Part shown: positions 1 to 64,000 of the stretch, piece after piece
Numbering within the stretch: the stretch's first letter is position 1
Layout: every line of letters starts with the position of its first letter
Origin: Octopus sinensis
Taxonomy: Eukaryota
Assembly: GCF_006345805.1 (NCBI RefSeq)
Contig: NC_042999.1
Span: forward strand, 157,170,001-157,234,000
DNA: 64,000 bases
Reading direction: 5' to 3'
Program-made: the position numbers and the translations under genes
The notes under the pieces: generated by a model
What the model was told of the DNA's origin: nothing
The model's input: the letters and a program-made list of their open reading frames with translations, nothing else
Databases searched by the model: none

Positions 1-59
1 GAACCCAGAACTATGTGGTTGGTAAGCAAGCTACTTACCACACAGCCACTCCTGCGCCT
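1..59 (-). mobile_element. SINE family A (tRNA-derived), head
   Basis: Reverse complement of aggcgcaggagtggctgtgtggtaag head. Confidence 0.85.
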
Positions 60-330
60 ATATATAGAACTTTCTTCTGATATATGAATATGATAAGCAT
101 ATTGTAATGTTTTTCTATTACACTCTTTTTTTTATTCTGCAAATATCTAGGGGTCATCATTGTTGTTATTGTAGACAACATCATTACCTTCAGTTTTATT
201 ATCAGTTACTAATTCCCTGATTGAATTTTAATACTCTTTACTTCTTTTATAATTACAATTTCTTCAAACGGTTTCCTTAGATGAAAAGGAAGTAGTATAT
301 TCTAAAGAGCTCATCCATTCTAACCTATAC

Positions 331-990
331 TTTTACTCTTTTCGTTGTTTCAGTCATTTGACTGTGGCCATGCTGGAGCACCGCCTTTAGTCGAGCAAAT
401 CGACCCCGGGACTTATTCTTTGTAAGCCCAGTACTTATTCTATCGGTCTCTTTTGCTGAACCGCTAAGTGACGGGGACGTAAACACACCAGCATCAGTTG
501 TCAAGCAATGCTAGAGGGACAAACACAGACACACAAACATATACATATATACATATATACAACAGGCTTCTTTCAGTTTCCGTCTAACAAATCCACTCAC
601 AAGGCTTTGGTCGGCCCGAGGCTATAGCAGAAGACATTTGCCCAAGATGCCACGCAGTGGGACTGAACCCAGAACCATGTGGCTGGTTAGCAAGCTACTT
701 ACCACACAGCCACTCCTGGGGTAGAAAGAGCTCCTTAGCCGTAGTGAAGGCAATCTATCTAGGGAGATAACCTTACAATAAATCACTCGGTCCGTAGCTT
801 AGAAATACTGGGTTGACGTCCAACGGGAACAGCTTTGTTTCATGGAGGAGGAAAGATCTTCTTTAGTACTTGGTTGTACAATGCTTTCCAATGTGTGTAG
901 TAGTGGCGCACACACACATTATTAGCCATTTGAAAAGACTATGAAAGTTTCGACCACGGTCGAACAATGATGATGATGACTCCTGCGCCT
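331..990 (-). mobile_element. SINE family A, split by the 719-978 insertion
   Basis: Full head, body and (AAAAGAGT)n tail. Confidence 0.9.
719..978 (+). mobile_element. (ATG)n-tailed retroposon inserted in a SINE head
   Basis: 7-bp TSD actcctg at 712-718 and 979-985; atgatgatg tail. Confidence 0.8.
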
Positions 991-1076
991 ATATGAAATA
1001 AAAATTTAGAAATAAAAATTTAATACAATTACAGAAGCAGTATTTTCTTATATTTATCTGGAATTTTGTTTTTCAG

Positions 1077-1238
1077 CAAGTTATTCTGACTCAAGATGAA
1101 AAGGGCAGCATTTATTTGATCAACAACAGCAATTTCTCTGTATTTATTAAAGATTATTTGGACATGAAACAGCCATACTTCTCGCAAGAAGTTATTGAAC
1201 AGCGAGGAGTTATTTTCGGCCAAGGAAAACCAATTAAA
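1077..1238 (+). CDS. Gene A exon (internal): divergent MH2 (Smad/DWB-like) domain, QVILTQDEKGSIYLINNSNFSVFIK...GKPIK
   Basis: ttttgtttttcag acceptor and gtaaga donor; 162 nt open frame, phase 0/0; joins the next exon to give KPIKIFDMEEF, which resembles Smad NLKIFNNQEF. Confidence 0.8.
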
Positions 1239-1308
1239 GTAAGACTAAAATACTTTAGTAAATATCATCTTTGTGGTTCACATTTGCACTGAGACTGTAA
1301 ACTAGTTG

Positions 1309-1696
1309 GTGGAAGCACTCCGTCGGTTACGACGACGAGGGTTCCGGTTGATCCGAATCAACGGAACAGCCTGCTCGTGAAATTAACGTGTAAGTGGCTG
1401 AGCACTCCACAGACACGTGTACCCTTAACGTAGTTCTCGGGGATATTCAGCGTGACACAGAGAGTGACTAAGGCCGGTCCCTTGAAATACAGGTACAACA
1501 GAAACAGGAAGTAAGAGTGAGAGAAAGTTGTGGTGAAAGAGTACAGCAGGGATCACCACCATCCCCTGCCGGAGCCTCGTGGAGCTTTTAGGTATTTTCG
1601 CTCAATAAACACTCACAACACCCGGTCTGGGAATCGAAACTGCGATCCTATGACCGCGAGTCCGCTGCCCTAACCACTGGGCCATTGTGCCTCCAC
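1309..1696 (-). mobile_element. SINE family B (tRNA-derived, gtggaggcgcaatggcccagtggttag head)
   Basis: A/B-box-like head; repeated family in this window. Confidence 0.9.
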
Positions 1697-1909
1697 TTGT
1701 AAACTAGTTACAGTTCATATTACTATAGAAGATACTTATTCAATTGTAACTGATCACTACAATAAATCAGGAGTGCCATAAAATATACCAGCACTACCAT
1801 CCACATTCCAAGACTAACTAATACTGTCATCTAGCACATCAATGCCACTATTCAATGCCATTACTGCCATATTACTACTACTACTACTACTACCATACAC
1901 TAACTTTAA

Positions 1910-2131
1910 CCCTTTTGTTACCAACCCGGCTGAAACCAGCTCTGGTTCTGTAATACAAATATCTTGTTTTTGTAAGTTTTGAATTAAAATCTTCCACCAA
2001 ATCTTAGTCACAATTTATGTTCCTAACACTATCTTAATGATAACGAAGTTATTTTACTAAATTCTTTGTTATATTTAGAATTAATTGAAAGAAACACAGA
2101 ACATCACAAAATAAATACAGTAACGAAAGGG
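1910..2131. mobile_element. TTAA-type (piggyBac-like) MITE family 1
   Basis: TIR ccctttYgttac/gtaacgaaaggg; ttaa left flank. Confidence 0.8.
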
Positions 2132-2819
2132 TAAAGCAGATCAATACAGCCATAATACATCCCAACATTACCATGAAATATACCAGAATTTCTTACTAGC
2201 CAATAACTCAAGCAAAATACCATTAATATGATGCCTTTTATTGCCATAGTATATACAAAAAAATATCAATTAAAGGAAAAAAAAAACATGTTACTATCAC
2301 ACTTTGCATCAATGCTATTACACAAGGTGTTACTAATATATATACTAACAATACAAATAAGAAAATGGAGGAACAAATTCATTTCGATCATCAACTTACA
2401 GATATTACAATTTCATATTATTTATTAATTATACAAATAGGAACATGAAAATCGGAATAAATTTGTTCCTCCATTTTCTTATTTGTATTATGAATTTACG
2501 GTAAAATATTTTAACCTTCACCCATTCAATACAATAAATGAATTAATTGCATTGCAATTATAAGCATTTACGTATTTAGTATTTGGGTACTTTACCAGCA
2601 GTATATTGGATAACTGACATCCCATAGTGGGTTACCTTCATAGTCCCTATCTTACTTTGTACTATACTAACAATATATATATATCTATACTGCCATATAA
2701 CATATGACAAGTGGCCCGGGAATGAAATTTGCTTAGTGGGTGCAAACTCAGGTCCAAAATTTTTTATGACAAAGTGGATTTTCTTTGCATTGTTAATATT
2801 AAAACAATTGCAGGTGTAA

Positions 2820-3012
2820 ACCTTTCTACTTTAGGCACAAGGCTTGAAATTTGCGTGGTGGTGGTACTTGACTGGTACATAATTTATTGACCCCCACTAA
2901 AGGATGAATGGCAAAATCGGCCTCAGTGGAATTTGAACTCAGAACGTAAAGGTGTACAAAATGCTGATAAGCATTCTGCCCAGCATGCTAATTATTCTGC
3001 TAGCTCACCCAC
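2820..3012 (-). mobile_element. SINE family D (gagctggcagaaacgttagc head)
   Basis: gttctgagttcaaattcc B-box-like motif; dispersed family. Confidence 0.7.
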
Positions 3013-3045
3013 TTAAATGCAGGTATAATAATAATTTTTATTATT

Positions 3046-3605
3046 ATGAGGGTTGGCTGTAAAGGTCATAAGCTGAGCAAGACACGCCCATAGAATGTGA
3101 CCAAGTGAAGTTCATTTTTTAACATAGTTCCTCTTACTGTCCACACCCTTCCATAAGTGTTGCCTAGCTTGGATCACATTGGGGAAGAAGGTATCCTGTT
3201 GGTCAAAAAAGTCATCATCACTGTGATACTGGTGCCCAGCCAAGCATTTTTTCATGTTGGGAAATAGACAATAGTCAGATGGAACCAAATAGGGAGGGTG
3301 ATCAACCAGTTCAAAGCCAATCACACAGCAGCCATTGAAACCAAGGACATGTGTACTGAAGCATTGTCCTAATAAAACAAAACCCCACCACTTCATCAGT
3401 TTTTCAGGGCATTTGGTCTTGATAGCCTTTCATAACTGCCTTAGCAAGTTGGCATAGAAGTCTCCATTGATGGTGTAATCATTCTGAAGATAATCAATAA
3501 ACACAATGCCTTTTTCATTCTAAAAAACTGAGGCCATCACCTTCCTTGCAGGTGAAATGACCCTGCCTTCTTTGGTGTGGACAAAGAGGTATGTTTCTAC
3601 AGCAT
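3046..3605 (-). mobile_element. Mariner transposase C-terminal remnant
   Basis: GKVMASVFW...DHPPY...PSDYCLFPNMKK...YVKK motifs; gagggt TIR-like end near 3046. Confidence 0.8.
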
Positions 3606-3779
3606 GACTAGATTGGGGAGTTGGAGATAATCATAATGTATGAAGATGAAAGGTGAGGAAGAGAAGTGAAACACTTTGGGAAGGGAAGGGGTATGTAGTT
3701 TGGTTTGTTGGGGGGTAAGGTGTGTGAAAGTGTTATTGTGGGACACAATACTTCTAGAACTCAGGTTTGCTAACATGGG

Positions 3780-3940
3780 TGGGTCTTTCCTAGAACCTCA
3801 CATCACCAGACATCTTGGTTCAGTGTCATTTCCTCTTCTGTAAGGCCCCAGCATCCTGAGATCAGTCCTCATCACTTCATCCCATGTCTTCCTGGATTTC
3901 CCACTCCCACAGGTGCCATCCACTTTCAGTGACTGGCACT
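3780..3940 (-). mobile_element. RTE LINE C-terminal remnant
   Basis: GKSRKTWDEVMRTDL motif. Confidence 0.55.
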
Positions 3941-3990
3941 TCTTTATACATTGGTATAACTAAAAATCAACATTTTGCAAAACCATTTAA

Positions 3991-4436
3991 CCCTTTCCTT
4001 ACTGTATTTATTTTGAGATGCTCTGTGTTTCTTTCAATTATTTTAAATATAACAAAGAATTTAGTAAAATAACTTAGTTATCATTAAGCTAGTAATAGGA
4101 ACATAAATTGTGAATAAGACTTGGTGGAAGATTTTAATTAAAAACTTATGAAAACAAGATATGTATATTAAAGGGCCAGAGCTGGTTTCAGTTGGGTTGG
4201 TAACGAAAGGGTTAACCCTTTCGTTACCGTATTTATTTTGAGATGCTCTGTGTTTCTTTCAATTATTTTAAATATAACAAAGAATTTAGTAAAATAACTT
4301 AGTTATCATTAAGTTAATGTTAGGAACATAAATTGTGACTAAGATTTGGTGGAAGATTTGAATTCAAAACTTATGAAAACAAAACATTTATACTAAAGAG
4401 CCAGAGCCGGTTTCAGCCGGGTTGGTAATGAAAGGG
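3991..4436. mobile_element. Tandem dimer of MITE family 1 sharing a central TTAA
   Basis: TTAA at 3987-3990, 4212-4215 and 4437-4440 bound two ~221-bp copies. Confidence 0.9.
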
Positions 4437-4468
4437 TTAAAGTTAGTTGCTTTCAATTTACTTCACAG

Positions 4469-4658
4469 ATCTTTGATATGGAGGAGTTTCGATCAGAAAT
4501 GACTCTTCAAATTTATCACAAGCAGTTCAACAGAGAGCAGTTAAAGTTTTTATGTAAAACTAATGTCCTTTTTGCTGATGCTCAACGCTGCATGGAATCT
4601 CCCAGCTGGATCATGGTGACAAATCTTCAAGCAATGGATTTACTATTTGATGACCAAG
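4469..4658 (+). CDS. Gene A exon: C-terminal part of the MH2-like domain (IFDMEEF...QLKFLCKTNVLF...SPSWIMVTNLQAMDLL)
   Basis: tttacttcacag acceptor and gtaaat donor; 190 nt, phase 0/1; aligns by eye with Smad QLTRMCTIRMSF...TPCWIELHLNGPLQWL. Confidence 0.85.
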
Positions 4659-4680
4659 GTAAATTGTTATACTCTCTCTC

Positions 4681-5090
4681 TTTTACTCTTTTACATGTTT
4701 CAGTCGTTTGACTGCAGCCATGCTGGAGCACTGCCTTTTAGTCGAACAAATCGACCCCAGGACTTATTCTTTGTAAGCCTTAGTACTCATTCTATCGGTC
4801 TCTTTTGGTGAACTACTACGTTACAGGGACATAAACACACCAGCATCGGTTGTCAAGCGATGTTGGGGGGGGGGGACAAACACACATACACAAACACACA
4901 GACACACATATATATATACAAATTTGCGATGGGCTTCTTTCAATTTCCATCTACCAAATCCACTCACAAGGCTTTGGTTGGCCTGAGGCTATAGTAGAAG
5001 ACATTTGCCCAAGGTGCCACGCAGTGGAACTGAACCCAGAACCATGTGGTTGGTAAGTAAGCTACTTACCACACAGCTACTCCTGTGCCT
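4681..5090 (-). mobile_element. SINE family A
   Basis: Full-length copy. Confidence 0.9.
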
Positions 5091-5505
5091 ATTTTACCTT
5101 TTGTAGACAAAATAACTTAATAGCAAAATTAATCAAGATCATCATAGCTTCACCTTTGTTTTTCATTACTTTCATTACAATATTTTGGCCATTTGTCTGT
5201 ATTTTTATAAATATCTTTCCTTTACACTTGCTCCCACCATTCTGACTTTCCTCAGAATGTCAAGAAAGGGCAAAGTAATTATGACAATGGAAAAGGAATG
5301 AGGAGACTATGTTTGTTTTTCTAATTTGAATCAATTTCTAATTTTTCATTTCATTTGTGCTGTTATATTCATATATACATAATTTTATTGAAATTTGAAA
5401 TAGTCATCTCACCTCTATAAAAGCATTCTCAGGTTTACATTAGAATATGAATGGTAGTTTTACAGCCATTTTGAAAAACCAGAAATGTGATAAAATCATG
5501 AAATT

Positions 5506-5886
5506 TTTATATATAAAAGAGAGGTTGTGTGCTGTCTGTCTCCTACGATTTAGATTCCTAACTACTCCCACATTTTGCGGTGCAGTTTAACCAAAACCAG
5601 GTATCTTACAGTCGTGATTCATATCGAGCCCGCGCGCGTCTATGATGAGTCTACGATTTATAAAAAATTTACCATCAATTTTTCTCATTTTTAATGCATT
5701 TTTGGCATATATAAGGGAAGTAACTCTCTAAAAATTTATTATTAAATCTCAGAACGTAAAAAGCTACAGTAACACCCCCCCCTTGTGGTTAGCCATATTG
5801 AGATGGCTATTATACTTTACATCTCTAAAAATGCTTATATAGTTATTTCCCTTACAAACCCGAGCAACGCCGGGCGATACTGCTAG
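5506..5886 (+). mobile_element. Non-autonomous Helitron
   Basis: 5' t(c)tatatataaaa start; 3' hairpin cccgagcaacgccggg followed by CTAG|T. Confidence 0.75.
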
Positions 5887-5966
5887 TATTTTATAGATTC
5901 CAAAGAGTAAACATAATATCAATCAATCAGCTATATATGACTTTTGATTACTGACTTCAGCCTTTC

Positions 5967-6154
5967 TGTTATGAGGATAATAGTAATAACAGAACACCCC
6001 TGCCATATAACGAGTGGTATGTGACAGTCATTAAAATACTGTGATGTTGAGCAGTTGGGGTAGCAGGTCAAAGATAGTTGTGTCTGACTTGTCTAACTTG
6101 CTATGCTGCTATACTGGAGTAGATGTTATAATAGTCGGACATTGGATTACAACA
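5967..6154 (+). repeat. 5' LTR of the gypsy element
   Basis: tgttatgaggataatagtaata...ttacaaca; homologous to 12745-12933. Confidence 0.85.
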
Positions 6155-6287
6155 GCGGTGATAAGAAATTAACAAACTCGCTAAGTTTTAGCAAACTCAC
6201 AAAAGTTTTTTTTTGTGCAAATTTGATGATATACAAAAAAAGCATAAAATTATGGAAGATTTGTTGGCCAGTTTGCTTGAGTTGCAA

Positions 6288-6400
6288 AAACAGCAACAAC
6301 AACAGCAACAGAAACAGCAACAACAACTGCAGGAACAACTATAGCAGCAGCAGCAGCAGGAACAGCAACAACAACAATTACTACTGCAAAAACAACAACA
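6288..6400. repeat. (CAA/CAG)n tract in the gypsy 5' leader
   Basis: Direct reading. Confidence 0.9.
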
Positions 6401-6408
6401 CTTACTAT

Positions 6409-6823
6409 TACTCTTTACTCTTTTACTCTTTTACTTGTTTCAGTCATTTGACTGTGGCCATGCTGGAGCACTACCTTTAGTCGAGCAAATCGACCCTGGG
6501 ACTTATTCTTTGTAAACCCAGTACTTATTCTATCGGTCTCTTTTGCCGAACCGCTAAGTGACGGGGACGTAAACACACCAGCATCGGTTGTCAAGCAATG
6601 CTAAGAGGACAAAGACAGACACACCAACACACACACATACATATATATATACATATATACGACGGGCTTCTTTCAGTTTCCGTCTATCAAATCCACTCAC
6701 AAGGCATTGGTCGGCCCGGGGCTATAGCAGAAGACACTTGCCCAAGGTGAAACGCAGTGGGACTGAACCCGGAACCATGTGGTTGGTTAGCAAGCTACTT
6801 ACCACACAGCCACTCCTGCGCCT
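6409..6823 (-). mobile_element. SINE family A inside the gypsy element
   Basis: Full-length copy. Confidence 0.9.
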
Positions 6824-6845
6824 ATTACAACAACAAATGCTGTAA

Positions 6846-7469
6846 TTGATGAATAGTAAGTCATCCAAAAATGCTGAAAAGACGTTCTTGTCAGATTATG
6901 TTGTAAACTCAATAATGGAATTTAAGTATGAACCAGACGAAGGAGTTACCTTCGAGGCGTACTATAGAAGATACGAACACATCTTCAATAAAGAGTGTAA
7001 AGATTGGGATGATGATATGAAAACACATCTAATCCTAAGAAAACTAGCAGCAAAAGAACATGAGCATTACAACAATTACATACTCCTGAAAAGACTTTCC
7101 GACATAAACTTTAGAAATATAATAGACATATTGTGTAAAATTTTTAGCAAGAAAAGCTCGTTGCTCAATACACGCTGGAAGTGTTTGAACTTAGAAAAGA
7201 ACAATGAGGAGAACTACATCATGTATGCTGGTAGAGTTAACAGAGAATGTGAGAAGTTCAAACTGGCCGACTTAGAGCCAGATATGTTCAAGTGCCTAAT
7301 ATTTACTCAGAGACTAAATGCAGAAAAAGACACAGAAGTAAGAACAAGAATTCTCACTAAACTAGAACAAAACCAAGTCGTAACCTTACAACAAGTGTTA
7401 GAAGAGTGTGAAAGAATAGTAAATCTAAAGCATGACACAGAGAAAATTGAACATAAAGATTGTTCCTAA
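6846..7469 (+). pseudogene. Gypsy gag ORF fragment (K02A2.6-like: EGVTFEAYYRRYE...CLIFTQRL...EVRTRILTKLE)
   Basis: 207-aa ORF with gag motifs, lying inside the LTR pair. Confidence 0.8.
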
Positions 7470-7762
7470 GTGAAATAAGTGTGAAACAGGCAGAATAGAA
7501 ATCAAGTGTGTACTAAAATACAGTACAAACAGGACAAAAACCAGGAAACAAACCCATATTTTGCATGCAGAGGTCTATACTTGAGAAAAAAATTGACATT
7601 TTAAGAAAGTGGAATGTTTCCATAGTGGAAAAATTGATCACGTAAAAGTGCACTGTAAAACGAAGATGACAAAATGTTGGAACAAAGAGAAGAGAATAAA
7701 CAAGATGTCATTGAAAGAAAATGGTAATGTGACAAAGAGGAAATTCGTAAATGTGAAAATTG

Positions 7763-7993
7763 AAAAAGCACCATCCGTCTGTGGCCGTTTGCCAGCCCCG
7801 TCTGGCTCCTGTGCGGGTAGCACGTAAAAAGCACCCACTACACACATGGAGTTGTTGGCGTTAGGAAGGGCATCCAGCCGTAGAAACACTGCCAGATCAG
7901 ACTGGGCCTGGTGCAGCCTTCTGGCTTCACAGACCCCAGTTGAACCGTCCAACCCATGCTAGCATGGAAAGCGGACGCTAAATAATGATGATG
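7763..7993 (+). mobile_element. Family E: (GAT)n-tailed RTE-related retroposon 3' end
   Basis: ggttggcgttaggaagggcatccagc...catgctagcatgga...gatgatg. Confidence 0.85.
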
Positions 7994-8261
7994 ACATGAC
8001 ATGAGAAATTCAGTTAGACCCTGGTAGTGATAGTACCATTGTGAATGAAGAAACTTGGCAGTATATTGGTAAGCCAAAACTAAGTAAATCTACAAAAGTA
8101 GTCCATGATGTTATGGGTAAAAGACGACATATTTCCAGATGTTTTCTTGGATGAACTGGGCCACTGCACAAAAACGAAGGCAAAAATTATAGCAAAACAA
8201 AGTGCAACACCTGTATTTAAGCCAAAACAGAATGTAGTGTTCACAGCACTAGAACAGGTAA

Positions 8262-8643
8262 GGAGGAGGCGCAATGGCCCAGTGGTTAGGGCAGCGGACT
8301 TGAGGTCATAGGGTCACGGTTTCGATTCCCAGACTGGGCGTTGTGAGTGTTTATTGAGCGAAAACACCTAAAAAGCCCCACGAGGCTCCGGCAGGGGATG
8401 GTGGTGATCCCTGCTGTACTCTTTCACCACAACTTTCTCTCACTCTTACTTCCTGTTTCTGTTGTACCTGTATTTCAAAGGGCCGGCCTTGTCACTCTCT
8501 GTGTCATGCTGAATATCCCCGAGAACTACGTTAAGGGTGCACGTGTCTGTGGAGTCCTCAGCCACTTACACGTTAATTTCACGAGCAGGCTGTTCCGTTG
8601 ATTCGGATCAACCGGAACCCTCATCGTCGTAACCGACGGAGTG
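8262..8643 (+). mobile_element. SINE family B inside gypsy pol
   Basis: Full-length copy. Confidence 0.9.
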
Positions 8644-10860
8644 AAAAGGAAGAAAGAACAGGTAAATAAGGAACTTGAAAGCCAAGGAATAATCGAGAAG
8701 ACAAACCACTCAGATTTGGCAGCACCTACGGTCTACATAAAAACGAAAAATAATAAGTCAAGAGTTTGTACAGATTTTTCAACCGGGTTGAATGATTGCT
8801 TAATTTCATGCAACTACCCATGGCCAAATCCTGAGGAAGTGTTCGCAAAATTGAATGGAGGAAAATTCTTCTCAAAATTAGATCTTATTTACAAATCCAA
8901 GTAGAGGAAGAATGCTCACACTTATTGACCATTAATACACACCGTGGCTTATTTAAATTTAAGCGGCTTCCCTTTGGTGAAAAATGTGGCTCTTAGGATA
9001 CAATGTTGGTGGACAGGGATTTTGCTATCACCTATTTAGACGATATTCTAATGAAAACGAATCACACAAACAACATATGGAGTACAGAAAAAGGGTATTC
9101 GAAAAGATAAGAGAATACAGCTTTAAGTTAAGTGTAGAAAAATGTAAGTTCTTTTTAAATAAAAAGTAAATACTTGGGTTAGATAATACGTAAAAGTGGA
9201 CAGAAACCTGATCCATTCAGAACAACTGCGATAAAAAATACGCCCACACTGAATAATGTGACTATGCTACAAGCATTCTTGGGAATTGTAAATTACTACC
9301 AAATTTATATTTTTGTTTAGAGAATGCATGGGCTAAGACTACACACCTTCATTGGTCAGTTAAAGTTGAGACAGTGTCACGTGACAACTTGCTGGGACTG
9401 CCTGCTGGAGCCTAGCAGTAGGTATTTAAAGGGAAAAAATTCGACAAGACAGTCAGTCGTCTACTGACACTCGTTGACGCTACATTGAAGAGGCCAGGGA
9501 ACAGAAGAAAGAAGACATGCACCCAACACCAGAGCTAAAGACACCTCCGAAAGGAGGGGGGCACCACGTCAAAACGGTACAGGAGTAGGGGCCAAAACCA
9601 GACGATACCAAAACACTGCAAGCCATTCAAAGATACAGTAATCACAGCATTGAGTTCAGAAAGGGAAATATAAAATGTAATGTGGAATGTGGTCCTGAAT
9701 TACTGGTAACCCTTGAAGACCTGATGATGTCTTGAGCTAAATGGATCCTACAAAGGAGCTGTTGTAGTAGCAGACCATGAAACACGGTTAAAATTCCTTT
9801 TTCCAATGGAAGGACTCTGTTTAATGATACGAAAAAGTCAAAATGGTGCTAGACTGATAAGTGCTAGAAGGCATTTGATGAATTCAAAAGCATTTTAACA
9901 TCAAATGTATTGTTAACTCATTTTGCTCTGGAGCTGGATACTATATTGGCTACAGATACAAGTGATTACATGCAGGAGCAGGGCTTCTAGATAAATATGA
10001 TGATGGGAGTAAAAAGACTATAGTTATGCAACACAATCATTATTACTAGCAGAAAGGAACTATAGTCAAATAGAAAAGGAAGCATTAGCAATCATATTCA
10101 GTGTGAAAAAATTCCATAGATTTATTCATGGAAGAAATTTCTGTCTACAAATGGATCATCACCCACTACTGTTAGTATACGGTTCTAAAAAAGGAATACC
10201 AACACACACAGCGAATAGACTAGTGATGGGGTACTACATTATTGAATTATGATTACAAAATGGATTTACTGTCAAAAAAACAAGGGCATGTGGATGGTTT
10301 GTCCAGACCGATACCAAAACACTGCAAGCCATTCAAAGATACAGTGATCACAGCATTGAGTTCAGAAAGGGAAATATAAAATGTAATGTGGAATGTGGTC
10401 CTGAATTACTGGTAACCTTTGAAAACATGAAACAAAATGCAGAAAAGGACAAATTCATAACAGAAATGAAAAGCATATTGCGGACAGGAAAAGTAAATAG
10501 GAACAAGATTGGTGTGAAACGAAACCAAGATGTGAACCTATACTGAATTTGTGATGGTGTTCTGATGTATGCACAGAGAATAGCAATACCTGAAACACTG
10601 CAAAAGAAAATGTTGAAAGAATTCTATGCTGGATATTCTGGTCTTTCGAGAATGAAAGCTTTAATGCATAGCTATGTGTATTAACCAAAATGGATAGAGA
10701 AATTGAAAATTTAGTGAAAGGCTGCAGAGGATAAAAAGTGAACCCTGGCCAAAAGTAGATGTTCCATAGTTGAGACTACACATCAATTTTGCTGGTCCCT
10801 TAAACGGTTCATACTACTTAGTGGTAGTAGATAGTTTAAAACCAACCTCCTCAACTATGG
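8641..10860 (+). pseudogene. Disrupted gypsy pol (RT AAPTVYIK...VCTDFSTGLN...FSKLDL; RNase H; integrase)
   Basis: RT and RNase H motifs across frameshifts and stop codons. Confidence 0.8.
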
Positions 10861-10871
10861 CAAACTGTCTA

Positions 10872-11749
10872 CAGGGTGTCCCAAAAGTCATTGATGGGTT
10901 TCAATTTTTAATAACTTCCTTAACTTTACAAATAAAAGCATGAAATTTTGATACAATATAAAGGGCATAATAGAAATTAATAAGCATAAGTCAAATTTTG
11001 CAACACTGCTACATCACATATGAAAGTTGACATCGCTTAAATGGCAGCTATTTTCGGCTTCACATGTCTGTGCTCTTTCCAAAACTTGCACCATAACACT
11101 CTCAAGAGTTTCAGACCCCACTTCTCTGGTTTCTCTATTAATGTTCTTCAGTTGCACCAGGGTCTCTGGGTGTTGATGTAAACCCTCTCTTTCAGGAATC
11201 CCCACAAGAAAAAATCTGGGCTAGTCAAGTCTGGTGAATGTGAAGGCCAGTTGACATTACTGTAGCAGAATATTCTCTATCCAAAGCACTGCCATAACAT
11301 TGTTTCTCTTGTGGTATGAGCAGTTGCTCCATCTTGCTGGAACCATATATGAGGTCTACTTTGAATGGCCTTCACGTTCACCAGACTTGACTAGCCTGGA
11401 TTTTTTTCTTGTGGGGATACCTGAAAGAGAGGATTTATGTCAACAAACCAGAGACCCTGGTGCAACTGAGAGAGAACATCAATAGAGAAATCAGAGAAGT
11501 GGGGGTCTGAAACTCTTGAGGGTTTTATGGTGCAAGGTTTGGAAAGAGCACATGTGTGGGAAGCTGAAAATGGCTGCCATTTAAGTGATGTCATTTTTTA
11601 TTTGTGATTTAGTGGTACTGCAAAATTTGACCCATGCATATTAATTTCCAGTATGTTCTTTATATTGTATGAAAATTTCATGTATTTATTTGTAATATTA
11701 AGGAAGTTATTAAAAATTGAAACCCATCACTGTCTTTTGGAACACCCTG
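10872..11749. mobile_element. Tc1/mariner-derived palindromic (foldback) element
   Basis: TA TSD and TIR cagggtgtcccaaaag; both arms are transposase 3' ends (WPSRSPDL); WFQQDGATAH on the minus arm. Confidence 0.85.
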
Positions 11750-12055
11750 TACATGAACTATTTATGAGATTTGGTATCCCAGATATGACAGTGTCTGACA
11801 ATGGAAAGTAATTTGCGTCTTTTGAGTTTAAAAAAAGTTTTGTAAAATGTTCACTGTAGAGCATGTAACTACTGCGCCATACCATCCCAGATCTGACAGA
11901 CAGGCAGGACGCTTTGTTGATACGTTCAAGAGAGCCCTAAGAAAGTCGAATAAGGAAGTCACAGAGTATACCATGTGACATAAAATCCAAATACACCAGC
12001 AGGTATGTCACCAACGGAGCTGATGTTTGTGAGGAAAATAAAATCAGTCTTCATC

Positions 12056-12266
12056 CCCTTTCGTTACCAACCCGGCTCTGGCTCTTTTGTACAGATGTCT
12101 GGTTTTCAAAAGTTCTGAATTAAAACCTTCCACCAAACCTTAGTCACAATTTATGTCCCTAACTCTAGCTTAATGATAACGATGTTATTTTACTTAATTC
12201 TTTGTTATATTTAACATAATTGGAAGAAACACTGAGCATCTCAAAATAAATTCAGTAACGAAAGGG
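12056..12266. mobile_element. MITE family 1 copy inside the gypsy element
   Basis: ccctttcgttacc...gtaacgaaaggg followed by ttaa. Confidence 0.8.
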
Positions 12267-12744
12267 TTAAGAAAAGAAAAATTGCAACAGATAATACAGC
12301 AAGATGTTTCAAAATTGGTGAAAATATATTTGTTAGAGCATATAAAAATGGAAAACAAAGTTGGGAAGATGGCGTGATTACCAAACACATAGGAAAAATG
12401 CTATACTTGGTAAAAGGAAGAAAATGGGTATACAAGAGACACACGAATCAACTAAAAAAGATTTGTTCAGCAGGAACTCAAAAGAAGGGAAAAAATCAAT
12501 GGAATGTTTATATGATACTTTTCAAGTAGCAATGCTACTACAAATAATTGAACCCAGACACACAAGCAAAAGAAAAAGAAAATGTACGGAGCTCCTGGAA
12601 GTGGATGCTAAATGGGAAAAATATTAGATGTGTAACGGTATAAAAAAAAATCAAGAAAGCGAGGTGGGGGATGTAAAAATTGTTGCTAATAAAAAGAAAT
12701 AAAATGACACTCCCTAAGAAGAAAAGAAAATTTAAAAGGGGAGA

Positions 12745-12933
12745 TGTTATGGGGATAATAGTAATAATGGAATACCCCTACCACATGATGAGTGGTATGT
12801 GCTAGTTGTTACAAATATTGTGACATCAAGCAGTCAGGGTAGTCAGTCATAGATAGTCGTGTCCTACTTGTCTAACTAACTATATTGCTATACCAGAGTG
12901 GACATCATAACAGTCCTGCGTTGGGTTACAACA
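12745..12933 (+). repeat. 3' LTR of the gypsy element
   Basis: tgttatggggataatagtaata...ttacaaca; preceded by the PPT and followed by the TSD ctttc. Confidence 0.85.
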
Positions 12934-13583
12934 CTTTCTAATTTCAAATAACCTGAGGCCACAGTCTCTCAAGGATATCAGAATCGGATAACAGCGAAAT
13001 AGATTTTCTGATTGACTTCACAGGGATACAGTTTCAGAAACAAATAGCCTAATGCCCAATTAGAGGCAACAACATACTGAATCCCTGCTTCATAAACAAT
13101 CTGGAAATCATCTCTAATGTAAGATACCCATACATTTTTTTCTGACAATATCACTCTTAAATTAACAATGTATAACTCTGGAAAATGTATTACTTGGCTC
13201 CCTACTAAAGACATACAAACCTTGTCCAGCCTGATAATTCAGCCCAAAAGCTTAAAAGAAATCAGCCAAGGTAAATCAGCTTCTGGAGACAAAACAAAAA
13301 TAGTAAATAAAATTGAAGCTTTATACTTTATACTTTAAGTATGTTTCATTCAGAAAAGTCAACAGTGTTTAAAGAAATATAATCCTAATATACAGAAAAT
13401 TTTTCATGAGATAAAGAAAAAAAGATCTCAAATAAAAAACAACTGAGAAGGAGAAAATAAAGTCCTCCCAAGAATATAAGAGAGCAATAAAGACTTCAGT
13501 TATAGAAAAAATCATAACAAACAAGCCAAAACTAGCCTGTCACTTCATCAAAGGGACATCTACAAAATAGGATTATTATTTAA

Positions 13584-13933
13584 CCCTTTAGTGTTCAGAT
13601 TATTCTATCAGACAAAATTTCTTTACAATTCATCATAATGCTTCAGTAGTTATGTGAGGCAGCTTCTTGCCTGAGGGGAAAAGCCCATATTGGATATAAC
13701 TTAAATTATTTTAAACCAGAAACATAATCATGACCTTGGTCGCAGTGAAGTAATTTGATTCCCATTGATTTGAATTAATCATGCATTATCTCATATCTTC
13801 AAGATCTTGATGGTGTAATTACTTAATGTAGAATAACATTATAGGGTAGGTGTGAGGGCCTGGATCTGGTCAGTTTGAACATAAAACAGATTAAATATTT
13901 TGGCTGGATATGGCTGGTTTAAATACCAAAGAG
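13584..13933. mobile_element. TTAA MITE family 2 carrying a 140-bp captured insert
   Basis: ttaa-ccctttag...caaagag-ttaa; homologous to 28619-28839 apart from the insert. Confidence 0.8.
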
Positions 13934-14259
13934 TTAAAGGAAGTGGATCACGTTTTGTAAGCCATCACAGAGTATATGAAATACTGAATGAATAACATTT
14001 TCACCTCACTAGTGCAAAAGCAGCTCAGTCAATAGAAGTTTTTATCACTTCAACCTTTTATGGAGAAGCTGCATCAGCAGCTACTTAGGAAAAAAAGAAA
14101 CTGTTGTAATAGCTTCCAATGAAAATTTTAATATAAATTCTTTTGCAGGCTGCAATGATTCCCCAATAACTCTCTTAAAACATGCAAAAATGTCCAACCA
14201 AACCATTTCAGTTGCTTAGCCAAAATTTCTGGAAACTGGTAAAATCCCCACAAACAGTT

Positions 14260-14673
14260 CTCTCTTTCTCTCTTTTACTTGTTTCAGTCATTTGACTGTG
14301 GCCATGCTGGAGCACCGCCTTTAATCGAGCAACTCGACCCCTGGGACTTATTCTTTGTAAGCCCAGTACTTATTCTATCAGTCTCTTTTGCCGAACTGCT
14401 AAGTGACGGGGACATAAACACACCAGCATCGGTTGTCAAGCAATGCTAGGGGGACAAACACAGACACACAACACACACACATATACACACATATATATAT
14501 ACATATATACGACGGGCTTCTTTCAGTTTCCGTCTACCAAATCTACTCACAAGGCTTTGGTCGGCCCGAGGCTATAGTAGAAGACACTTGCCCAAGGTGC
14601 CACGCAGTGGGACTGAACCCGGAACCATGTGGTTGGTAAACAAACTACTTACCACACAGCCACTCCTGTGCCT
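14260..14673 (-). mobile_element. SINE family A
   Basis: Full-length copy. Confidence 0.9.
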
Positions 14674-14859
14674 ATCCATATGGGAGGAAATGAAGCCAAC
14701 ACTAAAAATTACTTCACTGCGACCAAGGTCATGATTATGTTTCTGGTTTAAAATAATTTAAGTTATATCCAATATGGGTTTTTTTCCCCTCAGGCAAGAA
14801 GCTACCTCACCATAACTGCTGAAGCATTATGATGAGATTGTAAAGAAATTAATTACTTA

Positions 14860-14945
14860 ATCACTCAAATACAGATATAGTATACCTGAACTTTGCAAAG
14901 ACTTTTGACAAAGGCAATCACTGGACCTTAATAGGGAACTGGAAC
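14860..14945 (+). mobile_element. CR1/L2-type RT remnant
   Basis: DIVYLNFAKTFDK motif. Confidence 0.5.
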
Positions 14946-15286
14946 CAAACTTTGATCTGGAAACCTGATAGTTCCCAAAGTTTCATCTATCTTGTTTCAC
15001 AACAGAAGTATTACATCTGTTTAATATTGTCCTTGGGAATATAAGGATACACATGAGGTGGACACCCGCAGAAGAGATTTGAATAGACTGCTGTGTACAT
15101 TGCAACAGGAGATGAAGATGAGGGTAGCAGTGGTGAACTCCCTCATTCATAAAATAATTAACACAAGGTTAAAATGAATACCCTGATAGTGTCACACTTG
15201 AATGATTAAAACCAGTACATTTTAATATATTTGTAATAAATTATTTCCACGTCTGTTCTTCATGTATTTATATTTTCAACTTTCAG

Positions 15287-15360
15287 TGTACTCAGAATTA
15301 GAAGAGCTTATAGCCAACTTTATTGCAGGTGGTACTCAACGCAAGATAAAGAACAAGAGG
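15287..15360 (+). CDS. Gene A exon (VYSELEELIANFIAGGTQRKIKNKR)
   Basis: ttttcaactttcag acceptor and gtaatg donor; 74 nt, phase 1/0, matching both neighbouring exons. Confidence 0.75.
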
Positions 15361-15696
15361 GTAATGGCATTCAAATTTTATCCAGAAAACTAGGTTTTGT
15401 TCTGATGCTATTTTCTTTTTCTTTTACTCATTAAAGTTTAATAACATGTTTTCTTTGCAAAGATTTGCTCATTAACCTCATTAGATAAATAATGTTATGG
15501 CTGGATTGAGATTTTTCATTAAATCTTTTATATCTGGGTTTTAGATTTTCTTTAATTATTGGTTCAAAATGATTAACATTAGGAAGCTATCAAATCAACA
15601 CCTTTCTTGTTAAGCCTCTGGTTATTAACTGGAGATGTCCATACTCATCTGAGTGCATGGGAACCAAGGGCTGGTGGTATGGATCTCATACTCTTA

Positions 15697-16480
15697 TATC
15701 ATCGTCATCATCACTGTTTGATGTGTTTTCTATGTTGGCATGGTTGGACAGCTTGACAGGAATTAGCAAGGCCAGGGCCACAATAGGTTTCATACTCCGT
15801 TTTGGCTTGGTTTTTATGGCTGGATGCCCTTCCTTATACCATCCACTCCACAGAGTGTACTGGGTGCTTTTTACATGGCACCAGCACCCACACCAATGCT
15901 TTTTATCTTGCACCTTAGTTTTATGATTTCGATTCTGTTGTGGTGGGCAAGTCTTCTTGAGTGCAGCAATGTGCTACATATCTTAGTCCTCTGTCATCTC
16001 TTTCATAAGGCTCAGTGTTTTGTGATTGGCCAGCAATATTTTGTCCCATGTCTTCCTGGGTTTCTCTTTTCCACAAATTCCCTCCGCTTTCAGTAATCAG
16101 CATTTCTCTATGCATTTGTCCTTATTCATTCATATCATGTGACCAAACCAACAGACTCCTCTCTTGCACACTGCATATATATAATTCCCCTTATGCCCAA
16201 CTTTTCTCTCAATACATCAGCGCTCTGTTGCACATTCACACTGACATCGCACACCCAGTGGAGCGTACCAGCTTCATTCCTCTCCAGGTTCAGAATCCAT
16301 ATCTCACTATCATGTAACATTGCAGTTTACACACATGCATCATACAATCTTTCCTTCATTCAAGGAGAGAGAGAGACACCTTTGGTTACCAACAGAAGTA
16401 AAAGCTCTCTGAACTTTCTCCATCCTATTATTATTCTAGCAATTACACTTCCTGTGCGATCTCCTCCACTACTTAGCAGA
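15697..16480 (-). mobile_element. RTE-clade LINE 3' fragment with (GAT)n tail
   Basis: RT C-terminal remnant (LREKLGIRGI) running into the 3' UTR shared with family E. Confidence 0.7.
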
Positions 16481-16890
16481 AATTATCTCTTCTTTGTTAT
16501 ATAAAGTAAAACCAAGCTATTGACATCTTTTGAAGGTATACTGGCATCGACTAAGACTGCTAATGAGGGAAGGTGGTGGTGGTGACAATGGTGATGGCAA
16601 TGATGATAGTGATGATGATGAGAAGGAGGAGGGGAGACAGAGGTGAATTTTAGCAGGCTGGCAAAGTGGACATTGAGTGGGTCTTATTAAAATGATTAAC
16701 AACTCATGTTTTAACAGATTCTAAAATAATAAACCAATAATGGCCTAATGCACAGTACTAATGGATAATGTAATGATGTTAGCTTATTATATTAAGCTGT
16801 TAGCTTAGTATATTTAGTTTAATATATTTTTGGTTGATTATTGTTTATTCAAGTTGCTAGGTCTAACATTATTAATCTAACCTCCTAGTG

Positions 16891-17109
16891 CAGTGCTTTT
16901 CAAACTTTTTGCTGGAGTGGAACACCAAGGAAACATTCCACTGGCTCGAGGAACCCCTGTGCCAAAATTTTATAGTCTTATGCACACGTATCTGCACAGG
17001 AGACTTAAAAATTACTGCCGATTTTAGCAGTTTTGTAACTTCTTGCGGAACCCCTGCACTGTACTGGTGGAACCCTAAGGTTCTGCAGAACCCTGCTTGA
17101 AAACCACTG
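16891..17109. mobile_element. hAT (Charlie-like) MITE
   Basis: TIR cagtgcttttcaaac/gcttgaaaaccactg; 8-bp TSD tcctagtg/tcctactg (7 of 8 match). Confidence 0.85.
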
Positions 17110-17848
17110 TCCTACTGTATCTAATGAAGATGATATTAGATACAAGTTAGCAACAGTAATACATGAGCAACAGCAGTAGCAGCAACAGTAACAGCAACAA
17201 CAACAACAACAGTGATATAAGTTTCATGTACAACAAATAAACGTATTGTCCTTTGAAATATAAGTCATATACATGAGGTGGACACCTGGAAAAAGAGATT
17301 TGGAAAGACTACTGGGTACATTGCAACAGGAGATAAAGATGAGGGTAGCAGTAGTGAACTCCCTCATTCATAAAATACCTAACACAAGGTTGAAATAAAT
17401 ACCCTGACAGTGTCACACTTGAATGATTAAAACCACTACATTTTAATATATTAACAAGAGTTGTTATTTCAATCAGACCCACATGTTGCAATGTCCACAA
17501 TATCAATAACATGAGCTAGTCTGTTCTGCAAATTCAGAAGTACACAAATGTCAAACAGTTGACATTTTCAAAAAGCAGAGGAATGGGAAATTTAACTGGC
17601 TACAAGCTTGCGCTGGCCATGTTCATGCAAAGATTTTATTTCCAATAGTTCAATTAATTTTTGTTTTTCTGTACCTTCTACTTGAATTTTAATGAATTTT
17701 CCCAACCATCACATCTTTAATTGTATGTTGCACATTGTATCAAGATTTGTAGCTCTATCTACTCTATATATTTTGTTGCATTTTTATTTCACATTTTGTT
17801 GGGTAAATTATTATCTATTTATTTATTTGTGTTAAAAACTAAGTACTA

Positions 17849-18226
17849 AGGCGCAGGAGTGGCTGTGTGGTAAGTAGCTTGCTTACCAACCACAGGGTTC
17901 CGGGTTCAGTCCCACTTGGGCAAGTGTCTTCTACTATAGCCTAGCAATGACCAAAGCCTTGTGAGTGGATTTGGTAGACGGAAACTGAAAGAAGCCTGTC
18001 GTATATATGTTTATGTTTGTGTGTCTGTGTTTGTCCCCCCAACATTGCTTGACAACTGATGCTGGTGTGTTTACATCATTGTAACTTAGCGGTTCGGCAA
18101 AAGAGACCGATAGAATAAGTACTAGGCTTACAAAGAATAAGTCCTGGGGTCGATTTCTTCGACTAAAGGCGGTGCTCCAGCATGGCCACAGTCAAATGAC
18201 TGAAACAAGTAAAAGAGTAAAAGAGT
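17849..18226 (+). mobile_element. SINE family A
   Basis: Full-length copy. Confidence 0.9.
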
Positions 18227-18570
18227 ATACTATTTATGTATGTAAAGACTAATGCTATGCTTTGAAGTGCTTCCTTTTTCTTCTTTGAAGTTTCATGAAT
18301 ATAGACTACTATTCAAAGTTGCTATGTTTATATAGCTTCTATATTCACCTTTCCTCTCTGTATCCTTTGCTTTTTCTGGCACATTGTTCATTTCTAATTA
18401 ATATCCTGTTTTCATCAACATTTCTAACACCACTATATAATAAGATAAATTCTTTATAGAATTAGAATTATTTATGTCCAAATGAGATTTTTTAAAATTT
18501 ATTTATAACTTTTACTGTTCATCATTGTAAAAACAATGATATTAACTGAGCTCTTATTTTTCTCTTCTAG

Positions 18571-18706
18571 AAGAAAACATTCAAAAGAAGAATTTACACT
18601 AGTCAGAAAGAATCTGACCTAAAACGCAAAACAAGGATGTCTTTGGCCAAGAAAGGCTACAAAGTAAAGGACTTTATGAAATATAGCTGGGAAAATGAAG
18701 ATGTTG
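18571..18706 (+). CDS. Gene A exon (KKTFKRRIYTSQKESDLKRKTRMSLAKKGYKVKDFMKYSWENEDV)
   Basis: tttttctcttctag acceptor and gtaaga donor; 136 nt, phase 0/1, open frame. Confidence 0.8.
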
Positions 18707-18995
18707 GTAAGAAAACCTTACATGACAATTAAAATAAGAATTTTAAAAAAATCTTTTCAATCCATTTTTTTGTAATTTCCAGTAAGAGAATTCTAAAAAA
18801 TATGACTATCGAGCAGGAAAAACAAAGAGTAAGAATATAATGCTGATCAATCAATCACTTGATATTGCCTAATCAATAATATTGACATGCCAATTTGTTT
18901 TTTGTATGTATCTGACGTGTGTGTCACGCTTAAGAAATTTTGTTGTTTAAATAAAAATTTTTTACTAGGTCTCTTGTAATTTCTAGAAGAGATTT

Positions 18996-19205
18996 AAGGC
19001 AGCAAGCTGACAGAAACATTAGCACGCTGGGCGAAATGCTTAGAGGTATTTCATCTGTCTTTACGTTCTGAGTTCAAATTCCACCAAGGCCGACTTTGCC
19101 TTTCATCCTTTTGGGGTCAATACTAGATGTGTACTGGGGTTGATCCAATCGACTGGCTTCCTCCCCCAAAATTTTGGGCCTTGTGCCTACAGTAGAAAGG
19201 AATTT
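18996..19205 (+). mobile_element. SINE family D
   Basis: Family similarity. Confidence 0.75.
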
Positions 19206-19879
19206 CTGGAAGACATTTGAAACCACCATCTATGTGTTGTATTACTAATTTTCAACACCCATGCCTACTGGACCACTGAAGCAGTAATGATCTTAATGAG
19301 AAAATTAAGATACTTAAATTTGATACATGTGTCAAGGAAGTGAGAGAGAAAAAGAGAGAACGAGAGGGAGTGGCTGATAAGTATTTGAATTCCTTTGTAT
19401 GATTGAACTGAAATTTACCCCAGTTTTTAAAGGCCCAACCACACACACATTTGTTTTAGGTCTTCTACACATTTGAATTTGGCCATTCACCAGATAACAT
19501 GTTAAGTCTTATGTTCCAAATTTAAATTTTCAATTTGTTTTAATTATAAAATTACACCTCAGTTAAAAAACATCTTTTGACTTTCAAACACAAACTTTTC
19601 TTCCTCTTTCTATATTTTTTTGCTAAGTTACAATTTCTTGTTTTGGTCAGAATTTTTCAAATTTCTTTTTTCTCGTATCAAGTAATGGACAAAAACATTT
19701 CAATTCATAGGGCCGGACAAAGTCAAAATTATTAATTCTATTTTTTCTCCTTACCCTTAATACTAACATGAGCATAGTATGAGAGAAATTTGGCTGTTAT
19801 TTCTAGCAAATTCAACAACCACACAGAGTTGTTCAGTTGGCACATTTGTTGATGTGCATAAGTAAACAAAAACGAAAAG

Positions 19880-19915
<36 letters not shown>

Positions 19916-20127
19916 GAATGTATGTGTGTGTGCAATAATAAGTCACAGGTGGTGGAAATAAATGTGACTGTCACTTGCCATATTTTTGGTGAAGAATCTG
20001 TCTGTTTTTGATAGGATTTTACCAATTTCGTTTTACTAATATCAAGCAATTGACGAAAGAATTTTTAAAAAGATGAACTTCATATATGTATATAAATATA
20101 TATATACATATATATACTTATATATAT

Positions 20128-20165
20128 ACTAGTTTATCACCCAGCAACAACGGGTCATAGTGCTA
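20128..20165 (+). mobile_element. Helitron 3'-end remnant
   Basis: acccagcaacaacgggt hairpin followed by ctagt. Confidence 0.5.
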
Positions 20166-21389
20166 GTGCATGTATATATGTGTATATATATGTGTACATA
20201 TTACATGTACATCTATATATATACATCTACACATAAAATACAAAATACAAAGTTATATCTTGATATCGCTAGTGATAACAATACTCAAAATATATAACAG
20301 ACTGGAATTGTAGGCCTGTCTCTTACAATTTCGATCAATTGTATCTTGTCCTCCCTCTTGTATAGAAGTGTGACTACAATCCAGCCTACCTCTGCGTCTA
20401 GGGGAACATTTTAAATTTTTATCCTGGACGTCCTATGTCCGTTGAATCAAACCTTGCTTCTATTGCGGCGAAATTACGGCCTGTAGTTAGATATCTTTCA
20501 TAGTCACACCAAGACACTTTTCGATGGTGCTTTCCTCCAGTTGTTCAAATCTTTTTTTTTTCTCTACATTGTATACTTTATAGACAATAGTCTTTTCTTT
20601 ACTTTAATTTTTTATTTCGTTTGGTGGTGTTATCCTAGATTCACCGTCTTTGTCGGTGATCAATCCGTATTTCTTCCATTTTAATTTCAATGAGTTCACG
20701 CCCACCGACGGCTGCAGCGAAATTCAATTTTGGACTTTCTTCTATTGAAGGCATTGTAACAAAAATGCTTCCGTGTAAACAGTGAAAATATTGTCAATTT
20801 CCCCAAACAGGGACACAATTCAATTTTTAAACAATAACCAAAGCTCCTTCTCTCAAAGGGGTGGGGGGGGAGGTTACAGTTTACAATTATTTAACAAATG
20901 CAACACAACAATGTTTCCTTTACGAGGAACCAACAAACGTGATAACAATAGTTAAACAGTAATAATAATAACAAAAAGCCTTACGGTGAATCAAAAAGCA
21001 GTAAGCAGTTGAAGCTTTAGTCCTTTATGTATAAGAAATAAACCAACAGCAGTACTCTGTAGGAGCGGCTGTTTGAGAAAACAGATATTACGTACATCCA
21101 AACTTCATATAGATACTTAATGCTAGCTAATTAGCAGATAATCTAATGTAAAAGCACAGCTCCATCTGGACTATTCCATTTCTGCACATTAATTTTATTT
21201 TTAATTTATTCCCATTCATGTGAAACCACTTGTTCAAGTCATTGATGCAATTTTATACCAATTGCTAGTTTTACTTTTTTTTTATGTTACGATTATATTA
21301 TACTCTAGCTTGATTTTAATTATTACTTATTACATACAATTCAATTGTTATTATTATTTTTATTGTTAAAGTGAAAGTATCTGACATAA

Positions 21390-21620
21390 AATAGAGAAAT
21401 GTTTTTGTTTCACTTTTAACACATAATACTGAAATAGTGGATAAGATATGATATTGCTATGGGCTCGCTCTAGGCAAGAAGTTGAACATTTTTTTTTGCC
21501 CATGAAACTACATGGACCCTAAGTAAGGCATGTGCAAAAATTTGAATGAAATTGGCTGTGTAGTTCTCAAGTTTTAGGGAAACACACAGACAGACATACA
21601 TTCTCAGTTTTATATAACAT
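21390..21620 (-). mobile_element. Helitron/DINE-like 5' fragment
   Basis: Reverse complement begins tatataaaactgagaatgtatgtctgtctgtg, like the start of 5506. Confidence 0.45.
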
Positions 21621-21717
21621 ATAATAATATAGTAAATGATACTCTAATACTATTAAATTATTTCTACAAGAAATAAATGACATAAAACGATGTTATAACC
21701 CATGTGTATATATATAT

Positions 21718-21760
<43 letters not shown>

Positions 21761-21846
21761 AAATATAAATGTACATAAGTATATATATATATATGTATGT
21801 GTATATATATATTTAAAAAAGGAGATGTGGAACACGAGTTGTGATA

Positions 21847-22176
21847 TATAAAAAGGAAATGAAGAAAATGCTGACAAAATAATTTAAGTAATTTTAAGTA
21901 ATTTAATTAGGTGAAAGTTCTTTTTACCGGTTGCGCATTTGTTATGCTTATCAAAATATATTTTTTAAAGAGAGATTAGAGTTCCTTTTCTGATAGATTT
22001 TTTCCTCTTATCTTATAAGAGGAAAAAATCTATCAGAAAAGGAACTCTAATCTCTCTTTAAAAAATATATTTTGATAAGCATAACAAATGCGCAACCGGT
22101 AAAAAGAACTTTCACCTAATTAAATTACTTAAAATTACTTAAATTATTTTGTCAGCATTTTCTTCATTTCCTTTTT

Positions 22177-22179
<3 letters not shown>
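21847..22179. repeat. Perfect ~333-bp palindrome (165-bp arms, 3-nt loop), probable PLE pLTR foldback
   Basis: Arms are exact reverse complements by eye; flanked by (TA)n; same family as 55682-56080. Confidence 0.9.
22068..22107 (+). ncRNA. Hammerhead-like motif (U3-A8, GCAA) in a palindrome arm
   Basis: TTGATAA gcat-aacaa-atgc GCAA ccgg TA; helix I weak; 4 copies in this window. Confidence 0.4.
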
Positions 22180-22220
<41 letters not shown>

Positions 22221-22713
22221 GTATGTATATAAGGATCTATAAATATGTAAGTATATATATATATATATAAATACATATGTATTTATATTTACATTTCGAT
22301 AGTTATAAGTAACACTAGAAATACTCATCTTACCCCTTTCTTATTTTTCTTTTGCTTAGAAGTTTTGAGTCTCATGGAGGCAGTTTAATTACAAACTTCG
22401 CTCTTCCCCTTTTACTAAGTCTTGTTTATTTACACCGCCCTTAACTATTTCCTACTTGAATAAGCACCAGCCTTACAGGGAATAAGTCCAAGGCTCAGCA
22501 TGGCCACCGTCAAATGACTGAAACAAGTAAAAGAATAAAAGAATACGAGAAAAACGTTCTCTGAATATGTACGATGTATTCTATGGCTATATAGTGATTC
22601 TGTGTATGTTTGTGTAACTGAGATATTTTGGTTGTATTACATAGTTATCGGTTTTATACTTCTTTCTATATTCTGTAACTGTTGCAATATACAAGTTCTG
22701 AAATTTGGGGGGG

Positions 22714-22888
22714 GGGTCCAGTTGATTAGATTGACCCCAGTATGCAACTGGTACTTAATTTATTGACCACTAAAGAGTGAAAGGCAAAGTCGACTTCAGC
22801 AGAATTTGAACTCAGAACATAAAGACAAATGAAATGTGGCTAAGCATTTCGCCAGGTATGCTAACGATTCAGCCAGCTCACTGCCTTT
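22714..22888 (-). mobile_element. SINE family D
   Basis: Family similarity. Confidence 0.75.
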
Positions 22889-23282
22889 AAATGTCACAGT
22901 AGAGAAACATTTCTCATGGCACCAGCACACAATTTACAGATGCTTACATTTTATGTATTTTCCATGAAGTTTTCACGGGTCCAGCTAATAAATACTTAAA
23001 ATGTAGGGTTTTACATAGCAAAATTTACTTTGTTTATAACAAAGGTGTTTATCAAGTAGTAAGAAGTTAAATAAATCAGGTTCCAGATCTTAAATATTCC
23101 TATGGAAATATAAAAGGAAAATGAAAATGTAAAAGATACATATTTGGAGGAAAGCAAAATTTCAAGGATTTAATTACTGGCATCATCAATGTGGTCTTAG
23201 AAACGACTTTGGTAGTTTAATATGAAATATTTATCCTCTGTCCTTTTTTCTAAATACTTCCACTTCTTCTTCTATGCCCTTT

Positions 23283-23577
23283 TCAAGCCTAACCAGGCTC
23301 ATGGGCCCAGTTTCCCGGTTTCTGTGGTGTATGCGTTCCCCCCAGCTGGACGGGACGCTAGTCCATTGCAGCGTTACTCAAGAAACAGGAAGAGAGAGTG
23401 AGAGAAAGTTGTGGTGAAAGAGTATAACAGGGATCGCCACTACCCCCTACCGGAACCTTGTGGAGCTTTTAGGTGTCTTCGCTCAATAAACACACACAAC
23501 GCCTGGTCTGGGAATCGAAACCGCGATCCTCCGGCCGCGAGTCTGCTGTCCTAACCACTGGGCCATTGCACCTCCAC
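23283..23577 (-). mobile_element. SINE family B head with a different 3' half
   Basis: Head matches family B until ...cttcctgtttc, then diverges. Confidence 0.75.
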
Positions 23578-23994
23578 AAATACTCCCTCGTTTAAGTTAA
23601 ATAATATTCATCTGTAATTTGTGAAAGCTTACATCCACTGTGCTGACCTACCATAACATTATGGAAAATATTGAATTTGAACACAACCAAACCCTTGGAC
23701 TGATATTTTTGAAATCTGAGTTTTGTAAAACTCAATAAAAAGAAGTAAATGAGTAAATGACATTTTGTCAGATACGAACTGAAAACTTCTTTCTTTCATA
23801 AACAATTACCCAAACATGATAGTAGGCATCAGACATTGTTGCTTTATGGATAAAGCAATTATATCTCAATTTAAAACCAGAGAGTACCCGATTAAGATAT
23901 ACTAAAGCATGCATTGCCCCTTTTAGATTCTAAGCACAACGAAGTCCAAACGAAGCACAATAACTCTGAGTCACTTCAGAGCAGCTTTAAGTTG

Positions 23995-24190
23995 TGATAC
24001 ATACCTGGAGAAGGACATCATGCTCAGAATGGTCAGTGGCAAGAGAGGAAGAGGCCGATCAAGAACCCGCTGGCTTGATACCATCAAGACTGATACCGGA
24101 ATGGACATAGCCAATCTGAAAGAAGCAGCCCAGGATAGAACTGATCCAACGGGTAACCGAGAGTCGACTTCGACTGAGTGGATAGATAGA
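23995..24190 (+). mobile_element. RTE (BovB-like) LINE 3' end
   Basis: LEKDIMLRMVSGKRGRGRSRTRWLDTIK motif. Confidence 0.75.
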
Positions 24191-24372
24191 TATACCTTGC
24201 ATGAATTTCTATGGAAAGAATAATGTATATTTATTAATTACAATTAATTTCTCACGTAACAACAGTAATTCCTTTTTTCACTTTCTATTAGAAGAATACA
24301 AAGAGTCAAGCATATTTGTTGCTTATTATAATCTTTAATGCATTATTAATTTATTGAAATTTTTATTTACAG

Positions 24373-24456
24373 TTTCTCCTGAAGATGCCTTAAACACAAA
24401 CCAAATGGAAGAGTTCTTTGAGCCACAAAAAGATTATTTGTTTGACTTTGAAACTG
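24373..24456 (+). CDS. Gene A exon (VSPEDALNTNQMEEFFEPQKDYLFDFET)
   Basis: ttttatttacag acceptor and gtaatc donor; 84 nt, phase 1/1, open frame. Confidence 0.75.
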
Positions 24457-24472
24457 GTAATCTTTCACATGT

Positions 24473-24684
24473 TTACTCTTTCATTCTTTTACTTGTTTCA
24501 GTCGTTTGACTGCGGCCATGCTGGAGCACCGCCTTTAGTCGAGCAAATCGACTCCAGGACTTATTCTTTGTAAGCCCAGTACATATTCTATCAGTCTCTT
24601 TTGCCGAACCGGTAAGTTACGGGGACGTAAACACACCAGCATAGGTTGTCAAGTGATATTGGGGAGACAAACACAGACACGCAA

Positions 24685-24721
<37 letters not shown>

Positions 24722-24897
24722 CATACATATATACGACAGGCTTCTTTCAGTTTCCATCTACCAAATCCACTCACAAGGCTTTGGTCGGCCCAAGCCTATA
24801 GTAGAGGACACTTGGCCAAGGTGCCACGCAGTGGGACTGAACCCGGCACCATGTGGTTTGTAAGCAAGCTACTTACCACACAGCCACTCCTGCGCCT
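24473..24897 (-). mobile_element. SINE family A
   Basis: Full-length copy starting ~16 bp after the donor of the exon at 24373-24456. Confidence 0.9.
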
Positions 24898-25166
24898 ATA
24901 ATTATTTTCACAAATAATCTAAGCTTAACTGAATAATACATGTCAGCATATTATTATTTTAAACTAATATTAAGTGGTGAGAATCAAACCCATGCTCAAC
25001 ACATGATCTATTTACAACCCTGCTTTAAATATTTATGAGGTTCAGAGTAAATATTTGTGTCCGTGTCACTTGATATTTTTTCTTTCTTTTTTCGTGCTGT
25101 GCTTCTAGCAATGATATGTGCCCACAGCTATCTGCTGGCTGATTAATCTAAGACATTGTGCACAAT

Positions 25167-25550
25167 CATCATCATCATCATCACATTCATCATCATTTAA
25201 CGTCCGTTTTCCATGCTAGCATGGGTTGGACGATTTTGACTGAGGGCTGGCAACCAGATGGCTGCACCAGGCTCCGATCTTGATCTGGCAGAGTTTCTAC
25301 AGCTGGATGCCCTTCCTAAGGCCAACCACTCTGAGAGTGTATTGGGTGCTTTTTACGTGCCACCTGCACGGGGGCCAGTCAGGTGGTACTGGCAATGACC
25401 TCACTCGAATCTTTTTACACATGCCACCGGCACAGGTGCCAGTGAAGTGACATTGGTAACAATCACGATTGAATGGGTGCCCTTTTACATGCCACAGGTA
25501 TGGAAGCCAGTTGGCTGCTCTGGCAACGATCACACTCGGATGGTGTTCTT
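25167..25550 (-). mobile_element. Family E retroposon
   Basis: Same motifs plus internal repeats. Confidence 0.85.
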
Positions 25551-25586
25551 GGCACAGGACTTGCTACTTCCTCCCCACCAACACTC

Positions 25587-25970
25587 TGGAAGCACTCCGT
25601 CAGTTACGACGACGAGGGTTCTGGTTGATCCGAATCAACGGAACAGCCTGCTCATGAAATTAACGTGTAAGTGGCTGAGCACTCCACAGACACGTGTACC
25701 CTTAACGTAGTTCTCGGGGATATTCAGCGTGACACAGAGAGTGACAAGGCCGGCCCTTTGAAATACAGGTACAACAGAAACAGGAAGTAAGAGTGAGAGA
25801 AAGTTGTGGTGAAAGAGTACAGCAGGGATCACCACCATCCCTGCCAGAGCCTCGTGGAGCTTTAGGTGTTTTCGCTCAGTAAACACTCACAACGCCCGGT
25901 CTGGGAATCAAAACCGCGATCCTATGACCGTGAGTCCACTGCCCTAACCATAGGGCCATTGCGCCTCCAC
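25587..25970 (-). mobile_element. SINE family B
   Basis: Full-length copy. Confidence 0.9.
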
Positions 25971-26412
25971 TACTACCACTCTATATAAACTAACACACAC
26001 ATTATAGCTCCCCTATTTCGATACCAATACTTTGGCTGTAAACTACGAACGCAAAAGAATCTGCTGAATAATTATAATAGGAATAATAAACAAAGATATG
26101 AAGATAGGGAACATAATTCTTATGAACTGCTTTCTTTATTGTTATTGTTTTTTTGTTTTGTTTTTTTTTTGTAGATGATACAGAACATAAGCATGCCAAG
26201 CTTGTTGGAGACAAAATGTGGGCAAGAGTGAAATACACTTTAGAAAACATGAGCAATGAGAACATGTAATGTTAGAGTTGATGGCTTAAAGCTCAACTGG
26301 CATAATTGACGCTATTAATGATTTCATAAAATGAACTCATATTACACAGCCACATACATTTGAACTTTCATCCTACACTGCAAGGACACTCTTTTTTGTC
26401 AGCTGTCAACAG

Positions 26413-26468
26413 AAGATTACAATGATTGTACAGATTACCAAAAGTATTACTCGTTCCAGTGGACCTAA
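26413..26468 (+). CDS. Candidate terminal coding exon of gene A (EDYNDCTDYQKYYSFQWT*)
   Basis: cttttttgtcagctgtcaacag acceptor; phase 1 fits the previous exon; ends in TAA; short, so it could be chance. Confidence 0.35.
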
Positions 26469-27002
26469 GCAGTATTATTGCTATCAGAATGTCCAGGTTC
26501 TTTTTTTGCTTGCATTGTATTATTTTTTTATTCTCTTATTATCTATGCAGACACAACAGCAAATTGGATGCAGCAATTAACTGCTCCAACTTCACATCAG
26601 CTATTTTGCTTTACTACTTGCTGAGAGTTTGTTCTTATTTCAGATACCTTAACTATATTTATAATAAAGCATTCTTTTCTTCCCTCTTTAGTTTGCAAAT
26701 CATTCTCTGCTAGATAGATAGCACATTGGGAATCAAGCTACAAACCCACATCATCCCAGCTCTATAGGAAGACCTGTACACTGACATTCTTGTGCTGCAC
26801 ACAATTACTTATGTCCTTCATAATTTTGAAAGCCTACTCCATATTCCCTTTGCAAGTCACTATGAATACAACACTTATGAGTATTTTTTTAAAGTCCAAC
26901 CCTGTCATAAGGTCAGGTTGTAGCTTCATTATTGCAATGGGGTTTCAGGGAAGGAGTATCTTAGATTCATCTTCATCTTCCAATAATTAGCACCATTCAG
27001 CC

Positions 27003-27193
27003 ATGCAGGTAGCACGTAAAAAGCACCCACTACACTCTCAGAGTGGTTGGCGTTAGGAAGGGCATCCAGCCGTAGAAACTCTGCCAAGTCAAGATTGGAG
27101 CCTGGTGCAGCCATCTGGTTGCCAGCCCTCAGTCAAAACCGTCCAACCCATGCTAGCATGGAAAACGGACGTTAAATGATGATGATGATGATG
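27003..27193 (+). mobile_element. Family E retroposon
   Basis: Same motifs. Confidence 0.85.
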
Positions 27194-28618
27194 ATTCACA
27201 GATCTGGAGTTCAGTTTTACTTTGTTTACACAATTGCATTGTCTTTTCTTACCGTCAGTGTGAAAAACAACAGGGAGCAACTTCAAGCTGATACTTTTTG
27301 AATTGACATAATTGCATTGTAAGGATATTCAAGACTTGTTGGTGCTGGCAGGCATACTCTGGAAGACATGTCTTGCAATCTTCCAGGAATGCTACAATGG
27401 TACATAGCTTCCACGCTAATGACAATCAGCATTATTCCAACCAATGTTGACCAAAAATTGAAGTATATCATAGATATTTCTCATGGGGAATCACAGTATG
27501 CCTTATGATAACTTCAATTTCATTTCTGTCTTCTCACCCCATGCTGTCCCTTTGCATTGGCCTCTCAATGCTGCTGTTTTAATCATGCATTTCTCTTCAA
27601 TGTGGAAATTTTTCTTACTTTAAACACCTTCATCTGTAATGTTAAAGGCAGCAGGAGTTTTGCAGTAGCTATATACAGTCAAAATCCTGTAAGGCCTGGT
27701 GGGAGGCCAAATGATTCTCATAAGGACTTGCTAGCCCTCTTTTCATTCTCTCAACTATTATTAACAGTATTTGATGCATAGGAAAAAAAAAGTCATGTTG
27801 ATATTACACTATGAGCAGTTAGTCCTTGTCAATTTGATCTCAATCTCAATATACTTCTTGGCATCATTTAAAAGTGGTGCATAGACATTACCTCATCTTT
27901 GACCATTGATATACTGTTGGCACTGCCTCTGGAACAGGCCATCCAACTGAGCCATGAACATTTTTGTTCTTCCTTGTTTCCACTTTAGCAGAGATATCCT
28001 ACCTAGTTTTGTCAATTAATACACTTCAATACACCTTGAAAACATTTAAATATATTTAAATTTTTTCAAAGTATAAACCTTATCATTAACCTTACTTAAT
28101 ACATTTAATACTGTAATATTGTTTCCCCTCCAATATTTAATACTGAACATTAAACACCTAAAGTAAGGTAGATGAGGTTCACATTGAAAAGGTGAAAAGA
28201 TTAATAGATATTTAATACTGAATGTATTATATGTAGTTGTAAAGGTAAGACTAAGATGTTTTTTTAGAAAGTCTTTTGTTCATGAGAAAAAGAGTTCAGG
28301 TCTATTACTAGTGTTTCCTTGTATTTCGAAGTAGAATATTTTATGCCTAAATTGAGACACAGTTTACCATTTGTCTCTCAGTGCCATTCAATTTTAGCTG
28401 ATTTTAAGATTTACATGATGCCTGGTATCATGACAATTTGGTATGTAATAGCCTAAAATATGTAAAACATATCACACAGAGGCATGTTTCACTTATTGAA
28501 TGCATTTCTTGATCATGAAGCTTTTATTATCAGCCACTTTTCTCATAAGAAATTTGGTCAATGTTTAGAAATTTTTTAAAAGTATTTATTTTAAACTTGT
28601 GCATTAGATATATTTTAA

Positions 28619-28839
28619 CCCTTTAGCATTTAAACCGGCCATATCCGGCCAAAAGTATTCTGCCTGTTTTATGTTCAAAATGGCCAGATCTGGTCTCTCA
28701 CACCAACCCTACAATATCGTTTTAAAAATTAACAGCTACCTCATCAAAATCTCATAGCTACAAGATAATGCCTGATTGGTTCAAACCAATGTGGATGAAA
28801 AAGCATTAATTTTGGTAGAATAATGCGAACACTAAAAGG
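28619..28839. mobile_element. TTAA MITE family 2
   Basis: ttaa-ccctttagc...actaaaagg-ttaa. Confidence 0.8.
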
Positions 28840-29130
28840 TTAAAAAAGGCCCAAAACTAAAAACTACCTGACAAATCTCCATCTCAAACTTCTATGAGCT
28901 TGAACTCCTTCTGAATACTACACATCATTTCTTATTAACACACTAACCACAGATTCTATTCAGGGTCGTCGCATGACTTTTAGAGGCTCCCTTCAACTTT
29001 TTGTTTCGAGGCCCCATCTCTTCAATCAAAGTTCATAATCTTCACACCTTTTATTCATAGCTATATTTGACTTTATCCTAAAGAACATCTTTAAAAGTAC
29101 AATGAGATAAATTTACTACAGTATTTCACA

Positions 29131-29338
29131 TGCTGGGTGAAATGCTTAGCAGAATTTTGTCTACCGCTACGTTCTGAGTTCAAATTCCGCCGAGGTCAAC
29201 TTTGCCTTTCGTCCTTTCAGGGGTCGATTAAATAAGTACCAGTTACGCACTGGGGTCGATATAATCAACTTAATCCGTTTGTCTGTCCTTGTTTGTCCCC
29301 TCTGTGTGTAGCCCCTTGTGGGCAGTAAAGAAATAAGA
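29131..29338 (+). mobile_element. SINE family D
   Basis: Family similarity. Confidence 0.8.
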
Positions 29339-30282
29339 AATATTCATAATTTAATAAATGCCAAATCATTATGAGAAGGTGTTGCATAATAATGCAAACA
29401 CTTTTGTTGGTCAAAGAGCAAAGGTGTCTGTTTCATTGCATTCTGCCACACTTGGTTGTGCAAGGCTTGCTTATAACCAAAACATCCGACAAAGTGTCCA
29501 TTCTATACGAGGACAAACTGCAGACTGATTTTGCCTGTAGTATATTTTGGTGGGAAAAGGACTAACTCAATATTCTTGAGTTCTATCATGTGATTGGGCT
29601 GGCCAACTGTAGAACACATCAAATATTGTGTGTCTCTGCACATCTCTTTGCAGAGACGATATAGTTCTGCTACAGGTCTATTACAAATTTCAATAAGTAA
29701 AACTTCCAAATATGAATAAAAGAGCACTTTTATAATCCAAGCAACTTTCAAAAACAAACATAGCACACTTTTCACTTTGTGAAATCATCAATTAGCTCAG
29801 AATAATCAAGCTGAGAGCTAAGTTTGTGTTTGATACATATCATAGACAATCCACAAAGTCTTTCCAGTGCCATAGTGGACTGCAGATATGATTTAATCAA
29901 CTTTAATTTGGGAAAACTGCGCTCTCTGCTTGCAACATTCACAGGCATCAAAAGGATAATTCTCAAAGCCATTAACACATTAGGAAAAAATCTACATAAG
30001 GCCGGATTTCTGAATATAATCGACCACATCATAGACTTTCTTGCATTCAGGGGATAGAAAATACCAAAGTGAACAAAGTTCTTCCACTAGCTCTGTCTTC
30101 TCAATATCTGCCTTGGCAACGTCATCATTGGTACGTACCGTCAGTGCAGCAGAAACAGTTGCACAGTGTTCCAATAGCTTCTGATTTTCCCAATGTTTCA
30201 GTAAAGGAATGTTGTAAAGGAATGCAAGGATGTTATGCTTGCTCAACATATCAAAGTGTTCACCAAAGGAGACAAGAGCAAC

Positions 30283-30283
30283 G

Positions 30284-30314
<31 letters not shown>

Positions 30315-30560
30315 TTAACGTCCGCTTTCCATGCTAGCATGGATTAGACGGTTCAACTGGGGTCTGTGAAGCCAGACGGCTGCACCAGGCTCCAGTCTGA
30401 TCCGGCAGTGTTTCTACAGCTGGGTGCCCTTCCTAACGTTAACCACTCTGTGAGTGTAGTGGGTGCTTTTTACGTGCCACCGGCACAGGTGCCAGACGAG
30501 GCTGGCAAACGGCCGTGATCGGATGGTGCTTTTTATGTGCCACCGGCACAGGTGCCAGAC
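30283..30560 (-). mobile_element. Family E retroposon inside the hAT element
   Basis: Same motifs. Confidence 0.85.
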
Positions 30561-31907
30561 GATGAAAATGGAAATGCACTTTCAAATTTTGCAAAGCATC
30601 AGCAAGAGGTTCATCTTTACTTTCATATCCGAAGTGGTGTGGCATACAATGTCTCCTTTCACTTGGCATCTCCGCCAGTATCTCCAGTTGTTCACATAAT
30701 TCTGTTGTGACGTTGACTACTGATGAGAAAAAAAGCATGTCATTTTTTTCTCGATAGCTGTGCAGCAAGGACTGTGTGGATGAGATTTGTATGTTTTCAT
30801 GTTGAAGAAGCTTGCTGACCTTATTGACATCAATCAGCTGATCATACCATATTACCAATTACAGAAGAAAGCGGAAAGAAGAAATTTTTGCAGCTAATGC
30901 ATTTGCTTCTGAGTAAGCTGTGGAATCTTCCCCTTTTGAAGCTTTATGAATGCTTATCAATGCGCTATGGATCTCCTTGGTTTTGGATCAATGGGTTTTT
31001 ATGCTTTCAATTTTGCTTTCCCAGCAAGTGTCTGATGGATATTTCACAGTGATTGAGCAGAATTCCTTCAAAGTGTTCCATCTAGAAGTTGATGCAGCAA
31101 AGAATGAATACACATGCTGCAAGTAACCAAAGAAAGACACAGCCGGTGCTGATGAGCTTGCTGCATTGCAGACAACAAGGTTTAGACTGTGATTCAGGCG
31201 AGGTAAATAGAATGCTCACGGGTTCTTCAATAGAAATCTTGCTTGGACTCCAGAATGTTTTTCCCTTTATATTATTACCATTATCATAACTTTGGCCTCT
31301 ACAATATATCAAATCCAGCCCCAATGAAGTGAGCTTCTCCAAGAGTGATTCCAAAAATCCAGCTCCATTTTTGTCGGTTACTTTCAAAAATCCAACGAAG
31401 TACTCTTTGATTTCGGTTTTGTCAAACTTTTCGAAGTTTGATGAAATGGATGATTATAGTCCTTTGCTCCTGATGGCTGATATCTGGCATGCAATCAAGT
31501 ATAATGCTGTAGCATTTTGCAACCTTTGCCCGATTGATGATTTCTTTCAAAATGTGGTAAAAAATGAGTGATATCAATTCATTTTAACTGTCAGGTCCTA
31601 AATAATGATCCACTGTTTCTGCATTTTGAATATGCCGGAGGTGTTCTACCAAAATGGGATCAAACTTTGCAAGCAACTGCAATTCGCCTACAAAGTTTCC
31701 ATTACTATGGAAACACCACGAAAGGCTATATTCCTCTCTGCTAAAAACAGAAGTTTCTAAGTTCTACAATGTCAATATGAATGCCGTCAGATATAGTTTC
31801 TGGCCAAGATGCAGGGTCAGAAGTGATAGTGGTTGCACAACCATATTTTCAGCAATAGGTAAAGGTTGTTGATGACATGCATCATATAAGTCCTTCATCA
31901 AAATCAA

Positions 31908-32252
31908 TGGAAACTGCAGTTGTGATCCCTGAGCTGGTGGCACATAAAAAGCACCATCTGAAGGTGGCCGATGCCAGTGCCACCTCGACTGGCTTCCGTG
32001 CAGGTGGCACGTAAAATGCACCAATCCGATCGTGGCCGTTATCAACCTCGCCTGGCACCTGTGCAGGTGGCACGTAAAAAGCACCCACTACACTCACGGA
32101 GTGGTTGGCGTTAGGAAGGGCATCCAGTTGTAGAAACACTGCCAGATCAGACTGGAGCCTGGTGCAGCCTTCTGGCTTTCCAGATCCCCGGTCGAACTGT
32201 CCAACCCATGCTAGCATGGAAAACGGACGTTAAACGATGATGATGATGATGC
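31908..32252 (+). mobile_element. Family E retroposon inside the hAT element
   Basis: Same motifs. Confidence 0.85.
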
Positions 32253-34089
32253 TGAAAATGTAGTAACCTGCTGTGAATTTTCACATATTTGTTGTTGCTT
32301 GGTGTTTCCATCGTTATTTGCCTTCCTGTCTTCTCCAGGCAGTGGTGCATTGCTATTCGATGATAGTAATATCACTGATGTATATGGTAGCATATATTGA
32401 TCCATAATTCCAGCCATATGCTTCCTGTCGTTTGCCAGTTACTCTCGTTTTTTTGTACTTTTGTGCACCAGATTCATGCTTTCTGAATGACATCACTAGA
32501 GATCTGAAATACAAGTTGCTCAGTAAAAATAGCATGAAATTTATTGCATAAGATTAATGCAAGATTTACAAATGTTACATATACATGTAATACTCAGGGC
32601 CTTATCAACATAAATATGTATCTTGGCCAACATGTATTTGGTTTGTGGTGTATGCAAGATATTCGAAATAAGGACACCTACTTTCTCTTCGCTCGACGGA
32701 GACCTTTCAGCGGTAATGGACCCTTCAACGCAGCCCAACCTGAACACTAGAAATAGCAGCTGCTTCTCCCCTACCTTAACAATGTGCTCACGTGTCTCAC
32801 TCCCTCGGCTACCAAGTTCCGGTCAGCTCCCCAGTCATCCCACATGGTTATGACAAACAATATAGGGGATACAGATACAAGATACAAGTGTAATGTGTGG
32901 ACGTAAGTATAGCTACAGAACAAACAGTGAAATATGAATTTTAAAAATGCAATATATTTATTAAACCAATTTCTGCCCAATATTCCCTTTAGTGGGACGG
33001 TTCATTTATTGAGCTTTTTTTTTTTCAAATATCATTTCAAATAATTTATTTTCTACACAGTTGCCACAGATGCTTACATTTTGCTACCAAAGAATCCTGT
33101 TACCTTATTTCAGTGATATTCATTATCAACTGGTGTAGGGAAGCTTTTATTACATTCAGCAGGTTCATAAGAAATTATGGGAGAGAGACACAAGATCTTG
33201 GTTTGATATTTTTGTATCCTTGTTTTGGAGCTTGCCTGAGAAAGAACAGTGACATTTTCACGACTACGTTTAAAATATCCACGAATATCCATTTCAAATC
33301 AACTTATGTTAGAATCTTTAAAAAAAATCTTTAGAAAATACTTGTATGAATTAAAATACAAAAAAATTTCAGTCCAAAACAAAAGCAAACTTTTTCAAAT
33401 AATATATTTTTGTAAAATATGCTCGGATTTTCTCAAAGACTTGATAACAGTTAAAAACTTTGCAAGCAACTGCAATTCGCCTACAAAGTTTCCATTACTA
33501 TGGAAACACCACGAAAGGCTATATTCCTCTCTGCTAAAAACAGAAGTTTCTAAGTTCCACAATGTCAATATGAATGCCGTCAGATATAGTTTCTGGCCAA
33601 GATGCAGGGTCAAGACGATGTCGAGGTATCAAGTTAACAGTTAAATTCTGTATTTTGCTGTTAGCTGTTGCAATATTTTGATTGGATAGACAATTCTACA
33701 ATTCAAACTGTAAAGTCAAAATACCAAAGATGCAAAATATGAAGAATTCCTTACCTTTCTCTGAAATCACAAATTCATGAGAAAAATAATACTTTGCAAA
33801 ATAAAATACGTCGATCACAAACTAGTTACAACAGAAAAATTGAGATGCTTGGTGACAGTGAGCAAACAATATCTGTATCCCTATATATAGCCATAGATAG
33901 ATACATACATACACATACATACAGACACACAAAAGTCTGTGTGTGTGTGAGTGTGTGCATGTGCGCACACCTTGTTTTTGGTACAGAAATAAATTTGTCT
34001 TCAGTTTTTATTGCCTTTGGAGATCAAAGGCTACTGTTCTGGGTACAAAATGACTAACTTTTCAACAACGTCAAATAACAATGTTAAAT

Positions 34090-35345
34090 ATATATAGGGA
34101 GAATTCACAAAAAAACAAAAGACAAAGACAGGTGGTGTAGACAACAAACAGGTGTATTAGTTTAACACTCAGGAAGTGAAAAAGTCTTTAACGTTTTGAG
34201 CCTACGCTCTTCTACAGAAAGAAACAAAGAGAGAAAATAAAGAATGTGTAGTTGCTAGCACTCTATCATGGCGAATGCTGGACAGAGTGGTCACACAGGA
34301 GAGCTAGGAAGAAGGGAGGATAATAAAGTAGTAGTGATCCCAAAACAAAGGTGCACATGTGTGTGTATAAGAGAGTATGTATGTGCATGTGGAAGAGAGG
34401 TAGTGACCTTGAGGTGTGCATGTGTGTATGTGTAGGTGTTTGGATGTGGGGCTGGGAAGTGGTCAATGCTAGTGTGTGTGTGGTGGTATGATGTGATGTT
34501 GTGTGGTATGGTAGTATATGGTGTAGTGGTGTGTGGTGTGGTGGTGTTGGGATGTGGGGAGGCGAGAGTAGAGAAAGCAAGGGTGAGGTGTGGGTTAGGA
34601 TGAAGGTGGGGGAAGAGGTGGGGTATATGGGTAGGCTGAGGATGGGGGTAGAGGTGGAGTCTGTGGGAGTGGGTGTAAGGGATGGGATGGATAGGGAAAG
34701 TGGGGTCGGATTATGTAGGGTGAGGTTATGAGGGATGGGTGACGATAAAGGGGCTGGGGAAGGGAGAAGGTGGGTAGGAGTGAAGAGAAGAGAGAAAGAG
34801 AGTAGGAGTGAAGAGAAGTAGGAGTCAGAGCAAGAGAGGAGAGGTGGGTGGGAGAAAGTAGGTGTGAGAGGGAGAGAGGAGAGAGGTGGGTGGGAGAAAG
34901 TAGGTGTGAGAGGGAGAGAGGAGAGAGGTGGAGGTTAGATGAAGAGGGGAGGAGAGTTGAGTCCATGTGGTGCAAAGGAGCGAAGAGAGAAGATTAATCC
35001 CTATTCACGGTGCAACTGGGAGTCCAGATGGCCCCTGTGCAAGGACAATCTGAACACAAACAGGTATTGCAAAGAGTGACTGGTAGAGTGGAAATGGCGT
35101 GAGACCGAGGTGTCATTGCCGAGTTGGATGTCTTGGAGGTGTTCCACGAACCAGTCAGCCAAGCGGCATCCGGTTTGCCCGATGTATAGAGAAGGGCAGA
35201 GAGAGCAAGAGATGCAGTAGATGACATTGGTAGATGTGCAGGTGAAGGAGTCGGTGATATGATAGGGTCGATGATGGGTGCCAGTGAGGAGGGTGGTGTT
35301 AGAGAAGTAAGGGCAAGTGTAGCAGCGTGGGCTATCCACATGCTA
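34090..35345 (-). mobile_element. Penelope-like element 3' portion (GIY-YIG, long pyrimidine-rich 3' region, pLTR)
   Basis: TCTSTNVIYCISC...LYIGQTG...EH...VSRHF at 35001-35339; pLTR near 34090-34260. Confidence 0.88.
34185..34222 (-). ncRNA. Minimal type I hammerhead-like motif in a PLE pLTR
   Basis: tcttt CTGTAGA a gagc-gtag-gctc aAAA cg TT aaaga. Confidence 0.5.
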
Positions 35346-35508
35346 GAAATAACAACCAAATCTTACAGGAATTTGCTGAGCGAAAAAAAACTGCAATGAA
35401 ATAATGAAAGAAATATGTAATCAATCTACTCGCCTCTCTGCAAAGATTTCTTTCAGAGAAATTTCCCTCAGTAAAAATGAGGTATACTGTGACAAAGTTG
35501 TATAAAAG

Positions 35509-35920
35509 AGACGCAGGAGTGACTGTGTGGTAAGTAGCTTGCTAACCAACAACATGGTTCCGGGTTCAGTCCCACTGCGTGGCATCTTGGGCAAGTGTCT
35601 TCTGCTACAGCCCTGGGCCGACCAAAGCCTTATGAGTGGATTTGGTAGGCGGAAACTGAAAGAAGCCTGTCGTATATATGTATATACATATATAGGTATG
35701 TGTGTGTGTGTTTGTGTGTCTGTGTTTGTCTCCCAAGCATTGCTTGACAACCGACGCTGGTGTGTTTACGTCCCTGTCACTTAGCAGTTCAGCAAAATAG
35801 AACGATAGAATAAGTACTGGGCTTACAAAGAATAAATCCCGGGGGTCGATTTGCTCGACTAAAGGCGGTGCTCCATCATGGCCGCAGTCAAATGACTGAA
35901 ACAAGTAAAAGGGTAAAGAG
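35509..35920 (+). mobile_element. SINE family A
   Basis: Full-length copy. Confidence 0.9.
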
Positions 35921-36620
35921 AGAGAGTTTGTTGGAGATTTGACTTATTTCTGCACTCATATTTTTTGTAACTTTAAAGTTTCATTTTGAGAAGAAGAAAA
36001 AAACACTTTCAGTTGTAAAAACAAAAAATGAACATTTTCATTTCACTTTGACACTGTATACCTCATTTTATTGCGATCGTGAATTGTAAATTGGTTTCAA
36101 CAAAACGGTAAGATAATTTTTGTAAACCAACGGAAGATTAATTAGCTATATTATATTTCTTATTTCAGATTTTTTTTTTGTTCAATACAGAGAGGATGGT
36201 TAATGATAATTTCAAAACTTACGACAGAGTGAAATAGATATTCCAAAATCATGGCAACATTTGAGCCGACTAATTAAGAATTATGCGATTGTTGATATGT
36301 TTTGGTCAGAATTTTTATGGGTCAAAAAGTTAAAAGTCCATTCAACTATCTAGCCTGTCGAGTTAGCGACATCAATTACAAAGAATTGTTGACAAAGAAG
36401 AAGAGGAAAAATTGTTGATAAGAAAGGGAGGGAAAGCCAAAACATGCGTTTTTCTGAAAGCATGTCTTCCGTAGTTATTTTATGGAGATAAAAAAAAGAA
36501 TCTTACAGGCATTGAAATGGTAGGTATTGAAAGACAGGAAGTGGGTGGACAAAAGATTTCATATTCGTTTTCTTTAAGCATGCATACTAGAAGCAAAATG
36601 GAAACAGCGAAGTATCAATA

Positions 36621-36840
36621 TGGACGGGTTTCCTTCGAAACAAAGTAACCCTTTCAGCTCAGCTTCCAATAATTTGGACAACGATGTTGGTGTGTCTATG
36701 TCCTGTTACTTAGCGGTTCAGCAAAAAACCGATAGAATAAGTACTAGTCTTACAAACAATAAGTTCTGGGGTTTGAATTGTTCGACTAAAGGTGGTGCTC
36801 CAGCATGGCTGCAGTCAAATGAGCGAAACAAATAAAAGAG
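36621..36840 (+). mobile_element. SINE family A, diverged 3' part
   Basis: Body and tail similarity. Confidence 0.7.
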
Positions 36841-37268
36841 TACTTATTATTATTTTCCAACATTGACAGTTCACATTATCTTTTCTTTCTTAGCATTAAA
36901 TTTTTTCTAATGAAGGAACTTTTTAAACTGCAAAAAGGACAATTCATTTTACTACAAAGAAAATGATAATGAATTGTAGTGGTACATTTCACATCATATT
37001 ATCTCTCTCTCTCTCTCTTTGGATATATGTATGTATGTATATATATATAGAGAGAGAGAGAGAGAAAGAGAGATGCAGCATGAAGCTTTGTCAGTGAACA
37101 GGTCGCGGTCTCAAAGCGACGAAAATATTTTGACAAATTAAATTTAAATGTTGAAGTGAATTTAACGGTTTTGTGTGTTTCTTAAATGGCTTATAAACAC
37201 CTTCCACGCTGCAATTGTTTTCGTTCCAGCACACGATCTCAGATCAAGTCACTCGCTATGCAAGTACA

Positions 37269-37269
<1 letters not shown>

Positions 37270-37308
<39 letters not shown>

Positions 37309-37334
37309 CACATCTATATATATATATATAATAT

Positions 37335-37365
<31 letters not shown>

Positions 37366-37732
37366 TACACACTATATATGTATATATAATATATATAGAT
37401 GTATATATATTACTATATATATTTATATATATATATATATATTATATATATATATAATATATATATATACATATATATATTTATATATATATAGATATAT
37501 ATATATTATATTATATATATATATATATCATCATCTATCATCATCATCATATATATATGATATATATTTATATATATATATAATATATATATATTATATT
37601 TATATATATATATATATATAATATATATATTATATATATATATATATAATATATATATATTTTATATAATCTATTTATATATATCTTATATATATATATA
37701 TATATCTTATATTTATATATATATATATGATC

Positions 37733-37787
<55 letters not shown>

Positions 37788-37811
37788 GTATTTTATTATA
37801 TATCTAATATA

Positions 37812-37844
<33 letters not shown>

Positions 37845-38028
37845 TATATAATATATATTATATATTTATATATCTATGTATGTATGTATATATATATATA
37901 TATAGATATATATATATTTTATATATGTATGTATGTATATATATATATATATAATATATATTATATTTATATATATATGTATGTATGGATGTATGTAATG
38001 TATATATATAATATATATATAATATATC

Positions 38029-38062
<34 letters not shown>

Positions 38063-38115
38063 ATCTATGTATGTATGTATGTATTATATATTATATATAT
38101 ATATATATATATTAT

Positions 38116-38147
<32 letters not shown>

Positions 38148-38158
38148 TATATATATTT

Positions 38159-38209
<51 letters not shown>

Positions 38210-38494
38210 ATATATATTATTATATATATATATTTATATATATTATTATATATAATATTTATATATATATATGTATGTATGTATATATATATATAATTTA
38301 ATATTATTATGTATATGTATGTATGTATGTTGTAATATTATATAATATATATATTTATATATCTATGTATGTATGTATATATATATATAATATATATATA
38401 TATATTTATATTGTAGTATGTATATATATATATATATTATAATATATATATTTATATATATATGTATGTATGTATGTGTATGTATGTATATATA

Positions 38495-38550
<56 letters not shown>

Positions 38551-38617
38551 ATGTATGTATGTATGTATATTTATATATATATATATATTATTATATATAT
38601 ATATGTATGTATGTATG

Positions 38618-38652
<35 letters not shown>

Positions 38653-38701
38653 GTATGTATGTATATATATATATATTATTTATATTATAATATGTTGTAT
38701 G

Positions 38702-38746
<45 letters not shown>

Positions 38747-38751
38747 GTATG

Positions 38752-38792
<41 letters not shown>

Positions 38793-38797
38793 TATGT

Positions 38798-38832
<35 letters not shown>

Positions 38833-38841
38833 GTATGTATG

Positions 38842-38876
<35 letters not shown>

Positions 38877-39090
38877 GTATGTATGTATGTATATATATTA
38901 TATATATATATATATATTATATTTATATATAATATGTATGTATGTATATATATATATATATATATTAATATTTATATATATGTATGTATGTATGTATATA
39001 TATATATAATATATATATTGATATATATATATGTATGTATGTATATATATATATATAATATTTATATATATATTATGTATGTATGTATGT

Positions 39091-39122
<32 letters not shown>

Positions 39123-39135
39123 ATATGTATGTATG

Positions 39136-39166
<31 letters not shown>

Positions 39167-39283
39167 TATATGTATGTATGTATGTAGATATATATATATT
39201 ATATATTATATTATTTATATCTATATATGATTGTCTGTATGTATATATCATATATATATATTATTATATATATTGTATATGTA

Positions 39284-39323
<40 letters not shown>

Positions 39324-39400
39324 ATTATATTTATATATATATATGTATGTATGTATGGTATATTATATATATTATATATATATATATAATAATTTCAACA
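37270..39400. repeat. Large degenerate (TA)n/(TATG)n microsatellite field
   Basis: Direct reading. Confidence 0.95.
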
Positions 39401-39474
39401 ATTGAGGGTAAAATTAATTAATTAATCAATTTCACCACGTATTCAGTATGCAAGGGACCATTTAAGGCGAATTC

Positions 39475-39970
39475 AAATTATTACATTATATAAAAGGGCT
39501 TAGTAAAATAAATTACTTTGCCGCATACTGAACTCATTTAAATAGCAGCTAAAAAACTTTTTAAACTATTTCTAATACTTAAAGAAAACCTCTCTCATAT
39601 GTGTTTGCTCAACTCAACTCACGCAAATATGGGGGTAGAGACATTAAAAAATCAAGTGCAAAGGTTATTTGAGACGGATGTTTCAAGATTAGTCAACATG
39701 ACATTTCTATCATCAGCTCAGAACTCCCTTGTTTGGATTTGAAAACACTGAAGTGGGAGCATACCCTTTCGGCTTCCTCTCGCTTCTGAAGATCCGCTCC
39801 CAACTAACAGTGCCAACAAACCCAAAAATGCAAGCGAAGAATTTCTGCTCTCCCCTTTCTTTAAGTATTAGAAATAGTTTTAAAAAAGTTTTTTAGCTGC
39901 TATTTCTAATGAGTTCAGTATGCGGCAAAGTAATTTATTTTACTAAGCCCTTTTATATAATGTAATAATT

Positions 39971-39971
<1 letters not shown>
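39475..39971. repeat. Inverted repeat with ~113-bp arms around a ~270-bp spacer
   Basis: 39475-39587 is the reverse complement of 39856-39971. Confidence 0.85.
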
Positions 39972-40005
<34 letters not shown>

Positions 40006-40129
40006 GTATATGTATATATATATATGTATGTCTATATGTCTCTCTCTGTCTCTCTCTGTCTCTCTTTCTCTCAAAAAAAGTAATATTTTGCTCTCGTTCC
40101 TTTATTTTGTTTCGCTACTATGCTTAAGT

Positions 40130-40465
40130 GTGAAGGTGAATGACTCAGTGGTTAGAGTGTCGAGCTTACAATCATGAGGTTGTGAGTTTGATTCCCGGAC
40201 CAGGCTGTGTGTTGTGTTCTTGAGCAAGACACTTTATTTCATGTTGCTCCAGTTAACTCAGCTGTAGAAATGAGTTGCAACATCACTGGTGCCAAACTGT
40301 ATCGGTCTTTGCCTTTCCCTTGGATAACATCAGTGGTATGAAGAGGGAAGGCTGGTATGCATGGGTGACTGCTGGCCTTCCACAAACAACCTTGCCCGGA
40401 CTTGTGCCTCGGAGGGTAACTTTCTAGGTGCAATCCCATGGTCAATCATGACCAAAGGAGGTCTC
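40130..40465 (+). mobile_element. SINE family C (gtgaaggcgcatggctcagtggttagag head)
   Basis: tRNA-like head; matches 52090-52422. Confidence 0.85.
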
Positions 40466-40769
40466 CTCATGCTTAAGTACAATTTTCATTGGAAGAGCTA
40501 AATTTGAATAAATCTAGGGCTGATCATTATTCTTTCTCACATAATGAAACTGTAATATCATTAAATGAAAAAGCCTGTCCATTAACAAGATAGCCTGAAT
40601 CTCCAAAGCAATTATTTTTTTGTTTTTGTACTATACGTTCCCCTAATCTTCCCTTTAACCAACCCTTTTTCTAACCTATTTGCTTAATTTATTTCCTAAT
40701 CTTTAAAGACTGTATTGACTTAATTTACTAACCTGACCAAAGTATAAAAAGAAAAGCTGGAATTTACAA

Positions 40770-40935
40770 AAAAAAAACAAAGCAAAAGATGAAGACGGGT
40801 TTATAAACAACAAACAGATTTATTAGTTTAACGCTTGGGAAGTGAGAAAGTTTTTTATGCTTCAAGCCTACATTCTTCAACAGAAAAGAACACAGAAATA
40901 AACTGAGAGAGAAAATAAAAAAGGTTTAGTGGCTA
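40770..40935 (-). mobile_element. Solo pLTR fragment of the same PLE family as 34090-34260
   Basis: Sequence similarity (acaacaaacag..tattagtttaac..ggaagtga..cctac..tcttc). Confidence 0.7.
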
Positions 40936-41090
40936 GTAAGCAGAGAACTTGACTAACCCTATTCTTTGGATTAATCCTTCTCAAAACAGAAACAGTAGTT
41001 GGCAAAGATTCTTCCAGTGGGTGGAAAAGCCAATAGGTAAAAACCTGAAGTCCTGGTCAAATTAGCTGAGATGGGTCAAATTAGCTGAGT

Positions 41091-41260
41091 AGGCGCAGGC
41101 ATGGCTGTGTGGTTAGGGAGCTTTCTTCCTAACTACATGGTTTCGGGTTCAGTCCCACTGCGTGGCACTTTGGGTAGGTGTCTTCCGCTATAGCCCCGAG
41201 CCGACCGGAGCTTTGTGATTGAATTCGGTAGGCAGGAGTTACTGCCATGTGTGTATGTGT
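41091..41260 (+). mobile_element. SINE family A, diverged 5' part
   Basis: Head similarity. Confidence 0.7.
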
Positions 41261-41404
41261 GCGTATAGCTGCTCAGTGCCTCTCCGAAAGAGAGAGAGGG
41301 AGGGTTGTCATGGTCCAAATCATTACCTGTTGGGAACTACCACTTCCATAGACTGATTCTCACACTTGTCTTTTGATTTAGTTTCTTCAGAAGGATGCCC
41401 CTCC

Positions 41405-41642
41405 AATCACCAACCTATTTCTTTACTACCCACAAGGGTCTAAACACAGAGGGGACAAACAAGGACAGACAAAGGGATTAAGTCGATTACATCGACCCCA
41501 GTGCGTAACTGGTACTTAATTTATCAAGCCCGAAAGGATGAAAGGCAAAGTCGACCTTGGCGGAATTTGACCGCAGAATGCAGCGGCAGACGAAATACCG
41601 CTAGGCATTTCGCCCGGCGTGCTAACGTTTCTGCCAGCTCGA
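41405..41642 (-). mobile_element. SINE family D
   Basis: Family similarity. Confidence 0.8.
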
Positions 41643-42344
41643 CACCTTATATCACCTCCTATCACCAACCACTATACAGAGTGCACTGGGTGTCTTTTCC
41701 ATGGTACCAACACTAAAGATGTTGAACTCTCTGCATTCTCTGTTCAATTTACCAACCATGTCACTGGGTGAATGCATTTTGTGATACAGCACAGAAAGAA
41801 CTGCTTCATTCACTCGCCAGTTTAAGAGAGTGTATGCTGATGTCTGACACCAGTACAGGAGAGTTAGTATCTTGCAAACAGGACAATGTTGATAATATTT
41901 AGAGCTTGGAAAGGAGAAATAAGAGAGATGAATGTCAGTAGTGAAACTGAAAGTGGTTGAGGGAAGCTAGGGAAATGTCGAGAGGACATGTAACAGTTAC
42001 TCAAGGAGAGAATTAGAGGAGAAAACAATAACATTAGATGGAACTTGATGTCTAGATGGAAGAAAGGGACAGTAGTATTATGTAATTAGCAAGGTTATTT
42101 GTAGTGAAATTGGGTACAGAATAATTGGCAATGAATGGCAGAGGTGGAGATAGGTAAGGGTGGATGATGGTATAAGGCGAAGATTAGGTGGTAGGTGGTA
42201 ACAGGAGTGGTCTTGTGGGGAGTGTAATGGCTGTTGTAGAGAAGGGTAAAAGGGTACAGAATGGAAATTCAGAGCCATGAAAATGATCCCTAGTAAAGGG
42301 ATGAAGGTGAACTGATACAGACTTATTGAACTGACAGATAGGTA

Positions 42345-42377
42345 GGTAGGTAGGTAGATAGATAGATAGATAGATAC

Positions 42378-42432
<55 letters not shown>

Positions 42433-42448
42433 CAGATAGATAGATAGT

Positions 42449-42485
<37 letters not shown>
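42345..42485. repeat. (GATA)n microsatellite; a second tract lies at 42660-42773
   Basis: Direct reading. Confidence 0.95.
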
Positions 42486-42486
<1 letters not shown>

Positions 42487-42720
42487 TGTTTCTTTATTAG
42501 CCACACAGGGCTGCACACAGACAGGACAAAATTACAAGGTAGAGCTTTTCTTTTGGGGGTAAAAGAAGGGGGTTTGGTTTTCGATCAAAAGGGATCGTAA
42601 ATGGAAAGAAAGAGGACAAAAAAAGGGGGAGATAAAATAAAATTAAAAAAAATAAAAAGATAGATAGATAGTTAGATAGATAGATAGATAGATAGATGGT
42701 TAGATAGATAGATAGATGGT

Positions 42721-42774
<54 letters not shown>

Positions 42775-42950
42775 CTGCATGTGTGTGTGTGTGTGGTCAA
42801 ATAATGAAGGGGAAAAGGGATTAAAGAATGAAGCAAATACTTTATATACACTCTATAGAGATGAAACTCAACTGACTAAATTGTCCAGTGAATGCCACAG
42901 TCGTCCATGTAGGTTGTAAATTCATTTTCTGTCACCTGTCCAATATGTAA

Positions 42951-43335
42951 GTGGAGGCGCAATGGCCCAGTGGTTAGGGCAGCGGACTCGCGGTCATAGG
43001 ATCGCGGTTTCGATTCCCAGACCGGGCGTTGTGAGTGTTTATTGAGCGAAAACACCTAAAGTTCCATGAGGCTCCGGCAGGGGATGGTGGTGATCCCTGC
43101 TGTACTCTTTCACCACAACTTTCTCTCACTCTTACTTCCTGTTTCTGTTGTACCTGTATTTCAAGGGGCTGGCCTTGTAACTCTCTGTGTCATGCTGAAT
43201 ATCCCCGAGAACTACATTAAGGGTGCACGTGTCTGTGGAGTGCTCAGCCACTTACACGTTAATTTCACGAGCAGGCTGTTCCGTTGATTCGGATCAACCG
43301 GAACCCTCATCGTCGTTGCCGATGGAGTGCTTCCA
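42951..43335 (+). mobile_element. SINE family B
   Basis: Full-length copy. Confidence 0.9.
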
Positions 43336-43533
43336 TCCATCCAATATGTAAGTCTGAAGTTTAACTACTGAATTAATTCAATATAAACCTAGTATATAGG
43401 CACAGAGTATAATGAAAAAAAAAGACACAAGAGAATGGAGATTTATTCATGATTTAATCAGCAACATGCATACGTTTCAAATAGAATGGCACAGCTCAAA
43501 ATGCTGCGATACTTCAATTATATATATATATAT

Positions 43534-43944
43534 AGGCGCAGGAGTGGCTGTGTGGTAAGTAGCTTGCTAACCAACCACATGGGTCTGGGTTCAGTCCCAC
43601 TGCGTGGCATCTTGGGCAAGTGTCTTCTGCTATAGCCCCGGGCCGACCAATGCCTTGTGAGTGGATTTGGTAGACGGAAACTGAAAGAAGCCTGTCGTAT
43701 ATATGTATATATATATATATGTGTGTGTGTGTGTTTGTGTGTCTGTGTTTGTCCCCCTAGCATTGCTTGACAACCGATGCTGGTGTGTGTTTACGTCCCC
43801 GTCACTTAGCGGTTCGGCAAAAGAGACCGATAGAATATGTACTGGGCTTACAAAGAATAAGTCCCAGGGTCGATTTGCTCGACTAAAGGCGGTGCTCCAG
43901 CATGGCTGCAGTCAAATGACTGAAACAAGTAAAAGAGTAAAAGA
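43534..43944 (+). mobile_element. SINE family A
   Basis: Full-length copy. Confidence 0.9.
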
Positions 43945-44719
43945 ATATATATATTCAGTCAATCCTATATTTGATCGATTAAAATGCTACAGGGAAAGAG
44001 GAATTCAACACCATCCGTCTCTTATCAAAGCTCTATCATCACTGTTTATATTGCTAAACATTTTAAGAGTTCAGCAATATTTAACTCACCAGTTCATGCT
44101 CAAAATGGTAGGGTAAGTTGAAATAAACCTATTTAGTAGATATATTATTCAGATCATGATAAAATTGTAATTTGATTCATAATATCTCTCAACAACTAGA
44201 ATGATTAGAAGACAGGATGAGTTAAGGAGAATTCTAAAGGAAAAATTTTGAAAGATGGTATTCACTAAGGAGAATATTGAGAATATTCCATTACACATTA
44301 GAAGACTGTAAGTTAGGAATAATTATGTTCCAAACTTGGATAAGAAAGCTAGGATAAAGCAATTTTAAAAGTATAAAGTATATACATAAAATAAAATTCA
44401 AATTGAAAGAGGCTTAATTAAATCAGAGATTAAGGACTCAAATTAATACTTGTCACTTATTAGACATAAGTATGCTAATCATAAGAAGCATGCATTATAA
44501 AAATTACAAAATTGAGATTAAAAAATTTAATATATATCTATATATATATACACACACACTATATAAAAATATAACTTAAATTAAACTTTAATTTTAAAAT
44601 TATAGTTTAATTCTAGTTATAAATATAGATATTTTTAAAATATCATTCAAATAATTGAAAATGATATAGTTGTATATACTAAATCATACTAGCTTTGCTA
44701 AATACACTGGACCATATAT

Positions 44720-44975
44720 ATCTATATCCCAAAAATAGGATGAAGACCAGCCTGGCAAAATATGTCTGGGAATTAAAAGAAAAGAAGCCCAACCTTTCAA
44801 TGTAACATGGAGTATTTTGGATAGAGCTGTACCGTACAGGCATGGTGCACATAAAGGACCCATCAAATGTGATTTATGCCTGCTGGAAAAATATTTCATT
44901 TTATTCCAGGATAATAACTCTTTAAATGAAAGATGCGAACTCTTAAATTCATGCAGACACACAGCTAAATTTTAA
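44720..44975 (+). mobile_element. Penelope-like C-terminal fragment
   Basis: TSLAKYVWELKEK...WSILDRAVPY...CDLCLLEK...LNERCELLNSCRH motif (frameshifted). Confidence 0.8.
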
Positions 44976-46162
44976 ATGTTGGCTAGCAATATACCATATG
45001 GATAGTGTATATTTTTGATTCTTGGACTAGATTTTAATCACACTGTTGGATTTGTTTCTTATTATGCATGATTTATTTTGAATCGCAAAGTTATTGTATA
45101 TATTTCAACATATTTCTTAAGGAAAACCTTCGACTGTTATATACAAATATTATTTTCTTGTTTAAGATTCTGCTTTTATTTTATTTCATTTTACTGTATT
45201 TTATAAACCTATTTTAATCGTTTAATTTATAGATAACTCGATACAGGGTGTTCTATTTTGCATGTTTTTTTATCTGAATTTTATTATTATGCACTCAGCA
45301 ATTTTTTAAAATAATGTTGTTTGTATATACATCAGGACCTAGACATGTTTTTATGTGGATGTTTGTATTGTTGGCATGCATATGTATTCGTATGTATGCG
45401 CCTATGTATATGTGTAAGTAAGCGTGTATGTTTATACTTGGGAACATACATACATGGATGTATATGTATTCAGGTATTCACTTGGATTTGTGTGGATGTG
45501 TATTTACGTACTTATTTCCATATATTTATATGTGTGTTCTTATATGTGTATTTATTGCTAATATACACTTTTATATGCACATATATACGTAATTTTATTT
45601 TGTATACGTTCGTTATACATATTCAGCCTCCCTTCTTTCTTCCTTTCTTTCTTTTCCTTCCTTACGGAAAAGTATTTTTTCTCCCCCTATTCGTTACTTG
45701 TATAGAGTCCTTTAACTTTGCGTGTCCCTCTCCTTCTCTTACTCATTTCTTTCGCTACTGTTACATATAAGATCCTTCCCTTTTCTTTTTCTTACCCCCC
45801 TCTCTGCGTTTTACTTCTCGTCTATATCTATACACCAACTGATTTTTGCATGCGGGCAAGATTGCATACTTATATGTATTTATGTGTATATTTACGTCTT
45901 ACATATATATGTCTGCATATGCATGTAGTCTGTATATATCTGTCTATGTATTTTGATGTATATATGTATATTGATGGTTTAGTATGTGTATATACAGTTA
46001 TAAAATATTTTAATTTTTAATGTATTAATTGTATTAATCGAATTATATTTCATATATAATTATTGGCAATATGTATTTTGAATCCACTCTTTAATTTAAG
46101 GTTTTTCCTCGATTTTTATAATAGGATGAATTTATATTGAATATATATATATATATATATAT

Positions 46163-47607
46163 GGCATAACTACCCCACTGACTTTGTTGCCTCATAACTT
46201 CCAAAAAAAATGGATACTTTTAAACGAAACTTTCAACAAATAATCGCTTAGGTCCTGTAGATTGAGTGTATGTAAGGATTTGTTGGAAAAAATTTTCCGA
46301 GAGGTTGGTGAGAGGAGCTTTGGAAAATTCCCACAACCCAACATTTTCTCCCCTCATGACTTTCAGGAAAACAGGGTTTTTTTTTTAATGAAATATTTTT
46401 CAAACAGTATAGATTACGATTACAAAGAAATCTGTAGGCAAAATTTTTTGGAAGTGGGTGGAGGAAAAAGTGTGTGATTTAAGGGAGATTTGGCTGTCGT
46501 TTTTTTCTCTCTCAAATATGTATTGATGTTTTTCAATATTTTCCATCATAAACACATTTAAGCTATAGAAAAAAGGAAAATTTTTAAATTTAGGATTTTT
46601 TTTTAGCACCACTTCCTGCTCCCAATTGTTTCTCTTTATATAATTCTAAAATATTGGAGAGCCTGAGGAGATAATTACAGGGATTTATCTGGAGTAATTT
46701 TAATAAGAGGTATGTAAAAGATGATTTAGCATAATTTTCTGTTAGAAAATGTTCTTTTCCTTATACACACAAATACATGGTCACACACAGTTGGGGTGTG
46801 AGTAAAAATTTAAATTACCAATTTTCTTTCTTTGCTTATATCCCAGCAATAGACTATGCGTGTGTTACTTTGACATTATCATTCCACAATATGTGTTTAT
46901 GGGGAGAAAAATATTGAAAAATATCAATAGATGTGAGAGTGAGAAAGATACGAGGAGGGAGGTCTTGGGATGTGCTAGAAACAACTGCCAGATCTTCCTT
47001 AATCACACATTTTCCTCTGAAATTATTAACAATTTTTTGCTTTAAATCGAAAATGTTTCTCTCACGGGTTTTAAGTGCGTAGTGATAAAAAAATTTGGCC
47101 AATATTGGTTGGGACTGGGGTTAATGAGGGAGTGAAGAAAAAAATCATAAATTTTCAAAATTTTTTCTTTTTTTTCATGAAAAGATGTCTCCCATCATTC
47201 CAAAAACTTTACTGAATAAAAATTGGAAAAAAATCCCCATCAAAATGGAGAAATTTTGACTTATGTGGGCCGTCTGATCTGAAACTCTTTCCCCTAACCC
47301 CTTCCAAAATATTTTGCCTCCAAATTTCTTTGCAATCATAATCTACACCGTTTGAAAGATGTTTGTATAAAATTTCATTTAAAAAATCCCCTTTTCTAAA
47401 AGTTATGAAGGGAAAAATGTTGGGTCCTGTAAATTTTCCGAAACTCCTCTCCCCAACCCATCAGAAAATTTTTTCTAACAAACCTTTACATACACTCATT
47501 CTACTGGATCTAAGCAATTATTTGTTGAAAGTTTCATTAAAAAGCCTCCGTTTTTTTGGAAGTTATGAGGCAACAAATTCCGTGGGGTATATATCTATAG
47601 TTATGCC
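46163..47607. mobile_element. Foldback-like non-autonomous DNA element with ~310-bp imperfect TIRs
   Basis: ggcataacta... at 46163 is the reverse complement of ...tagttatgcc at 47607; arms 46163-46475 and 47285-47607. Confidence 0.7.
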
Positions 47608-47693
47608 TTTACACAAACACACACACACAGTAAATAGCTTCGTTGGAGATATTTTTCCTCCATGAGTTGAGTTTACAAAAATAAAAAGAAGGA

Positions 47694-48063
47694 AAAAGCA
47701 CAATGTATATATTTTTTATGAGATAAAATATGTATGTAGTCAGCCGGTTTCACTTTTGCTAATAATCTTTTATCTTTTACTTGTTTCAGTCATTTGACTG
47801 CAGCCATTCTGGGACACCGCCTTGTGAAAATATTACAATTTTATGGTATCATAAGAAGTTTTCAGTCAATTTTAAAAACAGGAAAGTTGTTTTGTAAAGT
47901 TGTTTTATGAAACAACTTTTCTGCTACTAACATGGACTGAAAACTTCTTATGGTACCATAAAATTGTAATATTTTCACTAATTTCTTTGTCATGATTAGC
48001 AAAAACAAAGCCGGTTGACTATATATTTTATCTCATAAAGAATATATATATTCTGTGCATTTT
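47694..48063. repeat. Imperfect palindrome with a SINE A tail inserted in the left arm
   Basis: Nested arms 47694-47762/47995-48063 and 47824-47872/47935-47979. Confidence 0.8.
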
Positions 48064-48480
48064 CCTTCTTCATATATATCTATATATATCTATATATATA
48101 TATACACACACACATACAGTTTTAAATATATAAATGTATATTTTTGAGCATTATGTGTGTTTGTGTGTGTGTGTGTGTGAGTGTGTGTGTTATGTCTGAG
48201 TAAACTAGTGAGAGAAAGAGTATTATATTTCAAAGATGTATTTATTTATTCATTCAAAACAGATGATTTATGCCCTTGGTATCTATGCCATATATCTCAA
48301 GTGCCATGTATCCAGTTACCATAAGATTATCCTCAGCTTTGATTTTAGGAAATGAATTGTTAAATATCTCAGTGTATTTATTTTTATATTTATATATATG
48401 CACAACTATATAAGTTCGTGTGCTACTTTGATGTATTGAGTCATATGTGTGCCTGTGCAAAGGCACGGAGCAATTTGGTT

Positions 48481-48759
48481 TCAGTTGTTTATATAAATAT
48501 CGTCCGCTTGAACATTTCCATAGACGTCATCACTTTCTATTCCATAGTTTTCATAGACATCTCCGGTACCATTGTTTACATTTGAATCCATAGCCAGATA
48601 TTCATCATCAGCTGTTATTTCATTTTGTTTCCTTACATTTGGTGGCGTCGGTGGTGCATGTTGCCTCACACTTGGTGACGGCGGTGGTTTATGCTGCCTC
48701 ACATTTGGTGGTGTCGGTGGTGCATGCTGCCTCACAGTTTGCGGTTTTGGTGGTTCAGG
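48481..48759 (-). CDS. Gene B terminal exon: Pro-rich 11-aa repeats plus Tyr motifs (EYLAM, VYEN, VYGN, IYIN*)
   Basis: ttaatattccag acceptor; 279 nt (93 codons) ending in TGA; protein-like low complexity that does not come from a microsatellite. Confidence 0.75.
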   Translation of the reverse strand, partial: PEPPKPQTVRQHAPPTPPNVRQHKPPPSPSVRQHAPPTPPNVRKQNEITADDEYLAMDSNVNNGTGDVYENYGIESDDVYGNVQADDIYINN

Positions 48760-49069
48760 CTGGAATATTAACCAAAATATCAACATTTAGTAACAGTAAT
48801 TCTGAAACGTTTTTTATATTTATTCTTTCATAATAATGATTTTTGTGACAATAATAACAATGAGATGAAGCTGTGGGCTGATAGAGAAGAATGATTCTGT
48901 AGAAAATGCAGCTAATCAAGACTTCTTACAAAGAATCTATCCTGTAATGGAGAAAGCTGCTTAGTAATTTGGTGGAATTTTACTGAAGAAAACAAGGATT
49001 AAAGTCTCCATTGCCACGAAAACTCTTTAAAATGTTGAGTCAAGTACATGAACATGAACATGGAAATAA

Positions 49070-49527
49070 ATATCAATGGAAATAGTAGTTGTGATACCTG
49101 TGCCGATGGCACATAAAAAGCACCATCCGTACGTGGCCGTTGCCAGCGCCGCCTCGACTGGCTTCTGTGCCTGTGGCACATAAAAAGCACCATCCGAACG
49201 TGGCCGATACCAGCGCCACCCCAACTGGCTTCTGTGCCGGTGGCACATAAAAAGCACCATCCGAACATGGCCGTTGCCAGTGCCATGTTAAAAGCTCCAA
49301 CCGATCATGGCCGATGCCGGACCCCCCTGGCACCTGTGCAGGTGGCACGTAAAAAGCACCCACTACACTCGCGGAGTGGTTGGCGTTAGGAAGGGCATCC
49401 AGCTGTAGAAACTCTGCCAGATCAAACTGGAGACTGGTGCAGCCCCTGGCTTCCCAGACCCCGGTCGAACCATCCAACCTGTGCTAGCGCGGAAAACGGA
49501 CGTTAAACGATGATAATGATGATGATG
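49070..49527 (+). mobile_element. Family E retroposon with ~5 internal ~55-bp repeats
   Basis: Repeated gtggcacRtaaaaagcaccatccg units. Confidence 0.85.
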
Positions 49528-49716
49528 AATGCAGTCTCTAAGATTCTTTTCAACTAAACAACTACTTTTAATTCAATGCAAAACGTTTTTTTTTTTATCT
49601 AACACTGTGAGATAACCTTTTTAACACTTTACTGCCCTCTCTTTCTCTTTCTCCCCCTCTCTCTCTCGCTCTCTTCCTCCTCTCTCTCGCTCTTTCTCCA
49701 GCTTTTCCTTATTTAT

Positions 49717-49821
49717 GTGGAAGCACTCCGTCGGTAACGACGATGAGGGTTCCGGTTGATCCGAATCAACAGAACAGCCTGCTCGTGAAATTAACGTGTA
49801 AGTGGCTGAGCACTCCACAGA
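49717..49821 (-). mobile_element. SINE family B 3' fragment
   Basis: Tail similarity. Confidence 0.8.
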
Positions 49822-50059
49822 TGAACTCACCCATAGACCACTAACATAATGAGGCAAATACACTAAAATGATAGATTATCTGACACTATGTTTCTGCAAG
49901 AAGCTGCAACCCACTTGGTTTCCTAACACAACTTACTCAATCACCTACAAAACATCTAGTGACATCTAAAATATAACGGAACACTACTACACTATATACT
50001 GTCCTAAAAATGCTATACTTTCCATACAGTCCAGACAAATACAAAAAGACATGATGATG

Positions 50060-50465
50060 ATCATCATCATCGTTTAACGTCCGTTCTCCATGCTAGCATG
50101 AGTTGGACAGTTCGACCGGGGATCTGGGAAGCCAGAAGGTTGCACCAGGCTCCAGTCTGATCTGGCAGTGTTTCTACAGCTGGATGCCCTTCCTAACACC
50201 AACCACTCCGTTAGTGTAGTGGGTGCTTTTTACATGCCACCGGCACAGGTGCCAGGCGAGGTTGGCAATGGCCACGATCGAATTGGTGCTTTTTACGTGC
50301 CACCGGCACAGGCGCCAGGCGAAGCTGGCAATGGCCACGATCGGATTGGTGCTTTTTACGTGCCACTGGCACAGAAGCCAGTCAAGGTGGCGCTGGCATC
50401 GGCCACGTTCGGATGGTGCTTTTTACGTGCCACCGGCATAGGGATCACAACTACAGTTTCCATAT
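50060..50465 (-). mobile_element. Family E retroposon with ~4 internal repeats
   Basis: Same motifs. Confidence 0.85.
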
Positions 50466-50609
50466 ACACAAAAACAGAAGCAGTATCAGTAGTTTCATTA
50501 GTTCTAAATATTATATTGGGAAGCAGACCTCTAGAAATTGTCAGTCATTGAATTGATTTACTTCTCCTGATTCTATTGGTGGCCACCAGTATTTTATAGA
50601 TATGCAGGA

Positions 50610-50915
50610 ACAGGTTGCAGGTTTACATGCACACTATACAATGTGTTCATCATCATCATTGTCGTTTAACGTCCGTTCTCCATGCTAGCATGGGTTGGAC
50701 GGTTCGACCGGGGTTCTGGGAAGCCAGAAGGCTGCACCAGGCTCCAGTCTAATCTGTAGAAACATTGCCAGATTAGACTGGAGCCTGGTGCAGCCTTCTG
50801 GCTTCCCAGAACCCCGGTCGAACCGTCCAACCCATGCTAGCATGGAGAACGGACGTTAAACGACGATGATGATGATGAACACATTGTATAGTGTGCATGT
50901 AAACCTGCAACCTGT
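50610..50915. repeat. Near-perfect palindrome (147-bp arms, 12-nt spacer) of a family E tail plus unique flank
   Basis: 50610-50756 is the reverse complement of 50769-50915. Confidence 0.9.
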
Positions 50916-51122
50916 CATACTTCTCTGGATACAATGAAAACCATTTTATGTTAATGTGCTCAGCAGTATAGTCCTCGACTAAGCAGAAGACAAGTGTAAC
51001 TAGAACATTGGGGTTATGTATCGCACATAGGCATACCATAGATCCGGATCTACATATCTAGAACAGCAAACACAACAAAAACAGTATCTAAAGTAACAAC
51101 AAAAATAAGAAAACATTGAAAT

Positions 51123-51218
51123 ATCATCATCATCATCATCATCGTTTAACGTCCGTTTTCCAGGCTAACATGGGTTGGACGGTTCGACCGGGATCTGGGA
51201 AGCCAGAAGGCTACACCA
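51123..51218 (-). mobile_element. Family E 3' fragment
   Basis: Tail similarity. Confidence 0.8.
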
Positions 51219-52089
51219 GTGAAAAACAAAAAAATTTTTTATATACAGCAGATGCAGTAGGCTGAAAGTGAATGATACTGTAACAGGGCGGATGTTAAGT
51301 GTCAGTAGTACAAGTAGCCATGGAAGAGGCATGCCAACCATTACACTCCATTCGGGTAATAACTTGCACTCCATCACAAAACCAACCTGACATCCAAATC
51401 TAAAATTCCACTACCTTCCTTCTGGTTAGTAGTTAGTGCTCGAAGAATGTCTGGGGAAAGAACCAAAAATAAAGAAGTGTGGAAGAACTGAAAATGTAAT
51501 CCTTTGTGAAAGCAGAGCTTGGCTTCTTGTCAGGTTCTTTTAGATATCTCAAAGGATCAAGATCCGGGCAGCCTCCTATCTTTTCCCCCTCTTGACTCTG
51601 AGTGTTTAATAAGGATTCGCTAATGTGGTGCTCTGATGTCGGTGACTATTTATGACACAGCCGTAGCTGCCAGGAGGGATTATTTCAGATGTCAGAAAAT
51701 ATTCTTGCAAATAATCCATTCATCAGGTTCAGAGAAAGATTGGAGCTATATCCTAGACATGCACTAAAATTGCTTACAAGTTAGTATATCAGAGATGTGT
51801 AAATCGTCTTAAATTCATTCAGATAATTTCAGCTGTCTCACAGATATTTAATATATTTCTTGATATGTCAATCTTCTATGATGATTCATTGTAACATGTC
51901 ATTTGAGTGGTTCATAGACAGGATATTCATTAAGTTAACTGATAATGATAGTGCGATGTGTAAAGTCAACCTAAACTAAATATAAGAAAATAAAGATAGA
52001 AAATATTCGATTACAAATGGTGTCACTGCCAATGCATTGTTCAAACTAAGATCTATGCTTTAAAACATAATGTACTACATACTAGAGAT

Positions 52090-52422
52090 GTGAAGGCGCA
52101 TGGCTCAGTAGTTAGAGTGCCGAGCTTACGATCATGAGGTTGTGAGTTTGATTCCCGGACCGGGCTGCATGTTGTGTTCTTGAGCAAGACACTTTATTTT
52201 ACGTTGCTCCAGTTAACTCAGCTGTAGAAATGAGTTGTGACATCACTGATGCTGAGCTGTATCGGACTTTGCCTTTCCCTTGGATAACACTGGTGGCATG
52301 GACAGGGTAGACCGGTATGCATGGGCGACTGCTGGTCTTCCATAAACCTTGCCCAGACTTGTGCCTTGGAGGGTAACTTTCTAGGTGCAATCCCATGGTC
52401 ATTCATGACTAAAGGGGGTTTC
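52090..52422 (+). mobile_element. SINE family C
   Basis: Matches 40130-40465. Confidence 0.85.
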
Positions 52423-52599
52423 AACATACTAGAGACATTTAAAAGGCTTGAATCTTTGACGTATCAATTCGGGTGCATGGTATGTGATTCTGAGATGTAT
52501 GGAACGATTCAAAGTAGATATATGTGATTCAAAGTAGATGCATACAGAACGTTCCTTTGATGCACCAACATATAATTTCTTCTCTTTCTATACATATAT

Positions 52600-52876
52600 A
52601 GGTGCAGGCATGATTATTTGATAATTAGTTTGCTTCCCAACTACATAGTTCTGGGTTCTGTCCCACTGTGTGACACCTTGGCCAAGTGTCTTCTGCTATA
52701 GCCTCTGGCTGACCAAAGGCAGACAGAAACTTAGCGGTTCGGCAAAAGAGACCGATAGAATAAGTACTGGGCTTACAAAGAATAAGTCCCGGGGTCGATT
52801 TGCTCGACTAAAGGCGGTGCTCCAGCATGGCCGCAGTCAAATGACTGAAACAAGTAAAAGAGTAAAGAGTAAAAGA
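52600..52876 (+). mobile_element. SINE family A, internally deleted
   Basis: Head joined to the 3' body. Confidence 0.8.
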
Positions 52877-53227
52877 GTAATAAAATTAAGCAAGTCGTTA
52901 ATGTTATAAAAGTGTGGATAGCATAATTAGATGGATTAGTCTGTTTGGAAACATACACACCAAGAAGTGAGAAATAGATTGAATCTATAAATTCACAATT
53001 AAGCTTAGAAGTTTTACATGTTGGTCATACTCTAAGAATGCCAACATTATTTTTGCTAAGTTCTAAAGGGTAAACTGAGTCTGGCAAATTGGACAATACA
53101 GAAACTCAACTGATGGTGAAGTGAGACACTTAAAGTGAGAAAGGAAATAATTATTAATGGTTTCTACCACATTTAAGATGTTAGAAATGTTTTGGGTGAC
53201 AATAATTGGCCAAGTGGAAGCATATAG

Positions 53228-53607
53228 GAGCACTCCGTCAGTTGCGACGATGAGGGTCCCAGCTGATACGATCAACCAAACAGCTTGCTCGTGATATTAA
53301 CGTGCAAGTGGCTGAGCACTCCACAGACACATGTACCCTTAACGTAGTTCTCGAGGATATTCAGCGTGACACAGATTGTGACAAGGCTGGCCCTTTGAAA
53401 TACAGGTACAAGAGAAACAGGAAGAAAGAGCGAGAGAAAGTTGTGGTGAAGGAGTACAGCAGGGTTCACCACCATCCCCTGCTGGAGCCTCGTGGAGCTT
53501 TAGGTGTTTTCGCTCAATAAACACTCACAATGCCCGGTCTAGGAATCGAAACCGCGATCCTCCGACCGCGAGTCCGCTGCCCTAACCACTGGGCCATTGC
53601 GCCTCCA
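53228..53607 (-). mobile_element. SINE family B
   Basis: Full-length copy. Confidence 0.9.
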
Positions 53608-53782
53608 ATTGGCCAAGACAGACTTTGACAATTCTATTTTTGTTACAGCTGGGAGAAAAGGACATTTTTTCCATTGACTGCAGAGAGTGAAATATTGATT
53701 AAAGATGTCTAAAGTACCTTGTTTTCATATAATGGGGGAAAACACTTTCAAAATCAATCACCGTGTTGATGGGCTTTCCTAT

Positions 53783-53996
53783 TCTCTTTACTCTTTTACT
53801 TGTTTCAGTCATTTGACTGTGGCCATGCTGGAGCACTGCCTTTAGTCGAGCAAATCGACCCCGGGACTTATTCTTTGTAAGCCCAGTACTTATTCTATCG
53901 GTCTCTTTTACCGAACCGCTAAGTGACGGGGACGTAAACACACCAGCATCGGTTGTCAAGTAATGCTAGGGGGACAAACACAGACACACAAACATT

Positions 53997-54046
<50 letters not shown>

Positions 54047-54212
54047 TACGACGGGCTTCTTTCAGTTTCCGTCAACCAAATCCACTCACAAGGCTTTGGT
54101 CGGCCCAAGGCTATAGTAGAAGACACTTGCCCAAGGTACCACGCAGTGGGACTGAGCCCGGAACCATGTGGTTGGTTAGCAAGCTACTTACCACACAGCC
54201 ACTCCTGCGCCT
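53783..54212 (-). mobile_element. SINE family A
   Basis: Full-length copy. Confidence 0.9.
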
Positions 54213-54285
54213 ATTAATGACTTTTAAGATGAGAACTTGATATCAAGACCTGAATGTTAATGAAAATCTATGAACTCAAACTTAC

Positions 54286-54405
54286 TCTTTTCGGTAGAAC
54301 ATCATACTCATTTCTGGGATAATTTTCAGTGGGTTCCTCAATTTTGACATCGGTCATAGGACTTGTAGCCCGGACTTGACGCTCAGCGGAAAACGGCTGG
54401 ATTCT
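54286..54405 (-). CDS. Gene B penultimate exon (RIQPFSAERQVRATSPMTDVKIEEPTENYPRNEYDVLPKR)
   Basis: Pyrimidine tract plus cag acceptor and a consensus gtaagt donor; 120 nt, phase 0/0, joins in frame to 48759. Confidence 0.7.
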
Positions 54406-54559
54406 CTGATCACGAGACGAGAAAAGAATTGACAGATTAAAAAAAACTTCCATTTTATGTGTTTACAATTTAAAATACCATACATAATGAATATACATAT
54501 GAATACACACAAATAAGTGTGTATACACAAATATATACATACGAACTAACAAAAGAGTC

Positions 54560-55570
54560 TTCATAAGTAAAGTGAGTAACATTGTAAAGTGAGTAACATT
54601 GTACAAGTTGGCAGTGAACTCCTCAAGAAACACTCTCTTCCTGAGGATCTCCTATACAGCCCCAAAACAGCTGGGCTCTCTTACCTCAGAGAAGACCTGG
54701 ATGGAAAGCACTCAGCATACGAAAAAAAAATGACTATGCATGGGTATGTTGTTCAGAAGCTTAAAGGAGACAGTACAGTTGACATGGAGCGCAGCCTCTC
54801 TTGGACACAAAACCACTACATCGCATTAGACTTTGAATCCAGGAACAGGAGATTTCCACAAAGTACCCAGTGAACAAGAGAGACAGTGACGCTCTTGTAA
54901 TCCCAAGGTGCAACTGCATGTGTAGGCTATGTCATGTTTCTGTTGAAGACATCATGCATGTGATTAGCAGCTGTCCTAAAATGTTGTCACGGTACTACCT
55001 CCCTATGCGGCACGATGCTGTTGCTAAAACAATTTACAATGTCATCTGCAAAAAAGACTGTCCTGAAATAAACTTAGAAAATCTCTCTGTTATGGAATAC
55101 ATTCAGAAACACCAACTCAAGGAATACTGGTGGAATATTCCTACAAAAACTTCTGTCACATGTAAGCATAAAGATATTGTTGTTTGGGACAGAGGGGCAA
55201 AGGTGTGTACCATCATAGAGCACAGCTGCCCTGCAGATATAAAAATCAAATAAAAAGGGTATATCTATGGACAACTGCTTCGAAACCTCCAGCTTCTATA
55301 TTCAAACTATAAATTCATATATTCATACCAATAATAATTGGGGCACTAGGTTTTGTTAGTAAATGCTTAAAGGAGAATCTGGATAAACTGGGATTTTCAG
55401 AAAGAGATATTGACCAGCTGATTCATACATTACAACGGCAATTTGTGAGTGGGACAGTAAAAATATGCAAAACTTTTCTCAAGTTCCAAATGTGAATTTG
55501 TCTGTGTTAACTACATCCCAAAGATGGAGCCTTGTATCTTTGTTGGAAACCAGCTCCCCGCTCAGTGGAA
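54560..55570 (+). mobile_element. R4/Dong-like RLE non-LTR retrotransposon 3' fragment
   Basis: CRLC...EDIMHVISSC...RHDAVA zinc knuckle; DIVVWD restriction-like endonuclease; IPIIIGALG. Confidence 0.85.
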
Positions 55571-55603
55571 CATTTATAATAATTAAAAAGGCATACATAC
55601 ATA

Positions 55604-55649
<46 letters not shown>

Positions 55650-55681
55650 TTAAAAAAGGAGATGTGGAACACGAGTTGTGA

Positions 55682-56067
55682 TATATAAAAAAGGAAATGA
55701 AGAAAATGCTGACAAAATAATTTAAGTAATTTAAGTAATTTAATTCGGTGAAAGTTCTTTTTACCGGTTGCGCATTTGTTATGCTTATCAAAAGATATTT
55801 TTTTAAGAGAGATAGAGTTACTTTCTGATAGATTTTTTCCTCTTATCTGACTTTATGTTGGGTTTGCTGTCTCATATAAGAGACAGCAAACCCAACATAA
55901 AGTCAGATAAGAGGAAAAAATCTATCAGAAAGTAACTCTATCTCTCTTAAAAAAACATCTTTTGATAAGCATAACAAATGCGCAACTGGTAAGAAGAACT
56001 TTCACCTAATTAAATTACTTAAATTACTTAAATTACTTAAATTATTTTGTCAGCATTTTCTTCATTT

Positions 56068-56080
<13 letters not shown>
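55682..56080. repeat. Near-perfect ~400-bp palindrome, same family as 21847-22179
   Basis: Centre gtctc-atataa-gagac; flanked by (TA)n. Confidence 0.9.
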
Positions 56081-56102
<22 letters not shown>

Positions 56103-56105
<3 letters not shown>

Positions 56106-56276
56106 TCATCATCATTTAGCGTCCGTTTTCCATGCTAGCATGGGTTGGACGGTTTAACTGGGGTCTGTGAAGCCAGAAGGCTTCATCAGGCCCAGTCAGA
56201 TTTGGCAGTGTTTCTATGGCTGGATGCCCTTCCTAATGCCAACCACTCCGTGAGTGTAGTGGGTGCTTTTTACGTG
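56103..56276 (-). mobile_element. Family E retroposon
   Basis: Same motifs. Confidence 0.85.
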
Positions 56277-56294
56277 ATATATATATATCCTTTA

Positions 56295-57306
56295 ATTCTT
56301 TTACTTGTTTCAGTCATTTTGACTGTGGCCATGCTGGAACACTGCTTTTTAGTCAAGCAAATTGACCTTTAGACTTATTCTTTGTAAGCCTGATACTTAT
56401 TCTATCAGTCTCTTTTGCAGAACTGCTAAGTTATGGGAATATAAACACACCAAGATAGGTTGTCAAATGATGGAGTGAAGCAATGGTGGCATGACAAACA
56501 CAGACACAAACACATACATACATACATACATACATACATACATACATACCTACATACATACATACCATACATACATACATACATACATACATACATACAT
56601 ACATACATACATACATACATACATACATACATAACATACATACATACATACCTACATACATACATACATACATCATACATACTACATACATACATCATAC
56701 AATACATACATACATACATACATACATACATAATACATACATACATACATACTACATAATACATACATACATACATACATACATACATACACATACATAC
56801 ATACATACATACATACATACATACATACATACATACATACATACATACATACATACATACATACATACATACATACATACATACATACATACATACATAC
56901 ATACATACATACATACATACATACATACATACATACATACATCATACATACATACATACAATACATACATACATACATACATATACATACATACATACAT
57001 ACATACACATACATACATACATACATACATACATACATACATACATACATACCTACATACATACATACATACATACATACATACATACATACATACATAC
57101 ATACATACATACATACATACATACATACATACATACATACATACATACATACAACAGGCCTCTTTCAGTTTCTGTCTACCAAATCCACCCACAAGGCTTT
57201 CATTGACCCGAGAGAAGATACTTGCCCAAGATGCCATGCAGTGGAACTGAACCCTGAACCATGAGGTTGGGAAGCAAGCTTCTTACCAAAAGTCATGCCT
57301 GCACCT
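56295..57306 (-). mobile_element. SINE family A with an expanded internal (TACA)n
   Basis: SINE tail and head flank a ~640-bp microsatellite. Confidence 0.8.
56510..57152. repeat. (TACA)n microsatellite
   Basis: Direct reading. Confidence 0.95.
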
Positions 57307-57322
57307 ATGTATATATATGTAT

Positions 57323-57445
<123 letters not shown>

Positions 57446-57618
57446 CACAAATTGAGATAGGGGTTGTAAATGCAACCCACCATGGGATACCATATATCCA
57501 ATATACTGCTAGTGAGGTACCCAACAAAGTTAATACATAAATGTTAAGAATTGCGATACAATTAATTCATTTATTGTATTATATGGGCAGAGGTAAAATG
57601 TTTTACCACAAATTCATA

Positions 57619-58034
57619 ATACAAAATAAGAAAATGGAGAAATACATCGAAATCAAATATCAATTACCAGATAATACTCAATCACATACTTTATTAAACC
57701 ACTACATAAGAAACTATAAGGTTAAACATAATAATGCAGGGTAAAACAGTGTACATAAAATAGTAATGTTATACAATAAGTAGAATACGCATAATAGAAC
57801 ATAGATATAGACTATATCTATATTTATGTGTACTTATATTTATTTTCTCTTATACATATTCTACTTATTGTATAACATTACTATTTTATGTACACTCCTT
57901 CATGTATACTGTTTTACCCTGCATTATTATGTTTAACCTTATAGTTTCTTATGTAGTGGTTTAATAAAGTATGTGATTGAGTATTATCTGGTAATTGATA
58001 TTTGATTTCGATGTATTTCTTCATTTTCTTATTT

Positions 58035-58039
<5 letters not shown>
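57619..58039. repeat. Imperfect ~420-bp palindrome
   Basis: Outer arms ~130 bp plus inner arms; related sequence at 2350-2660. Confidence 0.85.
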
Positions 58040-58072
<33 letters not shown>

Positions 58073-58076
<4 letters not shown>

Positions 58077-60971
58077 AAAATGTGTTGTTGAAAATGCACT
58101 TAAATTTCAAAAGCTCGTAAATTTTTTAATACATTTATTTACATATATACCAAACTAGTTTCAACGATATTTTTTGTTTATCAATGATACAAGTGTAAAA
58201 TTAGAAAAACATCATTATAAGTTTCAATGTTGACAAATCAAAATGTTTCAATGTTGCCAAACTGAAATGCTTCAATGTTGTTAAATAAAAATGTTTCATT
58301 GTTGATAAATTATCGTGTTCAAAACAGAAGGTGTAAGTTTGAAATTAAAACTGTATATTAATTTGTTAGAATATACAAGGTTCATTAATTTCAGTCATAC
58401 TGAAAAAAACAAGTGTGAGAATTAAAATAGTAAAAAAAGGGGAAATTACAATTTCTCAGATCTTTAAACAGTCGCTTCCGCTTGCAATGGAATGTTTTAG
58501 GGAAAGATGTATTCATAAATTTTTTTCTGTGAGCGGATCTGATTTTGATTCGCTAAAAAAATTTATGACATTTTTCTTCTGTGGTCCAGCTTATCGTTCT
58601 GCTTGGTTGGTTTCCTTGCAGGATATGGTTAGAAGTCGTTCCGGTTGGTTGGTTTTCTTACAGGGTCTTTTCCTTGTATTCATTGAAGTTCAGTTTTGAT
58701 TGGTTTGGAATTATGTGACATCAACAACTGGTGTTTGGACTGGAGGTGGGTGACGTCAGCATCTTGTGTATGCGTGGTGATTTGGAGCTGCGGTTTCGAA
58801 ACCCGGGTGGAAGATTGTTACTAGAATTTTATTGTTTTTTTGTGTTGAAATTGGGTGTTTTTCTCCTCTTTTTACTGCTTTTTCTTCTTTCTAAAGGATA
58901 TTTAGATGTGGTTTATATTTTTTAATCAGTATGTTTTCCTTATTTAAATGGAATTGGGTTGAAGTGTTTCCAGTGCATTGATAGAGAGGGAAGATTTGGT
59001 AACTAGGTTTTTTGACTAACAGAAATTTTCCTAGTAGAGGGGTCCCAGATTTGTTGTCTGTGTACTGTAAGTCTATCCCTCAAAATTAAGCTTGTTTGAC
59101 CAATGTAATCTCCACCACAACCTCCACATTTAAGAACATAGATTAAGTTCTTCGAAGCACAGGTGAAGTCACGAAGTTAGGCCTGACTTAAATTTGTATG
59201 TTGAGCCCTCTAAGAGAAAGGTGCAAGATCCACAATTAGAGCGGTTGCATTTTTTGACTTGTGGGTTTGTATTTTTGGTGGGTAACTCTTTTAGAGATTG
59301 TGGTTGTCTCTTGCTTTTAATAATCCTACGTGTTTCTAGTGCCTTTTTCATTCGTGGGGCCTTCATAAGGATGGGTATGTTTTGGTGGATGATGTTGTAT
59401 GCTTCCTGGTTTCTTGGATTGTGTGTTGATACGTAAGATAGAGTTTTAAGTGTGTTGTGGTGTTTTCTTGTTTTACGTTACTCTTGGATGTTTATCATTT
59501 TTGCACGTTCTATTTCGTTTTTGATTAGACTGACCAGGTATTTTCTATCTAATGAGGTTTTAAGTTTTTGCAGTCACTTTTCTCAGGTTTCGGGATTTGA
59601 TGCAATCGTGCAAATTCTTCTCATTAAGTTGAACGGTATATTTATTTTAGTATGTTTTAGGTGGCATGAGGAGAATAGACGATATTGTTTTGAGTCTGTT
59701 GGTTTGAAGAAGATGTTGGTTTCAATCTCAGTATCTCTCTTTATTATTAAGATGTCCAGGAAGGGTAGTTGTTGGTGGTTGTATTCCATAGTGAATTGGA
59801 TACTGTGGTTAATGCTGTTGATTAAGTTTCTAAATTCTGTGAGTTGTTCAAGGTTATGTGGCCAAAGGATGAAACAGTCATTCAGGTAGCGTTTCCAGTT
59901 GGTAAGTAGGTATTTTTGGAAATTTTCCCCAAATTTTAATCTTGCATGTTCATATATTTGGACTTCCAAGTATGCGATGACAAGGTTGGCAAAAGTAGGC
60001 GCTACCTTCATTCCCATCGCTGTGCCCGATTTTTGTCTATAAGTGTTTCATTGAAATTGAAGAAGTTGTTCTGTAGAATGAACCTTATTCCTTCAACGTT
60101 GAATTCTTTTCTGATTCTGTCAGGAATGTCATTTGGGAATTTTTCCAGCCAGTATTGTATAGTTATTATTCCGTATTCACGAGGAATCAAGGTGTAGAGG
60201 TTTATTACATCAAATGAAACCAGGAGGATGTCTTTGCTGGTTTTGTTTCGGAGATGGTTTAAAAAGTCCAGATCATCCCATATAAAGCTCAGTATATGTT
60301 GGAGAATAGGTTTGAGGAGAACGTCAATAAAATTACAGAGTCTGTGTGTTGCACAAGAGGGACCGGCCGCAATTGGTCTCATTTTGAGATCTCTCGGGTG
60401 TGAAATATTTATGACTATAGGGGTTGACTTGTTACAGGCTTCATTTATGGCCTCACTTTTGTGGATTTTGGGAAGTCCATAGAAGTTACTGGTTTAGCAG
60501 TCAAATATAGTCAATGAATCAAAATCAGATCCGCTCACAGAAAAAAATTTATGAATACATCTTTCCCTAAAACATTCCATTGCAAGCGGAAGCGACTGTT
60601 TAAAGATCTGAGAAATTGTAATTTCCCCTTTTTTTACTATTTTAATTCTCACACTTGTTTTTTTCAGTATGACTGAAATTAATGAACCTTGTATATTCTA
60701 ACAAATTAATATACAGTTTTAATTTCAAACTTACACCTTCTGTTTTGAACACGATAATTTATCAACAATGAAACATTTTTATTTAACAACATTGAAGCAT
60801 TTCAGTTTGTCAACATTGAAACTTATAATGATGTTTTTCTAGTTTTACACTTTTACCATTGATAAACAAAAAATATTGTTGAAACTAGTTTGGTATATAT
60901 GTAAATAAATGTATTTTAAAAATTTACGTGCTTTTGAAATTTAAGTGCATTTTCAACAACACATTTTCCTA
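58073..60971 (-). mobile_element. 5'-truncated Penelope-like element with inverted pseudo-LTRs
   Basis: RT motifs (GMKVAPTFANL, RYLNDCFILW, LPFLDILI) and GIY-YIG (NLIYVLKC...YIGQT) at ~59050-59160; ~470-bp inverted repeats 58073-58551 and 60516-60971. Confidence 0.92.
60854..60895 (+). ncRNA. Minimal type I hammerhead-like motif (U3-A8 variant) in a PLE pLTR
   Basis: tacca TTGATAA acaa-aaaata-ttgt t GAAA ctag TT tggta; second copy at 58148-58189 (-). Confidence 0.55.
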
Positions 60972-61264
60972 TATTTTTTCCTGTGTGGAAACACCACTCT
61001 CTCTTTTGCTAGAGACACCAGCCAGTCTCCACTTTCAACTCCACCAGATGCATGCTCATATCATTGCTGTCTACAATATCGACAGTCCAGCCAAACTGTG
61101 AAGTTCTATTACATCTGTTGTATTATGCTAATTCATGCATGCCAATCATTGTATTTTATAACGGAGAATAGAACGTCGCTTACCAGTTCATTCCATCTCA
61201 AGTTGCATATATCTCATTCCAACATTTATTCTCATTAAACATCATCATTATAATAGTAAACAGG

Positions 61265-61284
61265 ATTATTATTATTTATTATTA

Positions 61285-61345
<61 letters not shown>

Positions 61346-61366
61346 CCTTATTATTATTATTATTAT
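61265..61366. repeat. (ATT)n microsatellite
   Basis: Direct reading. Confidence 0.95.
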
Positions 61367-61669
61367 TCTATGTTTGACTTTTGCTTTATATTTGTACAAG
61401 TTGGCTCCAAGTCTCACCCAGAGACCTCAAGAGACAACAGGGTTGGAAGTTCATGTTGTTGTTATGCCTAGTGAGTGTGCCATATATTTGGGGGGTGGGG
61501 TGTTGTACTAATGAATGTCTAAAAAAAGTTGGTTTTTTTTTTTGGTTTTTTTAAACCGAAAATTATGTTTGTTTTAAACCTTGAGATTACATAGAAAGTA
61601 TTTTGCGTAGGATATGAGCAGTTCCCATGAGCACGATCTTTTGAATTTCTGCCATTTTTGGGTTTCCTG

Positions 61670-61689
61670 GTATCTGAGTTATTATTATA

Positions 61690-61727
<38 letters not shown>

Positions 61728-63700
61728 TCAGTAGTCTTACTTTTATCATGTGCTTTCACTGCACTACCGAGCGCAGCTCGTGTGCCTTGGGTATGTGTTT
61801 TATTGTGATGCTCTCATTTTTATTGTATTGAAAGTGTTTTATGTAGGATGAGTGCAGTGCCTAGTAATGCTATTTTTTGTATGTTATATATACTTGTCAG
61901 TCCTGGTGCTTTTGTTATGTATTTGTCTGAATATTTTTTTTTATCATACTTAATGCACCCACTGTGATAGGAATTGTTTCTGTTTCTACACTCCACATTA
62001 GAGAAACAGATTTCTAGATCTTTGTATCTTGAAAGTTTCTCCCTATAGCCTTGTTAAGCTAAGCGCAAACAAACTAGTGGAGATAAGAATACATTTATCA
62101 AAGATTTATTACTTTATGTAATCAGGACTTAAATCGCCAGTTATTTCTGTTTAGTTCATTTAGATTCGTTTCACACTCATTGTTGACATCCTTTTGTTCT
62201 TCTTCTCCCACCAGAAGTCCCTTTTGCTGCCGACCAACTCCCTAGCTAGCGCGCAGCAAAGTTCCTGTCTACAGTACATCTGTCCTGAATCCTGCCCTAC
62301 ATAGCTCCCTACCCCAGAACTGTTGACTGTCATTGGAAAAGGGAAGGCGTTTTAATTGTCCTACCCATATGTGTGGTTACTCAATTCTTTGGTGACTGTT
62401 CCTTGTCAAGGGTTGGTGTGATCTGCCTAGGGCGGCCCCTATTTGGTGGCTGGGCTACCTGAACAGGGCTGTCAATATAAATGTTTGTCAGCTGCCTTCA
62501 CTAATTGCTGCAGGTCCTTGATTTCAGTCTGAGTTATGAGGGCCTGGACCTGGGGTGGCAGCTTATAGAGGAATATTTCCGTAAATAAAAAGGAAGGGGA
62601 GGAGGGGACCTAATGCCAACATCTTGTCCATCAGTTCAGAAGTCATAGAATCGCCTAATTCCTTCTCCAGTATCTTGACTGCTGCTCCTCTTTCACTGCG
62701 TCAGAATGTATCCACTAGCCTGTTTTTCAATATGGTGTATTTGTGCATTGGTGGAGGTCGGGTTAAAATGTCCAGCACCCTCAATGCAATATCTTCATCT
62801 AGTGCCATTACATCGTAAAAATATTTTGTTTGGGCAGCCGTTACCTTGTTTATATTGATTTGGGCTTTCGCTTGCGCGAAACATAGTTCAGCCCTCTTAG
62901 GCCAGAACTGTGGTAGCCTCAGTGTTGTTTTGTCGCTTGCTATGTTTGTTTCGATAGCGAGTGATGTTGTTCTATCGTCGGGGGTCACCAGTTATAGCTT
63001 TGTTAAGCTATACACAAACAAACTAGGGGAGATGAGAATACATTTATCAAAGGTTTATTATTTTACATAATCAGGACTTAAGTCTCCAGTTATTTCTGTT
63101 TAGTTCATTCAGATTCACTTAGCACTCACTGCTGACATTCTTTTGTTCTTCTCCCACCAGAAGTCCTTTTCACTGCTGACCAACTTTCTAGCTAGCGCGC
63201 AGCAAAGTTCCTGTTTACAGTTCGTCTGTCATGAATCCTGTCCTACATCCATTTCTTTTAGAGAAATATTGTCATCTGTTGGTTTTGATACATCGATTAG
63301 AAAGCATTTTTTCTTGGTGATCTCTAACAACTATATCCGACCTATTAGCCTTGATTTCTCTATCTGTGTGTATTGGCATATCCCAAGTATAGTTGCTTTC
63401 TCATTTTCTGTGGCATTTTCTGGTGTGTGCCTTTACCACCTTTTTTCTGTTGTTCTTCCATAGTGTTGGCATAGATTCCAGTGTATATATTCCTTCCCAG
63501 CCAGGATTGGGCAGCCAGAGACAATATGATTTATTGTTTCTTCTCCATCACCACATATTCTGCAGTTACTTATATTTCTTTTCATTACATGTTTTTGGTA
63601 ATTTCTGGTGGGGAAGCTTTGGTCTTGTGCTGCAATTAAAAATCCTTCAGTCTCTGCTTTGAGTCCCAAGCTTCTCAGCCATTGTTGGGATTTTGCTTTG
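61670..63700 (-). mobile_element. R4/Dong-like RLE LINE 3' fragment with (TAA)n tail, interrupted by an LTR element
   Basis: LKAETEGFLIAAQDQ...CRICG...ETINHIVSGC; KANRPDIVV; IQKIALLGTAHIL; (att)n tract near 61680-61725. Confidence 0.88.
62044..63247 (-). mobile_element. Internally deleted gypsy-type LTR element (~1.2 kb)
   Basis: ~255-bp direct repeats starting TGTAGG; PBS tggtgacccccg; PPT ggggtagggag; gag LPQFWPKRAELCFAQA joined to an integrase tail. Confidence 0.88.
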
Positions 63701-63717
63701 TCTATTTCTTTTCTGTT

Positions 63718-64000
63718 TAGTTTACTCTTTTTACTCTTTTACTTGTTTCAGTCATTTGACTGCGGCCATGCTGGAGCACCGCCTTTAATCGAGCAACTCG
63801 ACCCCGGGACTTATTCCTTTGTAAGCCCAGTACTTATTCTATCGGTCTCTTTTGCCGAACCGCTAAGTAACAGGGACGTAAACACACCAGCATCGGTTGT
63901 CAAGCAATGCTAGGGGGACAAACACAGACACACAAACATACACGCACACACACATATATATATACATATATACGACGGGCTTCTTTCAGTTTCCGTCTAC
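63718..64000 (-). mobile_element. SINE family A (truncated by the window end)
   Basis: Tail and body. Confidence 0.9.

Follow-up and report, generated by a model that had tools for sequence, protein, structure and literature searches.

An Expansion-type MH2 protein encoded in Octopus sinensis is probably a motor-less relative of the MH2-tailed myosins

The full-length L3 loop of the Smads, with about 17 residues (GWG...YRRQ), forms the phosphoserine/receptor pocket. Proteins with an N-alpha-MH2 domain and a short L3 were described in Arthropoda, Annelida and Mollusca (Beich-Frandsen 2015, PMC4388265); one of them, Expansion, has no role in TGF-beta signalling (PMC4388265). Chitin translocation by Kkv requires Expansion/Rebuf, the N-alpha-MH2 domain being the part that is needed, and a conserved motif 2 (CM2, xDPYYCGL...) is located in the C-terminal half of both proteins (PMC9894549). 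MH2 domains are also found as tails of myosins, which are known from sponges to echinoderms (PMC3942036, PMC5583752). The MH2-tailed myosins comprise class-80 of the Ambulacraria together with lophotrochozoan 'orphans' (Kollmar and Muhlhausen 2017) and were also described as 'myosin III-like with C-terminal MH2' (Sebe-Pedros 2014). There are no cross-citations between the literature on the fly chitin factors Expansion and Rebuf and that on MH2-tailed myosins, which covers molluscs, annelids, echinoderms and sponges; the octopus gene analysed here connects the two.

The window is a stretch of 64,000 nucleotides of O. sinensis (NC_042999.1, positions 157,170,001 to 157,234,000), of which 1-36269 are 100% identical to 60008-96276 of the extracted O. 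sinensis locus (CM016861.1). It carries coding exons 5-10 of LOC115209391, all on the forward strand. The gene has 10 coding exons, exons 1-4 being upstream of the window, and its 390-aa product is listed in RefSeq as "uncharacterized protein". A first-pass annotation, made from the letters of the window, had proposed an atypical Smad-like gene at 1077-4658 with two exons, 1077-1238 and 4469-4658. Both were confirmed as coding exons 5 and 6 with canonical splice sites (ag before 1077, gt after 1238, ag before 4469, gt after 4658), and their in-frame junction gives exactly the 117-aa peptide that had been quoted. The extent is thus real, but it comprises only two of the six coding exons in the window and the C-terminal half of the MH2 domain. 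The six-exon model read from the window is identical to the C-terminal 246 aa of XP_029633640.

Coding exon 5 (1077-1238, aa 145-198) specifies the middle beta-strands of the MH2 sandwich, as seen from its AG/GT sites, its translation and its identity to XP_029633640; orthologues of this exon are present in O. bimaculoides, O. vulgaris and Argonauta. Splice sites, Pfam, alignments and the secondary structure of an AF2 model define coding exon 6 (4469-4658, aa 199-261), which encodes the KIFDMEEF helix region, strand beta10, the L3 loop, strand beta11 and the last MH2 helix. Coding exon 7 (15287-15360, aa 262-286; tblastn, splice sites and AF2) contributes part of a long helix behind the MH2 domain. 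Coding exon 8 (18571-18706, aa 287-331), located by tblastn, splice sites and identity to XP_029633640, has a NAGNAG acceptor with AG at 18569-70 or 18572-73, which results in isoforms X1 and X2 that are one Lys apart. Within it the codons of KRKTRMSLAKKGYKVKDFMKYSW (18622-18690) spell the basic RKTR...YSW motif recognised in a motif census. Coding exon 9 (24373-24456, aa 331-359; tblastn, splice sites, AF2) encodes an acidic segment of low AF2 confidence. The coding part of exon 10 (26175-26269, aa 359-390; tblastn, splice sites) ends with TAA at 26267-26269 and includes the C-terminal KLVGDKMWARVKYTLENM helix with the WAK/WAR motif (26198-26251; motif census, AF2 helix 374-385).

LOC115209391 is a real gene. 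All four octopod loci inspected, i.e. O. sinensis, O. bimaculoides, O. vulgaris and Argonauta, have 10 coding exons with GT-AG introns throughout, and the exon junctions are conserved in the four genomes. Three of the annotations are independent, while that of Argonauta reuses the gene name of O. sinensis. From N- to C-terminus the protein consists of a disordered N-terminus, an extra helix, the MH2 domain with a short L3, a long helix, the RKTR...YSW motif and the WAK/WAR helix; neither a signal peptide nor a membrane domain was predicted. The suspicion of a poorly annotated family was borne out by the names 'uncharacterized' and, for the O. vulgaris copy, 'myosin-IIIa-like', which is a misnomer. 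The suggestion that the family may be mollusc-specific did not hold, as it occurs in Arthropoda and Annelida as well (PMC4388265). The family is already known, neither new nor restricted to molluscs, and LOC115209391 is added to it as a member; a structural class is thereby assigned to a gene listed in three octopus annotations as 'uncharacterized' or, wrongly, as a myosin. Elsewhere in the window Pfam searches with the 94-aa ORF at 3112-3396 on the reverse strand and with ORFs at 54.6-55.3 kb and 59.6-60.4 kb gave no match.

The 117-aa peptide matched Pfam MH2 (PF03166) with 38 bits over profile positions 66-173 of 174, the curated cut-off being 25 bits. The profile alignment upheld the motif order of Smad2/3 noticed at first reading (KIFNNQEF..., QLTRMCTIRMSF, TPCWI in Smad2). 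In the full-length proteins of O. sinensis, O. vulgaris, O. bimaculoides and Argonauta MH2 was the sole Pfam family, even at E up to 1, and therefore MH1 is absent. The idea of an MH2-only protein proved right, including the part encoded upstream of the window. The C-terminus reads ...YTLENMSNENM-stop, therefore the SSXS motif is absent, too. The L3 loop with both conserved flanking residues, F-ADAQRCMESPS-W, is encoded by 4571-4609, as read directly and from the alignments with Expansion and Smad2. The spacing between the conserved Phe and Trp is 11 residues, compared to 12 in Expansion, where the aligned stretch reads F-VKSENDILECPI-W, and 18 in Smad2. Compared to Smad2 about 7 residues (6-7 in the alignment) are missing from the octopus loop, as are the GWG/YRRQ residues, just as the first-pass annotation had stated for KGWG..Y.RQ; the loop is as short as that of Expansion. 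The 'Smad without a phosphoserine pocket' is thus the known N-alpha-MH2 domain of the Expansion type.

The AF2 model of the LOC115209391 protein was confident at residues 61-280 with a pLDDT above 90 for most of them. A predicted helix at 61-83, encoded upstream of the window, precedes the MH2 sandwich (means of 10-residue blocks, pLDDT 83-94), and a long helix follows it at 260-296. A match to the SMAD/FHA fold, the absence of which had been named beforehand as a refutation, was obtained: Foldseek ranked 4r9p, the N-alpha-MH2 domain of Drosophila Expansion, first with an E of 5e-14, a TM of 0.80 and an rmsd of 2.7 A. The MH2 domains of Smad2/3/4 came next with TM 0.64-0.74, followed by the IAD domains of IRFs, which started at rank 46 with E 1e-6 to 1e-4. 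This order agrees with the likeness to the atypical Smads Expansion and Rebuf that had been proposed. With phmmer 4r9p was the one match in the PDB (E 3.5e-8 with the 117-aa peptide, 2e-9 in a second search). The LOC115209391 protein thus has the Smad/FHA fold of the Expansion type.

The octopus protein has the fold in common with Smad2/3/4 MH2 domains as well as the order of the core motifs (KIF..EF, hydrophobic beta10, PxW beta11) at 16-20% identity. Yet Smads possess MH1 and a full L3 with GWG/YRRQ, R-Smads in addition SSXS, while the octopus protein is devoid of all three. All requirements of a receptor-regulated Smad, MH1, the L3 phosphoserine pocket and SSXS, are missing from it. The proposed independence of TGF-beta receptors is supported by these absences and appears probable from the sequence. 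The MH2/IAD fold would be accounted for if the protein were a divergent canonical Smad of the inhibitory or co-Smad kind, or an IAD protein of the IRF type, with a part in receptor-driven signalling. Such an identity is contradicted by the missing L3 pocket residues and SSXS, the lack of both MH1 and an IRF DNA-binding domain, the family profile search, which scored Smads with 62 and Expansion with 399 bits, and the low Foldseek rank of the IRF IADs (E 1e-6 and worse). As far as domain content can tell, this identity is ruled out, and we give it next to no weight. The IAD domains of IRF3/4/5/9 have the Smad/FHA superfold in common with the octopus protein, but the structural match is much weaker. 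An IRF IAD had been suggested by 'KIFD..EF' and was dropped: neither IRF-3 (PF10401) nor the IRF DNA-binding domain was found by Pfam in the cephalopod proteins, and structurally IRFs rank far below Expansion and the Smads.

Is the gene then the octopus orthologue of Expansion/Rebuf with the same job, i.e. chitin translocation at apical membranes, for instance in the linings of beak, radula or suckers? In sequence and fold Expansion is the nearest solved structure. Drosophila Expansion (CG13188) and Rebuf (CG13183) have the extra helix before the MH2 sandwich like the octopus protein, and all three have an L3 of about 11 residues (about 17 in Smads) and neither MH1 nor SSXS. The family is conserved across Mollusca, Annelida and Arthropoda (PMC4388265), and N-alpha-MH2 is the very part needed for chitin translocation (PMC9894549). 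On the other hand, Expansion/Rebuf carry CM2 (PYYCGL), which the octopus protein lacks; it has RKTR...YSW and WAK/WAR behind the MH2 domain instead, as do MH2-tailed myosins (see below). A regular-expression census detected CM2 in arthropod-type matches only and in no cephalopod protein. Identity to Expansion was about 20% in the structural alignment and 19-23% to arthropod-type relatives in sequence alignments. A neighbour-joining tree of MH2 domains with 200 bootstraps united the ecdysozoan Expansion/Rebuf sequences from arthropods and tardigrades in a clade of 98% support with the cephalopods outside. Furthermore, within Octopus amino acids are replaced at a neutral or higher rate (see below), which is unexpected for a core factor of matrix deposition. 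A link between the motors of MH2-tailed myosins and chitin-synthase myosins was reported (PMC5583752). In a simple ranking, however, the non-MH2 motors nearest to the MH2-tailed myosin of Sinanodonta among its listed relatives were of the myosin-III/kinase, SH2 and XVI/ankyrin types, and no chitin-synthase myosin was among these matches; the reported link therefore carries no weight here. Judged by these data the octopus protein is not a close orthologue of Expansion/Rebuf, and we consider a common job in chitin translocation unlikely. Clean orthology to a well-characterised gene, which would have spoken against the first reading, was not found in these comparisons.

The MH2-tailed myosins, exemplified by Sinanodonta KAL3892185, Patella XP_050406757 and Acanthaster XP_022083353, resemble the octopus protein in having the preceding helix, MH2, RKTR...YSW and the C-terminal WAK helix in one order, and across the half of the MH2 domain that the window encodes they are 30-35% identical to it. 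The signature of RKTR...YSW plus WAK behind MH2 was defined in this analysis and is not a published criterion. No cephalopod orthologue lacked YSW or the C-terminal WAK, and neither did any of the myosin+MH2 proteins inspected (from Sinanodonta, Patella, Batillaria and Acanthaster). CM2 was never found together with this pair, while one CM2 protein had an isolated YSW. The tail motifs of the octopus protein are thus closer to those of MH2-tailed myosins than to Expansion/Rebuf proper. Unlike the octopus protein, these myosins have a motor and an IQ motif; the octopus protein has a much longer branch, and the cephalopod proteins have lost an otherwise conserved 'IGxG' stretch. In the neighbour-joining tree the 'YSW' sequences formed an unsupported grade, monophyletic in 2.5% of the bootstraps, and therefore the case for descent from a myosin tail depends for the most part on two short motifs.

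We favor the view that the octopus protein is a TGF-beta-independent, motor-less MH2 adaptor of the Expansion type and a 'tail-only' relative of the MH2-tailed myosins, with a probability of roughly 0.7. From its fold and its relatives, it would serve as an adaptor between proteins. Its partner or partners would probably be those of the MH2-tailed myosins, contacted through the surface of the N-alpha-MH2 domain and both tail motifs; it could work freely as an adaptor or compete with a motor-linked version. By analogy with Expansion/Rebuf the site may be the apical cortex, possibly with chitin synthase.

The lack of a motor could be feigned if the annotated gene were the 3' end of a longer MH2-tailed myosin gene with motor exons more than 10 kb upstream. 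A myosin head and IQ are found in every close relative outside the cephalopods that shares the tail motifs, the O. vulgaris annotation reads 'myosin-IIIa-like', and a single 90% cluster of Littorina contains a 566-aa MH2-only model as well as a 1164-aa myosin. Yet the four octopod annotations, three of them independent, start at an ATG and are motor-less. No motor was detected when three motor domains were run by tblastn against the window and against the 10 kb preceding the start codon in O. sinensis as well as O. bimaculoides. No Myosin_head was found by Pfam in the full-length cephalopod proteins, and the 120 best-scoring relatives of the Sinanodonta protein included no cephalopod protein combining PF00063 and PF03166. 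A hidden motor is thus very improbable.

Evolutionary rates were assessed with colinear BLAST blocks as the neutral control in place of local alignments of 250-nt flanks. Between O. sinensis and O. vulgaris there were 0 synonymous and 23 non-synonymous differences, which is above neutral expectation (P 0.009-0.013). Against O. bimaculoides dN/dS was 1.13-1.37, not significantly different from 1, and against Argonauta 0.31-0.33 with motif islands kept. The rate of amino acid replacement was about twice that of intronic substitution. At the same time, the ORF is open and 18 internal splice sites are intact in each of the four species including Argonauta. In a simulation with 157 random substitutions the ORF stayed open in 0.08% of the runs. 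At the non-coding rate about 5 indels were expected in the 741 coding nucleotides of the window; a single one was seen, in frame. Selection maintains the reading frame, while within Octopus the majority of residues are replaced as fast as expected under neutrality or faster.

The gene might nevertheless be drifting to loss, with constraint relaxed after the loss of a motor or partner and the intact ORFs being transient. This would fit a dN/dS indistinguishable from 1 against O. bimaculoides, the vanished IGxG stretch and the low Pfam MH2 scores of the full-length cephalopod proteins, 42-46 bits compared to 74-114 in relatives. The O. vulgaris protein has Gly in place of a Trp that is invariant in the family, and together with a dN/dS near or above 1 this could indicate a weakening function. 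However, open ORFs and splice sites in four species, a simulated probability of 0.0008, the absence of frameshifting indels against 0.7 indels per 100 nt in introns, the motif islands retained up to Argonauta and the non-synonymous excess over neutrality between O. sinensis and O. vulgaris argue against decay, which we regard as quite improbable.

Because of the very high replacement rate with a kept reading frame the gene is a candidate for adaptive evolution in cephalopods. A further proposal, that in octopods a motor-less tail-only gene under recurrent positive selection took the place of an ancestral MH2-tailed myosin, is conceivable though rather doubtful. If true, arthropod Expansion/Rebuf and the octopus gene would represent independent motor losses from one ancient myosin-MH2 tail that bound cargo. 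Recurrent positive selection, if real, would point to a fast-evolving interaction, as in reproduction, immunity or conflict, and not to a housekeeping adaptor. Species-specific SINE insertions adjoin several of the exons and spoil alignments of the 250-nt flanks.

The two exons recognised in the first-pass annotation, 1077-1238 and 4469-4658 on the forward strand, carry one open frame with AG...GT borders, join in phase and yield exactly the 117-aa peptide quoted there. When 1.8 billion representative proteins were searched exhaustively with HMMER, 66 relatives emerged, headed by an Octopus bimaculoides protein of 331 aa with 78% identity. With this protein tblastn located four more exons in the window, all on the forward strand with AG/GT borders and compatible phases: 15287-15360, 18571-18706, 24373-24456 and 26175-26269, the last ending in a TAA stop at 26267-26269. 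The six exons encode 246 aa that are colinear with the O. bimaculoides protein to its stop. A second protein search recovered O. sinensis LOC115209391, and the model was identical to the C-terminal 246 residues of its isoform X1 (P0077, XP_029633640, 390 aa). The O. sinensis locus matched window positions 1-36269 at 100%, which places the window start at CM016861.1:157,170,001; up to position 36269 the annotation showed no further gene beyond the 3' end of the MH2 gene. The window holds coding exons 5-10 of the 10 in LOC115209391. Upstream of the window, at a distance of 6-50 kb, coding exons 1-4 (aa 1-144) encode a disordered N-terminus, an additional helix and the first half of MH2.

The 10-exon models rebuilt for O. 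sinensis, O. vulgaris, O. bimaculoides and Argonauta hians had GT-AG introns throughout, and each translation equalled the deposited protein. For the exon junctions, conservation across these four octopod gene models takes the place of the transcript check proposed in the first-pass annotation. A NAGNAG tandem acceptor at 18568-18573 (tAG|AAG) accounts for the single Lys by which the RefSeq isoforms X1 and X2 differ, X2 being devoid of it. The first AG has become AA in O. bimaculoides, where the downstream site alone is usable; this explains the sole one-codon gap between the two species.

In Pfam the 117-aa peptide matched MH2 over model positions 66-173 of 174 with 38 bits (curated cut-off 25), and the only solved structure it matched by sequence was 4r9p, the N-terminal domain of Drosophila Expansion (E 3.5e-8). 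MH2 was the sole Pfam family in the four full-length cephalopod proteins, with no MH1, as expected of the proposed MH2-only protein. AlphaFold2, run on an alignment of 38 sequences, reached pLDDT >90 over most of residues 61-280. In the model a helix (61-83) is followed by a beta-sandwich with a helical bundle and by a long helix (260-296); disorder was predicted for the N-terminus and, except for short helices at two tail motifs, for most of the tail. Foldseek against the PDB ranked 4r9p first (E 5e-14, target TM 0.80, rmsd 2.7 Å), then the MH2 domains of Smad2, Smad3 and Smad4 (TM 0.64-0.74), Smad7 and the association domains of IRF5/9/4/3. Pfam and structure comparison thus agree on the SMAD fold. 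The family profile scored Expansion with 399 bits and Smad2 with 62 bits.

The reported shortening of the L3 loop was borne out: between the conserved Phe and Trp, octopus has 11 residues (F-ADAQRCMESPS-W), Expansion 12 and Smad2 18, and in the profile alignment the Smad2 loop is longer by six residues (20 letters vs FvkdeadlldsPcW). The C-terminus reads NMSNENM and SSXS is absent. This is the feature set that defines the N-alpha-MH2 domain of Beich-Frandsen et al. (PMC4388265), where domain type and short L3 were described in 2015 and which was shown there to take no part in TGF-beta signalling. The octopus protein cannot act as a receptor-activated Smad because it has no DNA-binding domain, L3 pocket or phospho-tail, in keeping with the receptor independence suggested earlier.

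The relatives split by tail motif into two mutually exclusive groups. Arthropod-type proteins carry PYYCGL, corresponding to the CM2 motif of Expansion/Rebuf (PMC9894549). The cephalopod proteins are without CM2; in them a basic RKTR...YSW motif follows MH2 at a distance of about 60 residues, and a WAK/WAR helix lies at the C-terminus. The same signature was present in all proteins uniting a myosin head, IQ motif and MH2, e.g. those of Sinanodonta (1199 aa), Patella (named 'unconventional myosin-IXAa'), Batillaria and the starfish Acanthaster (named 'myosin-IIIb-like'). Proteins of this architecture with N-alpha-MH2 (P0004, P0014, P0044, P0066 and matches of the Sinanodonta search) also occur in gastropods and a brachiopod, and all those examined share the RKTR...YSW and WAK motifs. 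MH2-tailed myosins have been reported from a choanoflagellate and a sponge (PMC3942036) and defined as class 80 in Ambulacraria, with orphans noted in annelids and molluscs (PMC5583752). A search with the Sinanodonta protein showed them to be widespread in bivalves, a chiton, Lingula, annelids, echinoderms, hemichordates and sponges, while none among its best 120 matches was from a cephalopod. Annotations give them many unrelated myosin names (IIIa, IIIb, IXAa, X, Ic, Id). A mollusc-specific family, considered possible at first, is not tenable: the N-alpha-MH2 family was stated to be conserved in Mollusca, Annelida and Arthropoda (PMC4388265), and deuterostome and sponge relatives were found. 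Because deuterostome members exist, Expansion-type MH2 is, unlike the statement in PMC4388265, not confined to protostomes.

Smad2 served as root for a bootstrapped neighbour-joining tree of the MH2 core, in which the cephalopods fell outside an ecdysozoan Expansion/Rebuf clade (98%). The four cephalopod proteins grouped together with 100% support and a long branch; their clade joined an unnamed transcript-derived protein (P0002) at 90%, amid myosin-tail sequences that form an unresolved grade. Motor-coding sequence was absent from the window and, in O. sinensis and O. bimaculoides, from the 10 kb preceding the start codon. On the basis of the tail motifs, the tree and the absent motor sequence, LOC115209391 is best classed within the N-alpha-MH2 group as a tail-type member without a motor, a homologue but not an orthologue of Expansion/Rebuf. 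The likeness to Expansion/Rebuf noted initially stands for the fold, with MH2 preceded by a predicted helix, and for the short L3, but not for clade placement and CM2; the tail motifs are those of MH2-tailed myosins. The O. vulgaris orthologue CAI9720400.1 (388 aa, locus L003 at OX597816.1:168484833-168559699) is annotated 'myosin-IIIa-like isoform X1' without a motor, a name transferred from its MH2-tailed myosin relatives.

Window and O. bimaculoides locus align colinearly, with 6.7% mismatches and 0.7 gap openings per 100 nt in non-coding DNA. The 245 window codons differed by 12.4% of nucleotides (73% aa identity, dS 0.123, dN 0.138) and the full CDS gave dS 0.114, dN 0.156 and an omega of 1.37. 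Non-synonymous sites of the window codons differed about twice as much as aligned non-coding DNA (Fisher P 4e-7), a figure that may overstate the excess because dS itself exceeds the intronic rate. Between O. sinensis and O. vulgaris non-coding difference was 1.77%, with 23 non-synonymous and no synonymous coding differences (N-versus-S Fisher P 0.013; neutral chance of no synonymous change among 23, 0.009). Any Octopus species compared with Argonauta gave an omega of 0.31-0.33 with dS saturated near 1.2. Thus replacement within Octopus runs at or above the neutral rate, and positive selection, as judged from these pairwise comparisons with few synonymous sites, is likely but not proven.

In simulations with 157 random substitutions the frame stayed open in 0.08% of runs, with 7 stops expected on average; about 5 indels were expected in the window's coding part and no frameshift was seen. 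All splice sites are retained across the compared species, and motif islands are kept to Argonauta (GAWA.ITY, YVIDNS, IGLRS, FPVFIKDY, IFD.EEFR.EM, ESPSWI.VTN, KRKTRMSL...KDFMKYSWE.ED and KMWAKV.YTL). For these reasons the gene is not freely decaying; it is protein-coding and under selection to stay open. As caveats, a conserved IGxG stretch is missing from the cephalopod proteins, and CAI9720400.1 has Gly for the family-invariant Trp at the MH2 start (GAWALITY to GAGALITY).

The octopus protein may serve as an N-alpha-MH2-type protein-interaction module, its two short flanking motifs representing what would be the cargo end of the myosin in relatives. Without a motor it could be a free adaptor or a competitor for a partner shared with the motor-linked form. 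Functional data within the superfamily are limited to Expansion/Rebuf, which localise apically and whose N-alpha-MH2 domain the chitin synthase Kkv requires in order to translocate chitin (PMC9894549); by analogy, a chitin-related role in octopus is possible. The motors of MH2-tailed myosins were reported to be akin to chitin-synthase myosins (PMC5583752), a kinship not apparent among the Sinanodonta-protein matches.

RefSeq and UniProt already list LOC115209391 as an uncharacterised 'MH2 domain-containing protein', which together with the 'myosin-IIIa-like' name in O. vulgaris fits the suspected poor annotation of the family. The literature searched contained no mention of LOC115209391 or LOC106870245 and no link between Expansion/Rebuf and MH2-tailed myosins; MH2, chitin synthase and myosin appeared together only in the two myosin classification papers (PMC3942036, PMC5583752). 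Two observations are modestly new: the occurrence of the myosin-tail signature in a protein that lacks a motor, and the very high rate at which the gene evolves.

The window is AT-rich eukaryotic DNA, rich in SINE copies. Intron 6 carries a decayed LTR-retrotransposon-like insert (6846-12600, +) with many frame breaks, a nested SINE, an ORF matching DUF7083 (6846-7466, 65 bits) and fragments matching RVT_1 (weak) and RT_RNaseH (52 bits); alignment with the O. bimaculoides locus covers 6822-7457 and resumes at 12833, most of the intervening 5.4 kb being absent from that locus. ORFs of 94-145 aa at 3112-3396 (-), 54580-55492 (+) and 59452-60382 (both strands) had no Pfam match and are probably mobile-element remnants. 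Two short interspersed repeat families are abundant, one of about 400 bp (334-717, 4684-5092, 6424-6825, 14270-14682, 24485-24899, 35509-35915, 43520-43947, 53780-54214) and one of about 380 bp (1307-1696, 8265-8643, 25592-25976, 42951-43330, 53230-53607). The copies in the window share 87-96% identity with those at the O. bimaculoides and O. sinensis loci, and some are species-specific insertions. Several adjoin exons, one beginning 26 nt past exon 6 and another about 30 nt past exon 9. Two tandem copies (91% identical) of a 225-bp unit at 3987-4440 end 28 nt before the exon-6 acceptor, with a related segment in reverse orientation near 1900-2120. Further features are a 2.1-kb imperfect (TA)n tract at 37289-39388 with GC down to 14% and a 640-bp (ACAT)n tract at 56512-57153; GC skew deviates strongly at 34-36 kb and 42-44 kb.
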